64,000 bases of DNA from the IMG/VR virus record IMGVR_UViG_3300035698_025354; one strand, 5' to 3'. The translations under genes and the position numbers were made by a program. Origin of the DNA: a virus. Taxonomy: Duplodnaviria; Heunggongvirae; Uroviricota; Caudoviricetes. Below the pieces are notes generated by a model. It was not told where the DNA came from and did no database searches. It saw only the letters and a list, made by a program, of their open reading frames with translations. Of this stretch, positions 1 through 64,000 are shown one piece after another. Position 1 is the stretch's first letter, and every line of letters begins with the position of its first letter.

Positions 1-3000
1 TATCAAAGCTATTAGTATCCCATTGTATTGGTGACGTATTCCTAAGACCAACATTTGGAACATTTATTCGCAACGCAAATGTTCCATTTGTGGCATTTAA
101 AATAGTTACTCGCTGTTGGTCCGATGATCCACCTCCATCTTGAATTGTGTCAATTTCAAATGTACCACCACCCAACGCCATACCGTTTACCTCAGACTGT
201 TTTATATTATCCCTTACTGATGTTGCTAAAAATGGATATGATTTCCAAGACCCTGAATTGTAAACAAATCCAGTTTCAGATTGTGATAATGCTCTGTTCC
301 AAAAAACAGCTTCATCTAATTTGAATGTGATCGGGTCATATGTGTCATTATATAACCCAAATACAATTGATTTAAATGATGAACTATTAGCAAAATTCCC
401 AGTTATTGAATCTTGCACAAAATCACCGCCATTAACATTGATTTTAACTAGACCATTTGAAAAGTCAAACACAACACCTATTAGATTCCAAGTGTTTAAT
501 GATAAAGTTTCGGATGTGTCTATAATCACTTGATCTGCTTCAGAACTTTGTATAAACAGTCTTATTTTATAAAGTTGTGATGATATTTTAATTATATCTA
601 ATGCAAAACATCCAAGTAAAGAAAACATCAGAAAGCTAAATTTGTTTTCTGTTGAATTTCCATCGGTGTCTTGCAGTGCTTCAACATTTATACCAAACAT
701 CATACTATAATCTGATGATGTTAACAATGGAGCAATATCTGATGTGCTGTTGCTAAATAAAATGTTCGATTTACGCATTCGAACACAATTACCAACTTTC
801 CCGGTAGTTCTTGATGGTAAATTGGTGTCTAAAGAAGCCGGTTCTAAATTAAGTGTTCCGGCAGAATCAAGCCTATCCCCAGATTCCTCTTCAAATTTCC
901 ATGCTGATATGACGTTTGAGGAAACGTCATATGATTCACCAGATAAAAAAGTAATCCGCCATTGATTGTCTGCTGGCTTTGTAACATTAATATCACTAAT
1001 CGTTATCCACGATGCGGCAGCTGCTATAGCAGATCTAACTGTGCTAGATGAAGCATTGTATGCTATTGCCGATGTTGTTGCGAATATGGACCCAGACGAA
1101 TCTATTGGATTGTATACAGTTATTGTAAATGTGCCACTTGATGCATTAACAGTGAGTTCTTGTATTTCATCAACACCAGCACCACCACTCCATTTGGTTG
1201 ATATTACATATGCGTCAGATGTTGAGTCTACAACTAATTCTGGTACGTTTTGGCCTTCAAAATCACCAATAAAATCAAAGAACAATTCACCGCTATACTC
1301 TATTTCTCTGTTAGTGGTATTGCCGGTTACTAATATGTTCCCAGCACCAATAGTGCTCAATCCTTCAAGAGCTGATTGAACATTGTCTATTGTCTCATTG
1401 CTGGATATACTAACTGTTCTCTGATTATTGAATTCTAGTGTATAATTTTGTTGTGTACTAGATGTCCTGCTTAATTGCTGCCTCTCATTAACTGCGCCAT
1501 CTCTGATTGTTCTAAACACAGCACTAGCGGTGCCAATTAAATTTGTTTCATCCGCTTCAATTGGGTCAATATTTTTGGCAGCTAACGATTCTTTAAATTC
1601 AATCAATAATGGGTCTATGGATGTTCCTTCACCAGTGACACCAATGTTTTTAGTCCCATCAACTACGCTCAGATTACCTAATTTGACTCTTATTTGTTCA
1701 ACACTAGCATTCCAAGGTATTGGGTCTGTTGTGCCTGAAGCACCATCTATAGTTACTGTTAGAGTATAGGTTCCAGCAGAAGCTGACGGTAATATCACAC
1801 TTTGGATCTCATTTTGTGATTCACCCTCTTGGATTGTGGCAACAATAACATTAGCAATACATTCTTGGTTAAAGAATGCTTCACCACCAGTTAATGATAA
1901 TAAATCAAATCTTAATATTCCAGCACCATTAATTTGTGGAATATCAATAATTGGATTACTAGAACCTGAAATAGAACCATTGGAACCACTAACTGACCCA
2001 TAATAACACTGGTCTAATCCTTGCCCATCATCAATATCTAGGACAAATTCAATCGCCTGCCATCGTGCTACTTCTCCGGAAGTGTTACTGCCATCTTCTT
2101 CGTCCCATCCTTCAGTGTTATCAACAGTTTCATGATATAAATCATCAATGTTTAATAATTTAGTGAATGATCTTGCTCCTGTCGATCTATTATATCCAAA
2201 GGTTATTTCTAATTCTGTAGCTGGGTCTGGTGAACACCCATCAGCTGATTCGTCAGCTGGATCAATGACATTCATTAACAAAAAGACAGTTGCCGATTCA
2301 ATAATACAATCTTCAGTAAAATTCGAATCTGTCTCTGGTAATTTACATATCGGGTGCCCTGTTGCTGTTCTTCCAATAATATCTTCTTGAGGTGCAGAAT
2401 AATTTATAATCGCTGCATCTGGGTTACCCTCCCCGTCAATTGGTATTGCCCATATCCTGTTTAGGTTGGGAGTAACACTAACAGTTGTACCATTGTTTGT
2501 AGTTGGTGCATTGACATAATTATCCATGGCAATTGGGTTTATTTCAACAACACCGGTCCCGTTATCACCATGTTGAGTCCACCTCGCACAATTTCCAACA
2601 TAATTAGAAACATTTTTTGATATTTGGTTTACATATGCAACATCTCCATTTAAAGGATTTGTTACCTTATATCTTATGAATGTCTTATAAACATTTACTG
2701 GTTGTCTTGGTGTTCCTATCCATTTTAACCCAACATGTGGTGACACTGCACTACTTATTCCACATCTTTGCACTCTTGAATTACATACCAATAATTGATC
2801 AATCTCAACTCTTCTTGGACCAACTTTCGAATATAATATCAATTCGCATACAACTCCAGTATAAGAATTTAATACACCATTATCCGGGATTTCAAAAGTA
2901 TAATCAAAAATGGCAAAAGATGTTAAGTTAATATTACCAGATGAAAATGACCCATTTTGATTTATTATATTAACAACATAATAAATGTCTTCTGGGTTGT

Positions 3001-6000
3001 CTGATACTAATGTCTCAACATTTTTGAACACACCAGCAAATCTCACTTTTGATGTTGACACTATCCCAAGAGTAGTATGTCCGATTCTTAAACCATCGCT
3101 TGTTGCGTCAGCGTAGATTATACCTTGTGTAGAAAGTATGCCCCAATCTAAGCTTGCAAATCCGTTTTTATTAGAAGTAAAACTATTGTTAGCTAAAACT
3201 GTGTCTGTTGCTAAACAGGTTAACTCCCCGCTCGTTCCTGTGCCGACACATATTAAAATTTCATTTATCTCTACTGTTGAAAGAGATGTAAGCGATTCTA
3301 ATCTTATACTAAATGAAACAATTCCAGAATCAGGAACAGTGGCACTTACTGATGCTGTTGTTCCTGATGTTATTTGATTTTTAGATAATAACACAAATCC
3401 GTCATATATTTCAAGTATCACTATCCCAGCTACGACAGAATCGACAATTCGTATTGTGAATGACACAATATCGCCTGGGTTAAGATCTGATATTGGGTTA
3501 CCTGATGAGAATGACTTACTAGCAGATGATGAATTTTCAGAAACTCTAATAATATTATAAAAATCAGATGTTTCTATTGGGTACAATGCTGTGAAATTTT
3601 CATCATTTCTATCTAATGTGAAAATAGTTTCACTATTATTTTCAGCTATTAATAATAAGCCGCTTTTTGTATCTACGAATAAACCATTTGGTCTATCTAA
3701 ATAATTAAATTCAATGCCATCGTTTGGGTATGGGTCATCTAATGTGATTTTTTCAAAATCACCGCCAGTGAGATTAAATTTTACTAAAGAAGCTGTTTTA
3801 GAAAATGTCGCTTCTGTCGCAACATATATTCTAGGAGCACTTATTCTTTGCCTGTCAATAGTAATGCTTCTGGCATTAATTAAATCAAATTCAGATGTGT
3901 GATCCAATATTTTTAGAACACCGGCACCGTCACTTCTTATTTTATACACCTCACCATCTGTGGTGGTTGTAGATCCAATCCAAAACAAATAATCAGTGTC
4001 TTGATCATAAATGATACTGCGTGGCCCTAATAGATCATCAGATGAGTATATTAAGGTATCATTGTTACCATCTAAATCGATTCTTCTTATTTCTTTTAAA
4101 TTTACATAAACATAATAAATATATTTATTGGTTAAATCTAAAGTCAACCCATAAACCCTGTCTGAACATGACAGTAATTTTACTTTATTAGCTCCACTGT
4201 AATCAACCCTATAAATAGCATTTTCTGTTCCACCATTACCTGTAATTTCTGACCAATATATATGTTTTGCTGTTGAGTCAGCATCCATTGCGGCAGAATT
4301 ACCACTACCGTGAACTATGATAGCAAGACCAGATCCGTCAAGTTCAGATGCTAAAATTCCTTCGCGAGTTGTGTAAAATAATTTATCTGTTTTATCTTGA
4401 TTACCAAGAAGTGGGCTATGATTATTGTAAAAGCTGCTTATTATTAAAGGCCCGATGTTATCTAATTTAACATCAAATCCTTTCCATCCCTTTAAGAACC
4501 CTGTTTGTGCGAATTGTGTGTAACTAAGTGATTGGAATCCACTTGGACAATCGATTGTTGAATCACCACTTACTGGTTCACCGCCGCCACTGCTTACACT
4601 ACCACCGCCACTCCCGCTTCCACTCCCAACACTAACATCACCGCCGCTACTGCTTCCACTTGGCGGAGGAGATATTACTGAAACATCGCAAAGAGTAACA
4701 CTCGAAACCCACACCTCTGAATTACCAATCAATTGGATAATGATATTTATAACTGGTTGGTTAGCCACGATGCTTATTGTTGGTATTGTTCCTTCAAGAT
4801 CGTTATTAAATGTAGTATGTGACTCACTTATTACATCGCCACCAGATGTTATTTGCTGTACAGTAAGCAATATTGACTCATCTATAAACAATGTCCCATT
4901 TAATTGTGAAATGCTCATCGAAAGATCATAAACATTTCCTGGAACTACGTCAACAAGTTTCGCTATACTATCACCTAAAATAGCACCATTAAAGCCAGGA
5001 AGATTTACAGTAGTGTTTCCTGGCTTTAAATGTGCTGAATTATAAAATGCTTTTATTCTTATTTCATCGTTGTTTGCACATGGTATACCACATTTTATTA
5101 ACCACCATGTTCTTGGGTCTATTGTCCCAATGAATATCCCGCCCTCAAAAGTCCCTTGTATGCTTGTAAGCGTAAATTTTCCATTTTCTAACACTGTGTC
5201 GCAATATGCACCACTACTTAACAACGTAATGTATATGTCACCGGGTTCTCCTACATCTGGTTGCGATGGTTGTATTTCTGTAAGCAGAAAACTTTCTACT
5301 ATTGGGTTGTCGTCATTAGCCAATATGACACCAACAATAAAGTTGGTATTATAAATCTGATGTGTCTTATCAAAATCATCTATTGAATCGTTTTCTTCTA
5401 TAACATAAAACGTTCCATCGATTGTGTTGTTACTATCGCTCACTTCATCATTTATTAAATTTTCTAAATCTAATAATGTGTCGGACCCAGAGATAAAGCC
5501 TGAAGTAGCACCAAATGTTGTATAAAATCCAGAATCTGCGTCTGATTTTCTTCTGAAATTAAATGAGAGTGTTGTTGTTGGCGTGATATTGCTTTCAGAC
5601 ATTTTTACAAGAACAGCACTATCAAATTCTTGTGTTAATTCTGGCTCTCGTATAAACGGGATTATTAATAATTTATTTGAAGAATAAAATCCGAGGTCTG
5701 CTCCAACTAATTCTTCTTCGGAAGGGCCTTCAAAAGTTTTTTGCGATGGTCCTTCTGGTGTATCAACCAACGATACCCCATTTTCTGGAACATTATCAAT
5801 AATAACTCTAAAAATTGGTAGTGTTGGATTTTCTGATGATGCTGTGTCTTTTGGTATTACTTGTAATGTTCCATCATTTGCACTTAGGTCTGGCCATTCT
5901 GTACTTTCATTCCAAGCGTCCTGGATACCTTGAAATATTCTGCTTGTCAGATCTAATGTATAATAATCAATTGATCCATCAACACCACCTGGGTATTTGT

Positions 6001-6559
6001 AGACTGATGAATATGGTATCTGCGACATTGTATTAACGACAGATATTTCTGATGTAGTTATTGTTGGTAAGTCCGGAGAATGAAATCTTAATCTAAAAGA
6101 TCCTCCGGCTGCGTATCCATCAACACCCAGTTGAAATTCAAATATCGCCTGTGTATATGTTCCGTCTGTTTCAGTCGCAAAATTTTTAACTAATTTTTTA
6201 AATTGCGATTGTACTTTTTGTGCCTTTAGTTTTTTTACACTTTCAGCTCTTTCTAATAAGTCATCGTCAAGATTATAATCTACGATTTCCAGAATTTGTT
6301 CTGCTGTTGGGACATTTTTATTTGGTGCTGGTGATATGGTTTTAGCGGTAGTTTTAATTATCGATGGGTTTTTGTTGAATGCTACTTGTCGTAATTTGAC
6401 GCTTGGGCTTGGCCCCTCGTCGCATTCTAATGCACCAGATAAATTATTACATATTGTATTTATTGCTTTACCGGTTTTTTGGGTAGCGATAATTACTTCT
6501 GTGTATGTTGGCTGGCCTAAATCTTGATTTAGATTTATGTCTTTAAAAGGGTTTGGCAT
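1..6559 (-). CDS. Giant virion/tail-associated adhesin-like protein (>2186 aa, 3' end runs off the window): Gly/Ser linker, YWTD-type beta-propeller, ~70-aa 'NEIQ..GTYTL..WNAS' repeats, LamG/concanavalin-like domain
   Basis: Not in the ORF track. I translated it by hand: ATG at 6559 (MPNPFKDINLNQDLG), frame stays open to position 2. Propeller blades (IYWSE, IYRVDYSGAN, LTLDLTNKYIYYV, IRRIDLDGNN, YDQDTDYLFWI) at ~3560-4400; LamG-type LDEAVFWNRALSQSE at ~250-320. Confidence 0.85.
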   Translation of the reverse strand, partial: MPNPFKDINLNQDLGQPTYTEVIIATQKTGKAINTICNNLSGALECDEGPSPSVKLRQVAFNKNPSIIKTTAKTISPAPNKNVPTAEQILEIVDYNLDDDLLERAESVKKLKAQKVQSQFKKLVKNFATETDGTYTQAIFEFQLGVDGYAAGGSFRLRFHSPDLPTITTSEISVVNTMSQIPYSSVYKYPGGVDGSIDYYTLDLTSRIFQGIQDAWNESTEWPDLSANDGTLQVIPKDTASSENPTLPIFRVIIDNVPENGVSLVDTPEGPSQKTFEGPSEEELVGADLGFYSSNKLLIIPFIREPELTQEFDSAVLVKMSESNITPTTTLSFNFRRKSDADSGFYTTFGATSGFISGSDTLLDLENLINDEVSDSNNTIDGTFYVIEENDSIDDFDKTHQIYNTNFIVGVILANDDNPIVESFLLTEIQPSQPDVGEPGDIYITLLSSGAYCDTVLENGKFTLTSIQGTFEGGIFIGTIDPRTWWLIKCGIPCANNDEIRIKAFYNSAHLKPGNTTVNLPGFNGAILGDSIAKLVDVVPGNVYDLSMSISQLNGTLFIDESILLTVQQITSGGDVISESHTTFNNDLEGTIPTISIVANQPVINIIIQLIGNSEVWVSSVTLCDVSVISPPPSGSSSGGDVSVGSGSGSGGGSVSSGGGEPVSGDSTIDCPSGFQSLSYTQFAQTGFLKGWKGFDVKLDNIGPLIISSFYNNHSPLLGNQDKTDKLFYTTREGILASELDGSGLAIIVHGSGNSAAMDADSTAKHIYWSEITGNGGTENAIYRVDYSGANKVKLLSCSDRVYGLTLDLTNKYIYYVYVNLKEIRRIDLDGNNDTLIYSSDDLLGPRSIIYDQDTDYLFWIGSTTTTDGEVYKIRSDGAGVLKILDHTSEFDLINARSITIDRQRISAPRIYVATEATFSKTASLVKFNLTGGDFEKITLDDPYPNDGIEFNYLDRPNGLFVDTKSGLLLIAENNSETIFTLDRNDENFTALYPIETSDFYNIIRVSENSSSASKSFSSGNPISDLNPGDIVSFTIRIVDSVVAGIVILEIYDGFVLLSKNQITSGTTASVSATVPDSGIVSFSIRLESLTSLSTVEINEILICVGTGTSGELTCLATDTVLANNSFTSNKNGFASLDWGILSTQGIIYADATSDGLRIGHTTLGIVSTSKVRFAGVFKNVETLVSDNPEDIYYVVNIINQNGSFSSGNINLTSFAIFDYTFEIPDNGVLNSYTGVVCELILYSKVGPRRVEIDQLLVCNSRVQRCGISSAVSPHVGLKWIGTPRQPVNVYKTFIRYKVTNPLNGDVAYVNQISKNVSNYVGNCARWTQHGDNGTGVVEINPIAMDNYVNAPTTNNGTTVSVTPNLNRIWAIPIDGEGNPDAAIINYSAPQEDIIGRTATGHPICKLPETDSNFTEDCIIESATVFLLMNVIDPADESADGCSPDPATELEITFGYNRSTGARSFTKLLNIDDLYHETVDNTEGWDEEDGSNTSGEVARWQAIEFVLDIDDGQGLDQCYYGSVSGSNGSISGSSNPIIDIPQINGAGILRFDLLSLTGGEAFFNQECIANVIVATIQEGESQNEIQSVILPSASAGTYTLTVTIDGASGTTDPIPWNASVEQIRVKLGNLSVVDGTKNIGVTGEGTSIDPLLIEFKESLAAKNIDPIEADETNLIGTASAVFRTIRDGAVNERQQLSRTSSTQQNYTLEFNNQRTVSISSNETIDNVQSALEGLSTIGAGNILVTGNTTNREIEYSGELFFDFIGDFEGQNVPELVVDSTSDAYVISTKWSGGAGVDEIQELTVNASSGTFTITVYNPIDSSGSIFATTSAIAYNASSSTVRSAIAAAASWITISDINVTKPADNQWRITFLSGESYDVSSNVISAWKFEEESGDRLDSAGTLNLEPASLDTNLPSRTTGKVGNCVRMRKSNILFSNSTSDIAPLLTSSDYSMMFGINVEALQDTDGNSTENKFSFLMFSLLGCFALDIIKISSQLYKIRLFIQSSEADQVIIDTSETLSLNTWNLIGVVFDFSNGLVKINVNGGDFVQDSITGNFANSSSFKSIVFGLYNDTYDPITFKLDEAVFWNRALSQSETGFVYNSGSWKSYPFLATSVRDNIKQSEVNGMALGGGTFEIDTIQDGGGSSDQQRVTILNATNGTFALRINVPNVGLRNTSPIQWDTNSFD

Positions 6560-6596
6560 TTCTGCTCTCGCTCAATTGTTTTATTTAATTTTGAGC

Positions 6597-7031
6597 TTAG
6601 AGACCAGATACTTTGATGGTTTTATCCCCATCAAGTTTGTTAAGAATAGCTTTTCTTTTTTCTTCTTTAACCTGTTCAATAAGCTTAAGCATTGACTCTG
6701 CACCTTTTTCCATTTTGGCTGTAAATGCTTTTTTGATTTCTTCTTGATCAAATTTTGCTACTAATAATGGATCAATATTTTTCATTCTAGATACAGCAAC
6801 ACCTAATTGTATCCTAAACCAATCATCTTCTTCATCCCAAGGCTCATTTAATTTTGGAGCACCAGTCTCTTTCAGGCATTCTAGGAATATTTTGTATTTG
6901 ACGGTTTCTTCTACTATCATATCCCATTCTTCGTCGGTTATTGCTGTATGTAATTCTAGCATTGTGCCATCTTCATACACATTAATTGAACCGTTAAATG
7001 AGAAAATGGTTGGGTGTTTTTGCTTATTCAT
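6597..7031 (-). CDS. Hypothetical protein
   Basis: 144-aa ORF overlapping the upstream gene in a same-strand run. Confidence 0.75.
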   Translation of the reverse strand: MNKQKHPTIFSFNGSINVYEDGTMLELHTAITDEEWDMIVEETVKYKIFLECLKETGAPKLNEPWDEEDDWFRIQLGVAVSRMKNIDPLLVAKFDQEEIKKAFTAKMEKGAESMLKLIEQVKEEKRKAILNKLDGDKTIKVSGL

Positions 7032-7464
7032 TTTTAGCCCATTGTCTTATTAATTTATTAATTCTATTTTGTTCTCTTTTAGCCGCTGAGTCGTTCGGAA
7101 ACAAATAACTCTCAGGCATCCATTCGTCATGCTCATTAACGTAGAAGAATTCACCAGTATCTTTACTTCTTACAATACTATTTACTTCAAACTCCTCTAT
7201 TACAAGTTCAGATCTTAATAAATGAACTATGATTTCAAAATCACTATGATGTAGCTTTGGTAGCATCGCTCTATGTGGCCATGCTTTTTTTGCTGGTCCT
7301 CTTGTGAAAGTGGCTTTAGGATGGTGTTCATCCATCCATTGATCATCCTCACTGAGAGGTTCTATGTTTTCTAAAGGGCGTAGTATGATCCAATAAGCTT
7401 TATCGCCTATCTTATACTTCGCCAATTCAAAAACCGACTCAATACGTTTTCGCATATCATCCAA
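7024..7464 (-). CDS. Hypothetical protein
   Basis: 146-aa ORF with 8-bp overlaps at both ends. Confidence 0.8.
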   Translation of the reverse strand: MDDMRKRIESVFELAKYKIGDKAYWIILRPLENIEPLSEDDQWMDEHHPKATFTRGPAKKAWPHRAMLPKLHHSDFEIIVHLLRSELVIEEFEVNSIVRSKDTGEFFYVNEHDEWMPESYLFPNDSAAKREQNRINKLIRQWAKNE

Positions 7465-7675
7465 GGATTACTTTATTAAACGCTTGTCTAATAATATCTT
7501 CCGCCATCGGTTGTTTAACACCAGAAATTATGGGAGTCCAAGTACCGTTTATTTGAATTTCCACTTGATAATTTCCGCCATCAGCCGATTCATTTGCCAT
7601 CGGTACTGAACGGACTGAAGTAGAACCAGCACTTTTAATTTTTTGAATTGCTTCGTTAATGTTAATACTAGACAT
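7457..7675 (-). CDS. Hypothetical protein
   Basis: 72-aa ORF; GGA-type RBS upstream, overlaps the next gene. Confidence 0.75.
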   Translation of the reverse strand: MSSININEAIQKIKSAGSTSVRSVPMANESADGGNYQVEIQINGTWTPIISGVKQPMAEDIIRQAFNKVILG

Positions 7676-7741
7676 AGGTATAGGTCCTTATAAAAATTTC
7701 TATTTTAAATTTTGACAACGCATCCCCTAGTATTTACATGA

Positions 7742-8557
7742 TTAATCTAATTCCCTATAATCTGACCCAATCAAGCATTCTAATCCGTCCATTGCCAGAC
7801 TAAAAGTTTCAGATTTCGTATTTGCGGAACCATATCGTCTCCCCAGATTTGGTTCTAAAAATAGCCAACCAGAGAAATTACTGCTCTGGGCGTCTTCTAA
7901 GGTCTGCTTTAAATTACAATCACCAAACCCAGGAGATTTAAAACCCCTCCCAACAATACAATCCCTAACGTCAATTGCCGCGACATTATTTTTAAGCAAT
8001 GACCAATACTTTACAAACGGATCTATTTTTCTTTTTATGATAATTTGAACTGGGTCATATAAAATTTTCCATTTTTTATGCTTATATAATAAATTGGCAA
8101 CGCCGGATGGTTCAACAATCTGAGCATCATTTGTTATCTCAAGAATTGGGATAATCCTACTTTTAATACAAATATCCGTTATTTTTGACATCCACTCAGA
8201 AATAGTGGAAGAAGTGTCATCATTGACTTTTGTTCCGATAAAAATTCTAATAGATTCAGCACCAAAATATGATGCAATATCAAAAACCCTATTTATTTCA
8301 CCATCACTTATATCCATTAATTTATTAGACGGGACTTTGCCTAAATTTGAACATATTGAAATAACTGATATATTATTATCATTTAACAAAGTTCTTAATT
8401 TATTACAAGATTGATCACTATTGTCGCATATATTTTTATCGCCCCAAGAATTTCTTAACACTACGTATGATATATCATATTTCTTTAAAGTTTCACAGCT
8501 AATGATCGGATCTTCGCCTGCTTCATCAAGATAGCTAGCTATTTTAAACATATTCAA
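7742..8557 (-). CDS. Xylose isomerase-like / AP-endonuclease-2 TIM-barrel protein
   Basis: Pattern 'L..LL.D..I.VISI', 'FDIASYFGAESIRIF', 'PILEIT', 'ILYDP', 'AIDVRD', 'G.GDCN', 'FSGWLFLEP' matches sugar-phosphate isomerase/epimerase barrels. Confidence 0.75.
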   Translation of the reverse strand: MNMFKIASYLDEAGEDPIISCETLKKYDISYVVLRNSWGDKNICDNSDQSCNKLRTLLNDNNISVISICSNLGKVPSNKLMDISDGEINRVFDIASYFGAESIRIFIGTKVNDDTSSTISEWMSKITDICIKSRIIPILEITNDAQIVEPSGVANLLYKHKKWKILYDPVQIIIKRKIDPFVKYWSLLKNNVAAIDVRDCIVGRGFKSPGFGDCNLKQTLEDAQSSNFSGWLFLEPNLGRRYGSANTKSETFSLAMDGLECLIGSDYRELD

Positions 8558-8595
8558 CCTCTGTAATAATGAGTTATGTCTTATTTACCCACTTA

Positions 8596-9714
8596 TCAGA
8601 GAACACAAATATCGTTATTATTTGGACCTGTGCCAACCACTGAAACTGGAATACCGGCATTATCTTCAACCATATGAATAAAATCCATTACTTTTGTTGG
8701 TAATTTTTCATACTCATTACATTGGTAGCATGACCAATCAATATAATTTGCAAAATTTAATGCTATTTTAGTTGCACCATTAGATAATACTGCTTGTTTT
8801 AATTGCTTATTTGAAAATCCAAAAGCTCTACGCAATCTTTTTGTCACAGTTGTTAATTCTGTTTTGCAAATATTATTTGCAATGCTTTCTGGTGCTCCTG
8901 AATCAGCCATGATTTGTTCCCATGTCATTTCTTCATGATCGTCATAACATCCACCGGAATGTCCGACCACTTTATCATTTTCAACAACATTACCAACTCT
9001 GATCGGGTATGGGCGAATTACTAAATAAATGTCGCCGACACAATGTAATGGCAACCCCATATCAGCCACATTTTGAATTGCTGTGGTGCCTCTGCTTGTG
9101 CAGTTTGGGTAATGTGACCCATGGTTGATGTCTAATGAAAATCCTTGAGATCCTTCATGTAACATCGTGTGGTCTTCATACATAATTCTATTATATAACG
9201 TTTGCGGCAATGAATCTCCTTTATACACGTATTTGTCTAATTCATCGTAATCACGTGCCAGTTTTAATTCTTTGCGACGCATAATTTTGTCAGCCAAGAA
9301 TGCTCCACATCCTTGCATTGTGCTTGCGATATGTTTTGTTCCGGAATCTAAGTCACATTCAGATGTTTGATGATCTTTTGTGATAACCCCGGATCTAGGG
9401 TGAATGATTAAATCTTCTGTCTTGGTTTCATCAATCTCTTTTAGTAATTGGTCTATGTGAAGAGCAGCACTTGGTCCAATTACAATTGTTGGATTATAAT
9501 CATCCATCCATGTTTTTAATGCAGCCGCAGATGGTAAGGCTTTAGCGATGAATTTTCTGTCAGAATCCCATACAGCTGTATGTCCAGCATTAGCCATATT
9601 TGTTGTCGATAAAATTTCCGGTTTATGAATGCTAGCTAAAGCAGTTGTGATTAGCCCTTTTCCAGTGCTTCCCCATTGGCCGTCAGTTACAATATTGAAT
9701 CTGTTAGGTATCAT
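8596..9714 (-). CDS. purZ: PurZ, N6-succino-2-amino-2'-deoxyadenylate synthase (PurA paralogue of Z-genome phages)
   Basis: DGQWGSTGKG (Ser in place of PurA catalytic Asp13), NAGHT, EGSQGFSL, YPNCTSR, PIRVG (PurA has TRVG), ELTTVTKRLRR, and LNFANY in place of the PurA guanine-specific TKLD. Confidence 0.92.
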   Translation of the reverse strand: MIPNRFNIVTDGQWGSTGKGLITTALASIHKPEILSTTNMANAGHTAVWDSDRKFIAKALPSAAALKTWMDDYNPTIVIGPSAALHIDQLLKEIDETKTEDLIIHPRSGVITKDHQTSECDLDSGTKHIASTMQGCGAFLADKIMRRKELKLARDYDELDKYVYKGDSLPQTLYNRIMYEDHTMLHEGSQGFSLDINHGSHYPNCTSRGTTAIQNVADMGLPLHCVGDIYLVIRPYPIRVGNVVENDKVVGHSGGCYDDHEEMTWEQIMADSGAPESIANNICKTELTTVTKRLRRAFGFSNKQLKQAVLSNGATKIALNFANYIDWSCYQCNEYEKLPTKVMDFIHMVEDNAGIPVSVVGTGPNNNDICVL

Positions 9715-9757
9715 TTTTACTTTTCTAATAAAGATTGTTGGTTTGTCTTTTAAATAC

Positions 9758-10129
9758 TTATCTTAATGCGGCTGAATTTATGATGTCATATCCGTCATCG
9801 CCCCAACCAAGCAAATGCATTTTATTATTTACTTTATCTAATAAGTTGTTATTTTGCATAGATGAGAGAGCATCTGGAAGATCTATAATTCTTATCACAA
9901 TATCTTGGATATTATCATTATCATCTTTTAAAATATGTTGAATTGCTACTTTATTTGTTTGTTGCAATGCTCTTTTGATTTCTTGAGCTAATTTTAAAGA
10001 CTTTAATTCTTCATTTAATTCATCTATCTTTTCTTGTATGCTACTTTCTTGTCTTTGTAGCCATTTGTCATTTCTGGCTAGAAGGTGTGCATTATTTCCT
10101 AATTCATCAATCGTTTTCTTTAGGTTCAT
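9758..10129 (-). CDS. Hypothetical coiled-coil protein
   Basis: 123-aa ORF with heptad-like E/K/L/Q N-terminal half. Confidence 0.7.
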   Translation of the reverse strand: MNLKKTIDELGNNAHLLARNDKWLQRQESSIQEKIDELNEELKSLKLAQEIKRALQQTNKVAIQHILKDDNDNIQDIVIRIIDLPDALSSMQNNNLLDKVNNKMHLLGWGDDGYDIINSAALR

Positions 10130-10454
10130 GTTGTTTGATCCAATGTTGTGGCATCCAAATTAGTTGATTGTCTAATTCAACTCTATAATGCTTATGTTTT
10201 TTTGACTTAATGATTCCTATTTGATTATGTAATGGGTGCTCTTTGTTGTCAACAATTATTACTGTTCCTATATTTAACAGTGGTATTTGTTCTTTTATAA
10301 ATGTATTTTCTGATTGATATTCATTACTTATAGTAATAATATCCATACAAAATTCACAAAGAACAAATGGATTTTCACCTATATGGACATCTTGTGGTAT
10401 GATATTGTTGTAACATCCGCAATTGTTACATATCTTTTTCACTATTGTCGCCAC
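10107..10454 (-). CDS. Zn-ribbon plus KOW/SH3-like protein
   Basis: CxxC...CxxC, then 'IGTVIIVDNKEHPLHNQIGII...YRVEL'. Confidence 0.6.
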   Translation of the reverse strand: MATIVKKICNNCGCYNNIIPQDVHIGENPFVLCEFCMDIITISNEYQSENTFIKEQIPLLNIGTVIIVDNKEHPLHNQIGIIKSKKHKHYRVELDNQLIWMPQHWIKQHEPKEND

Positions 10455-11139
10455 TATTTAAAATTCTATAAATTCCCTCTGGTTGTTTATTAAATTCATT
10501 TATAATTGTTTTAGCTTGCATTAAGCTGACAGCAAATTTATTTGTGTCTTCACAAGCAGCTATTGTTTTAATGTCGTTTATATTTCCGCACACTTTAATC
10601 GGTATGCCTATAATATCAAGAATTTTTTTGGTTGTTTCGTTATGGATCTTTGGATTCGCCTTACTAACTTGTGTTTTTAAGTTAATGCCGCATCTTAGCA
10701 TTGTGGGTAATGGCATTTTCGTCAGCCCCTTTACAATACTTTCAACATCTGGGTTATCTTGCGTGTTTATCACAAATCTTATTTCCACAATACTTGATAT
10801 ATGTGTCTTGATAAAATTTGTGATAGTTTGAGCCTCTTTACGAGTCTCTATTTCACCATTTTTGGATGATAACATTATTTCGAAACCATCGGCTTCTAAA
10901 GAGTCGATGTTTAATCCTCTGAATTTTTGATCTGGTCCAAAATTTTCACCTTTTGGCCAGTCGATTGGTGTAATGATATTAAATCTACCACCGATCGATC
11001 CACGGATAATATGAGCATCGCTTGCTAATGTTGGGTGAACTATCAGAGACGGGATTGAGTGTTTATATGCTAATTCTGCGGCTTCATAGATTTCGCTTTT
11101 TTGCATAACATCGATTTCAAGCCTGTTTATTATACTCAC
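10426..11139 (-). CDS. DeoC/DERA-like TIM barrel with the Schiff-base lysine position occupied by Arg
   Basis: Colinear DERA motifs: LIVHP (vcv.P), TPIDWPKG (TVigFPlG), EADGFEIM (GAdEiDmV), IRFVINT (lKVIiET), MLRCG (FiKTS), IKVCGNI (vKasGGI), KFAVS (RiGtS). Confidence 0.65.
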   Translation of the reverse strand: MSIINRLEIDVMQKSEIYEAAELAYKHSIPSLIVHPTLASDAHIIRGSIGGRFNIITPIDWPKGENFGPDQKFRGLNIDSLEADGFEIMLSSKNGEIETRKEAQTITNFIKTHISSIVEIRFVINTQDNPDVESIVKGLTKMPLPTMLRCGINLKTQVSKANPKIHNETTKKILDIIGIPIKVCGNINDIKTIAACEDTNKFAVSLMQAKTIINEFNKQPEGIYRILNSGDNSEKDM

Positions 11140-11524
11140 GATTTATTCCCATCTTTTTTAATGCAAAATTAATTGCTTTTTCTTCATCGATAAATCTGTT
11201 TACACAATCAAGATAATAAAATGTTTTCTTTTCAATCTCTTGATTGGTATCAGACAAAATAATAATTGTTTTACCAAGTGCTGTGCCAGCACCTAATTCG
11301 AAATGGGCTCCAGATCTACCTGGTTGCACGAAAAATAGGATATTTGATTCTAAAACTCCATGGTACTCGTCTTTAGCATATTTACTCAGTTCTTCTTCTG
11401 AGAATACTTGTCCATGTGTTGTCCAATCGTGTGTGATCTCAGCACCATAATTTCTAAAGATACTCATGATATGTGCGGCACGTTCTTTATTAAGCAGGCT
11501 TGATGCAACATATATCTTATTCAT
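11117..11524 (-). CDS. Nucleoside 2-deoxyribosyltransferase-fold protein, probably a dNMP N-glycosidase (DNPH1/Rcl/MilB-like)
   Basis: KIYVASS; E..GV..SNILFFV; PGRSGAHFELG..ALGKTII. It has the catalytic Glu and a Ser where transferases have Asp. Confidence 0.8.
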   Translation of the reverse strand: MNKIYVASSLLNKERAAHIMSIFRNYGAEITHDWTTHGQVFSEEELSKYAKDEYHGVLESNILFFVQPGRSGAHFELGAGTALGKTIIILSDTNQEIEKKTFYYLDCVNRFIDEEKAINFALKKMGINREYNKQA

Positions 11525-11595
11525 TTTGACTCATTTGATAAATTTTTATTTGATTTTGTGTTATTAAAATACAAATGCCATATTTGTGTTGTTAT

Positions 11596-12573
11596 TTATA
11601 ATTTTTGTGCATGGTCACGTATATGATCAACCGCTTTTTTATGACTCATTGAATTAAATGAATTCACAAATTCCCACGGATTATATTCAGTACAAAACGT
11701 AAATTTTTTACATTCCTCTTTGGTCATTGCTTTTATTGCGAAATCATATGATTCCGACTCTTTTTTGAACCGTTGTGCTCTAATTTTTGGCTCAACGTCT
11801 GGGTTGACTCCATAAAAGTGCAATTTTCCGTTTAATCCTTCTGGGTTCATATCACATCCAAATATATAAATATGATCAAACCCCATCCATAAAGCTATCT
11901 GCATTGATGCAAATACTGTGGATCTTCCAATATATAATCCTTTTGTCATATTTTTACTAAACCCGGTTCCCCCAAGATATTTGAATTGTATGGAACTGGA
12001 TTTTTGTTTTCTTATGGCTGTGCTATTAAACAGTGTGCCTTCATATCCCTGCCAAAGATCTTCATTTCTTTTATATTGTGATAAATCAAAAAACGACCAA
12101 TATGTTGTCGGCCATAATCTTAAATCTGGTTTATTTATTGACAATGTGTCGATTTTATTTACATGTTTTAGTTTTTCTAACGGTGCTTCAGATATTGATG
12201 GTCCATTGCCTATTATAACTAATATTCGGCCTTGACTTTGCCTGTGGATACCTTGGATTTTTGCGAGAGATTCGCTAGATATTTCTTTTGATATGTACTT
12301 TACTCGTGGGATGTGTTGTTTTCTTTGCAGCCCTCTTACTGGTTGATTTTTGGTCGATTGTTGTTTTACTTTTGGGACTGATTGTTGAATGACTTTTTGT
12401 GGTCGTACGGCGTTATTTGTCTTTACCGTTTTTTGTTGACTTTGTTGATAATCTATTGATTTTGCAGCAGATGGTTTTACCATTATATTAATGGTTTTTG
12501 GCACATTTATTATTTTATTGGTTTTGTGTATTTGTGGCTTTAATCTTGATTGAATAACCGTTTGTTTGTGCAT
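11596..12573 (-). CDS. DUF115/MptE-like (Maf-type glycosyltransferase fold) protein with a K/Q-rich disordered N-terminus
   Basis: ILVIIGNGPSI, TLSINK, STVFASMQIALWMGFDHIYIFGCD. Confidence 0.75.
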   Translation of the reverse strand: MHKQTVIQSRLKPQIHKTNKIINVPKTINIMVKPSAAKSIDYQQSQQKTVKTNNAVRPQKVIQQSVPKVKQQSTKNQPVRGLQRKQHIPRVKYISKEISSESLAKIQGIHRQSQGRILVIIGNGPSISEAPLEKLKHVNKIDTLSINKPDLRLWPTTYWSFFDLSQYKRNEDLWQGYEGTLFNSTAIRKQKSSSIQFKYLGGTGFSKNMTKGLYIGRSTVFASMQIALWMGFDHIYIFGCDMNPEGLNGKLHFYGVNPDVEPKIRAQRFKKESESYDFAIKAMTKEECKKFTFCTEYNPWEFVNSFNSMSHKKAVDHIRDHAQKL

Positions 12574-12782
12574 TGGCGTTTCCGTTGAAGTTGTGATAAA
12601 AGATCACCTAATAATGCAGATAATTTACTATTTTCTTTTTTAGATTTCATAAATAACCTTATTTTAGATTCGCCTTCAACTTCTTCATCTGGATCTACAT
12701 ATATAACCAATGATTCCTGATGTTTATCAAATAATTGTTGTACGAGATCGTCCTTGCTCTCATTCTGTTGTACGGCACGCAT
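12540..12782 (-). CDS. Hypothetical protein
   Basis: 80-aa ORF with upstream GGGG/AAAGG RBS-like sequence. Confidence 0.6.
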   Translation of the reverse strand: MRAVQQNESKDDLVQQLFDKHQESLVIYVDPDEEVEGESKIRLFMKSKKENSKLSALLGDLLSQLQRKRQCTNKRLFNQD

Positions 12783-12889
12783 AACGAAACCCCCTTTCAG
12801 AGTGATAAAGACACTAATTTAATACGTAAAAATGTCTTTTTTGTTTCATTATGCCATTTTAGATGTATTTGAATATTGACAACAAAATT

Positions 12890-13720
12890 CTAATTTGCTT
12901 TAATGGAATTTTGTTGTTTTGAAGACATTCCAGCTCGGAAACTTCTAATATTACTCGGCAAGGTCCCGGCAGCCATGGCTACTTGCAATTTTTTAAGCCC
13001 CTCTCTTGTTGTTTTCTTTTTATTTTGGATGCTATACATGCATCGAAATATAGTAGTCGTTAACAAATTAAAAACAGGTGCTTTACCTGGGATATACACA
13101 AGTTTACGGTTACTTAATTTCTTTACCACTTCCAATAAGGCAGCCTGCGATAATTCCATATGTTCTTCTTCTGATGGCGGCTTAAATTTAGTAGCAATAC
13201 CCTGGCACATATTACTAATATCTTCAAGCATAGCGTGCCAAGTAACATGCGTCGGTAATTCTTGCTCAAATCCCTTTTCTTTCAAACGCGGAATTATGCT
13301 AGTTGGTACTTGTAATGGATTATCAAGGTCATGTAACCACGAATCTGATTCCAAATTTAATTCTTTTCTAACAAAATCAAGTTCTATCTTTTGCGGACGT
13401 CCTTTTCTAAACACCATACCTATTTGTTGTGCTTTTCCGACTGTCGATATAGTACCGTCAATATCTTTTGTAACATCAGTGCTTAAAAACTGAACTGGGA
13501 TTGGTAGGGCCACACAATGAATTCTCTTATGATAACATGGGTTGACAAAATCTTTATTATGTTTTGTTATAGTGTTCCCATGTTCATCTTTGACTTTCCC
13601 AACTATTTTTGTCCAAAGGAGCCCCATTTGTCTAAAATCCTCCAACTCTGGTGTTCTGGATGCTATAAGCCATCCAAACCAATTTTTTTCTAAAACTTTG
13701 GAATCGCAATATTGACTCAT
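12890..13720 (-). CDS. T4 gp55-like late-transcription sigma factor with an internal insertion
   Basis: N-terminal 'YCDSKVLEKNW..W'; later 'ISNMCQGIATKF...EHMELSQAALLEVVKK...IPGKAPVFNLLTTTIFRC' follows the gp55 region-2 pattern. Confidence 0.6.
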   Translation of the reverse strand: MSQYCDSKVLEKNWFGWLIASRTPELEDFRQMGLLWTKIVGKVKDEHGNTITKHNKDFVNPCYHKRIHCVALPIPVQFLSTDVTKDIDGTISTVGKAQQIGMVFRKGRPQKIELDFVRKELNLESDSWLHDLDNPLQVPTSIIPRLKEKGFEQELPTHVTWHAMLEDISNMCQGIATKFKPPSEEEHMELSQAALLEVVKKLSNRKLVYIPGKAPVFNLLTTTIFRCMYSIQNKKKTTREGLKKLQVAMAAGTLPSNIRSFRAGMSSKQQNSIKAN

Positions 13721-13850
13721 AGCATTTTCTCCGCAACATGTAGAAAGGAATTATCACAAACTTATCGAATACTATTGCATTATCTCAAAATAATTAAAAG
13801 CATTTCGTAAAAAACAACGTTTCAAGGAAGCTAAGAGAAAGGATTTTAAA

Positions 13851-15155
13851 ATGGCAATCATTCGTCAAATGCCTGGGATTTATTTAAGGGGCAGTTTAGC
13901 AAATGTGACGATGAAGGAACTAACACAAGATCAAATTGACTTTTGTAACAGAGTTACAAAACAAATAGCAAGTTCGCCAGGAATGGCAAAACACCGTTTC
14001 AAAATGACACAAGTCTTAGGAGAAACAATAGGTGCCGACTATAAAATAAGGACAGATGCTGAACAAGAATATTATATTGCAATCTGGCGTGGGGTAGTCA
14101 ATTTATTCTTCCACAGATATTACACTTTCAAATGTGAAGCATGTAATGGAACACACAGAATAGCAAAAACGACTGGCTTACCGGTCGCAATCAATCAAAT
14201 TAAAACACCATGCCCAGCCTGTAACCAATGTAAAGTCACAGATCCGGGTGATACAGATTTTGAAGAAGAACAATTTGTTGATTATGAAGAATTTCAAAAT
14301 TCATATAAAGACTTTACAACCGGAATCCCAGAATGTGGTAGTACAATTAAAGCAATCAAAGGAGAAAAAAGGTATAAAAACCCCCAAGAAATTTTAGACG
14401 ACAGTGAACAAATGACCAAATTTTTCGGAGAATTTGTTTGGGGGTACTTTAAGCAGCAATTAAGAGAAAATCACAGAACCGAACACAACAAAAAACCGGT
14501 TTTAATTTCAGGAAGAGCAGACCAGATAATTACAGAAATGATATTGTCTGCCTGTAAAAAATTAAAAATTAACACTATTTTTTGTAAAGAATTACAACCA
14601 GAAAATGAATGGTGGACAATAGGATTATATGGGGTTCATACACCACCTGAATTTACTGGAGAATTGATCCCAATTTTAGATAAATCTAAAGAATTGGGCG
14701 TAAAAATTGTTATTAAACAAACGTGCATTCAAATCCAAGAAGTCAAATCCGCTGATATCATTGAGGCGTTTGTTATTAAACCAGAACATGTATCAGTTCT
14801 TGAAAATAACACAAGTATTTCTGACAAGGATGAAGGATTTACAATCGACCAAATGTCATTTAAAACAGTCAAAGGTGAAAAAATGGATCTTGAAGACCAC
14901 GTAAGAACAATCGAATTGCGAGATACTATGGAAGAAGTTTTTGATTCACTCCCAGATGGAAATTGTAGGTTAATATTTCAACTCTACACACAAAATGGTG
15001 AAATCTATGACAGATTTCACCAAGAATATAAATCACCGGGCGAACCAAAACAAGGACATATGGCAAAATTTTTAGGAATAACCCCAAGAGTAGTAAAAGG
15101 ACATATCGCACACATCAAGCACACATGTCTGGCAAACGGGCTCACGCCAAATTAA
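13851..15155 (+). CDS. Sigma-70-family factor with a Cys4 Zn-ribbon inserted in region 2
   Basis: DAEQEYYIAIWRGV (region 2.2), CEAC...CPAC insert, FFGEFVWGYFKQQLRE (region 2.4), VFDSLPD..RLIFQLY...MAKFLGITPRVVKGHI (region 4 HTH). Confidence 0.65.
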   Translation: MAIIRQMPGIYLRGSLANVTMKELTQDQIDFCNRVTKQIASSPGMAKHRFKMTQVLGETIGADYKIRTDAEQEYYIAIWRGVVNLFFHRYYTFKCEACNGTHRIAKTTGLPVAINQIKTPCPACNQCKVTDPGDTDFEEEQFVDYEEFQNSYKDFTTGIPECGSTIKAIKGEKRYKNPQEILDDSEQMTKFFGEFVWGYFKQQLRENHRTEHNKKPVLISGRADQIITEMILSACKKLKINTIFCKELQPENEWWTIGLYGVHTPPEFTGELIPILDKSKELGVKIVIKQTCIQIQEVKSADIIEAFVIKPEHVSVLENNTSISDKDEGFTIDQMSFKTVKGEKMDLEDHVRTIELRDTMEEVFDSLPDGNCRLIFQLYTQNGEIYDRFHQEYKSPGEPKQGHMAKFLGITPRVVKGHIAHIKHTCLANGLTPN

Positions 15156-15198
15156 AATCTAATAGATCCCTAAGCAGGTCGGGCAAGAACCCACATTT

Positions 15199-15741
15199 TT
15201 AAGTTCCATAAGAATTTCTAGTGTAAAACTGATTAGAAGAACCAGCCATGGAATTATTAGGGATACCAACTCCTTGACTTAACCTCGGAGCCAAATCAAT
15301 ATAACCACTTTTACTATTCCCAAGAATTCTTGTTATAAAAGTGATAATTCTTCTAGGAGTGGCCTGTTTTCTAACAGACGTTGGAACACCATTAGGTGGA
15401 AGAATCATGCCACTATGGATCTGCCTAGCAAGATCTTGCATATTATTATGAGATGTTTCACCAAGGTACATTCTTTGTTTACCCAGCACAAACATATTCC
15501 ACCCAATCTTAACCTTACCATTTATACTATCAACTTCTTCAGCATATGGCACTACTTCAATCTTATCAGATAAAACCGGTATAACCAAAGGTAGATCTTG
15601 AACTAAGCATGGATACAGATGTTTATCAAAGCTTTCATTAAATCCCTTGTCATAAAAGTATTTAATCAGCAACCTTCTAATAACTTCAGTGTTGCTAACA
15701 TGCTTTATAGTGTCGACTGATGTTGAATCCATGGATCTCAC
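15199..15741 (-). CDS. Hypothetical protein
   Basis: 180-aa ORF, no recognised motif. Confidence 0.75.
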   Translation of the reverse strand: MRSMDSTSVDTIKHVSNTEVIRRLLIKYFYDKGFNESFDKHLYPCLVQDLPLVIPVLSDKIEVVPYAEEVDSINGKVKIGWNMFVLGKQRMYLGETSHNNMQDLARQIHSGMILPPNGVPTSVRKQATPRRIITFITRILGNSKSGYIDLAPRLSQGVGIPNNSMAGSSNQFYTRNSYGT

Positions 15742-15791
15742 AACCTGTTAAATTAGAGACAATCGTTTAAGTATCTTTTCTCGCATATTAT

Positions 15792-15817
15792 TATAAATAT
15801 CAATAAGTATTTAAATA
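15792..15817. promoter_or_regulatory. T4-late-type TATAAATA plus palindromic TATTTAAATA in a divergent intergenic region
   Basis: TATAAATA at 15792-15799 and TATTTAAATA at 15808-15817, between divergent genes; a gp55-like sigma is encoded nearby. Confidence 0.35.
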
Positions 15818-15930
15818 ATATGAATATAATCTTCACTTTAAAGAGATAATACTCAACAGCCTTAACAAATTAACTGAAGCAACGATATTTACGTTCAAAA
15901 CAACAATAATGAATATTATTAAGGAAAAAA

Positions 15931-17178
15931 ATGAATAAAGTAATCATACTCGGCGGTGGAACAATCTACGACATAAGAAGCCACTTCGGTCTCATCGCAC
16001 CAGCAATTGGGAAAACAGCGTCCCAATTATACAAAATAGCCAAAGAAATGTTCGACGACATGGAAGTCAACATGAAAACTACAATGGTTGCAGGAGATAT
16101 AGATACTAATGCCAAAACAAAAGAATTTAAAATTCGAACAAACAATGATGTTGAAACATTCATGCAAAGATTAATCGCAGATAAAACAATAAAAATAATA
16201 TTTTTTAATATCGCAATGTGTGATTGGGAAGCGGAAATTGATGGTATAAGTGGACGATATGCGAAAAGATTAAACACACATGATGGAACAAATCCAACAT
16301 TAAAATTAACACCATCAAAAAAAATAATTGACATAATAAAAAAAGATAGAAAAGACATATTTCTTATTGGATTTAAACAAACGGCAGGCTATTCAGAAGA
16401 ACAACAATATTCGAAAGGTTTAAATCTACTAAAACAAGCCTCATGCAACCTCGTTTTAGCAAATGATTCAATAACAAGAAATAATATTATAATTGTCCCG
16501 GAAGAGGCACATTACGGCAGCACAAATAACAGAAACGACGCACTCGTTGAATTATGCGAAATAACGAAATCGCGATCAAAATTGCATTTCACACCAACAA
16601 ATGTAATCGATGGGCAAATTATTAGATGGTTAGAACCTATTATCCCTGGCTCATTCAGAAAAGTTGTTGATTATTGTATATCACATAGTGCCTATAAACC
16701 TTTTAGAAACATTACTACCGGCCACTTTGCATTTAAAATTGATGATCATAGATCATTATCATCAATAAGAAAATCAAATTATAAAAACATATATGAATCT
16801 GGGATGGTTCTTGTTGTAGAGGAAGAAGACTCAGTGACCGCTCACGGTGCAAAGCCTTCAGCTGGTAGTAAATCGCAGAGAGCTATGTTCCGTGCACATC
16901 AAGAATATGATTGTGTCATTCATTTCCATTGCCCACTAAAAGAAAATCCAAAAGATAATATCCCAATTGCATCTCAAAGAGAATTTGAATGTGGATCACA
17001 TGAGTGTGCGATGAACACTAGTGATAATATGCGAGAATTTGGTAATATTAAGGCAGTCTATCTATCGGAGCATGGACCTAACATATTATTTAATAGAAAC
17101 ACAGACCCAGACGAAATAATCGAGTTTATTGAGGCCAATTTTGATCTTAATAAAAAAACGGGTGGGATAATTGAATAA
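15931..17178 (+). CDS. Fusion of a CoaB-like (phosphopantothenate-cysteine ligase/DFP) domain and a class II aldolase/adducin-like domain
   Basis: N-terminal: VIILGGGT..DIR, G.T...L, NIAMCDW, LKLTP..KII, LIGFK, CNLVLAND. C-terminal: GHFAF, KPS, CVIHFH, CGSHE, VYLSEHG. Confidence 0.75.
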   Translation: MNKVIILGGGTIYDIRSHFGLIAPAIGKTASQLYKIAKEMFDDMEVNMKTTMVAGDIDTNAKTKEFKIRTNNDVETFMQRLIADKTIKIIFFNIAMCDWEAEIDGISGRYAKRLNTHDGTNPTLKLTPSKKIIDIIKKDRKDIFLIGFKQTAGYSEEQQYSKGLNLLKQASCNLVLANDSITRNNIIIVPEEAHYGSTNNRNDALVELCEITKSRSKLHFTPTNVIDGQIIRWLEPIIPGSFRKVVDYCISHSAYKPFRNITTGHFAFKIDDHRSLSSIRKSNYKNIYESGMVLVVEEEDSVTAHGAKPSAGSKSQRAMFRAHQEYDCVIHFHCPLKENPKDNIPIASQREFECGSHECAMNTSDNMREFGNIKAVYLSEHGPNILFNRNTDPDEIIEFIEANFDLNKKTGGIIE

Positions 17179-17548
17179 AAAAGATGCTTATGACCCACTT
17201 GAAGCACGTCATAACATTATTAAATCTCTTGCCTTTAAATTAAACATGAGCTGCAATTATACTATAGGTATGTGGTTTCCACCACCATCCCAATCTAAGT
17301 TTCATACAGCACCATTGCGTATTGCTGCTTTTATTGATGAATATGAAATAGCTTATGAATTAAATAATCAATCAATAACAATCCTTATGACCATAAAAAA
17401 TGAAAGTATATTTATAATATCCGGGCATCAACAAATTGACACTATTACAAATAGAAGCCACATCTTCGATATTACTAATCCAAATATGCTAAATTATATT
17501 AAGCGATTTTTAGAAAATCTCAATATTACACTTAACACATCTATTTAG
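17171..17548 (+). CDS. Hypothetical protein
   Basis: 125-aa ORF overlapping the upstream gene by 8 bp. Confidence 0.65.
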   Translation: MNKKDAYDPLEARHNIIKSLAFKLNMSCNYTIGMWFPPPSQSKFHTAPLRIAAFIDEYEIAYELNNQSITILMTIKNESIFIISGHQQIDTITNRSHIFDITNPNMLNYIKRFLENLNITLNTSI

Positions 17549-17705
17549 TAAGTCCTTGTTCTACCATCACTTCATGCATTGCCTGAAGCATTTCTTTTGA
17601 ATGTGGGTAAACATTATAAGTTGGCTTGGATTTCTTGGATTTCTTGGATTTCTTGGATTTCTTGGATTTCTTGGATTTCTTGGATTTCTTGGATTTCTTG
17701 GTCAT
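17541..17705 (-). CDS. 54-aa basic microprotein MT(KKS)8KPTYNVYPHSKEMLQAMHEVMVEQGLTK
   Basis: Below the track cutoff; its ATG overlaps the TGA of the upstream gene (ATGA coupling); TAG stop at 17541-17543. Confidence 0.7.
   Translation of the reverse strand: MTKKSKKSKKSKKSKKSKKSKKSKKSKPTYNVYPHSKEMLQAMHEVMVEQGLTK
17626..17701. repeat. Perfect 9-bp tandem repeat (TTGGATTTC)x8
   Basis: Read directly; encodes the KKS repeats on the minus strand. Confidence 0.97.
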
Positions 17706-17944
17706 TGTTGCATTATCTTACAAATTGGTGGCGTCCATCCAGCTGCTTCTTTGACATCCACGAGTTTACTTTTACCTCTAATTTTATTAGCAACAAATAC
17801 CCTGCTACGACGTTTCCTTTCATCTTCTGTCCAGTTGCTTTGTATTTCTTGGCATAATCTTTTTATTTCTTCTTCAGACGGCATTGAAGTTGGGATAGGC
17901 CCATTATTTTTGCTATACTTATCCTTATTAGTCTTCTGGCTCAT
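17702..17944 (-). CDS. Hypothetical basic protein
   Basis: Track ORF 17702-17956; likely true start is ATG 17944, after a GGAGG RBS. Confidence 0.7.
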   Translation of the reverse strand: MSQKTNKDKYSKNNGPIPTSMPSEEEIKRLCQEIQSNWTEDERKRRSRVFVANKIRGKSKLVDVKEAAGWTPPICKIMQQ

Positions 17945-17988
17945 GTTATCCTCCAATGAAAAAGGGATTACTTTATATTTGTATCATC

Positions 17989-19818
17989 CTACATAGTCTG
18001 AGATAATTGTGATAATCTATCTGTTCTAGTAACTTTAATTTCATTAGAAAACGTATCAAACATCATATTTCTATGAGAAATAATTAGTATAGTTTCAACT
18101 TTAGGAGCAATATCATTCTTAATAACATTAATCAGCCCATCGATGCCACAGTCATCTAAACGACCATCAACCTCATCTAAAACAAGAATATTACTCTGCC
18201 TTCCATACATTTCTTCATGAAAATCAAACATTGCCAACATAAAGGCAACATCAGTCCTCTTTCTCTCGCCACCAGATTCAAAATCATACCCCCACATGTT
18301 GCTGGTGATGCCAAGTGACTTAGTAAGAGAAATTCTAACATCAAGATTAAAAACATCTAAATAATGATTTAACCTTTCATTGATAAATGGAATATGTTCT
18401 TGAAAAATATAACTTTTAATCTTAGTTCTGTCATTATAAGCCTTATAAATATAATGATAATGTTTACCAGCAAAGTCATCTCTTTCAATTTCTTCATTTA
18501 AATCAGCGATAGATTTTTCAGCATTTTTTAATCTATCCTTAGTGTCTTCAATAGATTTCCCATGAGGATTTAATTCCACTCCAATATCTTTAGCTTCTTT
18601 TTTGTATCTCTTAATAGCACTATTATGCTTTTCCCATTGCTTATGTATGCTATTTGCCTCATAAACAGACATAGATGGTTTCTTTTTTTCTATTGATTCT
18701 TCTATTGATCGTTTCACTTTAGTTTTAGAAGCTTTAGAACTATTTAATTGGTCTAATTCTTCTTGCAATAATTTAACTCTATTCTGTAATGGCTCAATTT
18801 TTGAACTTGTATATGAATCAGGTACGTCTTGTTCACATTCAGTGCATATCCTACCAGCTTTATCATACCAATATTTTATTTTCTTATTAAGTGGCTCAAT
18901 TGCACCACTTTTACTAGAGATAAGTGCACTTATGTCATTTATTTGTAATCTTAATGATTCAACTTTCTCCGATATTTTATTAATAATTTTCCATTTATTT
19001 TTTAATTTTTCAATATCTGGCAATTCTATTTCATCACGTAATTTCTTTTCAGTAATTGCTTTTTTAAGTGTATCATACTGTCTTCGTTTTCGATTCTGTG
19101 CAAAATTTGCAGACGATGACTCTAATCTTGTAATTTGTTCTTGATAATCAGCAATATTTTCTTCTAATGTTGATATTTTGTTTCTGTTTCTATTTATTTT
19201 ATCATCTATAACAGCTGATTTATCTTTTGCCACTTTTGCATAATATGAGAATTTATCAACATGTAACACCTTTTCTATTGTCTTTTTTCGTGTTTGGTCG
19301 GCCATTTCCATCCATGGTTTACCATATTGATTAAAAAATGCGGACCCACATAATACATCCCAATCTAATCCGAATTCTTTATTTAGCCGGGCTTGCTGAT
19401 TCTTCGCGGTTGATAACGTATTTGACTCTGTTTTAAATTCATCACCACCATATATATAGAATAACTCATTATTGCCATCTGTATTTCTAGTGCGAGTTAT
19501 TCTATCACCGTTTTTAAATTCAATTGTGACCCTACAATCCTTTTTTGTAAACCAATTGACAACTTTATTACCAGGGCTGGCGGAATGCATTGTCCTGCCA
19601 AACAATCCCCATTGAATCGCATTTAAAAGAGTGGATTTTCCAGATCCGTTGCTTCTTTTTGCCTCCATGGGATTAGAATCGTCATAGACTTCTTTTTCAC
19701 CATCATCAATTATTTCGCCAACAATTAAACATTGGCCCAAATTATCAAGTCTGATTGTTGTTTCATAATCGCCATAAGACATGAAATTTCGCCACGACAC
19801 TGATTTAAATTCTAACAT
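17989..19818 (-). CDS. sbcC: SbcC/Rad50/T4 gp46-like recombination ATPase
   Basis: NGSGKST Walker A, coiled coil with central CTEC hook, ESGGE signature, LVLDEVD Walker B, IISH. Confidence 0.93.
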   Translation of the reverse strand: MLEFKSVSWRNFMSYGDYETTIRLDNLGQCLIVGEIIDDGEKEVYDDSNPMEAKRSNGSGKSTLLNAIQWGLFGRTMHSASPGNKVVNWFTKKDCRVTIEFKNGDRITRTRNTDGNNELFYIYGGDEFKTESNTLSTAKNQQARLNKEFGLDWDVLCGSAFFNQYGKPWMEMADQTRKKTIEKVLHVDKFSYYAKVAKDKSAVIDDKINRNRNKISTLEENIADYQEQITRLESSSANFAQNRKRRQYDTLKKAITEKKLRDEIELPDIEKLKNKWKIINKISEKVESLRLQINDISALISSKSGAIEPLNKKIKYWYDKAGRICTECEQDVPDSYTSSKIEPLQNRVKLLQEELDQLNSSKASKTKVKRSIEESIEKKKPSMSVYEANSIHKQWEKHNSAIKRYKKEAKDIGVELNPHGKSIEDTKDRLKNAEKSIADLNEEIERDDFAGKHYHYIYKAYNDRTKIKSYIFQEHIPFINERLNHYLDVFNLDVRISLTKSLGITSNMWGYDFESGGERKRTDVAFMLAMFDFHEEMYGRQSNILVLDEVDGRLDDCGIDGLINVIKNDIAPKVETILIISHRNMMFDTFSNEIKVTRTDRLSQLSQTM

Positions 19819-19903
19819 CTTGATCTCCGAAGTATCTGTTAATTATATAAAAATCATCTTTAAATTTCTCATGAATTAAAATCTTAGCATCATCACACCA
19901 AGA

Positions 19904-21646
19904 TTATTTCACAATTGCTTCTGTAAACCACGTTGGAATCATGTTTCTTGTATCATCTAAGAATTTATGGATTGATTCATCAAGAATGTAAGTGTCAGCA
20001 TAATCATCTTCTGATCGAACACTGCGTCCATATGCTTGGACAATTTTTAAAGCTGTAAGCCACATATAATACTTACGATCTACTTCTACCCTTCTTGCAA
20101 GTTGTAAATCATCAAAACAATTTGGGTAAGGTACTTTACATATAACTTGGAATCGGCTTAAATCATCCTTAAGATCAATACCCTCATGCATTGCTGGGGC
20201 AATGATTATGCTATTTTTAGATTTAGCATGCTTATCGAGAAGGTCTAACTTATTATTAAAGTCACGCTGATTTAAAAGTCTATTTTTAACATTAAAATTA
20301 GCACTTTTAAGAATATAATCCATAATCGCGAAGTTATGCGTGTGGATTATACCCTTATCGTTTGGGTATTTACTAGTTATTTTTTCAATCTCAGAGACCA
20401 TTTTAGGAGCCCACTCATGCATCCTAGCCTTACCACCTGTCATTTTACCAACAGTATTAAGGTAAATCGGTCTTTTCTCAACAGGAAATCTATTTTTCAT
20501 ACGATAAGCGGCAATATGGCTCTTATCAAGACCAAGAGACCTACAAACAACATTTACATCGAGAATTGTTGCACTCATCATTAAAATCTTGCCAGCATAT
20601 TTAAATAATAATGGTTGGACAAAATCAGTAGCAAACACAGGTTTTAATGTTACAGTTCGATATTCTTTAGATCCAGATTTTTTAATTTCATATTCGCTGA
20701 CCCACTCTGGAGAATCATCGCGTAATGCTACTTGATCTATAAATGTTTTATATTTTTTCAATAATCTTGACAATTCATCTACTAATCTAGTATTTTCTTT
20801 CTTTTCAGCCTCATTAATAATTTCAAGAATCACATTTGGAAAATTGATTTCTTTAAAAAAATTAGCATATTGTACAGGATTATCAAGTTTAGGAATGTAA
20901 ATGTTTTTATCTTGTAGTAGAAAATCGCTTATAGATAAAGAAACAAAACTTAATAATTGTGGTTCAACATTATGAGCCTCATCTATAACCATAAGATCTC
21001 TTGGTTCATCAAATCGTTTTGTCATTTGTGTCTGAAACAAAAAACTGGAAAAGTTCATTACAACTTTTCGACCATTAATAGCTTGATGGACTTGTTCGTA
21101 ATATGGGCAATCACTGTAATGATTGCCTGGGGATAATCTTTGGGCTATCCCATTTTTAACTGGGCCATTAGGAGTAAAGCAGCTAAGACACTTAAATTTG
21201 TTTTTATTGCTATTTATCTTCGTTTTGCAAAATCCATTAGCACAATCAGAAAATTTTTGTCTTTTTTCAAACAAATCCTTAGAGCTGATAAGTTTTTTAT
21301 CAACTAACTTTTGCCCGCTCTTATCCCAAAATGTGCATGGGTATGACGCTCTTCCTCGTAATTCTACCACTTGATCATCAAAATCTCTCACAAGCTGATC
21401 TTGTAAAATTTTTGTGATTGTTAAATAATATGATGTGTTCACCATATCCGCAATAGTCATCCCAACAGCCGATTTCCCACCGCCAGTTGGACATTCAAGT
21501 ATGACAACTTTTTTCCCATCATTGAAACTTTTAAGAGCAAATTCAATAGCCTCTTTTTGACCATCCCTGAAATTTTCTTTTGGAAAATGTTTATTTATAG
21601 CATTTAAATTGAACTTACCTAAGGTACGCGGCTTTGATTCTAACAT
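19904..21646 (-). CDS. DinG/XPD-family SF2 DNA helicase
   Basis: ECPTGGGKS, Cys cluster after RGRASYPC, VIDEAHN, MSATI, EGIDL, QAYGRSVRSEDD. Confidence 0.9.
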   Translation of the reverse strand: MLESKPRTLGKFNLNAINKHFPKENFRDGQKEAIEFALKSFNDGKKVVILECPTGGGKSAVGMTIADMVNTSYYLTITKILQDQLVRDFDDQVVELRGRASYPCTFWDKSGQKLVDKKLISSKDLFEKRQKFSDCANGFCKTKINSNKNKFKCLSCFTPNGPVKNGIAQRLSPGNHYSDCPYYEQVHQAINGRKVVMNFSSFLFQTQMTKRFDEPRDLMVIDEAHNVEPQLLSFVSLSISDFLLQDKNIYIPKLDNPVQYANFFKEINFPNVILEIINEAEKKENTRLVDELSRLLKKYKTFIDQVALRDDSPEWVSEYEIKKSGSKEYRTVTLKPVFATDFVQPLLFKYAGKILMMSATILDVNVVCRSLGLDKSHIAAYRMKNRFPVEKRPIYLNTVGKMTGGKARMHEWAPKMVSEIEKITSKYPNDKGIIHTHNFAIMDYILKSANFNVKNRLLNQRDFNNKLDLLDKHAKSKNSIIIAPAMHEGIDLKDDLSRFQVICKVPYPNCFDDLQLARRVEVDRKYYMWLTALKIVQAYGRSVRSEDDYADTYILDESIHKFLDDTRNMIPTWFTEAIVK

Positions 21647-21697
21647 TATATTCCTATTTTAGATGAAGTCAAGATAGTTTCTTAACTTATAATACTG

Positions 21698-22207
21698 CTA
21701 AGAGTTGCTTATATTATTTGTTATATTTTGAGATTTAATAGTGCGGCATGATTTATGCCCGCTTGTTACACCAGTTTGCACAGAATCATTAAATATCAAA
21801 CTAGAAACATTGGTGTCATGGGTAATATATGTTCCATCTTCACAAACAAAAGCCATCTGACCAGCAATCCCATTACGTTTTACAAAGAAATGAGGTATTC
21901 CAAGGCCACGCCATTGATCCTGATGAACAATTTTCACATTTTCATATGTTATATCACCAACAAGAACAAGTCTATCAACAAATATAGAACCCTTACCAGC
22001 AACTGGGCGATTACTATTAAGCTTAATAATTCTGATTTTCCAATGATGGGTCACGATATGTTGATTGTTATTGGAAAAACAAGCAGTAGCAGTCCAATCC
22101 TCAAAAATTTTTGGATATTGAAGATTCTCAAGATCCGCATCTTCAAAAATAGATACATTATCATAGGATTGACCCTCAGAAAGCGAAATCAAATCAGCCT
22201 TAAACAT
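21698..22207 (-). CDS. Hypothetical protein
   Basis: 169-aa ORF in a same-strand run. Confidence 0.7.
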   Translation of the reverse strand: MFKADLISLSEGQSYDNVSIFEDADLENLQYPKIFEDWTATACFSNNNQHIVTHHWKIRIIKLNSNRPVAGKGSIFVDRLVLVGDITYENVKIVHQDQWRGLGIPHFFVKRNGIAGQMAFVCEDGTYITHDTNVSSLIFNDSVQTGVTSGHKSCRTIKSQNITNNISNS

Positions 22208-22230
22208 AATAATCTATTCTTGCTGGTTTT

Positions 22231-22926
22231 TCAAAAAATATTTCCTAAGAGTATCTTTGTACCAAAATCACCATCAACCCATGTTCTAGACATAGCAGGT
22301 CTTGCAGATGAATTGAACGCATAAAGGATAGCACTTTTACACCTATCAACCAAGTCATTATTGGGGTCAAAATAATTAATCCTATCTCCACCAAATACCT
22401 CAGGGAAGATGCGTGACCCATACCTAAAGATGATGCATTCTGTTTTAAAATCAATATCTGCTGAACATATTTTATTTAAGCATGATCGGTTTTCTCTGCG
22501 AACAAATTGTAATTCTGATAATGAATAACAACAAAATAACCTAATAGGTTTATCATTTGAATATGACTGCCCACCATAATATTCACAAAATGACGATCCC
22601 GATATCGGCAAATAACAAAGATCATCTTCAATTAGATCTTTAATGCGTGATGCTAACTGGTAAGCAATCACTTGATTTTGATTTTGTGGTTTATAATTCA
22701 CAAGATTTTTTGTTTGTGACTGTGGGAACTTTGATCTATCGAGAGCAATTGGTATTGATACAAATCTAAGATTATTAATGTCAATTGGTTTTTTTCTGTT
22801 AATAATGTCAATTCCGATGCCGCTATACCAAAGTTTATGTCCGCCAAGCAATAAATTATGTGTAACAGGGCATCTAAATTGTTGTTCTAAAAATTTTTTA
22901 GATAATTTTTTAGCTAACTTCCGCAA
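22231..22926 (-). CDS. Hypothetical protein, possibly with a degenerate HNH/endonuclease-VII-like N-terminus
   Basis: 'QQFRCPVT...IDIIN...INNLRFVS' loosely resembles Q.g.C..T...DRID...N.r.V. Confidence 0.5.
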   Translation of the reverse strand: MRKLAKKLSKKFLEQQFRCPVTHNLLLGGHKLWYSGIGIDIINRKKPIDINNLRFVSIPIALDRSKFPQSQTKNLVNYKPQNQNQVIAYQLASRIKDLIEDDLCYLPISGSSFCEYYGGQSYSNDKPIRLFCCYSLSELQFVRRENRSCLNKICSADIDFKTECIIFRYGSRIFPEVFGGDRINYFDPNNDLVDRCKSAILYAFNSSARPAMSRTWVDGDFGTKILLGNIF

Positions 22927-22965
22927 TTTCTTCCTAACATCGGAAACCCATGGTGATATATTATC

Positions 22966-23193
22966 CTACATGGTAATAATTGTTTGTATCTCTTCCTCGC
23001 CCCAATATTGCAAATCTTTGTTGGAAATTATACAATTTGGATAGATGCTTTTAGCTTTATAATCATCACCAATCATTTGTGTAATATCATACTTTACACC
23101 GTCACATGTTACAAATCTCCTGTTATTTTTACTGATTACTTTTCTTTTTGGTTTTTTGTCTGATTGTTTTTTGGGTTGTTTTATGTTGTGCAT
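22966..23193 (-). CDS. Small basic hypothetical protein
   Basis: 75-aa ORF with K-rich N-terminus. Confidence 0.65.
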   Translation of the reverse strand: MHNIKQPKKQSDKKPKRKVISKNNRRFVTCDGVKYDITQMIGDDYKAKSIYPNCIISNKDLQYWGEEEIQTIITM

Positions 23194-23258
23194 TGGCCTA
23201 CCGTATTAAATATATGAATATGGAGTTTAAAATTTTAATACTTTAATTGGATTATATT

Positions 23259-24350
23259 ATGTCAAAAGTTGCCTTTATCGCGGATGTTCATTTGGGTGTT
23301 CCAAACAGATTAGATGATATTGTGTTCTCATTGAATACAATAAAGGAATATTGCAGATTATGTGAAATAGACACAGTTGTAGTTCTAGGTGATTTATTCC
23401 ATGATAGAAGATCGATAACAATTGATACGTTAGTGGCAGCAACAAAGTTTTTTAAAGAATGCCAAAAATTGGGTCAAGAATGGATAGCATTTCCGGGCAA
23501 TCATGACATGTTCCTAAGGCACTCATGGGATATTAATTCATTACAGCCATTAGATAAGCACCTCACGATAATTAATGAAATAAAATTATTAAAACTTGAT
23601 GATCAAAGATTTTGGGTTCTACCATTTATCCAATATGAAAAAGCTTATATGCGAGTCCTTAAAAAGCTTGAAGAGCATGTCCAAGAGGGCGATAAGCTCC
23701 TAACTCACGTCGGGGTTCGCGGAGCAACTTTAAATAATTGTTTTTTGCTTAAAGATTGGTCAACAGTCAATTTCGAAAATACGAAATTTGATAAGATCTA
23801 TACTGGTCATTTCCACAGCAAGCAGCAATTAGGTAATGTATGGTATCCAGGTTCTCCAATTCCATTTAAATTCGATGAAGGTGATGTACCACATGGATTT
23901 TATGTATATGACACTAAAACTGATTCACATAAATTCATAAATATTTGGAAAATTGCTGGAAAAATATTTCCTGATGCTACTCCACCACCACAATTTTATT
24001 CAATCCCGGATACCGAAATTGATACAATAGATGAATCAAAAGCTAAGCACAATATGATAAGAATCATGCTAAGCCGCGATTACACAAGAGAAGAAAAACG
24101 AATAATAAAAGAAAGAATCATTAACCTCGGTGCTAAAGCAGTACGATGGTTAAATCTTTCTAAAAAAACAGAAACAGAATCTAAAAAATTACCGTCATAT
24201 GTTGAAAGCCACGATTTATTTGATTCTTGGATAAATGCCGACACAAAAGGTATAAAAGACTTAGACTTAAAAGTTCTTGTAGCCACACATACTGATATTA
24301 TTAATGAAGGTGATGAACTTTATTCAATAGAAGAAGATGAAAGTTTGTGA
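23259..24350 (+). CDS. sbcD: SbcD/Mre11/T4 gp47-like nuclease
   Basis: Metallophosphoesterase motifs ADVH, GDLFHDR, GNHD, H, GHFH, YPGSP; likely ATG at 23259. Confidence 0.92.
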   Translation: MSKVAFIADVHLGVPNRLDDIVFSLNTIKEYCRLCEIDTVVVLGDLFHDRRSITIDTLVAATKFFKECQKLGQEWIAFPGNHDMFLRHSWDINSLQPLDKHLTIINEIKLLKLDDQRFWVLPFIQYEKAYMRVLKKLEEHVQEGDKLLTHVGVRGATLNNCFLLKDWSTVNFENTKFDKIYTGHFHSKQQLGNVWYPGSPIPFKFDEGDVPHGFYVYDTKTDSHKFINIWKIAGKIFPDATPPPQFYSIPDTEIDTIDESKAKHNMIRIMLSRDYTREEKRIIKERIINLGAKAVRWLNLSKKTETESKKLPSYVESHDLFDSWINADTKGIKDLDLKVLVATHTDIINEGDELYSIEEDESL

Positions 24351-24374
24351 TTATACACTACCTTATTAACTTAT

Positions 24375-24698
24375 TCATCTAGCCTCACAGAAATGACCCA
24401 CATACTGTGAATCCCCAAACTCTTCGTTACGAAACCAATAATAATAGTTAAAATTCTCATCCCCACAGATAACTAAAAACAATTTATCACCAATTCTTAT
24501 ATCTTTAGAAGCTGATATTATCGCGACAGATTTCTCAGTTTTTACTGCAAATTTTGTACATGAACCCCATGAACCGTTCATTACATCTATATGAATTACA
24601 TTACCTAGTGGCTTTTTTTTAGTAACATCGGTATCATCGGTATCATAACATCCTGACACAATAAAAAATAGTAACAATAAACAAATAAACTTATACAT
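24375..24698 (-). CDS. Predicted lipoprotein
   Basis: MYK, hydrophobic core, lipobox VSG-C. Confidence 0.7.
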   Translation of the reverse strand: MYKFICLLLLFFIVSGCYDTDDTDVTKKKPLGNVIHIDVMNGSWGSCTKFAVKTEKSVAIISASKDIRIGDKLFLVICGDENFNYYYWFRNEEFGDSQYVGHFCEAR

Positions 24699-24790
24699 TA
24701 CAGCTCTCCAATAAGAGCAAAAAGATTAAACGCTATATCAATGAATTTTTCAATACTGCCCTCATTAATGTCTTTCCCCGCTGGGTCCAC
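24698..24790 (-). pseudogene. 3' remnant (30 codons) paralogous to the C-terminus of 26102-26488
   Basis: 24719-24769 and 26135-26185 match at 46/51 bp; INEGSIEKFIDIAFNLF vs INEDSIEKFVDMAFNLF. Confidence 0.65.
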
Positions 24791-24811
24791 TATTTGTAGT
24801 CAGCCTATTCA

Positions 24812-25894
24812 TTATTTTACCTCAATTTCGGATGGCATTTTAACTTTATGCTTTTTACTATATTCATAAATTGTATCATATTGTGATTGTGTTACCATGT
24901 AATCATTTAAGAATAATGTTGGCCATTTATTCCTTTGGAGTTTTTGCCATCCAAGTTTGATTAAAACATCACCGGCCAAAGGTGTTGATAAATCATCATC
25001 AATATCTTTATTATATCTCTCTTTGATGATTACATGGGCAAACCACTCATGCTCAGAATATTGTATTGCGTAGATTTTTCCTTTTGGACACATCCATCCG
25101 TTATTTGCATCCATTGATTCTTTGAAATTTACTGAATTAACGTATTCTGCTGCTTTAGAATAATTTTCTTCATATCTTTTTTCTTCTATTTCTGCCCAAT
25201 TGTCAACAATTTCTCTTTTTCTTTTTAAGTATTCATTATTATCTTCATAATCATCTTGTGTGATCTCATCCATAAAATCACTAGCACCGGTTTTCGTTAG
25301 CTCGTAGATATCCAAATATTCATCAAGTGCATTTTGCCAAGAATTGCGTTTTTGTAGCCACAATGGTGGCATTCTGATTTTTTCCCATAGGGTAATTTGA
25401 TCATCTTTGTTGATCTTTAATTGTTTGGCGATATCATTTGGTGGGTCGCTCATATAAAAATTATTTCTTGCCATACTCCATCTATAATATCTGCCTCCTG
25501 CGTTCTTTGTCGGCACTGATGTTTCATCATATGAGTTGTATTTGTTTATTGTCATAAATTTAGTATTTAAGTCTAGTTTACACCAACCATTTACAATCGC
25601 ATATGGTTTCCAGTATTCATTGGAGTCAGTGCAGACTCCAACAAATTTTCTTTTAAGCATGTTTTTGTATTCAATGACGTCTTCATTTGTTTGATCTTCA
25701 TCTACAAGTTCGAGATGATTGATTCCTTGAAATTTTTCTTTTCCATTTAGGATTGATACGGCGATATCGTAATTGCATCCTTGAATATCATCTTTTAGCA
25801 TATTTAATGCTTTTTCCCATTTGTCTTCGATCACAAAGTTTCTTGCTATTTTTGTGATAAATTCTCCGGAAATTGAAAAATGTAGTGCTTCCAT
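24812..25894 (-). CDS. Hypothetical phage protein
   Basis: 360-aa ORF with GGA RBS; C-terminal 'GWMCPKG...H' motif. Confidence 0.85.
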   Translation of the reverse strand: MEALHFSISGEFITKIARNFVIEDKWEKALNMLKDDIQGCNYDIAVSILNGKEKFQGINHLELVDEDQTNEDVIEYKNMLKRKFVGVCTDSNEYWKPYAIVNGWCKLDLNTKFMTINKYNSYDETSVPTKNAGGRYYRWSMARNNFYMSDPPNDIAKQLKINKDDQITLWEKIRMPPLWLQKRNSWQNALDEYLDIYELTKTGASDFMDEITQDDYEDNNEYLKRKREIVDNWAEIEEKRYEENYSKAAEYVNSVNFKESMDANNGWMCPKGKIYAIQYSEHEWFAHVIIKERYNKDIDDDLSTPLAGDVLIKLGWQKLQRNKWPTLFLNDYMVTQSQYDTIYEYSKKHKVKMPSEIEVK

Positions 25895-26101
25895 TGGATT
25901 TTCCTTAAAATTGATAGTGAATTTTCTGATATATTGTTACAGAAATTCCTATTGCAGAAAATTTAGGGGTGGGGAATATTTTTCAAGAAAAGCATAAAAA
26001 TAATATAAGCATTATTATGCCAATAAAGTATAAACAATTCCTGTCACGTTTCAAATATTTAATTTGCGTGTTCATTAAGTTGTTACAAAAATGGGAAATG
26101 G

Positions 26102-26488
26102 CTAATTTCGTTCATCATTTCCCCACTCGGAACTAAAAAGATTAAATGCCATATCAACGAATTTTTCAATACTGTCCTCATTGATTATATCATGAGATAT
26201 ATTTATTTGTCTATTTGACCCGTGACGTAAATGAAAAATTTGATAACCAATACTTGTACCATCTATAACTTGTTGATTATGTTCCATAATTAAACATAAT
26301 GATAATTGTGATTCTGTGTTATTAACAAAAATACTACCAATATGATGATAAAGATTTTTGGTAGACCTTACTTCTATAAGTGACCGATTGTTTGGATTAT
26401 CTATAGAAAGCCTAAATGATTTAGTAAGATCTTTATTATTAAAAAGATTTCTAACACCATAAATAAGAGCGATTGAAACATTAGGCAT
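26102..26488 (-). CDS. Hypothetical protein
   Basis: 128-aa ORF overlapping the upstream gene. Confidence 0.7.
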   Translation of the reverse strand: MPNVSIALIYGVRNLFNNKDLTKSFRLSIDNPNNRSLIEVRSTKNLYHHIGSIFVNNTESQLSLCLIMEHNQQVIDGTSIGYQIFHLRHGSNRQINISHDIINEDSIEKFVDMAFNLFSSEWGNDERN

Positions 26489-27014
26489 TTACAATCTCAT
26501 ATCCAATCTCTTGCAAAAATTCTTCTAAGATACTAATTGCTTTGTCTTGCGACCAACACCTAATAGGCTTACTATGAGATAACTGAAATTTTAATTCTGT
26601 CATATCACATATTCCGAGGATTTTATTAATATCATAACATAATAATGGCCAAATGAATGTGTCGGCGAGTCCGATTAAGCACAGATCTTCATTAAGAGAT
26701 TTTGATTTCATTCGGTGTTTTAATGTGTTAATAACATGTTGTTCAAAGTCAAAGTTTGATAATTGAATTGAGTATGATTGTTCTTGCAATTCATTATAAA
26801 CTTTTTTAATATTATTACAAGCTTGTCTAAATGTTGGCATTATGAATATATCAGAACTTAAATCTTTGTATTTCTTAAAATAGAAATTGCCAAATTTAAA
26901 ACAATCTGGGTGTTGGGTCAGTTCGATCATATTTTTTATGTAATTGGATCTCGATTTGATTAAAACATAATAATATGAATCTTCGGTTTCTTTTTTCATT
27001 TTAGTATATGGCAT
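26481..27014 (-). CDS. Hypothetical protein
   Basis: 177-aa ORF. Confidence 0.75.
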   Translation of the reverse strand: MPYTKMKKETEDSYYYVLIKSRSNYIKNMIELTQHPDCFKFGNFYFKKYKDLSSDIFIMPTFRQACNNIKKVYNELQEQSYSIQLSNFDFEQHVINTLKHRMKSKSLNEDLCLIGLADTFIWPLLCYDINKILGICDMTELKFQLSHSKPIRCWSQDKAISILEEFLQEIGYEIVNA

Positions 27015-27029
27015 GAGTATAGTTCCATA

Positions 27030-27069
27030 AGTAGGTTGTTACAATTTTTAATTAGTAGGTTGTTACAAT
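27030..27069. repeat. 16-bp direct repeat AGTAGGTTGTTACAAT x2 (24-bp period), candidate operator
   Basis: Copies at 27030-27045 and 27054-27069, just upstream of the 27014 start; core TTGT-N-ACAA is an interrupted palindrome. Confidence 0.75.
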
Positions 27070-27158
27070 GTATGAATTGTGTTAATGTTTAATACTTTTT
27101 TATCATTTAAGAAATATAAGTTTATTGTGATAATTTTCTTAATCGTATTTAAATCTTG

Positions 27159-27830
27159 GTGATGTCTAATATCACTCGGTTAATTTAACCGACATAGCAA
27201 CCTTATTTGTTGCGTAGTTAGCTGCTGTTAACCATAGTTTCCCATAACACAATGAAGTTCTTTAATGTGTTTTTGTTGCTGTTCATTTTAATTCTTGGAT
27301 AGCCGGGTCTAAATTCAGTTTTAGGTCTCTTCGTTATGGGTGGACACGCGGGATGCGTGTTACATGAAAGTAACATTTGTGGAGTTGTCGCATAATATTC
27401 GTAGTGATATTGGCCACCAACCATAGTGGTAGGATTGCGACCCACAGACCCAACTATGGAACCACAGGCTTTCTTTTCCGATTAGAACCGCCCGGACTAG
27501 CAACGGACCGTTTGAGTATAAGTTATGCATGTGAGTTATGATGAAATGATGAAATAATTGGAATTGCCTGATTAGGCGTAATTGAAAAGTTGATAAAAAA
27601 TCTTTAAAAATTTTGAGAAAACAGACTTAAATCCAAGTTCGTGGGGACCGGCAGTAGCGGGGTTAAGAAAGTAACTCGAATCCCTTGAGACATAGAATCT
27701 GATAGAATGTCCGGCTCCTTTGGCGAGGAGTGATGTGGGCAGGGGAATGGACTTAAGTTTCGACCAGTACAATAAAACTTTCCCAAAGTGCACATGATAC
27801 TGGTGCTTGCTTATGATCCGTGTTTAGGGT
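27159..27830. ncRNA. Candidate structured non-coding RNA (family and strand unresolved)
   Basis: Largest gap between credible ORFs, visibly GC-richer than its flanks, with many adjacent inverted repeats (27159-75, 27176-92, 27197-213, 27246-71, 27421-59, 27715-30, 27763-804) and a long-range helix 27300-08/27490-99. Confidence 0.45.
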
Positions 27831-27991
27831 GAAATGCATATTGTAATTCAGACCATGAGCACTTCTTGTGATAAAACAATAAAACTAAAACTATTAAATC
27901 CTCTTTTTTATTGTTATTATTGTTTTGGGGGTGGGGAAGGTGCAACCCTATACAAAAATTCACTTAAAAACATTTCAAGGTAGGAGAAATT

Positions 27992-28429
27992 ATGAAAGAT
28001 AATTTACGAAAATTACCTGGTTTTGAAAATATTGATTATACACAAGTAAATAGCCCGACTATTTTTAGCAGATCAGGAAGATGCTTGGGATGTAAGTCCT
28101 ATGTATTTTCTAAAACTGGATTTCTTGATTTTTTAAATCATGATAATGTTTATATTTGTCAATGGGAAGAACGTGACCCAGACATATTTTTTGTGAGAGG
28201 TGTTATTGATGTAGAATTATTATCAAACGTTGTTCAAAATATTAAGATCTCTAATATGAAATTTAGAGAAATTGATTTTATTCCATATAAAGATGTTGAC
28301 TTTCGTTTGAACACAGAAACATTGCAAGATTTAAAAATTTATGGCAGGGATGAAATTGTGCGGCAAATTGGCGAACACATTGTCCAAGCATTTGAAAAAT
28401 CACAATCATTAGTTGACGCGACCAATTAA
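27992..28429 (+). CDS. Hypothetical protein
   Basis: 145-aa ORF after an AGGAG RBS. Confidence 0.8.
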   Translation: MKDNLRKLPGFENIDYTQVNSPTIFSRSGRCLGCKSYVFSKTGFLDFLNHDNVYICQWEERDPDIFFVRGVIDVELLSNVVQNIKISNMKFREIDFIPYKDVDFRLNTETLQDLKIYGRDEIVRQIGEHIVQAFEKSQSLVDATN

Positions 28430-28478
28430 GTATTATTGTTTGGAAAACATACAGTACATATGATAGGAAAATTACTGT

Positions 28479-30773
28479 ATGTCTAATGATTGCTCGATTA
28501 CAACACAAAATTTGCCCAAAACGGGGGTTGACGGGCAAGAAATATGCGACAGATATGGCAGCAGATGGGTATACGATTCAGGCAGTAAAGCTTGGCTATC
28601 AAAGGGAACAATATCTGTTCCACCAATAGTATCTGAAAATAATAATGGTCTTATATCAACAGATATTTTTGAAAAATTGCTAAAACTTAAGCAATTTATA
28701 AATGGTGATGTAAGTAATGTAACACCATTTAAATTATTGCCTAACACCGAAGCATATTGGTATTATTTTCGCACAAGTGATAAATTATTTAGATTTAGGC
28801 AAGAAGGGCCAGATACTCTTAGGATAGAAATAGACAAAGGCAGAATCTTCCAGATCCTGATGAAACAAATATGTCCCGGAAGAAAGGGACTGCAGGGGCC
28901 ACAAGGTGATAAGGGGAATCCTGGGAATCTTGGACATGCTGAACAGTGTTATCAACCATCTGTGGATGGCGATAAATTAGATTTTGCTATTTTTACACCT
29001 ACTCCGTTGGCTATTGACGGTTCGGTATTATTACCAAATGATCATGTCCCAGAGATTTCTGTTAGGTTGTTTAAAGTTTTTGGGTCTTCACAATCTGTTG
29101 ATTTACATGTCGAAGATCAACTAAATGCTCTTGCGATATATTTTAAAAAATTTGATAAATCAGACCCAAATATTCCAAAGTTTGAAAGAACAAGACAATT
29201 ATTGATCAATCAAAATATTTCTAATCAGGCGGTTGGTTCTTGTGATATGCCGTTGAGTGAGATTTTGGTTCTTGGGTCTGGGTCTTCTGTAAATGCTTCA
29301 CCTGATGTTACTATTAATATTAGTCCAGCTAATGCTAATAATGTGACTGTTGACTTTGATTCTGATATTCCCATCGACAGGAACCGCACATTACAATCTA
29401 TTACGTTCGATTCTGAGACCAATATTGTTTGTGGTAGTGTTTATCTTGAATCTGGGAATTCTTGGAGTGGGTCTTGGTGTGTTAAATCTAGGCAGAAGGG
29501 TCCAGATGGCCCAGATGGCGACCCCGGTGAGTGTACTATTAAAGTTGTTGAGTGCACGATAGATGATACTAATATTTTAGCTACATGTCCTATTGTTAAT
29601 GTTCGTGCTGATTGCGATTTGGACATTATCTATACTTTGTGTGCGGATGTTATTGATGAGTTTTGTGTTGATTCTATTCAACTTGTTGCTGGGTCTGGGG
29701 TTCTTGCTGATACTAATAGTTTTAAGAGTGTTTTTGCGTCTGCACAGGTAACACTTGATGAATGTAAGAGGATTAATCGTTATGAAGTTGATTTACCGGA
29801 TGATGAGGTTCCTGAATTAGATCTTGTCCACTGGGACCCTCAGCCGGGGTGCTTTTCTAGGAGACATTATGACAGGCATAAGTTCGATTGGATTCCACAT
29901 ACTGATATCCCGGCTTGTGATGCTACGGCAACATGGTTTGGGGTTAATTCAGCTAAAGCTGGTAAATATCCGTATGGGCTCATTATTGCACCTGAGCCTC
30001 CTGAGGACGAGTGTTGTCAAGATGATTTTTTCTATTGTCCTAATGTTCAAAACGCACCGTGTGACGGAGAGACACCGCCGCCTCCGCCGCCTCCTCCACC
30101 TCCACCTCCACCGCCGCCTCCACCGCCACCGCCGCCGCCTCCTCCACCGCCGCCGCCTCCCCCACCGGTCCCGCCCCCGTCATGTTTAGTCGGGGACACG
30201 CCGATCGATGTGCCTGGTGGGACAATATTTATATCAAATATCAAAACCGGTGATAAGATTATCGGTAAAAACGGGATTGGTATAGTTGAGAAAATTATAT
30301 CAAGTAACGTAGAATTTACATTGAAAATTGTTATTGGCAATGTAATAATCGAATGTTCGGATTCTCACCCGTTTGCGGTGTTTGGCAAAACATCTGATTT
30401 CACGGATGAATCACAATTTGCGATAGCTCGTAATTTATCTATTGGGGACCAATTGATTGGTCCAAATGGCTATCATAAAATCGATGATATAATTATTGTT
30501 AATGAACCAAATACTGTCTATAATATGACAGTATCTGATATGCATAATTATATCAGTAATGGCGTATTTAGTCATAATAAGGATGAACCTCCGCCACCGC
30601 CTACGCCACCGCCTACGCCGCCGCCTACGCCGCCACCTACGCCTCCGCCACCACCATCCCCAGTCGCGGTGGCTTCTAAGTCTGCAAGTGACGTACATAC
30701 TAATTCAAAGACTATTGGTAGTAGTCACTCTGATTTTGATCAGGGAAGTAGACGTTGGAATATTAAGACTTAG
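28479..30773 (+). CDS. Collagen-repeat, polyproline, Hint-domain protein (probable virion fibre/surface protein)
   Basis: G-X-Y runs (GRKGLQGPQGDKGNPGNLG; KGPDGPDGDPGE), 31 consecutive Pro (30075-30167), Hint domain CLVGDT...SDSHP...VYNMTV...NGVFSHN (30183-30578), then (PPPT) repeats. Confidence 0.88.
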   Translation: MSNDCSITTQNLPKTGVDGQEICDRYGSRWVYDSGSKAWLSKGTISVPPIVSENNNGLISTDIFEKLLKLKQFINGDVSNVTPFKLLPNTEAYWYYFRTSDKLFRFRQEGPDTLRIEIDKGRIFQILMKQICPGRKGLQGPQGDKGNPGNLGHAEQCYQPSVDGDKLDFAIFTPTPLAIDGSVLLPNDHVPEISVRLFKVFGSSQSVDLHVEDQLNALAIYFKKFDKSDPNIPKFERTRQLLINQNISNQAVGSCDMPLSEILVLGSGSSVNASPDVTINISPANANNVTVDFDSDIPIDRNRTLQSITFDSETNIVCGSVYLESGNSWSGSWCVKSRQKGPDGPDGDPGECTIKVVECTIDDTNILATCPIVNVRADCDLDIIYTLCADVIDEFCVDSIQLVAGSGVLADTNSFKSVFASAQVTLDECKRINRYEVDLPDDEVPELDLVHWDPQPGCFSRRHYDRHKFDWIPHTDIPACDATATWFGVNSAKAGKYPYGLIIAPEPPEDECCQDDFFYCPNVQNAPCDGETPPPPPPPPPPPPPPPPPPPPPPPPPPPPPPPVPPPSCLVGDTPIDVPGGTIFISNIKTGDKIIGKNGIGIVEKIISSNVEFTLKIVIGNVIIECSDSHPFAVFGKTSDFTDESQFAIARNLSIGDQLIGPNGYHKIDDIIIVNEPNTVYNMTVSDMHNYISNGVFSHNKDEPPPPPTPPPTPPPTPPPTPPPPPSPVAVASKSASDVHTNSKTIGSSHSDFDQGSRRWNIKT
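30075..30179 (+). repeat. CCN codon run encoding Pro31-Val-Pro3
   Basis: Read directly; mixed CCG/CCT/CCA/CCC codons. Confidence 0.95.
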
Positions 30774-30783
30774 GTTATTTGTT

Positions 30784-32190
30784 ATGATATCGATAATTAT
30801 TTATCTTACCGACGCTAAATATATAGATTTAACAATAAATGACATAATTGATAAAACACCTTATGGGTCATTTGAGATTATAATTTGTGATGATCATGCT
30901 GGTGATTATGAATGTGAGAATGACGCAGTGCGGGTTTTATCAACGGATGGTGTTGGTAGATCAATAGCATTAAATTCTGCTGCGAAGATATGTGGCGGTA
31001 ATAAGTTAATATTTATTAATCAGAATACTAAGGTATCGGCTAATTGGTCGGAACCGTTGATTGATACGCTTGACTCGGATGATAAAGTCATCGCTAGTCC
31101 GGTGATTTGTGATTTGGATATTAATCTTTGGGCTTCCGGTGATATGATTTTTAGGAGGTTTGGTTGGAGGTGGGATTTTAGCCTATATAATAGACAGTCT
31201 GGTGATAAATATTCTCCAGGCGTTTCTCAGTTTTGTCTTGCTATTAATAAGGATTGGTTTACTGATCTTGGCGGCTTTGATTGTGGTATGATTAGTGGTG
31301 ATGGTTGTTATCTTGAGATGTCTATTAGGTGTTGGTTGTGTGGTGGATCTGTTGTTGTGTTAGATGAGTCTGTTATCGCCACCTCTATTGTTGTGGATGA
31401 ATCGGTGACTAATCTTGCTAGGATTGTTGAGGTTTGGTTTCCTGCTTTTGCCAATTATTTTTATAAGTCACGTGGATTGAATATTTCTGATGTTGATGTT
31501 GGTCGTTTGGAGGAGTTGCTTTCTTTTCAGCAGAAGCAACAGATTACTGCTAATATGTTTTTAAGTTCCAGAATGCCTGAGCTTTTGGGGATTTTTGATT
31601 TATATAATTCAGCTGCTGGTAAATCTATTGCTATTGTGGCTGATGGTTCTTCAATTGATGAAATTAATCGTGCTTTTATTTATAGACATGATTTTGTTAT
31701 TGGTGCTGATTATATTTCTAAAGTTTTTGATTGTGATTATGTTGTGACACATGATATTGATGTGGTTACTCAATTGCGTGATAAATATACTGATGAGCAG
31801 TTTGTTTTACCGTTTATGATGAAGAATAGGATGGCTGGGGTTTATTCAAAGGCCGACGAGGTTTGTTCTGGTTCTGTCCAATTTGAACTTGGTACTGAAA
31901 ATTCCGTTCAAGGTTCAATTTTTCCTCCGTTTACGAATTTTGATAATTCTATACATTCTGCTGTGCATTTTGCTTTGTTTCTTGGATCGAGTGATATTAC
32001 ATTATTTGGGTGTGATAATAAGATTGTGGGTGATAAATATTATTCTACAAATATAGAATATTATAAGAATAATATGGTCGATTCTGAAGCCACTAGAAGA
32101 AAACTTGCGGCTTATGAGTATGGTCTTGATTCTTTGGGTAAATTAGCTAATAAGAATAACTCCAAGATATTGAGGATGAATTATTTATGA
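30784..32190 (+). CDS. GT-A glycosyltransferase (ppGalNAc-T/GT27-like, degenerate) fused to a DUF115/MptE-like domain
   Basis: True start is likely ATG 30784; the track start at 30559 lies inside the upstream gene. EIIICDD, ASPVICDLD, LGGFDCGM, LEMSIRCWLCGG; C-terminal IAIVADGSS...HFALFLG.SDITLFGCD. Confidence 0.75.
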   Translation: MISIIIYLTDAKYIDLTINDIIDKTPYGSFEIIICDDHAGDYECENDAVRVLSTDGVGRSIALNSAAKICGGNKLIFINQNTKVSANWSEPLIDTLDSDDKVIASPVICDLDINLWASGDMIFRRFGWRWDFSLYNRQSGDKYSPGVSQFCLAINKDWFTDLGGFDCGMISGDGCYLEMSIRCWLCGGSVVVLDESVIATSIVVDESVTNLARIVEVWFPAFANYFYKSRGLNISDVDVGRLEELLSFQQKQQITANMFLSSRMPELLGIFDLYNSAAGKSIAIVADGSSIDEINRAFIYRHDFVIGADYISKVFDCDYVVTHDIDVVTQLRDKYTDEQFVLPFMMKNRMAGVYSKADEVCSGSVQFELGTENSVQGSIFPPFTNFDNSIHSAVHFALFLGSSDITLFGCDNKIVGDKYYSTNIEYYKNNMVDSEATRRKLAAYEYGLDSLGKLANKNNSKILRMNYL

Positions 32191-32465
32191 TTGATTTTAC
32201 TTTAAGCATGCTTTTGTTTACATCTTCATTGTTTTTGTGTGTGCTGATGTGTAATGTTACAAGGGTTGTTGCGGCTATTGAACGATATGTTGATTCTTCG
32301 AGAAATATTAATAATTTTTCAAAAAGCAATGGATCATCGGCTGTGGAAAAATCACCTGATTATAAAAATAATAAGGTTTGTCCCTCTGATGTCCCTGAGA
32401 TTCCGCCTGAGGTTTTGGTCCCTCAATTAGGAACTTCTCATAAGGGTTTTGGTCGTAATGTATGA
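32187..32465 (+). CDS. Small membrane-anchored protein
   Basis: N-terminal hydrophobic helix; ATGA overlap with the upstream stop. Confidence 0.7.
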   Translation: MIDFTLSMLLFTSSLFLCVLMCNVTRVVAAIERYVDSSRNINNFSKSNGSSAVEKSPDYKNNKVCPSDVPEIPPEVLVPQLGTSHKGFGRNV

Positions 32466-32731
32466 GACATGGTCCATTACATAAATTATTTAAAAACACT
32501 AAAGCACATGGTATGTTACACCAATTTAGCCAAGACATACGAGTAAATAAAAGTGTTGTTGTTGGTGATGGGAAAATAGTTGTTAGTAAGAGGGTTGTTG
32601 ATTTAGAATCTAAAATAAAACCAGTTCCGAAAAAATTCAATGAATTATCAGAGCCAGAATTATCAGAGCCAGAATTATCAGAATTTAATGTGTATAAATT
32701 AGGTGAAATTTTCACAGGCAGGAGAATTAAG

Positions 32732-33829
32732 ATGAAAAATTTAGGAATCGACATTGGCACAAAAACAATTGTAGTGGCTTTTCGAAATGATAAAGAAAAG
32801 ATCGATTACATTCATGAGATTAATGGTTATTGGCCATTTGAACGAGCGTCAAAATTTATTAAAAATATGCTAGATGATCCGAATAAAGTAAGATCCGATG
32901 GGACAAAAAGATCTGCTAGATGGATAGATATCAATGACCAAGTAATAGTAATTGGCAGGGACGCAGAGGAATTTGCATATTCTAAAAATGACACGCTTTT
33001 AAGACCGATGGCCGATGGTGGTATTAGTTCTGACGAAGAAGCGATGACTGTTCTTGCGACAATTGTTCAAGGTCTCATTGAAATGTCTGAAAATGAGATA
33101 GGTGAATTCGGTGACGAAGTGAAAATTTGTTATTGCACTACTGCTCCAGCGATCAATAAAGAATCTAATATTGAATACCACGAGCGTGTTGTTAATTTAA
33201 TTATTGACAATTATAAAACAGAATCCAAAATTTATAGAAGTAATATTAAGGAATCTCACGCTATTGTCCTTGACATGGATGAAGCTGGTGATGGCACTGG
33301 TATTGGTGTTTCCTGGGGTGCTGGTACTGTTACTGTTAGTTATGTTAAATATGGTGTCGAAATTTATTCGTTCTGTTATGTTGGTGCTGGTGACTGGATT
33401 GATATTGAAGTTGCTAGACGTCATGGATATGATGAAGATACATCTAAGACTCGCAAGAAAAAAGCCTCCGAAACACCAACGACAGTGTCAAAACGTAAAA
33501 TGACGATTGACTTGACTGAAAAGAATAAACCAACAGACAGAGTTGGCATTGATATTGCTTTGCATTACGAAGTTCTTGTAAGTAGGGTTATTGACGGCAT
33601 TGTTTCCGGATTTAAGGAAAATGAGGCTGAAGCCCGCATTGAAGAAGATATTAATATTTATATGGCTGGGGGTACAAGTTCTCCAAATGGATTTGTAGAA
33701 CTTGTAAAGAAAAAATTCGATGAACTTGATGTGCCATTTACAATTGGTTCAATTAATAAGTCGGATAAGCCACTATATAGTGTTGCTGCTGGTTGTTTAA
33801 AGGCAGCAGAGTATGGAATAACTGATTAA
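32732..33829 (+). CDS. Actin-like ATPase (MreB/ParM/MamK superfamily)
   Basis: LGIDIGTKT (phosphate 1), IGVSWGAGTV (phosphate 2), GAGDWID, IYMAGGTS (adenosine), PLYSVAAG. GGAG RBS before ATG 32732; in-frame upstream extension to 32462 is possible. Confidence 0.85.
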   Translation: MKNLGIDIGTKTIVVAFRNDKEKIDYIHEINGYWPFERASKFIKNMLDDPNKVRSDGTKRSARWIDINDQVIVIGRDAEEFAYSKNDTLLRPMADGGISSDEEAMTVLATIVQGLIEMSENEIGEFGDEVKICYCTTAPAINKESNIEYHERVVNLIIDNYKTESKIYRSNIKESHAIVLDMDEAGDGTGIGVSWGAGTVTVSYVKYGVEIYSFCYVGAGDWIDIEVARRHGYDEDTSKTRKKKASETPTTVSKRKMTIDLTEKNKPTDRVGIDIALHYEVLVSRVIDGIVSGFKENEAEARIEEDINIYMAGGTSSPNGFVELVKKKFDELDVPFTIGSINKSDKPLYSVAAGCLKAAEYGITD

Positions 33830-34878
33830 AGATTAGAATTGTAAAACACAATCTTTTCATTGTCATTAAATGGTAAATCTAAAAGATCATGATAATAATA
33901 ATCTTTAAGGATTTCTGTTATTACTAACGTGCAGCTAAATAATTTATATGTTGAATTATGGACCATTGCTACATTATGGTCTAATTTGAATATTAGTTGA
34001 CCAAGCATTGAAGGCGAAACATCAGATAACATGCGAGATCTGAAAAATATATAATCTTTACATGATTCCCTTGCCGCTGTGTTTATGACGTTTAATTTAT
34101 TTTGTGCAATTCTCTTTTCTTGATTATCAATAGTCAACATAATATCTACTTTTTCATCAATAATGATTGTTTGCACTAATTCACTGAAATTTGTCGTCGA
34201 GATTCCTTTTGATTTTATATAATCAAATTCACCGAAGGTTTTGGACCTATTTGTCTTATGTGATCTTGCGTTATAATTTTTTGATTGTTTAAATGTTTCA
34301 CATTTTGTTTTTAGGATTTTTCTCCAATAATACCAATCTTCGTGATATGCTTGTGATGTTTGCGTGTGCGTGAAGGCGTCTGCCGCTATTATAACTTTTC
34401 TGTTTGTCACGCAACCAACATGTAAAAAATTTGTTTGTGATATTCGTTTGTTTGGTATGGATTTACTGAAGTTTGTTTTTTTGTCTGTGTCTCCGAAATA
34501 TTGTATGTCTGAATAGATAACTTCGGCTTGACTCTCTTGTATTGCTTGTATTGCTCCTTGAATATAATATCTATCTAATTTATCGTCAGCGTCTAAAAAA
34601 CAAATATAGTCTGATTTTGTTAATTCAAATCCTTTTTGTCTTGCTTTTAGTGGATTTTTGTCGCATATTTTGATGTAGTTAACACCATATCCCTTATATG
34701 AGTGCGTTATGTTTTTTGCCATTAAATCTTTTGGTGCGTCATCTACAACTAGTATTTCAGTTGGTGTTGTTGTTTGATTTAAGACACTTTCTATTGCTTC
34801 TCTTAGGTATTGCTCGTATTCATGGTTTGTGATAATCACAGCAATGGTTATTTGAGATTTTGGATTTATTAATAACAT
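33826..34878 (-). CDS. Glycosyltransferase family 2
   Basis: VIITNHEYEQYLREAIESVL.QT, ILVVDD, ICFLDADD, HEDW. Confidence 0.88.
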   Translation of the reverse strand: MLLINPKSQITIAVIITNHEYEQYLREAIESVLNQTTTPTEILVVDDAPKDLMAKNITHSYKGYGVNYIKICDKNPLKARQKGFELTKSDYICFLDADDKLDRYYIQGAIQAIQESQAEVIYSDIQYFGDTDKKTNFSKSIPNKRISQTNFLHVGCVTNRKVIIAADAFTHTQTSQAYHEDWYYWRKILKTKCETFKQSKNYNARSHKTNRSKTFGEFDYIKSKGISTTNFSELVQTIIIDEKVDIMLTIDNQEKRIAQNKLNVINTAARESCKDYIFFRSRMLSDVSPSMLGQLIFKLDHNVAMVHNSTYKLFSCTLVITEILKDYYYHDLLDLPFNDNEKIVFYNSNL

Positions 34879-35557
34879 GTCATCTCTTAATATTAAATAT
34901 GCTTCTGGTTTTACTGCTGCTTTTACAATTAATTCTCAGTTGTATTATATAAAAACTGGTCCTGATTTTCCCAAATTATATGATGAAAATTTGAAGAAAT
35001 TGATTATTCCGAACATGGATAGTTGGTTACAAGCTAATACGCGACAAAGATTTTCATACCAAACACTTACTGATATGATTAAAGCGTTTTCCGATGGTTT
35101 GGAACATAATTATACCAAGGATGACATTGTTAGAATATGTAACCATGTTTTTGATTTGTCTCGTGATTATATATTTAAAACTGAATATGCGAAAGATTAT
35201 GCTTCAATTTTTAAAATTGAATTAATGGATTCTAGACAAATTAAAAAATTAATTAGACAAATCAAAGAGAATTTTCAAAAATTTTGTGATAAATATGGAA
35301 AAGAAAAATTCCATTTATTTTTATGTAGGCTTTGGAAGTTTTGTAATTTAAATGACTTAAATAGTTCTATTATTGTTGAGGGGTTTATCACAAGGCTTGG
35401 TAAAGTGGTTCAAGATCCAATATATCCAACTGTTAATAATGAAGCTGACATTAAGCAGAAAATTGTTAATAATATTGTTGGCAGTGGGCATGCAAAATTT
35501 AAGGGTATTAATGATGTAATTATAAATAATGTTAGATTTGTAGAAGATGCACCATAA
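34877..35557 (+). CDS. Hypothetical protein
   Basis: 226-aa ORF; its start abuts the divergent gene. Confidence 0.75.
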   Translation: MSSLNIKYASGFTAAFTINSQLYYIKTGPDFPKLYDENLKKLIIPNMDSWLQANTRQRFSYQTLTDMIKAFSDGLEHNYTKDDIVRICNHVFDLSRDYIFKTEYAKDYASIFKIELMDSRQIKKLIRQIKENFQKFCDKYGKEKFHLFLCRLWKFCNLNDLNSSIIVEGFITRLGKVVQDPIYPTVNNEADIKQKIVNNIVGSGHAKFKGINDVIINNVRFVEDAP

Positions 35558-35574
35558 TTTAACTGATTGGTATC

Positions 35575-37017
35575 ATGAGTAATTTAGTCAAACCGGAAGA
35601 TTATAATGGCACTAAAGAATTTGCCCATCTCCATAATCATACTATATTTAGTGCATTAGATGGTGTCGCAACACCTGAACAATATGCAGAACAATGCCAT
35701 AAGTGGGGATATCCAGCCATGAGTGCTACGGAGCATGGCCATATGGCATCTGTTCCAGACATGCACTTTGCGTTTAAGAAGTATGGGTTAAAGTATATTT
35801 GTGGGTGTGAAATATACTTTAATGATTGGGAACCTGAAAGGCAAAGGCTTGAATCGAAAGGAATCAAAGTTAGATCAAAAGAATGGAGAATGAATAACTT
35901 TGAAGAATCAACTAGAATAAATCGCAATAGGCATCTTACAGTTTTATGTAAAAACGAAACCGGATTTCATAATTTAATTAAATTAACAACCCAAGCTTAT
36001 AGTAGTGGTTTGTTTGGTATGGGAAGATTGCAATTTAATAGAATTTGGTTCGATAAATTATGTGAATTTAAAGAAGGATTGATTATATTATCTGGATGTT
36101 TAAATGGCCCGGTTAGTCATGAATTGCGATATAGGACATTGCTTGACAGAGAGGGTAATGTTGTGCGGGAGAGATCGAAAAAAGCATCTGTGGATGATGC
36201 TGTTAATTATATTAAAAAATTCAAGAAGATATTTGGTGATGATTATTATATGGAATTGCAGATGCCTAGAATTCCTAAATCTGAATATGCACCAAGTGAT
36301 GTATATGTTTTTAAGGCTTTAATTTCTTTGGCAGATCATTTTGGCATTAAGACTGTTCTTGCTAATGATTGTCACTATTTAAGAAGAGAAGATTTTATAC
36401 TTCAAAAATTGATGATGGCTATTGCCCAAGACACTACTATTGATTCTCCAGATTTGTTTCATACAAATAGTGATGAACAGTTTATGAAATCTCGTGCCGA
36501 TCTTTGGGCTACGTTTAAGAATTTTGGCTATAGTGATGGGATTGATGATGGTGCTTTTGAATTGATGTGTGATAATACACTTGAAATAGCTGATAAGTGT
36601 GATGAATTTGATGTTGATACGTCTCCTAAAATTCCAAATATTGATGATGAGGATAGTGAACTTAGTAGTGTTGTGGCTAAGGAATTGAAAAGACGCGGAT
36701 TACATAAAAATACCAAAAAGTTCCTTATTGATGGTCGAGAAGTGACATATGTTGACCAAGCTAAAATTGAGCTTAATAGGTTTATCGATAAGGGATTTTC
36801 AAGCTATTTTTTGATTACTAGAGACCTTGTCAGATATGGCAAGGAGCAGGGTTGGCCATTTAGCCCAAGAGGTTCTGCTGGAGGATCTCTTGTTTGTTAT
36901 TTGATCGGCATTCATACTTTAGATCCTTTAGCGTGGAATTTATCATTTGATAGATTCTTATCACCTAGCCGTGGTGGATACATGCTTAATGTTAATATGC
37001 CGACTCCGGTTAATTAG
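35575..37017 (+). CDS. dnaE: DNA polymerase III alpha, N-terminal part (PHP domain plus start of the palm)
   Basis: HLHNHTIFSALDG, ATEHG, GCEIY, HLTVLCKN..G..NL, LSGCLNG, ANDCHY, RGSAGGSLVCYLIGI..LDP, FDRFL. Confidence 0.93.
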   Translation: MSNLVKPEDYNGTKEFAHLHNHTIFSALDGVATPEQYAEQCHKWGYPAMSATEHGHMASVPDMHFAFKKYGLKYICGCEIYFNDWEPERQRLESKGIKVRSKEWRMNNFEESTRINRNRHLTVLCKNETGFHNLIKLTTQAYSSGLFGMGRLQFNRIWFDKLCEFKEGLIILSGCLNGPVSHELRYRTLLDREGNVVRERSKKASVDDAVNYIKKFKKIFGDDYYMELQMPRIPKSEYAPSDVYVFKALISLADHFGIKTVLANDCHYLRREDFILQKLMMAIAQDTTIDSPDLFHTNSDEQFMKSRADLWATFKNFGYSDGIDDGAFELMCDNTLEIADKCDEFDVDTSPKIPNIDDEDSELSSVVAKELKRRGLHKNTKKFLIDGREVTYVDQAKIELNRFIDKGFSSYFLITRDLVRYGKEQGWPFSPRGSAGGSLVCYLIGIHTLDPLAWNLSFDRFLSPSRGGYMLNVNMPTPVN

Positions 37018-37025
37018 GATTTTTA

Positions 37026-37424
37026 ATGAATATGAAATACCTACCAGAACTTAAGCATTCTATTAATATGTATCTTCGCTTTGGTTTTGACGTTGAAAAA
37101 CTTGGCCGTTTTGCTATTAAATTTATAGACTTTTTGGAAGATGATGATGAACTTAGGGTTGACCTTGAAATGGCTAGAATGTCTTGGCAAATTGTGATTG
37201 AAATTATTACGACTTTATACGAGACGACTAATGCGGAAACAAAAACTGAGCATTTAGATACCATTATGAAAGCACTTGGTGCTGTGTCGACAAGTAAGAA
37301 TGCAGATCTACCAGATGAATATATATCTGGTAAAAACGCAGCGATTGCTGTTATGCTGAAAATGACTGATGAGTTGATTAATAAACCAGATCTTTTTGAT
37401 ATAAATGGAAAGTTATATGATTAG
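37026..37424 (+). CDS. Hypothetical helical protein
   Basis: 132-aa ORF between the dnaE halves. Confidence 0.75.
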   Translation: MNMKYLPELKHSINMYLRFGFDVEKLGRFAIKFIDFLEDDDELRVDLEMARMSWQIVIEIITTLYETTNAETKTEHLDTIMKALGAVSTSKNADLPDEYISGKNAAIAVMLKMTDELINKPDLFDINGKLYD

Positions 37425-37857
37425 AGCATATTGTGCTACTGTTAGTGATGAATCTGATGAGTTTTATGGTGGTGGAATAGTTCTTAGGCTTATTGATCAA
37501 TGGGATAGATGTGTTACAAGAGAATTTGGTGTTCCTTTTGGTGGTTCTGGAGATCGTTTATCTCAAATTCAGATCTTGAGATTTTGTTTGTCGTCAGTTA
37601 GGCCGGGTAATAGAGATTTTGAAACATTTGTTTATGTAGATAATGAATCTGTGATAGATGTTTTACTTGATAAATGTAATGATGGCGATGATTATTATAA
37701 AGAAATTCGTGAGTTAAAACAATGGTTTGGATATTATTCTAATCTTAAGATTAAAATTGAAGAAAATAATTCTGAGTATTTGATGAATAGAGCCAAGTCG
37801 TTGGCTTATAATGCCGCTAACACTCAAGAATATTTTGATAGTGAAAAAGATGGATGA
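37417..37857 (+). CDS. RNase HI-like fold protein with degenerate catalytic residues
   Basis: RAYCAT..GGGIVL, FVYVDNESVI, NRAKSLA align with the y.DG..G.G, v.tDS and N..AD.LA motifs; likely ATG at 37417. Confidence 0.5.
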   Translation: MIRAYCATVSDESDEFYGGGIVLRLIDQWDRCVTREFGVPFGGSGDRLSQIQILRFCLSSVRPGNRDFETFVYVDNESVIDVLLDKCNDGDDYYKEIRELKQWFGYYSNLKIKIEENNSEYLMNRAKSLAYNAANTQEYFDSEKDG

Positions 37858-38413
37858 TATTAAGTTACAACTGCAAGAAATGGAACGCGATCAAAAAAAG
37901 AAAATTAATGGTGTTAATGTTGAGTTTGGTTTTGATGGCTTTGAAATTGGTGGGTATGCATTTAACTTAGATGATGCTGTTGAAAAAATTAAGAAAGATG
38001 GAAAACAAAAGAAGGGCTCTGTTTATAATAGAATCGCATTTACTTTATCTAAGCCAGCCTCTGGTTGTCCTGGGGTTGTTGTTTCAACGCACATTGTTAA
38101 AAACAAGGAAGAACATGCAAAATTAATTGATGATGCCATAGCTCGTGGGCTGTACTTATGGCATGGAAATGTGGAAGAGTGGGATGGAAGATATTATATT
38201 AAGCACCCTTTATTTGTCAATTGGTCTACTGTTGATAAATTTGAAGAATCGAAAGCTAATAAAGCAGTTAAGACAAAAGAAATAACACAAAAAAGAGGTG
38301 AATTTGATTGCCCGTATTGCAATAAAAAGTTAAATAGTTCATCTGGCAGAACTTTACATGTTAAATCGTCACATTCCGATAGGCTTGAAGAATATTCGAG
38401 GACACAGTTTTGA
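37850..38413 (+). CDS. Protein with a C-terminal C2H2 zinc finger
   Basis: FDCPYCNKKLNSSSGRTLHVKSSH; likely ATG at 37850. Confidence 0.75.
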   Translation: MDDIKLQLQEMERDQKKKINGVNVEFGFDGFEIGGYAFNLDDAVEKIKKDGKQKKGSVYNRIAFTLSKPASGCPGVVVSTHIVKNKEEHAKLIDDAIARGLYLWHGNVEEWDGRYYIKHPLFVNWSTVDKFEESKANKAVKTKEITQKRGEFDCPYCNKKLNSSSGRTLHVKSSHSDRLEEYSRTQF

Positions 38414-41187
38414 CTGATATAGTAGGAAAATCTTGGGCTGATATAAAAATTATTGCTTTGGAAAAAGCAAATGACTTACCAGATTATAAAAAGAGACTTC
38501 TATTTGAATTTAAAGAAATAGAAAAGCAAGGGGCCATGTCTAAATGGGAAGAATTTTATAATGAAAAAAAGAAATTTGATTCTAACCCAAATAATTTAGT
38601 TTTACCATGGGTCTTGAATTTATTAGTTGATTGTGATGACCCAATGGCTGGTAGATCAGACAAGATTCTTAATACGGTTAGAGCGTCAAAGGTTTATGAA
38701 TATATTAAAAAACATGACCATGCCCCGTCTGACTTTGTAAAAGACCCCGATATGCCTGATATCGATCTTGATTGCTTGCCTAAGGCTAGAGATCCTATCA
38801 AGGAATATGCTATGAAACAATATGGCAAGGATATTAATGATGGGTATGGCCCCGTTTGTTCTGTCGGAACTTGGCAGACATATAAACTTCGATCGGCTAT
38901 TATCGACACTATTTCTGCTATGGGGTTTGAAAAATCAGCTGCTTGGGAAGTGACTACAAAACTCCCGGATGAAGTTGATGATTTAAAAGATGGAGGGAAA
39001 GCACTGTGTAAGGGACGCATTATTCAAAATGGTGAAGAATCAGAATGCGGTCACAGGCACCCGAATGTTAAATGTCCAAAGTGTGGCTCTACTGACACCG
39101 ATGGCCCAACTATCGCAAAATTGTTTGCCGAGCATGAAATGTTAGCCAATTTTGCGATAGAATATCCAGATGTGATTACATGTGCTGTTAGGATTGTTGG
39201 TAGAATTAGAAATATGGGCATGCATGCTGGTGCCTTGATTATTGCCGATCGAAGTTTGTATGGTAATGTTCCGCTGGCAAGATCTAACAATAAGGGGTAT
39301 TGGATCTCTATGTGGTCCGAGGGGCGTAGTCCTCAGCTATCTAAATTTGGGTATATTAAATGGGATATCCTTGGATTAAAAACATTACAATATATTTTTA
39401 ATTGTTGCAAGCTTATTGAGATGAATAGAGGGATATCGTTTGGTGATGAATATTTACAAAAATCCGGCCACTCACAGGATTTGCCGCCAGCAATGACTGG
39501 TTGGGATGATATCGATCCAAGTGAAAATCGTGCTGGCCATTTTTTTGATGAAAATGGTGTAAAACATGATATATCATTGAATGATAAATTTGCGTTGTCT
39601 TTAGCCGATGAGCAAAAGACAGATGGTGTGTTCCAATTTGATACCGATTTGGCTAAATCTATTCTTGCCAATGGTGTAACAAATTTTAATGACTTATTGT
39701 TTTATAATGCCGCTGGTCACCCTGGCCCGATGGCCTCAATTCCTGAGGCTGTTGACAATAGAGATAATGATACTGGGTGGCGTAAAAAACTTAAAAACAT
39801 CCACCCACAATTACTTGAAATTTTAGATGATACTTATGGTATTATTTTGTGGCAAGAACAATTGGCTGCTATTTGGCAGAACCTTGGTGGTTTTACAGCT
39901 CCTGAGGCACAAGATGCCCGTAAAGCTGTTGCTAAAAAATGGGCACATAAGCTTAGAGGGATTGAGGCTAAGTGGATATTAGGTGCTTCTAAAAGCATAG
40001 GTAGCGATAATGCCAAAGATCTTTGGCAAAAAATGGTGTCATTTGGTAGATATGCTTTTAATAGATCGCATGGAATTAGTTATTGTCTAGTTGCATATAG
40101 ATGTCTATGGCTAAAGGCTCATTTTGCTCCTGAATGGTGGGCGGCTGTGATGAGCGATTGTCATCCTGATAAACTTGTTAGATATATGGGTATTGCTAGA
40201 TCTGAAGGATGGAAACCAACAGATATCACTCGTCTTGGTAATTATAATTCTTCTGCTGATGTTAAATCCGTTGTGTTTGATACGTTGAATATGTATAATT
40301 TAACAAGCGATTTTACCGTGACTGGGAATGTTGTTAATCAGGGGATGATTGGCATTAAGGGTATTGGTGAGAGCGTTGCTGAACAGTATGAAGGTCGTAT
40401 TGACTTTACTGACATCGATGACTTTATTGATAAAAAGGGCGGTAAAAAGAAGACTATCCTTGAAAGGTTTATTAAACTTGGTTCATTTAAAAATGTTCCG
40501 GGACATGAAAATTCTAAAGCTTTATGGACTTATTATCAATATAAATATTGTACTGGTAAAGATATTACTAAGTTAAAAAGTGAGCTTAGGGAAATGCTAC
40601 TTGCACGTGAAGGTTGGGATAGTTCTACTATTAATGATGAAATAGACAGACAGATTAAAGAATATAGAAATACTTTTCCGAATAGAAGAAAAATACCTCC
40701 TAAAATAACCAATTGGAAGCCAAAACCGGACGATTCGCGTGAGAAAATAATGTCTTTAATTGTAGATGATTTTACTGCTGAAAATATTCTTGAGTTTGAA
40801 AAAGAATACCTTGGCTATTACCTTCATTCTCCATTAGATATTTATGATATTGAAGGTAATTGTACTATTGAAAATGCTAAAGAAGTGTTTGAAAATGGTG
40901 GATCTCCCAGGATTGAGGCGGTGATTATTGATATTGATTTTGCTCAAACTAGAACTCATAAGGATTATTGTAGGTTAATTGTTAGTGATGGTGTTCAAAC
41001 TGCTTTGGTTCTTATTTGGGAAAATGAACTCAGAATTCAACGCGAAGAAAATTTGGTCCCAGGGTCTGGTGTTCAGATCCCTGTTGATTATGATAAATCT
41101 AGAAACTCATTTGTACTGCATCGCGGTGATATGATTTTAAAATTGTTACGTAAGGGTTGGGATAAAAAGCAATGCCTAAAAGATTGA
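38410..41187 (+). CDS. dnaE: DNA polymerase III alpha, C-terminal catalytic part (palm, thumb, fingers, HhH, OB)
   Basis: MPDIDLD, HAGALII, KWDILGLKTL, GVFQF, WQEQL, YAFNRSH, WLKAHFA.EW.AA, IKGIG; TTG start overlaps the upstream stop. Confidence 0.93.
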   Translation: MTDIVGKSWADIKIIALEKANDLPDYKKRLLFEFKEIEKQGAMSKWEEFYNEKKKFDSNPNNLVLPWVLNLLVDCDDPMAGRSDKILNTVRASKVYEYIKKHDHAPSDFVKDPDMPDIDLDCLPKARDPIKEYAMKQYGKDINDGYGPVCSVGTWQTYKLRSAIIDTISAMGFEKSAAWEVTTKLPDEVDDLKDGGKALCKGRIIQNGEESECGHRHPNVKCPKCGSTDTDGPTIAKLFAEHEMLANFAIEYPDVITCAVRIVGRIRNMGMHAGALIIADRSLYGNVPLARSNNKGYWISMWSEGRSPQLSKFGYIKWDILGLKTLQYIFNCCKLIEMNRGISFGDEYLQKSGHSQDLPPAMTGWDDIDPSENRAGHFFDENGVKHDISLNDKFALSLADEQKTDGVFQFDTDLAKSILANGVTNFNDLLFYNAAGHPGPMASIPEAVDNRDNDTGWRKKLKNIHPQLLEILDDTYGIILWQEQLAAIWQNLGGFTAPEAQDARKAVAKKWAHKLRGIEAKWILGASKSIGSDNAKDLWQKMVSFGRYAFNRSHGISYCLVAYRCLWLKAHFAPEWWAAVMSDCHPDKLVRYMGIARSEGWKPTDITRLGNYNSSADVKSVVFDTLNMYNLTSDFTVTGNVVNQGMIGIKGIGESVAEQYEGRIDFTDIDDFIDKKGGKKKTILERFIKLGSFKNVPGHENSKALWTYYQYKYCTGKDITKLKSELREMLLAREGWDSSTINDEIDRQIKEYRNTFPNRRKIPPKITNWKPKPDDSREKIMSLIVDDFTAENILEFEKEYLGYYLHSPLDIYDIEGNCTIENAKEVFENGGSPRIEAVIIDIDFAQTRTHKDYCRLIVSDGVQTALVLIWENELRIQREENLVPGSGVQIPVDYDKSRNSFVLHRGDMILKLLRKGWDKKQCLKD

Positions 41188-41348
41188 CTCAATTTTTATA
41201 TTATTTGATGCAAAATGAACTTCCAGTTGGTGCGGTTTGCAAAATTATATCAGAATTATCTGATGATGTAGATTATCCAGATGATGATTTGAAAAATATC
41301 GCTAAAAATTATGCTGATATGATATTAGATGAGTCTGGTGAAGGTTAA
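41172..41348 (+). CDS. 58-aa acidic microprotein
   Basis: Hand-translated as MPKRLTQFLYYLMQNELPVG...ESGEG*; fills the gap between dnaE and the next gene. Confidence 0.6.
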   Translation: MPKRLTQFLYYLMQNELPVGAVCKIISELSDDVDYPDDDLKNIAKNYADMILDESGEG

Positions 41349-41350
41349 GA

Positions 41351-41908
41351 ATGCAAACGAACGATAAAACTGGAATTGGTTGTGATTATTGTGGCACAAC
41401 ATATAACATTGATTTTGAATATTATTCGTTTGACTTTTTTTCCTATAACTCTGTGGATGGTAGGAAACCTTCTATAGAGCAAATAATAAAATCACAAGCC
41501 ATATTCTCTTTAGATATATGTACTAGTTGTTTTGATAAAATTGGTAAAGTCGTTATTGGTAATTATAGTAAAAATATGTCTAAGCATAGGAGGATGAATG
41601 TTCCTGCGTTTTGTGACTGGACTGGGGCTCAAATGTCTGGTACATTTGATGCTTATTATTGTGCTGTGACGAAAGTAAAAGTGTCTCTTTCTAAACAGCC
41701 TAATATTTGTGTGAAATGTGAGGCTAAGACATTTGATGATGATAAGCAATGCTCAAAATGCAGTGGGACTGATTTTACTAAGATAGCTGATATTACAACG
41801 GCTAGTAGGTATTTAGAAATTAATTTATGCTCGGCAGCATATGATCATTTTGTAGATAAGGCTAAAACAATCCGTGTAGTTGCTAGTGAGTGGGCAACGA
41901 GATCTTAA
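41351..41908 (+). CDS. Cys-rich multi-zinc-finger protein
   Basis: CDYC, CTSC, CDW, CVKC, CSKC and further Cys. Confidence 0.8.
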   Translation: MQTNDKTGIGCDYCGTTYNIDFEYYSFDFFSYNSVDGRKPSIEQIIKSQAIFSLDICTSCFDKIGKVVIGNYSKNMSKHRRMNVPAFCDWTGAQMSGTFDAYYCAVTKVKVSLSKQPNICVKCEAKTFDDDKQCSKCSGTDFTKIADITTASRYLEINLCSAAYDHFVDKAKTIRVVASEWATRS

Positions 41909-41929
41909 AAATTTTTGAGAAAGTAGAAC

Positions 41930-42874
41930 ATGTATAATCCGTATGATTTAGTTTCAATGACAATCAATGGACAGGAAATTTTTGGTAGGCCAATTGCCTT
42001 TGATTCTGATGTTGTCAACAACGATGATATGACAAATGCCGCTGGTAATTATGTTGTTCCGACTAGATTATCTTCTTGTTGCCAGGATTGTGGACAAGGG
42101 ATTGAAGTTGATGTCTATTTTGAACAACCTCCATTTGATGTTGTTGTATGTGAATGTGAAAATTGCCATCCAGAACCAAGTGATATTATAGACCCGTTTA
42201 TGAACCCAATATCTGAAGAAAGAATTGGCGAACATGAATTAGATCCTCATATGCAAGACCCTAATGCTGAAATAGATGAGACTGAATCGTCTGTTGCGGA
42301 CAGGATGGGTATACCAGATGAAGTCTTCGGTGATGCTGGTGTTGCTGATACATCTGATGTTGTTGACGATACTGATGTTGCTGATACATCTGATGATACT
42401 GATGATGTTGCTGATACTGATGATGTTGCTGATACTGATGATGTTGCTGATACATCTGATGTTGTTGACGATACTGATGTTGCTGATGATGTTGCTGATA
42501 CATCTGATGATGCTGATGATACATCTGATGATGCTGATGATACATCTGATGATACATCTGATGATACTGATGATACTGACGACACATCTGATGATGCTGA
42601 CGATACATCTGATGATACTGATGATACTGACGATACTGACGACACATCTGATGATGCTGACGATACATCTGATGATACTGATGATACTGACGACACATCT
42701 GATGATGCTGACGATACATCTGATGATACTGATGATACTGACGACACATCTGATGATGCTGACGATACATCTGATGATGCTGACGATACATCTGAAAAAG
42801 ACGAAGTGGTCAAACAATTGCAAGAAAAAGAATCAGATCTTTCTAAATTATTAGAGGAGCTTGACGAAGAATAA
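41930..42874 (+). CDS. Zn-binding N-terminus plus extremely Asp-rich repeat protein
   Basis: CCQDC and CECENCH, followed by ~150 aa of DDTS/DDAD/DDTD repeats; + frame continuous with the operon. Confidence 0.85.
   Translation: MYNPYDLVSMTINGQEIFGRPIAFDSDVVNNDDMTNAAGNYVVPTRLSSCCQDCGQGIEVDVYFEQPPFDVVVCECENCHPEPSDIIDPFMNPISEERIGEHELDPHMQDPNAEIDETESSVADRMGIPDEVFGDAGVADTSDVVDDTDVADTSDDTDDVADTDDVADTDDVADTSDVVDDTDVADDVADTSDDADDTSDDADDTSDDTSDDTDDTDDTSDDADDTSDDTDDTDDTDDTSDDADDTSDDTDDTDDTSDDADDTSDDTDDTDDTSDDADDTSDDADDTSEKDEVVKQLQEKESDLSKLLEELDEE
42341..42793 (+). repeat. Imperfect tandem array of 9-12-bp units (GATACATCTGAT, GATGCTGAC, GATACTGAT)
   Basis: Read directly; higher-order blocks such as GACACATCTGATGATGCTGACGATACATCTGATGAT recur. 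Confidence 0.95.
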
Positions 42875-43827
42875 TGAATGTTATCTTCGGTTCTGGCGTG
42901 ATTGGTCTGTTGGCCAAACACATATTAGGTTCAGATTGGAAAGTTATACCATTCGCACGTAGTAGGTTTTTTACATGGAACCCGGCGTTAGATGATAATT
43001 TTATAACTTCCCATGATGAGCTTGATCCATTTATAAAAGAAATAACGAACGCTATAGGCCCACCAGAAAAATTCCAGTATAAATGTTCTTGGTCTGTTGG
43101 TGGAGAGATACTACATAAATTTGATGAATCTATTTGTGATGATTGGTTGAACAAGATTTTTAGCAATAATCCTCCTGGTCAAGCAAGGATTTTTATGAAA
43201 GATCGTATGGATATGTCCGTCTATGGTGTTAGAACCAATGCATTATATTTGAGGTTAGTTAATCAATATATCAAAGAATTAAAAGAGGAATCAGAGAAAG
43301 GTGCAGTGACTGAAATTGGCTCGCACTATTTTGTAAGAAATGGGAAAAGGGAAGACTTTGATAATAGTATTAGCACGATACCTTTGAATATCCTTTATGA
43401 TTTGATGAACATCAAGCATGACTTATCATTTAAACCAATTAATTATGTTCATGTTAATACGTCTGATCTTAATTTTGAGGGTGCAAATCAATTGCTTGTT
43501 TCTGATGGCATAATAGATTTTTTTAAAGCGACAAATATCGCTAAAGATAGATATTTATTATATTTTAATAGAGATGTAGTTGATTATGGTGTATACTTAA
43601 TGAATTTTATACAAAAATTTGATATTCTTGATGGCACTGCTATAGCCGACGCAATTCCCATTGGTCAAACTCCAAAATTAAATGATATGGAAGATTCTGA
43701 TGGGATATTTTGTGTTGGATCTTATGCACAATGGGATTGGTGCTCTGATGTTGGTTCTTGTATTCTTAGATTATTGAGATATTATAATAGAGGATTTAAA
43801 CAAAAGCAACAGAAGAACTTAATATGA
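42874..43827 (+). CDS. FAD-dependent oxidoreductase (HemY / UDP-galactopyranose mutase / amine oxidase-like)
   Basis: VIFGSGVIGL Rossmann motif, DFDNSISTIPL, IFCVGSYAQW. Confidence 0.7.
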   Translation: MNVIFGSGVIGLLAKHILGSDWKVIPFARSRFFTWNPALDDNFITSHDELDPFIKEITNAIGPPEKFQYKCSWSVGGEILHKFDESICDDWLNKIFSNNPPGQARIFMKDRMDMSVYGVRTNALYLRLVNQYIKELKEESEKGAVTEIGSHYFVRNGKREDFDNSISTIPLNILYDLMNIKHDLSFKPINYVHVNTSDLNFEGANQLLVSDGIIDFFKATNIAKDRYLLYFNRDVVDYGVYLMNFIQKFDILDGTAIADAIPIGQTPKLNDMEDSDGIFCVGSYAQWDWCSDVGSCILRLLRYYNRGFKQKQQKNLI

Positions 43828-44489
43828 GCCAAGAAGAATTTGATGATTGGTACAATGTTAAAAATAAAAGTTTAAAAACAATTACTCCAAAGTATATTAG
43901 TATTATGAGTGGTCAAGATGAGACGCCGTATCAACGAAAACTTCGTATGATCGAGCAATTATCATTATCTTGCATATCATGTTCAATGTGTGATTTAGGA
44001 ACAAAACCGGCTATAAATGGTAAAGAACATAGGGACCCACATGTTCTTAGTAATTGTAATCCTAAAGAATTTATGATTGTTGGTCAAAACCCCGGATGGC
44101 CAGAAATCAAAAAAAGATCAATGATCGCTGATCAAAAGATTTTTGATGATACATTGAATGAATATTCTCTGTCTAGAGAAGATTTTTATATTTGCAATAT
44201 TGTTAGGTGTTTTAGCAATGAAAGCATAACGATAGATCAAAAGAAAAAGTGTGAACCATTTCTTAGGATGGAATTAAATTTAATAAAGCCTTTTTTAGTT
44301 ATAACAATCGGGGAAAATGTGCATTCACAATTTTGCCCTGGCGTTAACTTTGAAGAATCTCTTCTGTCTATAACTAAAAGCAGTAGGTATGGTGTAAAGG
44401 TATTCGCAATAGATGATGTCTCTAATAAAGTTCATGTGAAAAAAATGTGTAAATTAGTGAATGCTGCTAAAAACAAAAAAGGCTTATGA
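43824..44489 (+). CDS. Uracil-DNA glycosylase family 4-like protein (Fe-S Cys kept, HP motif missing)
   Basis: CISCSMCDL, FMIVGQNPG, FYICNIVRC, C.PFL..EL.LIKP...ITIG. Confidence 0.8.
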   Translation: MSQEEFDDWYNVKNKSLKTITPKYISIMSGQDETPYQRKLRMIEQLSLSCISCSMCDLGTKPAINGKEHRDPHVLSNCNPKEFMIVGQNPGWPEIKKRSMIADQKIFDDTLNEYSLSREDFYICNIVRCFSNESITIDQKKKCEPFLRMELNLIKPFLVITIGENVHSQFCPGVNFEESLLSITKSSRYGVKVFAIDDVSNKVHVKKMCKLVNAAKNKKGL

Positions 44490-44894
44490 TGTTTCATTTA
44501 CTGGTATAAAAATATATCTTGGAATTTTGTTTTTGGTTTTTCTTTTTATAGCATACGGATTACCGTTGTTTTTTAATATTGTCTTCATTCTAGTTGTAAA
44601 TGCTGACGCATTGGTCACTGTTGGTTGCACAATATTTAATATCTCTTGTGTTGGAACCCCATCATCAATATTTTCTAATAACTTATCGTATGCTTGTTGC
44701 ATGACATTACTTAGAGCTTCGTCTTCTGTTTTCTTTTTTTCTTCTCTGTCGATTCTTACTTTTTCTACTGATTTTCTTTCTTCGATAGCCGCTTCTAATT
44801 GTTTTTTTGAGTCGCCATGTAATTCTGCTACGTCTTCAGAAATAATTTTATCTATTTCTCCAAGGTCTACGTCAATAATTATCACTTTTGTCAT
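44484..44894 (-). CDS. Hypothetical protein (coiled coil plus possible HTH)
   Basis: 136-aa ORF, divergent from 44990. Confidence 0.7.
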   Translation of the reverse strand: MTKVIIIDVDLGEIDKIISEDVAELHGDSKKQLEAAIEERKSVEKVRIDREEKKKTEDEALSNVMQQAYDKLLENIDDGVPTQEILNIVQPTVTNASAFTTRMKTILKNNGNPYAIKRKTKNKIPRYIFIPVNETS

Positions 44895-44989
44895 TTTATG
44901 CTTTCTAATTATTTTAATAAAATTTTAAAGTATGACTTTGAGTAACTAATACATGGGGTGTTATATTTACTAATAATAGGAATATTAAA

Positions 44990-45781
44990 ATGGCGAAATG
45001 CGTTTTTTGTGACAACCACACAGATCTTAACACACAATTTACTATTACTGTTGAAAATGAGAAAATAACAGTTGATATTTGTGATGAGCATGCTGAAGAT
45101 GCAACTGTTAAAAGTGCTAAAGAGGCATACCTCTCTACACAAGATAAAATTAAAGAACTATTAGCACAGGCTAAAAAATTTGGGCTTACTCTATCTAATG
45201 AATCTGGATCATCTGGGATTGCTATTTTTCAATCTGATCAACCAGCCCCAGCCCCAGCCCCAGCCCCAGCCCCAGCCCAGCCAGCTCAGGCACAATTGCT
45301 GCCTCAAAATATTCAGGAACAAAAAGAGAAACCTGATAATATAATTTCAACAGAAGATTTGGACAGGCAATCTCAAAATTCTCCGTCTGCAAATATTATA
45401 GATTCGCATGGTGTTGGTGGTGGTGGTAATAGTTATAATCGCGGTCAATTTTCTGATAAATTATCTTCGGATGTTTTAAAAGGTGATGCCGAAATGACTG
45501 TTTGTGAAGGCAGAGAAGGTTTACCAATGATCATACCAGCTGTTCGCAGGGATGGTACTGGCACTACTAGGATAAATATTGCTAATACCGAGAATGATAA
45601 TGCCCTGCAAGATAGATTTAAAAAAATGGCTCAGGATTCGATGAATGATAATGTTCCGAATTATGCCAGATCAGGATACAAAAACACTACTAGGAATTGC
45701 CCGATATGTAAAGGTGATGGGTCTGTTAGGGGTAGTGAATGTCCTAAATGTAAAGGGCAAGGTATAATTTCCGTATATTAA
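44990..45781 (+). CDS. Protein with N-terminal Zn site, (PA)n linker and C-terminal DnaJ-type CxxCxGxG finger
   Basis: CVFC..ICDEH; CCAGCC x6 at 45242-45277; CPICKGDG...CPKCKGQG. Confidence 0.8.
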   Translation: MAKCVFCDNHTDLNTQFTITVENEKITVDICDEHAEDATVKSAKEAYLSTQDKIKELLAQAKKFGLTLSNESGSSGIAIFQSDQPAPAPAPAPAPAQPAQAQLLPQNIQEQKEKPDNIISTEDLDRQSQNSPSANIIDSHGVGGGGNSYNRGQFSDKLSSDVLKGDAEMTVCEGREGLPMIIPAVRRDGTGTTRINIANTENDNALQDRFKKMAQDSMNDNVPNYARSGYKNTTRNCPICKGDGSVRGSECPKCKGQGIISVY

Positions 45782-46029
45782 AGACGTATTGCACCATGTC
45801 GCTTTTCTAATCCAAGAAATGCTCTGTGTCTTGGATTATGTGGAATTCCGGATGGTGAGCTTGTGGACCCAACCTCTCTTGATCCAAAGTCATGCCCGCT
45901 CATTGTGTTATATAGATGGTTATATGATGAGGCGGATGAGCTTAGCAGACCTTGCGATAATTGTTCAGACAAATTTTGGTTAATTTGTTTTAATTTCATA
46001 AAATTCTCCGTTTTTATGTTTACATCCAA
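45778..46029 (-). CDS. Hypothetical protein
   Basis: 83-aa ORF filling the gap, convergent with the upstream gene. Confidence 0.5.
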   Translation of the reverse strand: MDVNIKTENFMKLKQINQNLSEQLSQGLLSSSASSYNHLYNTMSGHDFGSREVGSTSSPSGIPHNPRHRAFLGLEKRHGAIRL

Positions 46030-46074
46030 CGTATTTTTATTGTTGATGTACCTTTTAGTCGTTGGAGAATTATT

Positions 46075-46656
46075 TTGGGAAAAAATCTTCTTGCTTGGTC
46101 TGGTGGTTGTGACTCGACTGCATTGTTGATTAATTATTTAAATGATAATAAACAAATTAGAACATTTTCTGTGAGTCATCCACAGATTAGTGCTACACCA
46201 TATGAGCATATTGCGAGGAAAAAATTAAAAAAGATGCTGGAAAAAATATCTGGTAATAAATTTGAACATACCAATGTTAAAATATCTGGGGGAGAAATTA
46301 TTAATATTGGTTGTGGTGGTCTTCCTCAGGTTGGTGCTTGGCTTGCACATGGTATTAATAATTTGCGAGTTGATGAGGATTTAATATGTGGTTATATTAG
46401 AACTGATGATGTATGGCATTATAAATCATCTGTTATTGATGCATTTGAATCGCATAAAAAAGTAGTTGGGAAACAAGATTGTTCTATTTGTTTCCCATTT
46501 GAATGGGTGGATAAGCGCGAAGTTATTGATACACTTTGTAAATTTGGTTTATTAAATCATACTTGGTATTGTGAATATCCGACAAAGAATCATAAAAGAT
46601 GCGGGAAATGTCGAAAATGTGCAGAAATTAGAATGTTAGTCGCTGGGTGTTCTTGA
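46075..46656 (+). CDS. queC: QueC-like PP-loop ATPase (7-cyano-7-deazaguanine synthase family)
   Basis: LLAWSGGCDST, FPFEWVDKREVI, TWYC......RCGKCRKC. Confidence 0.75.
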   Translation: MGKNLLAWSGGCDSTALLINYLNDNKQIRTFSVSHPQISATPYEHIARKKLKKMLEKISGNKFEHTNVKISGGEIINIGCGGLPQVGAWLAHGINNLRVDEDLICGYIRTDDVWHYKSSVIDAFESHKKVVGKQDCSICFPFEWVDKREVIDTLCKFGLLNHTWYCEYPTKNHKRCGKCRKCAEIRMLVAGCS

Positions 46657-47175
46657 AGGGCTAGCATCTCCGTCTTCCCAATCAATGTTTGATTCCATTG
46701 ACCAACCGTCAACCTCTTCGATATTAAAATCTGATGCTTGGTCTGGTTGACACATTTCTTTAATTTCATCTAAACGTGGTGAAAATCCGGCATCTTTTTC
46801 TGCCCAAGATTCTTGATCTTCTTTTAATTCTTCGATGATATTTGGCACAAATCCTGCTGCCTTCATTCTTTCTTCTGATGGTATTCCTTGAGCAACCATC
46901 TCTTTTTCCATAGCAGTTTTGAATGATGGGTCATCAAGGTACTTGTACCCGTGCACCTTGCTAAATGCCTGATTTACACCGTCTGAGTGTAATAGTTCAG
47001 CTGCTTTAACTGCGAACATTTGATTAATTTGCTCATGTAAATATTCGTAGCCGCGTTCTGAAAATCCAGAATTTTCTAGGGTTTCATCATGTATAGATAA
47101 CCCTAATTTTGGATCTTGTTGAAGCATTGTGTCTAATGCCTCAACAAACAATTTTTCAATATTGGTTAATGCCAT
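46636..47175 (-). CDS. Hypothetical acidic protein
   Basis: 179-aa ORF after an AGGAG RBS. Confidence 0.8.
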   Translation of the reverse strand: MALTNIEKLFVEALDTMLQQDPKLGLSIHDETLENSGFSERGYEYLHEQINQMFAVKAAELLHSDGVNQAFSKVHGYKYLDDPSFKTAMEKEMVAQGIPSEERMKAAGFVPNIIEELKEDQESWAEKDAGFSPRLDEIKEMCQPDQASDFNIEEVDGWSMESNIDWEDGDASPSRTPSD

Positions 47176-47213
47176 AATTTCTCCTTAATATTTCTAATAA
47201 TAGTTTTGAATGA

Positions 47214-47501
47214 ATGAGTGATTCAGTTAAGCAAAAGATTGGTGCATTGGATCAAGTTAAGATAATTACTACTAAAAATGTAGATTATGTATCTGCTCCA
47301 CCAAATGTAAAAATCACCCCATCTGGAGTGTGGTCTGTTGTAGCTGTTTTGAATAATTCAGAATTGTTGTGCGTAAAAGGAAATATAACTATTAAAATCC
47401 CGATTTCAGATGTTTTGAAAATAACTGAATATGATGTGTCATTAGTAACAAAAAACCTAGGAAAATTATCACATGGCGAAGCAAAAAAAGACAAACAATA
47501 A
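47214..47501 (+). CDS. Hypothetical protein
   Basis: 95-aa ORF overlapping recA. Confidence 0.7.
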   Translation: MSDSVKQKIGALDQVKIITTKNVDYVSAPPNVKITPSGVWSVVAVLNNSELLCVKGNITIKIPISDVLKITEYDVSLVTKNLGKLSHGEAKKDKQ

Positions 47502-48606
47502 AAAAGAAATTGGAAACCAAGATTATGATGGTGTTCTGCAAGAAATAGAAAAAGAATTTGGCGATGGATCTATTGTGCGTGGGCGAGGGGTTTTCAAAAA
47601 AGTTGATAAATTCCCGTCTGGTGTTATGTCTATTGATATTGCTACTGGATGTGGTGGAATTCCTCAAGGGAGAATTATAGAATTTTTTGGTCAGGAAAGT
47701 AGCGGCAAAACCACTACTTGTTTGCAAATAATAGCTGCATGCCAAAAACATTATTTCCAAAAAAAGGAAAGATATGGAGAAGTAGTATTTATTGATGCTG
47801 AGCATGCTCTAGATATTGACTGGGCCGAAAAATGTGGTGTTAATACTGAATTATTGGCAATATCTCAGCCAGATAGTGGCGAAAAAGCACTTAAGATGGC
47901 TGAGAAATTTGCCCATTCTGGTAAGGTTGATTTAATAGTTATTGATTCTGTTGCTGCTTTAACTCCAGAAGCTGAAATAAATGGGGAGATTGGTGATACT
48001 CATATTGGTTTACAAGCTAGGATGATGAGTCAGGCTTGTAGAATGCTGAATAATGCATGCTCAAAATCTAACACCACTATAATTTTTATAAATCAAATTA
48101 GAGAAAAAATTGGGGTGTTGTTTGGTAGTCCAAATGTTACTCCTGGTGGTAAGGCATTAAAATTTTACGCATCTGTTAGAATGGAAATTAATAAAGGGTC
48201 TAGCCTTAAAGAAAATGATATTACTGTTGGATTTAGGCCAAAATTGAAAATTATTAAGAATAAAGTTGGCCCACCATTTACAAGTGCAGAATATGACATT
48301 TGTGTTGGTAATCCAATTAGACCAGTGTTTGGTGTTGATTGTATGTCGTCGTTGTTGAATGTTGCTACTGATTCTGATATTTGTGGTGGAAAAAAAGTAA
48401 TAGAACAAAGAGGTAGTAATTATTATTACGAAGGTGAAAAATTGGGAAATGGGGCTGGTAAAGCGTGTGAGACATTACGCAATAATCCAGAATTAGCTAA
48501 TAAGATCTGTAACGAAATATATAGTGTAATGTTCGGTGATGTGGATAACACTGAAATAGAACCAGATTCAATTGATGATGAGATAATTGATAGCGATGAC
48601 GATTGA
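47473..48606 (+). CDS. recA: RecA recombinase
   Basis: GRIIEFFGQESSGKTT, FIDAEHALD, IDSVAAL, IFINQIREKIG, TPGGKALKFYASVR. Confidence 0.98.
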   Translation: MAKQKKTNNKKEIGNQDYDGVLQEIEKEFGDGSIVRGRGVFKKVDKFPSGVMSIDIATGCGGIPQGRIIEFFGQESSGKTTTCLQIIAACQKHYFQKKERYGEVVFIDAEHALDIDWAEKCGVNTELLAISQPDSGEKALKMAEKFAHSGKVDLIVIDSVAALTPEAEINGEIGDTHIGLQARMMSQACRMLNNACSKSNTTIIFINQIREKIGVLFGSPNVTPGGKALKFYASVRMEINKGSSLKENDITVGFRPKLKIIKNKVGPPFTSAEYDICVGNPIRPVFGVDCMSSLLNVATDSDICGGKKVIEQRGSNYYYEGEKLGNGAGKACETLRNNPELANKICNEIYSVMFGDVDNTEIEPDSIDDEIIDSDDD

Positions 48607-48913
48607 TACGCCATTATACGACGTTGGAGATTCTGTTTACCTAAGAGAATCCGCAGCTATGGGATTTTTAGAGGGTGTAATTATTAGTGGTATAACAAGA
48701 AACAGGGGTGTTTGGTCTTATGCGGTTACAATGACGCAGGCTGGTGCAACTGCTCCCGGTTATTACGGAGATAGGGCATCTCTCACTAGCAACAAAACTC
48801 TGTATTTTACTGAGAGCGAATTTGTTTCTAAGTGTGATGCATTATCTTTGGCAAAAGCAAATTTGCAAATTCAATTAGACAAGATCCAAGCCCAAATTGA
48901 TTCTGTTTGTTAG
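48587..48913 (+). CDS. Hypothetical protein (SH3-like N-terminus)
   Basis: YDVGDSVYL...; overlaps the recA end. Confidence 0.7.
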   Translation: MIAMTIDTPLYDVGDSVYLRESAAMGFLEGVIISGITRNRGVWSYAVTMTQAGATAPGYYGDRASLTSNKTLYFTESEFVSKCDALSLAKANLQIQLDKIQAQIDSVC

Positions 48914-48923
48914 AAAATAAAGT

Positions 48924-50264
48924 ATGAGTACAACCTCTGTTTTAAAAAATATCGATGATGATGAAGTGTCGAGGACTCCATTTGGTGAATATGAAGAAGA
49001 AGCTATAATTTCATTAGCGTTTGATGTTCCTGATTTTTTCACATCGGTTGGTAGGTTTATGAACCCATCGATGTTTGCTAGGTTGGAATGTCAAATTATA
49101 ATCTCTATGATTTTGAATCTTTTCGAAGAATTTGATGTTGTTCCGACTAGAAGGATTGTTCGCGATCGGATTCTTGGCATTTTGACTGAAGATGATCCAT
49201 ATGATGATATTTTAGAAATAATCGATAGAAAATCTAATTACAGAGAAATCCCGATAATAAAAGATACGCTTTTAAAATGGGCAAAAGATAGAGCTTTTGG
49301 TCATATTTATAGTGAAGAAGCACAAGAAGCATATGCTCGTGGCGACTATGAATATATTAAAAAAGTTATTGATGATGCTAATAAAATAGCGGATGTTGGC
49401 GATAAAGGATTTTGGTTTTTTGAAAATTATCAACTGTTGTTTGAACCAGATGTTCTTGAACATAGGACCACTGGATTTAATAAATTAGATTCGTTAATTA
49501 ATTCGGGTGGTCCTTCTCCTAAAGAAGTTTTGTGTTGGTTGGCACCAACAAATGTCGGTAAATCATTGGTTTTGTGCAATAATGCGATAACATCTTTAAA
49601 AGGTAAAAATGGTGATGGGGAACATGGCCAAGATGTTTTGCTTATTACTTTTGAACTGGATGCTATTAAAACTGCTATGAGATGCCTTGGTGTTTTGATG
49701 CAGGATATACCTCTTAAAAATATTGTTGATAGAAAAGATTATTGCACAAGAATTATCGATCAAACAAAGAGAACTTATAATAAGAGATTCTTGATTGTTG
49801 AATGGGCTCCAGACGAATGTAGTGTTAGCAATATTTATGCTTTGTTGGATAATCTACGTAGGACTGATGGTTGGCATCCGGATGTGGTTATTCTCGACTA
49901 TCTTGATTTGATGGTTAGTAGAAATCCGGCCTATAATACTGATGACTACACAAGACAAAAGCATGTTGCTAATGAAGTTAGAGGTTTAGCTAAAAATGAA
50001 AATGTTCTTATTTTTACTGCGACCCAGACAAATAGATCAGCAGCTAGTGGTGAAGAAGTTGCTGATATGAGTAAGGCTGCTGAGAGTTTTGCTAAGCAAT
50101 TTTCTATGGATTATGTTGTTAGTTTAAACCAAAGCCAAAATGAAAGAACTGCTACACCACCAAGATTGAGAATGTTTATTGCTAAAAACAGAAATGGTCC
50201 TAAAAACGAGACCATTGACTGTACTATTACTTATGAAACAATGGTAGTAAGGGAACAACCGTGA
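48924..50264 (+). CDS. Replicative DNA helicase (DnaB/T4 gp41-like)
   Basis: TTGFNKLD, LAPTNVGKS, ITFE, ILDYLDL, TATQTNR, KNRNG. Confidence 0.93.
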   Translation: MSTTSVLKNIDDDEVSRTPFGEYEEEAIISLAFDVPDFFTSVGRFMNPSMFARLECQIIISMILNLFEEFDVVPTRRIVRDRILGILTEDDPYDDILEIIDRKSNYREIPIIKDTLLKWAKDRAFGHIYSEEAQEAYARGDYEYIKKVIDDANKIADVGDKGFWFFENYQLLFEPDVLEHRTTGFNKLDSLINSGGPSPKEVLCWLAPTNVGKSLVLCNNAITSLKGKNGDGEHGQDVLLITFELDAIKTAMRCLGVLMQDIPLKNIVDRKDYCTRIIDQTKRTYNKRFLIVEWAPDECSVSNIYALLDNLRRTDGWHPDVVILDYLDLMVSRNPAYNTDDYTRQKHVANEVRGLAKNENVLIFTATQTNRSAASGEEVADMSKAAESFAKQFSMDYVVSLNQSQNERTATPPRLRMFIAKNRNGPKNETIDCTITYETMVVREQP

Positions 50265-50482
50265 AGTTAAGAATGTATATTGAGGCTGATGTTTCTAAAA
50301 CAATGGCTGACACCATAAAGAGAAGCGGAATAAATCTTCAAACAGATGGTTCTGGTATGAAAATATCAGTGCCTAATGCACCATCTGTGCCTAAGAGAAA
50401 GGTAAAAGTAGCTTTTTTAGATAACCCATCTGACACCTTAGATGACGCCATTTATAAATCGTCTAAATGTTGTTCTGAGTAA
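50261..50482 (+). CDS. Hypothetical protein
   Basis: GTGA overlap with the helicase stop. Confidence 0.7.
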   Translation: MKLRMYIEADVSKTMADTIKRSGINLQTDGSGMKISVPNAPSVPKRKVKVAFLDNPSDTLDDAIYKSSKCCSE

Positions 50483-50539
50483 ATAACAGCGAAATAATTT
50501 ATTTACAATTCACGTCTGATATTTATTCGGAGATCTAAA

Positions 50540-50983
50540 ATGAGTATCCCCTCTAGCAAAAAATTACAAACAGAAGAAGCTTCGGCGGAAACATCATCCG
50601 CCTTTAAGACACCATCTCAATTTGCAAAAAAGACACAAGAAGAACCTGACGCGTTGCAGATCAGAGTGGTTAAATGTTGTAATGATTTTGTCGCTATTTT
50701 ACAATCTAAAATTGAAACCAGTATTGCATTGGCGGATGAAGAATCAGCATATATAAATGAAGGAATTGTCGTTGGCGTAGGCCCCGGCATTTCTGATAAT
50801 GCTGGTGGTAGATTACAGCCAGGTGTTGAAGTTGGTGATAGCGTGATGTTTGGTCATAGAAATGTTGCTGGATTAGTTGATTCTGATAAGCCACCATACG
50901 CTGGTAAAAGAGTTGTTATTGTTTCTGAAAGAAACGTTATTTGCAAATTGCCTGAAAAACTTGAATTTGATATTATTGAATAG
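50540..50983 (+). CDS. groES: Co-chaperonin GroES-like (T4 gp31 analogue)
   Basis: GIVVGVGPG...VEVGDSVMF...IVSERNVI. Confidence 0.85.
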   Translation: MSIPSSKKLQTEEASAETSSAFKTPSQFAKKTQEEPDALQIRVVKCCNDFVAILQSKIETSIALADEESAYINEGIVVGVGPGISDNAGGRLQPGVEVGDSVMFGHRNVAGLVDSDKPPYAGKRVVIVSERNVICKLPEKLEFDIIE

Positions 50984-50991
50984 GAATTAAG

Positions 50992-51480
50992 ATGCCAACG
51001 TATCTTTATGAATGTTTGAGTTGTAAAAAAATAGCTGAAGAAAAATTTTCAGATGAAGTTGCTGAGCATAATGGCAGACTTCCGATTCCAATTTTGGAAT
51101 CGGAAGTTATGTATAAAACTTCACACCGCATGGAACCAACTAAAGATCAGCTTTATGAAGCATGTGAATGCCCAAGGTGTGGTAGTCATGATGCTGAAAG
51201 AACATTTCATGGCTCTGATATTACTACATATACTCGTGGGTACGGGTATTTAGATAGGCAGGGTTGCCATAGAGATATGAATAAGCATAAATTAGTAAAT
51301 GATGACCCATATGCTGAATATAGACAACCTGGTGAAGTAAGCCATATTAAGGATAATCTTGATAAGGGCGGAAAGTATAATCCAAATACAAAATACTTTA
51401 CACCAGAAAGATCTAGCACACAAGATATGGAAAAGGTTGTTCAGAAATCTGTTGATTCGCAACTTCCAAAAGATAAATAA
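50992..51480 (+). CDS. FmdB-family zinc-ribbon protein
   Basis: MPTYLYECLSC...CPRCGS. Confidence 0.8.
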   Translation: MPTYLYECLSCKKIAEEKFSDEVAEHNGRLPIPILESEVMYKTSHRMEPTKDQLYEACECPRCGSHDAERTFHGSDITTYTRGYGYLDRQGCHRDMNKHKLVNDDPYAEYRQPGEVSHIKDNLDKGGKYNPNTKYFTPERSSTQDMEKVVQKSVDSQLPKDK

Positions 51481-51519
51481 TATTGAGTTTTAAAGTGTTT
51501 TTGCTAGTGTTTTGTCTAT

Positions 51520-52818
51520 ATGAGCCCTTTATATGTTTATACTCTTTTTGATTCTAAAACCGGCAAACCAAGATGCTCCGGTATAAAAGATGGTGATAGA
51601 ATAGTTACCTTTGATTTATTTAAGGGTAAAGGTAGTGGAAACCCATTACTGCAGATATATGAAAAGATTAATAGATTTAGAAAAATACTAACTAAATCTG
51701 AACATAGTAGACAAATTGTAATATCGGATTATAAAAAGCATATTGAAGCATTCGATCTTAAGATCACAAATCGTAAATTACAAATTTACGATTTAGCTTT
51801 ACCAGAAATTACGACATCTAAAGGCATTAAAGATTCAAAATTAGTTTCTGCTGTTTTAGAAAAAATGGCAAAGCAGAAACATTTACCACATCATAATATT
51901 TTAGCTAATGTTTCAGTAGCTTATAGAGATGTTGAATTACGTGGGTTGGAAATTAATTATTATCCAAGTTTTCCAAAATGGTCTCTTAAAACTTTTTCTG
52001 GTAGGTCTAAAACTAGTGGCGTTAACATTCAGGGGTGGTCAGAGAATGATATGATAAGACCACCTGGGTTTTCTGATAATGATCTTTTAATCCATTTTGA
52101 TTGGATATGTGCTGATATTAGAGTGGCTTCTATTTTATCAAAAGATAAAAAATTACAAAACTCATTTGTGCGTAGTGATCCATATCAAGTGGTTATGGAT
52201 GAAATTAATAATAATGGTGATGGTGATAATAAATTAAGCCGTGATGAATGTAAATCATTGTTGTTAAAATCTATTAATTCTATGGATTTTACTGGTGAGG
52301 TTTTGACAGATATTTATTCGGATTTGGGAAAGTGGATTAAAAGATCAAAAGATATTATTCAAGCCGATGATGGATTTTTAGAAACAATCTTGCATAAAAA
52401 ATTTAAGTTAGCACATTCTAAAAATGAATTATCTGTCCTTAATGGTGCAATGCAAGGATCTGTTGCTCATGCTATGCAAAATACCTTTCGTAAGGTATGG
52501 GAAAAGATACCCGGTAGGATTATTACTGAGATTCATGACTCTATTGTTGTTTGTTGTAGTCCAAATAGATCTGATATTAAATCTACTATTGATTTAGTGT
52601 CAGATATAATGTTCCATCCCTTTCAGGATATACTAGAATCTAATCCAGCATTTCCTTTGAAGATTAGTGTTGGTCGAAAGTGGAAAGATTGGAAAACTGT
52701 TATGGTTAGGAGAGAATCAGGTATACAATATGTCAAAAAGGAAAAGAAACAAAAAGCCGAACAAAATTCACTTAAGCAAATTGAAGAGAAAGAAGAAAAA
52801 GCAACAAAAACAGGATAA
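51520..52818 (+). CDS. Family A DNA polymerase catalytic domain without recognisable exonuclease domains
   Basis: TFSGRSKTSGVNIQ, motif A FDWICADIR, motif B RDECK, NGAMQGSVA, motif C EIHDSIV, PLKISVG..W. Confidence 0.82.
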   Translation: MSPLYVYTLFDSKTGKPRCSGIKDGDRIVTFDLFKGKGSGNPLLQIYEKINRFRKILTKSEHSRQIVISDYKKHIEAFDLKITNRKLQIYDLALPEITTSKGIKDSKLVSAVLEKMAKQKHLPHHNILANVSVAYRDVELRGLEINYYPSFPKWSLKTFSGRSKTSGVNIQGWSENDMIRPPGFSDNDLLIHFDWICADIRVASILSKDKKLQNSFVRSDPYQVVMDEINNNGDGDNKLSRDECKSLLLKSINSMDFTGEVLTDIYSDLGKWIKRSKDIIQADDGFLETILHKKFKLAHSKNELSVLNGAMQGSVAHAMQNTFRKVWEKIPGRIITEIHDSIVVCCSPNRSDIKSTIDLVSDIMFHPFQDILESNPAFPLKISVGRKWKDWKTVMVRRESGIQYVKKEKKQKAEQNSLKQIEEKEEKATKTG

Positions 52819-53005
52819 ATTTGATTTATTACAATATAAATTAAACAACAAAAATAGTGTTGATCAAATAATCTACACTGACGATAGTGAATTTGATAAG
52901 AATTCGTTTAATGGCCTTAAAAATACCACGCAAAGCAGCGAACCTAAATCTGTATTAAAACCAAGCGGGTTTGATAAGAGTGCGTGGAATGCTAAAGTTA
53001 AATAG
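52730..53005 (+). CDS. Small basic protein
   Basis: MSKRKRNKK...; likely ATG at 52730. Confidence 0.55.
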   Translation: MSKRKRNKKPNKIHLSKLKRKKKKQQKQDKFDLLQYKLNNKNSVDQIIYTDDSEFDKNSFNGLKNTTQSSEPKSVLKPSGFDKSAWNAKVK

Positions 53006-53014
53006 GATTTTGCT

Positions 53015-53641
53015 GTGACTAAAAGACATGAATCGAAGCTTCCATCTTGGATTCCTGAATATATTCCAAAAGAATTGGTTGATTCAACACTGTTTGTATT
53101 TAATGTTGAATTACAAACAGTTAGATCTTTTATTTGCACAGATTGTGGTGCTAAATACAGTAGAAAACCAAATAAGTGTAATGCTGTTGATGATGAAGTG
53201 AATAATACGCTTTGCGGATCTATTAGTTTTAAAAAAGAGTATGAAAAAGTAAAAATCAAACTTCTTCCTGATTTAAATCTTGACTATGATATTTTGGAAG
53301 GGTTGATGCAAGATTTGCCAGCACAGTATGCCTTTTATGCTATGATTTATTCTGAAGCTCGCATGAGGGTTTCTTTAGAAGAAAGAAAAATGAAGGCAAT
53401 TCGTGGTACTATTATTGAATCTATTCAAAGGAGGGCTGCAAGTGAAAATGTAAGATTGACAGTAGAACAAGTTAAAAATGTAATGGAAGCTGATTCAAAA
53501 GTGGTTTTAGCCGACCAAAGAATACAGTTTGCACAAATGCAATGTGGGAAACTCTACCATATTCTTGAAGCATTAAAAATGAAATCTGAATTGGCTAGGT
53601 CTTTGGCAGGATTTAAACGTCAAGAGTATGACAAAAGTTGA
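53015..53641 (+). CDS. UvsY-like recombination mediator with an N-terminal Zn site
   Basis: CTDC..C..C, then DLPAQYAFYA.IYSEA...VKNVMEAD...ALKMK matching the UvsY helical pattern; lies next to the SSB gene. Confidence 0.6.
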   Translation: MTKRHESKLPSWIPEYIPKELVDSTLFVFNVELQTVRSFICTDCGAKYSRKPNKCNAVDDEVNNTLCGSISFKKEYEKVKIKLLPDLNLDYDILEGLMQDLPAQYAFYAMIYSEARMRVSLEERKMKAIRGTIIESIQRRAASENVRLTVEQVKNVMEADSKVVLADQRIQFAQMQCGKLYHILEALKMKSELARSLAGFKRQEYDKS

Positions 53642-53698
53642 AAATTGCCAAAAAGTTGAAATTGAAATTAAAAACTATTTGAATAAGGGAAGAGAGAA

Positions 53699-54844
53699 AT
53701 GTCTAAATACAATATTGACGACATCAGAAAAAAACTGAAAAGTAAAAGCGGAAAATTCAACGATCCAGATGAATTTAAGCCACCAAAAGCCGACAGCACG
53801 ACTGACCCAATTAAGTTTAGGTTTTATGTTCTTGGCCCAGTGATGGCTGGTGAAAAACTTAAGAGTGGTGTTGTTTCTGATGATAGTGGGATGGAACAAT
53901 TCTTTGTGTCCCACGGTAATCATTGGGTTAACAATAGACCGCACCCTTGTCCTAGGACATGGGATAACACAGAATGTGATGTTTGTCAGACTGGTTTTGA
54001 TCTTCTAAAAGAAGAAAAAGAAGAAAATGCCAGAAAAGCAATTATTAATGCGTGGATGCCAAGTAGCTACCACATGATTAACATTTATTTCCCTAATAAT
54101 AAGGTAAATCCCGAAGAACTTCGTGGGACTGTGAAATTCTTTAATGCCCCAAAATCTGTTTTGGACATTATGACTGCTACGCTCATGAGGGATGATGCTG
54201 GTGATTCTGAGGACCCACAAGCATTTGGTGTGTTTTTTGATGAAACATCGTCATTTCTTTTCCAATTAGAAGTATTAAAGCAAGGTAAAAACAATAGTTA
54301 TAAAACTAGTGGTTTCCTTGCTAATGGTGGTAAACCAACTCCAATTGCAAAGGATAAAGACGGGAAAGCCGATGACAATAAAATCAAAAAGATTTTGTTT
54401 AATCGACATGATCTTGTCTCTAAGATTGAAAAGCCGGATCAGGATAAAATATCTCGTCTTGCTAAGAGCATGCTTAACGGCGATGATTATGATGACGATA
54501 ATGGTGGATTTGATAAGGATGAAAACAAATCGAGTAAATCCACCAATGAATCTAAAGACAAAAAAGAAGAGAAGGAACCAGAATCTGATGAAGGTGATTC
54601 ATTGATTGATGAAGGACCATTAGATGATGAAGGACCATTAGATGATGATGATATCATTGATGATTCTGATGATCAAAAATCTAAATCTGATGATCAAAAA
54701 TCTAAATCTGATGATCAAAAATCTAAATCTAATGATTCAAGTGATTCAAGTGATTCAAGTGATGATTCCGACGATTCCGACGATGATGACGATTCAGACC
54801 TCGATTCGTTGTTAGATCAACTTGATGATGATGATGATGATTAA
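53699..54844 (+). CDS. T4 gp32-like single-stranded DNA-binding protein with a long acidic tail
   Basis: FRFYVL, HGNHW..CP...CDVC, YHMINIY, FQLEV.KQG..SY..S.F; D-rich tail with a 21-bp x3 repeat at 54665-54727. Confidence 0.85.
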   Translation: MSKYNIDDIRKKLKSKSGKFNDPDEFKPPKADSTTDPIKFRFYVLGPVMAGEKLKSGVVSDDSGMEQFFVSHGNHWVNNRPHPCPRTWDNTECDVCQTGFDLLKEEKEENARKAIINAWMPSSYHMINIYFPNNKVNPEELRGTVKFFNAPKSVLDIMTATLMRDDAGDSEDPQAFGVFFDETSSFLFQLEVLKQGKNNSYKTSGFLANGGKPTPIAKDKDGKADDNKIKKILFNRHDLVSKIEKPDQDKISRLAKSMLNGDDYDDDNGGFDKDENKSSKSTNESKDKKEEKEPESDEGDSLIDEGPLDDEGPLDDDDIIDDSDDQKSKSDDQKSKSDDQKSKSNDSSDSSDSSDDSDDSDDDDDSDLDSLLDQLDDDDDD

Positions 54845-54898
54845 TCTTTAATAAGGAATTGGGACGATCAAGATTTGTTGATCGTCCCAATCTGTATC

Positions 54899-55738
54899 AT
54901 GGACAAACCAGTATTATTAATCGACACAAGAAATGCGTTATATAGGGCAATATTTGCCGTAAAAGCCGATAGAAGAAATACGATAAAGTATCATTATTTT
55001 ACCATACTTTTACGGCAAATAACATCATGGGCTAATATGTATAACCCAGAATCTATAAACATATTTTGGGATGCTCCTAGAACTTCTGTCTGGCGTAGAA
55101 AAATACTACCAACATATAAAGATAGAACAAACAGCACATATGTGGAAGATATTTCAGAAGATTTATTTAAAACAACTGCTATTGCTAAAGAATTCTTTAA
55201 AGTGATGAATGTTAGGCAATTTGAAAAGAAGACAATGGAGGCAGATGATCTAATATATTCAGCTGTTACAATGCTACACCCTCAAAAAACTATTGTTGTT
55301 TCAACTGATAGCGATATGATTCAGATTCCGTTTAATTATGACAGCTGTACAGTTTATAATCCAACAAAAAAAGAAGAAACAAAAATTCCTAATGTTAATC
55401 CAGTAGTTAAGAAAGCTATAATCGGAGACAAATCAGACGCTATTGTTGGATATTATGGCATTGGCGATAAAAAAAGTCAAAAAATGTTAGAAACTCCATC
55501 TAAATTACAAGAGTTTTTACAAGAAACTGGTAGAGATGTATACCATAGGAATCTGTTGTTGATTGATCTGTCATTAAACCCCAAATTGTTACATAATAAA
55601 TTATATGTTCAACGCAAGATGTCTAAACCAGTTGAATTTGATAAGAAAATTATAAATGAGTTGGTGCACAAATATAAAGTCAATGGTATATTGCAAGAAT
55701 ATGCTGATGTTATTGCTCCTTTTGAGAAATTGATATGA
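54899..55738 (+). CDS. 5'-3' exonuclease / T4 RNase H-like flap endonuclease
   Basis: LLIDTRN, WD, PTYK.R, EADDLI, STDSDM.Q, GDKSDAI.G..GIG; likely ATG at 54899. Confidence 0.93.
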   Translation: MDKPVLLIDTRNALYRAIFAVKADRRNTIKYHYFTILLRQITSWANMYNPESINIFWDAPRTSVWRRKILPTYKDRTNSTYVEDISEDLFKTTAIAKEFFKVMNVRQFEKKTMEADDLIYSAVTMLHPQKTIVVSTDSDMIQIPFNYDSCTVYNPTKKEETKIPNVNPVVKKAIIGDKSDAIVGYYGIGDKKSQKMLETPSKLQEFLQETGRDVYHRNLLLIDLSLNPKLLHNKLYVQRKMSKPVEFDKKIINELVHKYKVNGILQEYADVIAPFEKLI

Positions 55739-56493
55739 CACAAAAATTAGTGGTGCTAGCACAGCCAAGAACAGGGTCAACATTAATTTGTTCTTTATTG
55801 TCAAGCATCCCTAATTCAAGGGTACTTGTTGAACCAATAAATCCGGCTGGACATAAGCACCATATGCAGCCAAAAGCTGGATCTCGATGTTTGGTTCCAA
55901 ATAATATAGCACAAAACAATATTGAATTCGTGTTAGATAAATTGTTTGATCCGAATGAATTACCAGAATCATGGTCTATTAGCCATAAAACAGCTGAAGC
56001 TTGTGCTGGTTTCAAAATAATGGCACACCAGATCCATGCCTTAAATAGCAAATTTGAATTTTGGGAATATCTTAGACAGCATGATGTTAAAATCATTACA
56101 GTGTCTAGAGATAATATATTACAACAATATGTTTCTGATTTAATAGCACAAGAAACTAGGCAACCAGCTTGTTGGGATGGTAAAATTAGAACAGCAAAAA
56201 TCAGAATCCCTATTAAAACTTTAAAATCTGAACTATTAAGAATAAGAGAAGAAAAAAGATTTCTTAATAGGCAAGTAAGCACTTTTGATCATAAAAAATT
56301 AGTATATGAAAAATTCAAAAATAATATTGCAGATGTTGAATCAATATTACCGTGGTTGCTTGGTAAAAACTTTAAATTGACAACAAAACTTTGCAAACAA
56401 AATCCAGATGATTTGCAAAGAAAAATTATAAATTATGAAGAAATTGTTGCAGAAATAAATAAAATTGGATTTAATCATTTAATTAAGGGATAA
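55735..56493 (+). CDS. Sulfotransferase (Stf0-like)
   Basis: PAPS 5'-PSB loop AQPRTGST, EP, GFKIM, SRDN.LQQYVS, YE. Confidence 0.8.
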   Translation: MTQKLVVLAQPRTGSTLICSLLSSIPNSRVLVEPINPAGHKHHMQPKAGSRCLVPNNIAQNNIEFVLDKLFDPNELPESWSISHKTAEACAGFKIMAHQIHALNSKFEFWEYLRQHDVKIITVSRDNILQQYVSDLIAQETRQPACWDGKIRTAKIRIPIKTLKSELLRIREEKRFLNRQVSTFDHKKLVYEKFKNNIADVESILPWLLGKNFKLTTKLCKQNPDDLQRKIINYEEIVAEINKIGFNHLIKG

Positions 56494-56495
56494 TT

Positions 56496-56768
56496 ATGGC
56501 AATCAACATGCATTTTGTAAATACTGGTTTTTTTACAACTGACACAAATGGAAACATTTTAAATAAAGATACTGCATCTTTAAAGCAGATGGCTACTGCA
56601 AACAATGATCACTTGGTTATACCAAGTGATTCTGTTCCCAATTCTGCTAATCATCCTTCTGTTTCTGCTTATTTAGCAGCAGAAGCTGACTCGGATTTTG
56701 TAGTTCATTATATGGACCAATATACAATAATAACATATGAAAGAACTAGTGACGGTGGTTTTGCGTAA
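56496..56768 (+). CDS. Hypothetical protein
   Basis: 90-aa ORF coupled to both neighbours. Confidence 0.75.
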   Translation: MAINMHFVNTGFFTTDTNGNILNKDTASLKQMATANNDHLVIPSDSVPNSANHPSVSAYLAAEADSDFVVHYMDQYTIITYERTSDGGFA

Positions 56769-57463
56769 TGACAAAAACTATAAAGATACATTTGTCTGAT
56801 GATTTTGAAAAGTCTTTAGCACCAATACCGGCCATTAGGAAAAGAGATTGGTTTGAAGATAATTCTTCAACTGCTGGTCATGCTGTGCATTGTCTGCCAT
56901 TGTCTATGGCGAATGGCCTTGGATATTATATTTTATCTCCTGGGACATTCATTGTGTCTTGGGATGGAGATGTTACAAAAAGGGCTAAAATACAACACAT
57001 TGAAAAATCATCTCATTATGAAGTTGACGATCATGCAACATTTGGTGGATTTACTGTTCAATCTAAATTTATCCCAGTAACAGAAAATCCTGGAGATTTT
57101 ATTTATATTAAAGGAATACCGAACGAAAGAGATGAACCATATACATGTATGGAAGCCGCTATAGAATCATGGTGGAGTGTATCTAATTTTGGTTTGGTCT
57201 TTTTGTTGAAGGCACCGGGGGAATTTTTGATACCTATGGGGAAACCTATAGCTCAAATGTTCCTATATTCCGGTGCTGATGGTGCGACCAAGACCGAATT
57301 GGTTGAGGGATATCCAGCAGGACATGCTCATTGGTTAAAACGCAGAAATAGAAAAGGATACGTTAAAGATTTAGATTATATGCGTGGCGAAAATTCCGCT
57401 GGTATAAAAATCCAAACTCATATAACTAAATGGCGTGACGCGGAGAAATATGGGAATCATTGA
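56768..57463 (+). CDS. DUF6065-like protein
   Basis: R.W.......HCLPLSMANGLGYYILSP..F.V.W.G, G.P.AQ. Confidence 0.65.
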   Translation: MTKTIKIHLSDDFEKSLAPIPAIRKRDWFEDNSSTAGHAVHCLPLSMANGLGYYILSPGTFIVSWDGDVTKRAKIQHIEKSSHYEVDDHATFGGFTVQSKFIPVTENPGDFIYIKGIPNERDEPYTCMEAAIESWWSVSNFGLVFLLKAPGEFLIPMGKPIAQMFLYSGADGATKTELVEGYPAGHAHWLKRRNRKGYVKDLDYMRGENSAGIKIQTHITKWRDAEKYGNH

Positions 57464-58211
57464 CGAATGGGTTAATCCAATATATTTGGATAGTGAATAT
57501 GTTGATTCAGTTAAAGAATCTATTATCGCAAAGCCAGATATTAAATATGCTGTTTTAGATAATTTTTTTAAAACTGATAAACTTGATGAGCTGATTGAAT
57601 CTCATAGTAGGCTTAATTTTAGTGAAGAGAATGATAGAAGATCAAAAGATGGTGTATGGTTACCATATGATGGAGCAGTTGTTTTTGCTAAAAAAGATAA
57701 GCATTTTGGGTCAGAATTGTTTTATGATGATGAATGGCATAGGTATTGTTGTTATATTACTGGTACTAAAATAGATAAAATTGGTACAGAGATAAAATTA
57801 AGGTATCATAAACCACTAGCTGATGGTTTTTGGATTCACACAGATAGTACAATTAGAGATTTAGTAATTATTTGTTATTTTAATAAGGGGTGGACTGCTA
57901 AAGATGGTGGGCTATTACAACTTTGGAGGATGGACGAAGAGGTATCAGAAAAAGCCTTGCGTGTAGAAAGACCAAAAGGCCGCCTCAATTGCTTAAAGTC
58001 CAAGAGAATACAAACGAAAACACCGGGAGGCGGTTTTCCGGATAATGAGGTGCACGATCTTGTTCTCATAGACCAAATAGTGCCCGCATATAATCGTGTG
58101 TTTATATGCAACTTTAAAGATCTTCCAGCATATCATAGCGTGACTCCAAGTAATGGTAAAATCCGCTTGGGTTTTGTTCAATGGCTGTTTGAAGGAGAAA
58201 ATCGTGGCTGA
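57450..58211 (+). CDS. 2-oxoglutarate/Fe(II) dioxygenase (prolyl-hydroxylase-like)
   Basis: WIHTD (HxD), ICYFN.GW...DGGLL.L, P.YNR, YHSV, R; GGAG RBS before ATG 57450. Confidence 0.85.
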   Translation: MGIIDEWVNPIYLDSEYVDSVKESIIAKPDIKYAVLDNFFKTDKLDELIESHSRLNFSEENDRRSKDGVWLPYDGAVVFAKKDKHFGSELFYDDEWHRYCCYITGTKIDKIGTEIKLRYHKPLADGFWIHTDSTIRDLVIICYFNKGWTAKDGGLLQLWRMDEEVSEKALRVERPKGRLNCLKSKRIQTKTPGGGFPDNEVHDLVLIDQIVPAYNRVFICNFKDLPAYHSVTPSNGKIRLGFVQWLFEGENRG

Positions 58212-58914
58212 TAAAGAATGGGTTATAAAAGCAAAAAAAGATCTTGGTGAGCTTGATAAGGATCAACTTATAACCAAAATAATCAAACAAAGAAAAGACA
58301 CATATTCTAAAACAGGTAAAAGAAACGTTGCTACAGCCAAGACACATGAAAGAAGATGTAAAAAGTTATTAACAGAATGGTCTGGGACGGAATTTAGAAG
58401 GCGGCGAGTTGAGGGAAGAGGAGATGATGTAAGTGTTGTCGAAGGTGTCGCCGATATAATACCAGTTAAAGGCCAAATAATTTTTGCTATAGAATCAAAA
58501 AAGGGCGAAAAATTCAGCTTAAATGGGCTGTTTGATAATATCGAGGGAGCCCTGTTTACTAAGTGGTGGCATCAAGCATCATATGATGCAGAATTATTAA
58601 CAAAAAACACTGGTCAAAAAAGATGGCCGTTATTATTTTTTAAACCGATTCCGGCATGGGATTGGGTTGCTGTACCAATCGAATGTTTTAAACAGGAAAT
58701 ATTAAAACCAAAAGAGAATAATACTTCTGGCAATAATTGTTGGTTTCCACACATTAAATTTGAAAGATATGAGAGTGTTGGTCCAATCGAACATAATATA
58801 TCGACATCGAACAAAAACCCTATTATGTATGGTATTAAATTAGAGCCATGTATTATGTGTAGATGGCAAGATTTTGCGGATGGGGTTGATCCTTCTAGCA
58901 TTTTTGTGGAATAA
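58204..58914 (+). CDS. PD-(D/E)XK nuclease, Holliday-junction-resolvase-like
   Basis: K.HER...L...G.EFRR...G...ADII...AIESKK; GTG start after GGAG. Confidence 0.75.
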   Translation: MADKEWVIKAKKDLGELDKDQLITKIIKQRKDTYSKTGKRNVATAKTHERRCKKLLTEWSGTEFRRRRVEGRGDDVSVVEGVADIIPVKGQIIFAIESKKGEKFSLNGLFDNIEGALFTKWWHQASYDAELLTKNTGQKRWPLLFFKPIPAWDWVAVPIECFKQEILKPKENNTSGNNCWFPHIKFERYESVGPIEHNISTSNKNPIMYGIKLEPCIMCRWQDFADGVDPSSIFVE

Positions 58915-58916
58915 TC

Positions 58917-59087
58917 ATGGGCTGTAATTCATGTAATAATACTGGTAATAGTAATCCTATTAAAATAATTAGATCCTCTTCTGAGAATTTAAAAGTCTCT
59001 AATAGCAGAGCACCTATAAGAATTAATAATAAAGTCAGTGTGAGACATATAAAATCACATAATGATGTTGATAAATATAGATTATAG
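58917..59087 (+). CDS. 56-aa basic microprotein starting MGCNSC
   Basis: Hand-translated; begins 2 nt after the upstream stop. Confidence 0.6.
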   Translation: MGCNSCNNTGNSNPIKIIRSSSENLKVSNSRAPIRINNKVSVRHIKSHNDVDKYRL

Positions 59088-59144
59088 CATCAAAAATTTA
59101 AATAGTGATTTTTAGATTGATGTCTTTAGCTGAAGGATAATCCT

Positions 59145-59417
59145 ATGGGTTGTTGCGGCGGTGGTGATAGATCTGTGCGTAAGATGCGTGTTAATAGATC
59201 ATCATCTAAAAAGAAGAAAAAAATTGTACAACAAAGAGTTATAAATAATGATTCTGTGAGGAAACAATCTATCCCTATTGATAGAAGTGTATCTTTAAAA
59301 AGACAGGCTCTTGTTCGTGACGATAGATGTAATAAGTGTGATGGTGGTATTATGTTAGTAAATATTGCTGGACGAGAAAGAAAACAATGTGTTAATTGTG
59401 GGCATATTCTTAAATGA
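59145..59417 (+). CDS. Basic protein starting MGCCGG with a C-terminal Zn ribbon
   Basis: AAGGA RBS; CNKC...CVNC. Confidence 0.75.
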   Translation: MGCCGGGDRSVRKMRVNRSSSKKKKKIVQQRVINNDSVRKQSIPIDRSVSLKRQALVRDDRCNKCDGGIMLVNIAGRERKQCVNCGHILK

Positions 59418-59809
59418 TTATTTTACAACTTATGATTATGGTTTTAGCCGTTGAGGCAATATCTGAAATTATTGTCGATTCATATATAACCGATGGTTGC
59501 AGAAATAAAATTAAAAGAATAGCGTATAATCCTGACAAACCTCCAGATGATACCATATTTCACAATTTTATAGTATTTGTTGATAAATTGGTATCATGTG
59601 GGTATTGCACTAGCGTGTGGGTTAGTGGATTTCTTTCAATTTGGTCCCCGCAATTATTTGAGAATGGTTTAGTCAATTGGGTTTGTTTTACATTTATGAT
59701 TCACAGATCATCAAATTGGGCACATGTTCTTTTTCAATTAGTTAAAAAGGGTCGTGTCTTCACATGTGATATTATACTTAAGCACGTGTATTCTAAAGAG
59801 GAAAAATAA
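59414..59809 (+). CDS. DUF1360-like membrane protein
   Basis: Hydrophobic helices around LVSCGYCTSVWVS. Confidence 0.7.
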   Translation: MIILQLMIMVLAVEAISEIIVDSYITDGCRNKIKRIAYNPDKPPDDTIFHNFIVFVDKLVSCGYCTSVWVSGFLSIWSPQLFENGLVNWVCFTFMIHRSSNWAHVLFQLVKKGRVFTCDIILKHVYSKEEK

Positions 59810-60303
59810 TGGAAGCACTAGATCAAGCTAGACAAAGAGAATTGCGTAGGTTACATCCCAGCATCGCTGATCCAGTTATTATAAAATCTTTTCAAGATAT
59901 AAAGATAGCAATAGCAGAATTTGATCCAAAAAAGAATCCTCGTGCTGATATTGTAAACATCAGTACACAATTAAAGGATAACGAACACGTATACGCTGTT
60001 TCGGCTGAGACAAGGTCAAAGAGTAAAAGAGACCAACTTGTCGAAGGACTAGATGTGATTAGACACAGGATTGAAAATCAAGAACTGGCTAAAAATTCTT
60101 CACAAGAAATCGAAGTCAATGGTGTTATGGTTAAGCCACCAATGCTTGGAAATGGAATTGACTCTCACTCATGGGTTGACCCATTGATTAAACAATGGTT
60201 AGGCGGTAGCCGAAATGGTCTGTCTATCTATTGGGACTTAAATGACGGATATAGGTATAAGTATGACATCTATCAACATAAACTCAAGCGATCAAAAAAT
60301 TAA
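59809..60303 (+). CDS. Hypothetical protein
   Basis: 164-aa ORF, TAATG coupling. Confidence 0.8.
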   Translation: MEALDQARQRELRRLHPSIADPVIIKSFQDIKIAIAEFDPKKNPRADIVNISTQLKDNEHVYAVSAETRSKSKRDQLVEGLDVIRHRIENQELAKNSSQEIEVNGVMVKPPMLGNGIDSHSWVDPLIKQWLGGSRNGLSIYWDLNDGYRYKYDIYQHKLKRSKN

Positions 60304-60598
60304 TCCACCACCATTAGCACAATACAAGCCATTATCAGAGTATTTACCAGAGTATGGCGACTATGTTATCTGGTCTGGCTTGTTTACTGTAAAGCACGGG
60401 TTCGTGTTAGGGCTTGATGTGACATCTGGTAAACTTAACATAGTGTTTGAAAATCTACCAGTATTGTTACTTACTATGATTGAAGAAGAATATGGTAGTA
60501 ACACTAAACAAATTTCGTTAGGCACGATTAAAAAATCAAGAAATGGAACTTATGCAATCCAACAGAAAATCGGCAACTCAACAATCTGGTACATTTGA
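60242..60598 (+). CDS. Hypothetical protein
   Basis: 118-aa ORF; true start may be further downstream. Confidence 0.7.
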   Translation: MTDIGISMTSININSSDQKINPPPLAQYKPLSEYLPEYGDYVIWSGLFTVKHGFVLGLDVTSGKLNIVFENLPVLLLTMIEEEYGSNTKQISLGTIKKSRNGTYAIQQKIGNSTIWYI

Positions 60599-61178
60599 TC
60601 AAGTTCCAACGATTTTACCATATCCAAAATTTTTACCATTTGAATCAACTCCGAGCATATATAATTTATTTTGTTATGTTATAAAGCATTATGGAACAGA
60701 CGGATTGTCTGTATTGATCTATAGGCAACCAGAAACTGATAGTATAGCAGTTTTATTTGGGGATTGGAAAGGTAACAATATTGACATTGAAACTGATAAT
60801 CCAACTCAAATTGTTGATATCGCAAATAAATTTATTGAATACGATCTTGTAAAATTTATTAATTTAATGCATAGTATTAATATAAAACAGGCTCAATTCT
60901 TTTTTGCTGTTGATGATAATGGTTTAGTTCTAGTTGACATGCAGGTTTCATTGAATAAATTTGTTGGTCCTGGGATGATTAGAGACATATTTGGAAATAT
61001 CTATAGAACGCAAGAAATTAAAAAAATTGAAGTTATTGACGAACGAGCTATAGAATATATTAACAAAGGTACTGGGTCTTATGAGGGTGATATTATTCTT
61101 AAGCCATCAAAATTTAAAATGCATCATGACCAAGTTTTAAATTCATATCAGCCGTTATATGTTGATGTTAAGAGATAA
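60543..61178 (+). CDS. Hypothetical protein
   Basis: 211-aa ORF. Confidence 0.75.
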   Translation: MELMQSNRKSATQQSGTFDQVPTILPYPKFLPFESTPSIYNLFCYVIKHYGTDGLSVLIYRQPETDSIAVLFGDWKGNNIDIETDNPTQIVDIANKFIEYDLVKFINLMHSINIKQAQFFFAVDDNGLVLVDMQVSLNKFVGPGMIRDIFGNIYRTQEIKKIEVIDERAIEYINKGTGSYEGDIILKPSKFKMHHDQVLNSYQPLYVDVKR

Positions 61179-61181
61179 AGC

Positions 61182-63170
61182 ATGCCTGAGTATATCAATC
61201 AAAATTCGTATGTGGTCCATCTACCTGGACCGGATGGTAAAATCATACATATCAAAAGCAATCAAAAGGTAATTTTAGATTCATACTTTGATAGATATTG
61301 TGCCAGAGGTTTTATAAAACCTCTAGCTGAAAATAAAAATATGAGAACTAACCAACAAAATAAACAAGTACAAGCAAAAATTAACCTCACAGCTAAACCA
61401 AAAGAAGTTCAACAGAAGCAACACCTGCAAAAACAATTAGTGCAAGCAGTTCCACAAATACAACCAAAATCACAGCCTAAGCAGCAGCCACAGCATCAAA
61501 ATAAAAGCACGCGTCAAGTAATTGATAAGGCAAAGAAAATATCACGTGGATCATTGGTTAGAAGAAAAGGTGCGACCGCAAGAATAAATAAAATAGAAAA
61601 TAAGCAAATAGTTGGACGAAAATTGGTTATTGACGCAACGCAGCTTTTACATAATAATCTAAAGAAAAATTCATTTTCTATAAGCAACAATATTGGCGTC
61701 GGGATCTTATCATATAACAGAAAAAGTTCTTTAAAAAGACTAATTGATTCTATAATCTCGAACACTGATCTTAGACGAACAACTATTTTTATCAGTGATG
61801 ATTGTAGTGATGATGAAGAAACCATTCAATATCTTAAAAATCTTAAAAAATCAAATAACTTTGTGGTTATTACAAATGATGAAAATATAGGTATTGCTGG
61901 TAACAGTAACAGATTATTAAGATGTTTAAAAAGATTTAAGTTTGGATTGTTGTTGAATGATGACGTTGAAGTAATAAAACCGGGTTGGGATAGGTTTTAT
62001 TCTGAAGCAACTAAACATACTAAAATTCATCATTTCCAATATAGAGAGCATGGGATTTATGGTGGTAAATTAGGCAATCTAGTTAATAAAGGCCCATTTG
62101 ATATTAGAGTGGTTGATCAAAGACCACAAGGTGCTATTTTATCATTTACAAGTAAAATGATTGAAAAATGTGGGTACTTTGATGAAGAATATGGTAAATA
62201 CGGGATGGAACATGTTGATTGGTCAATGAAACCATCTGAGTTTGGTATCCAAGAAATTGGGTTTTTTGATGTTGAAGGAAGCGATGGATACTTTAAAATT
62301 CACGACGATACCTCATCTATAGATGACACACGCAATAAATTGTTGCAGAATGCAAAAGTTAGATTCAATGGAAGACAAATAAGAAATAAAATCAACCTGA
62401 CAAATAAATCGGAAGTTTCTGGTGTATCATATGTGATACCATTTAGAAATATTTATAGGGAAAACAGCATTTTAACGGTTATTAATAATATTCGTGCACA
62501 AAAATATCCGGTTATTGATATAAATATTATAGAACAAGACGATGAAACAAATATCGATTCTAATAAGTTTTACCCTATATCACATTACTTGACTGAAAAA
62601 TGCGATATTAATTTGTTTAATAAATCTAAGGCATTTAACTTTGGAGTGTCTAAAGCTGCATGTGAACAAATTGTTTTGCATGATGCAGATATGCTTGTTT
62701 TAGACGATTATACGCAGAGAATCTCTGGGATTTTAGATAATCATGATGGTTGTCACCTTGGTGGTACGGTTATTTATACATCAGAAGATACTATGAATAA
62801 AATTAATTCTACTGGCGTTGTTGGTACAAATATGCCGTGTGAAAGAGTTGTTGGTTATTATGAGGGTGGATCTTTAGGTTGTTCTAAGAATGCATATTGG
62901 TCTGTTGGCGGATTTAATGAGGATTATTGGGGATATGGTTGCGAAGATTGCGATTTTTATGCTAGGTTATCAAAAGGATCTAAAAAATGGAAAGAAGATA
63001 GATCTTTTGATTTATTACATTTATGGCATGGTAGAGTTGAAGGGTGGAATAGTCATCACACGGATAATAAAGAATTAGAACGAAAATTGTCTGCATATCC
63101 TATCCAAGAAAGAATAAGAATGCAACGATCACAATTGCAAAAACTTGGATACGGTGAGTATTTAAAATAA
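61182..63170 (+). CDS. Tandem GT-A glycosyltransferase (GT2 plus GT2/GT7C) with a Q/K-rich N-terminus
   Basis: ILSYNR, ISDDCS, LLNDD, YGMEHVDW; then VIPFR, IIEQD, FNKSKAFN.G, LHDAD, GGFNEDYWGYGCED. Confidence 0.9.
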   Translation: MPEYINQNSYVVHLPGPDGKIIHIKSNQKVILDSYFDRYCARGFIKPLAENKNMRTNQQNKQVQAKINLTAKPKEVQQKQHLQKQLVQAVPQIQPKSQPKQQPQHQNKSTRQVIDKAKKISRGSLVRRKGATARINKIENKQIVGRKLVIDATQLLHNNLKKNSFSISNNIGVGILSYNRKSSLKRLIDSIISNTDLRRTTIFISDDCSDDEETIQYLKNLKKSNNFVVITNDENIGIAGNSNRLLRCLKRFKFGLLLNDDVEVIKPGWDRFYSEATKHTKIHHFQYREHGIYGGKLGNLVNKGPFDIRVVDQRPQGAILSFTSKMIEKCGYFDEEYGKYGMEHVDWSMKPSEFGIQEIGFFDVEGSDGYFKIHDDTSSIDDTRNKLLQNAKVRFNGRQIRNKINLTNKSEVSGVSYVIPFRNIYRENSILTVINNIRAQKYPVIDINIIEQDDETNIDSNKFYPISHYLTEKCDINLFNKSKAFNFGVSKAACEQIVLHDADMLVLDDYTQRISGILDNHDGCHLGGTVIYTSEDTMNKINSTGVVGTNMPCERVVGYYEGGSLGCSKNAYWSVGGFNEDYWGYGCEDCDFYARLSKGSKKWKEDRSFDLLHLWHGRVEGWNSHHTDNKELERKLSAYPIQERIRMQRSQLQKLGYGEYLK

Positions 63171-63210
63171 TTAACGCTATTTACAATAACCTAGTTGAAA
63201 GTTGAATAAA

Positions 63211-64000
63211 ATGCGTATTTTGCTATGCCAAAGAGTTGGCGGAGCCTTTGGTTATATAACAGACGGAATTTTAAATGCTCTTAAAGATCGTGGCCATATG
63301 GTTCAGAGATGGGGAGGAGATGAACAATCATGGTTTCAATTTAATCCAGATCTATATATTGGATGTTCCGGGCATAAACAAGATATACCGAAGGATTCTT
63401 CAACTAAGATCGCGATTCATGTTAACCCATATGGCCCAGTTAATATGAATGGCATAAATGAATCAAGAGAAAACATTGATTGGGTGACGTCAAAAAATCC
63501 AGATGTCGTGTTTGGTTATGGTTTTGACTCTGATAGGATTATTTGGTCATATTGGGAACAAAAAAATAATATTAAATGGGTTCCAATGCCAACTGCTGGC
63601 GATAAAGTGATGTTTAGAAATTTGAATATCGAGAGAGATTTAGATGTTGTTTATCTTGGCGGAAGATGGGAATATAAGGGTTTAACTATTGACCCATACC
63701 TGTTACCAGTATTAAGAGATGATCGAATCACTTTTAAATTGCATGGTTGGGGTGATTGGCCAAATAATATATGTAGTGGTGTTCTTGAAGAAAATCATGT
63801 TAATAAATTTTTCAATAGAGGAAAAATTTGTCCATGTATGTCTGAAAGACATACTCATCAATATGGAATAGATATTCCGGAGAGAGCCTGGAAAGTTGCC
63901 TTATGTGGTACTTTAGCGATTCATGATCCGGTTCCAACTCTTAGAGATAAATTTAAGAGTCTAGTTATTTCACAAAATCCTGAAAATTTTAAAGATCTGT
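63211..64000 (+). CDS. CgeB-like GT-B glycosyltransferase (partial, runs off the window)
   Basis: Not in the track; hand-translated as MRILLCQRVGG...DVVYLGG...KLHGWGDW...PERAWKVALCG, open to 64000. Confidence 0.75.
   Translation, partial: MRILLCQRVGGAFGYITDGILNALKDRGHMVQRWGGDEQSWFQFNPDLYIGCSGHKQDIPKDSSTKIAIHVNPYGPVNMNGINESRENIDWVTSKNPDVVFGYGFDSDRIIWSYWEQKNNIKWVPMPTAGDKVMFRNLNIERDLDVVYLGGRWEYKGLTIDPYLLPVLRDDRITFKLHGWGDWPNNICSGVLEENHVNKFFNRGKICPCMSERHTHQYGIDIPERAWKVALCGTLAIHDPVPTLRDKFKSLVISQNPENFKDL

Follow-up and report, generated by a model that had tools for sequence, protein, structure and literature searches.

Does a T4-like jumbo phage that appears to replicate with a bacterial-type family C polymerase put 2-aminoadenine (Z) into its DNA? 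The question is raised by a gene in a 64,000-nucleotide stretch of DNA from a member of Caudoviricetes (IMG/VR record IMGVR_UViG_3300035698_025354), hereafter referred to as the window. The initial annotation described this gene as encoding PurZ, the enzyme of Z genomes, and placed it in a T4-core jumbo phage with DnaE as its apparent replicase. To our knowledge, Z genomes have been documented only in small phages (about 40 to 80 kb) that use DpoZ or PrimPol. Searches for near-identical DNA among deposited phages found none, and the product of this gene shares at most 38% identity with a deposited phage protein; the clade that it represents therefore has no cultured member. Literature searches that linked PurZ or 2-aminoadenine to DNA polymerase III or to jumbo phages turned up no description of this clade, and the two most relevant PurZ papers of 2025 and 2026 do not mention jumbo or DnaE phages.

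Active site and phylogenetic position of the PurZ-type protein

The gene occupies positions 8596 to 9714 on the minus strand, where a single open reading frame (ORF) runs from ATG to stop and encodes a 372-aa PurZ-type (succino-amino-deoxyadenylate synthase-like) enzyme. The protein matches the adenylosuccinate synthetase family in Pfam (PF00709; E value, 1.7e-33) and PHROG 1211, “2-aminooxy adenylosuccinate synthetase” (3e-58). In a sequence search of the PDB, the top solved structure was PurZ of phage phiVC8 (6FM1; 3e-37), followed by PurA of Pyrococcus horikoshii (1.6e-35) and PurZ of phage S-2L (7ODX; 3.7e-34). Against the NCBIfam model for PurZ (NF038379), the protein scores 210.2 bits, under the cut-off of 300, and against the model for archaeal-type PurA (NF003295), it scores 211 bits, under the cut-off of 368. 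This tie arises because the C-terminal third of the protein is similar to that of archaeal PurA. The PurA equivalog cut-offs are all missed, and formal membership extends to the PF00709 superfamily only. Identity to the characterized PurZ proteins of phiVC8, S-2L, PMBT28, and Acinetobacter phages is 31 to 37%.

The active site gives a clearer picture. All four motifs that the initial annotation had listed are indeed present: GSTGKG (residues 15 to 20), PIRVG (237 to 241), TTVTK (288 to 292), and NFANY (320 to 324). The same columns read GDEGKG, TRVG, ATTGR, and TKLD in Escherichia coli PurA and GDEGKG, TRVG, GTVTG, and TMLD in Pyrococcus PurA, the latter compared residue by residue in the PDB alignment. 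We took the pocket residues from the paper on the S-2L PurZ-dGMP-dATP structure (PMC8342488) and mapped them onto the window protein. Among the residues mapped for the dGMP pocket, 20 of 22 are identical to those of S-2L PurZ. Outside the adenine pocket, the protein keeps S16, N42, A43, G44, H45, T46, S131, T132, R146, Q190, C205, T206, R239, V240, T288 to K292 (the tip of the aspartate loop), and R295; the only differences are Y203 to N and G130 to A. The protein is highly conserved: an alignment of 22 relatives has 130 invariant columns, one of which is S16, the P-loop serine that stands where PurA has Asp13. Also present is the PurZ-specific insertion after V240; an insertion after this conserved Val has been tied to steric exclusion of the 2′-OH (PMC8342488).

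The pocket for the adenine of ATP or dATP is likewise retained (N320, F321, N323, Y324, G363, and P364). In the N323 column, E. coli PurA, Pyrococcus PurA, and PurZ0 have Asp; thus, PurZ0 of phage Ghobes keeps Asp in its last motif (LSFAD), with D302 aligned to N323. The earlier suggestion that the enzyme uses ATP rather than GTP follows from these residues. The four residues that discriminate PurZ from PurA according to a bioRxiv metaGPA study (S14, T262, F295, and Y298 in phiVC8 numbering) are all conserved, and a further residue named in that study, F12, is Trp in the window protein, as in PurA. Judging by its active-site residues, the protein is well supported as PurZ-type and ATP-type. 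R293 sits at the position of R303 of PurA, where phiVC8 has Lys, and with this Arg the enzyme could conceivably use a ribonucleotide.

A homologue search found 2,722 representative clusters, with E values of 1e-30 or lower for 324. Among the best 150 of these 2,722 representatives, none has the PurA-type GDEGKG P-loop, and in the approximately 130 of the 150 with a readable motif, the position of PurA Asp13 is occupied by Ser. Two trees were built, a quick one of 107 rows and a careful one of 76, both rooted on PurA proteins with GDEGKG; archaeal PurA of the Asp type was left out of both and compared residue by residue only. The Ser-type group has support of 100/99, and the window protein falls inside it, apart from PurA and from PurZ0 (Ghobes and Arthrobacter), which forms a separate clade (100/100). 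Within the Ser-type group, characterized PurZ proteins (phiVC8, S-2L, PMBT28, Acinetobacter, and ZP6) form a clade of 10 rows (100/97) that does not include the window protein, which instead belongs to an 8-row clade from jumbo contigs (100/97), nested in a 27-row clade (100/97) and then in a 39-row clade (99/96). The join between this 39-row clade and the characterized PurZ clade is weak (83/58), and we know of no characterized member of the former. The phylogeny thus separates the protein from both PurA and PurZ0, as the initial annotation would have it, but places it as a sister to the characterized PurZ clade, not inside it. By the residue tests the protein is PurZ-like, yet it belongs to a sister subfamily that lacks characterized members and lies outside the curated family. 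LAGLIDADG inteins interrupt relatives of this clade at two or more sites in catalytic motifs, and a single protein has two of them. Such placement at catalytic motifs is typical of indispensable genes and fits a gene that these phages cannot lose.

In IMG/VR, relatives of the window protein are encoded at 34 loci, including complete genomes of 354 to 408 kb. A scan of species genomes identified 55 loci, of which 3 are small Z-phage contigs binned into metagenome-assembled genomes (MAGs), with purZ beside DatZ, MazZ, and DpoZ genes. Approximately 48 of the 55 come from MAGs of gut Bacillota/“Tenericutes,” where a NUDIX (MutT-like) domain is either fused to the PurZ-type gene or encoded beside it, with ymdB and recA adjoining, on contigs of up to 430 kb; the motifs of this PurZ-type gene are GSCGKG, TTVTK, and LNFAQY. 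These gut genes belong to the clade that contains the window protein. The chromosomes of the myxobacteria Sorangium and Chondromyces carry a PurZ-type gene too, adjoined in Sorangium by a gene whose product has a dUTPase domain and is extended at its N terminus. Since the PurZ signature is found in apparently cellular contexts, it does not by itself prove a Z genome. The NUDIX-PurZ genes of gut bacteria mean either that cells themselves use PurZ chemistry or that less can be diagnosed from the PurZ sequence signature than has been assumed.

The gene module around purZ and the genome that carries it

In the window, purZ is part of a seven-gene module, all on the minus strand, with the order MptE-like, NDT-like, DERA-fold, 115-aa protein, 123-aa protein, PurZ, and TIM barrel. 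The module is conserved in 18 to 26 loci on contigs of 150 to 408 kb. Its upstream end (positions 11596 to 12573) encodes a 325-aa MptE-like/DUF115 protein (PF01973; 2.5e-7) that is syntenic in 25 loci and has a weak match to a sialyltransferase PHROG. At the other end, directly downstream of purZ (7742 to 8557), lies a gene for a 271-aa TIM barrel protein of the xylose isomerase-like/AP_endonuc_2 type, which matches PF01261 just below the cut-off (7.7e-7) and is syntenic in 18 loci. Two small proteins, of 115 aa (10107 to 10454) and 123 aa (9758 to 10129), have homologues in the same position in 10 and 18 related loci, respectively.

Two members of the module were assigned by predicted structure; sequence searches of the PDB yielded nothing useful for either of them or for the PolA-like protein discussed below. 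The first, a 135-aa protein encoded at positions 11117 to 11524, belongs to the NDT superfamily (DNPH1/BcmB/NDT fold). It matches PF05014 below the cut-off (9.7e-5) and PHROG 12607, and its AlphaFold model (pLDDT, 93) has BcmB, NDT, and DNPH1 as the best Foldseek matches. The same three are the reported structural neighbors of DmtZ, an NDT-family dAMP hydrolase/transferase that converts dAMP to adenine and deoxyribose-5-phosphate (PMC12884076). Tyr5 and Glu76 are invariant in this protein, and its comparison with DmtZ of Ghobes (gp53) detected no sequence similarity (E value of about 0.5). From its modeled fold, we consider it a candidate dAMP N-glycosidase and functional analogue of DmtZ. The second, a 237-aa protein encoded at positions 10426 to 11139, had no hits in Pfam, PHROG, and PDB sequence searches. 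Its model (pLDDT, 87) is a TIM barrel with the fold of deoxyribose-5-phosphate aldolase (DERA), and DERAs make up nearly all of its 50 best Foldseek matches (TM scores, 0.6 to 0.8). The strand that would hold the Schiff-base lysine reads MLRCGIN; Arg149 and Lys182 are invariant, and Arg149 appears to occupy the lysine position, so the protein may bind deoxyribose-5-phosphate rather than cleave it.

The usual helper proteins of Z genomes are missing: the search proposed in the initial annotation found no DatZ, MazZ (of both types), DUF550, or DpoZ in the window or in G001, its collinear 408-kb relative. Queries for DatZ, MazZ, and DpoZ recovered their targets on the three Z-phage contigs binned into MAGs (loci L092, L093, and L097), which served as the positive control. 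If no dATPase is made, Z substitution may be partial. However, in PurZ0 phages a Dut-like enzyme serves as dATP/dGTP diphosphatase and works together with DmtZ (PMC12884076), and NDT and UDG domains are associated with dZ-enriched aquatic contigs (bioRxiv 10.1101/2025.10.22.683976). Three of the complete relatives (G001, G002, and G004) encode two dUTPase paralogues each. By analogy, the NDT-family protein and the dUTPase paralogues offer plausible substitutes, of the kind published in 2025 and 2026, for the absent helpers. An HD protein adjoining DnaE in G003 was considered as a DatZ candidate and rejected, as it is not DatZ-like. A more distant jumbo type (G005), whose PurZ is 40% identical to that of the window, encodes an HD protein that resembles DatZ, as well as PolA at full length, with no DnaE and no gp23.

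The exact window protein is also encoded on an 85-kb ENA contig, and relatives at 50 to 70% identity are found on IMG/VR contigs of 150 to 408 kb, several of which are complete according to CheckV or terminal repeats. The whole window is collinear with the region from 85 to 149 kb of G001 (63 ORFs; mean identity, 50%), and for this reason we treat G001 as a fair proxy for the rest of the genome. The complete relatives G001 to G004 encode the T4 capsid protein gp23 (about 1e-80), and none of them encodes a family B polymerase. The lineage is therefore that of a T4-like jumbo phage with DnaE. The “T4-core jumbo” label holds for the collinear complete relatives, with their 354 to 408 kb and gp23, although it could not have been read from 64 kb alone.

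All the domains of the family C replicase (PHP, pol3-alpha, fingers, and HhH) are present in the window, split over two ORFs on the plus strand. The N-terminal half (positions 35575 to 37017; 72% identical to G001) holds PHP and the first approximately 98 positions of pol3-alpha, and the C-terminal half (38410 to 41187), as identified by domain matches, holds the rest of pol3-alpha, the fingers, and HhH. Between them, on the same strand (37405 to 38413), are two small ORFs, of 150 and 200 aa, which are kept in G001 and so are not a recent mobile insertion; the same two-piece DnaE is found in G001 to G004. Scans of the window for Rfam families and tRNAs came back empty, with no evidence of an intron splitting dnaE, and neither the ORFs between the DnaE halves nor the other uncharacterized ORFs of the replication region had a PHROGs match. 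Other plus-strand replication and repair genes encode a UDG-superfamily glycosylase (43824 to 44489; PF03167, 4e-12), a bacterial-type RecA (47473 to 48606; PF00154, 2e-102), a DnaB-like replicative helicase (48924 to 50264; PF03796, 8e-15), and a 5′-3′ exonuclease of the FEN/Pol I N-terminal type, recognized by a domain match (54875 to 55738). There is also, at positions 51520 to 52818 on the plus strand, a gene for a minimal, 432-aa family A polymerase-like protein with palm and fingers only, which matches PF00476 below the cut-off (1e-6) and PHROG 2573. It had no tblastn match to three DpoZ queries. That DnaE is the apparent replicase agrees with its presence and with the lack of a family B polymerase in the relatives; the claim is qualified by the short PolA-like protein, which is conserved alongside DnaE in G001 to G004. 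The window also encodes many glycosyltransferases and a 2OG-Fe(II) oxygenase.

A possible route to Z and competing explanations

The overall scheme that we favor, and to which we would give about an even chance of being right, is that an ATP-dependent PurZ-type enzyme leads to DNA that is at least partly Z substituted, with adenine excluded by the NDT-fold protein. Here, we infer the substrates of all the enzymes, as well as Z in the DNA of this phage. The PurZ-type synthetase would join dGMP and aspartate, in an ATP-dependent reaction, into N6-succino-2-amino-2′-deoxyadenylate (dSMP), from which host PurB and host kinases would produce dZTP; the S-2L structure paper reports that these host enzymes carry dSMP to dZTP once it is made (PMC8342488). 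The split-DnaE replisome of the phage would then insert Z opposite T. When the S-2L Z cluster was expressed in E. coli, Z appeared in the chromosome (3.9% of A) and in plasmids (12 to 23%), and a family C replisome should in principle be able to copy and use Z. Exclusion of adenine would fall to the cotranscribed NDT/DNPH1-fold protein, presumed to be a dAMP N-glycosidase like DmtZ, in place of DatZ and MazZ, probably aided by the second dUTPase paralogue seen in complete relatives, while the DERA-fold protein may process, or serve as a sensor of, the deoxyribose-5-phosphate set free in this way. A bolder version, in which a 350- to 400-kb T4-like DnaE phage lineage has fully or largely Z-substituted genomes without DatZ, MazZ, and DpoZ, relying on the sister-clade PurZ-type synthetase together with an NDT-fold glycosidase for dAMP, a Dut paralogue, and the DERA-fold protein, is one that we put forward tentatively and regard as rather doubtful. 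Such genomes would far exceed all other Z genomes in size and be the first to be replicated by a family C polymerase.

Restriction sites offer a sequence test for Z. Replacement of A would partly shield A/T-containing sites and leave GC-only sites unprotected, and we compared the observed and expected counts of palindromes on this basis. GC-only sites are the most depleted class, as Z would predict: GCGC is nearly eliminated (2 versus 50 expected in the window; 2 versus 486 in G001), and G001 has essentially none of the 5 GC-only 6-bp palindromes that could be tested. However, depletion in the window extends to 7 of the 12 4-bp palindromes that contain A/T, compared to only 2 of 11 such 4-mers in S-2L, a true Z genome. 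In G001, GGATCC is found 2 times versus 83 expected and AGTACT 4 times versus 56, and BamHI and ScaI are outside the set of enzymes reported to digest dZ-DNA fully. The most avoided 6-mer of S-2L itself is the site of SalI, which does cut Z-DNA. Because about half of the tested enzymes cut Z-DNA anyway, evidence of this kind is weak, and the depletion of A/T-containing sites argues weakly, and not decisively, against full substitution or complete protection.

That depletion would fit an explanation in which the PurZ-type enzyme, the NDT-like protein, and the Dut paralogue manipulate the nucleotide pools of the host, rerouting or draining dGMP/dGTP and dAMP for takeover or against dNTP-based host defenses, with little or no Z in the virion. 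The lack of a dATPase and of a Z-selective polymerase points the same way, as do the NUDIX-PurZ relatives in bacterial chromosomes, which one would not expect to be Z genomes. We nevertheless judge this explanation improbable, if still a serious contender, given that host PurB and kinases are reported to take dSMP on to dZTP (PMC8342488), that an ordinary family C replisome incorporates Z, and that so conserved a module is hard to explain if its product goes unused.

Alternatively, the gene could encode an ordinary adenylosuccinate synthetase, an ATP-using PurA analogue that acts on IMP or GMP and boosts AMP and ATP as an auxiliary metabolic gene. We find this quite unlikely. It would account for the equal scores against the archaeal PurA and PurZ models, the C-terminal third, and the Arg at the R303 position, and in 2 of the 5 gut genomes checked, both of them small, no PF00709 gene other than the clade member turned up, although these MAGs may be incomplete. 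Against it stands the replacement of the catalytic Asp13 by Ser, as the reverse change in PurZ, from Ser to Asp, is reported to abolish substrate selectivity; moreover, the pocket for the 2-amino group of guanine, V240, and the deoxy-selective insertion are all in place, and the neighboring genes encode deoxyribose-related folds (NDT/DNPH1 and DERA).

Least probable of all, and very unlikely in our view, is that the module makes some other modified purine nucleotide or nucleotide-sugar hypermodification, with a PurZ-type intermediate processed by the TIM barrel, the MptE-like protein, and the two small proteins: four members of the module lack an assigned role, the window has its glycosyltransferases and oxygenase, and the DERA-fold protein seems noncatalytic as an aldolase, but no known pathway proceeds in this way, the known substrates have their PurZ pocket conserved, and the extra genes may be unrelated neighbors kept by regional collinearity.

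Comparison with known Z-DNA systems and related enzymes

Synthesis of Z for at least partial substitution is the reading that we prefer, and as far as can be judged from the protein sequences, the chemistry of this variant of the PurZ system is plausible. If this lineage makes Z-DNA, the range of Z-DNA would extend to genomes about 10 times larger than those of known Z phages, and a bacterial-type DnaE replisome would be shown to suffice in nature. The lineage would also represent a third, convergent route of adenine removal, after DatZ/MazZ and DutZ/DmtZ. As the clade is abundant in metagenomes (>2,700 homologues), the effects on sequencing bias, restriction-based methods, and host defense would then be ecologically relevant.

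With characterized PurZ proteins, i.e., those of phiVC8 (6FM1), S-2L (7ODX), Salmonella phage PMBT28, and Acinetobacter phages (NF038379), the window protein shares the fold, Ser in place of Asp13, the dGMP pocket, the TTVTK aspartate loop, the adenine pocket of N-F-x-N/Q-Y plus Pro, and the post-Val insertion. It differs from them in forming a separate clade (99/96), in its C-terminal third, which resembles archaeal PurA, and in the Trp of its QWG motif. The phages differ too: the hosts of characterized PurZ are siphoviruses or podoviruses of approximately 40 kb with DpoZ or PrimPol, whereas the present lineage is T4-like, with 350 to 400 kb and DnaE, and lacks DatZ and MazZ.

The closest deposited phage protein (38% identity), annotated as PurA in Bacillus phage vB_BpsS-140 (MH884512), shares with the window protein both its large clade and the architecture of its C-terminal part, and it is encoded near recA; however, that phage is a 55-kb siphovirus, and its protein is uncharacterized and has the variant motifs GSEGKG and ATVTG. 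The short archaeal PurA (Pyrococcus horikoshii 2D7U and 5K7X; NF003295) is nearly as close to the window protein as PurZ in the PDB search (126 versus 132 bits) and shares its deletions and C-terminal segment, but it is an IMP/GTP enzyme with GDEGKG, GTVTG, and TMLD motifs and no post-Val insertion. In its helper logic, the module resembles PurZ0 phages, which also do without DatZ and MazZ; they have an NDT-superfamily gene next to that of the synthetase, and their genomes encode Dut-family paralogues, seen here in the relatives. Unlike in those phages, the synthetase falls outside PurZ0, sequence similarity between the NDT-like protein and DmtZ is undetectable, and the DERA-fold and TIM barrel proteins are additional.

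PurZ in a second jumbo phage background and inteins in PurZ-clade proteins

PurZ is also encoded by a more distant phage of ~360 kb (G005, the IMG/VR contig behind locus L035; loci L133 and L136), where the protein is about 40% identical and a DatZ-like HD protein is encoded as well, along with a family A polymerase of full length. Neither DnaE nor a gp23-type capsid protein is present in G005; PurZ is therefore found in at least two unrelated jumbo phage backgrounds. Among the metagenomic relatives of the window protein, five members of the PurZ clade (P0121, P0122, P0126, P0130, and P0134) are 750 to 1200 aa long because of one or two inteins that include LAGLIDADG homing endonucleases and are inserted near the catalytic motifs NAGHT and EGSQG.

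Other genes and sequence features of the window and its relatives

In the window, DnaE is encoded by two ORFs (35575-41187) with the break inside the pol3-alpha domain and two small ORFs in between. Distant complete relatives conserve this split together with the intervening ORFs, and neither an intein domain nor an Rfam intron was found in this region. The tetranucleotide GCGC is almost lacking, with 2 copies seen versus 50 expected in the window (1-64000) and 2 versus 486 in the 408-kb relative G001 (loci L111 to L131), which also has no copy of CTCGAG, GAGCTC, CCGCGG, GCCGGC, or GGGCCC.

Complete relatives G001, G002, and G004 each encode two dUTPase-family proteins, one canonical-looking and one divergent, which are candidate DutZ-like dATP/dGTP diphosphatases. 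The G001 genes lie at C1:384834-385223 and 167933-168268, and one forms the C-terminal portion of a 375-aa ORF.

Other window products include a 455-aa protein (32462-33829, + strand) that matches the actin-like family Volactin (PF25216, 1e-42) and has a counterpart in the 408-kb relative with 68% identity, as well as a 764-aa ORF (28479-30773, + strand) with a Hint/intein-splicing-like domain near its C terminus (PT-HINT, 2e-8). A giant ORF of >2,186 aa (2-6559, - strand), for which the ENA contig gives a length of 2,375 aa, contains a Laminin_G_3/concanavalin-like domain and is probably a fiber or surface protein.

PurZ-type genes on bacterial chromosomes

Proteins with the PurZ signature (GSCGKG, TTVTK, LNFAQY) are encoded on MAG chromosomes of gut Bacillota/"Tenericutes" (species-genome loci L049, L065, L086, L087, L095, and about 40 others; at about 6001-7050 of each locus). 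They are fused to, or adjoined by, a MutT-like NUDIX domain, with ymdB and recA as neighbors, and in two small gut genomes the PurZ-signature gene is the sole PF00709 gene found. These NUDIX/PurZ genes could represent a cellular PurZ-type pathway or a defense island, or the signature could be less diagnostic than assumed.

Chromosomal PurZ-type genes are also found in two myxobacteria, Chondromyces apiculatus (L047) and Sorangium sp. So ce131 (L048:6001-7871). The Sorangium gene is directly followed by one for a 253-aa protein, in which an unassigned N-terminal extension of ~110 aa precedes a C-terminal dUTPase domain, an arrangement that recalls the DmtZ-DutZ fusions (NDT-family dAMP hydrolase with Dut-like dATP/dGTP diphosphatase) of PurZ0 phages.
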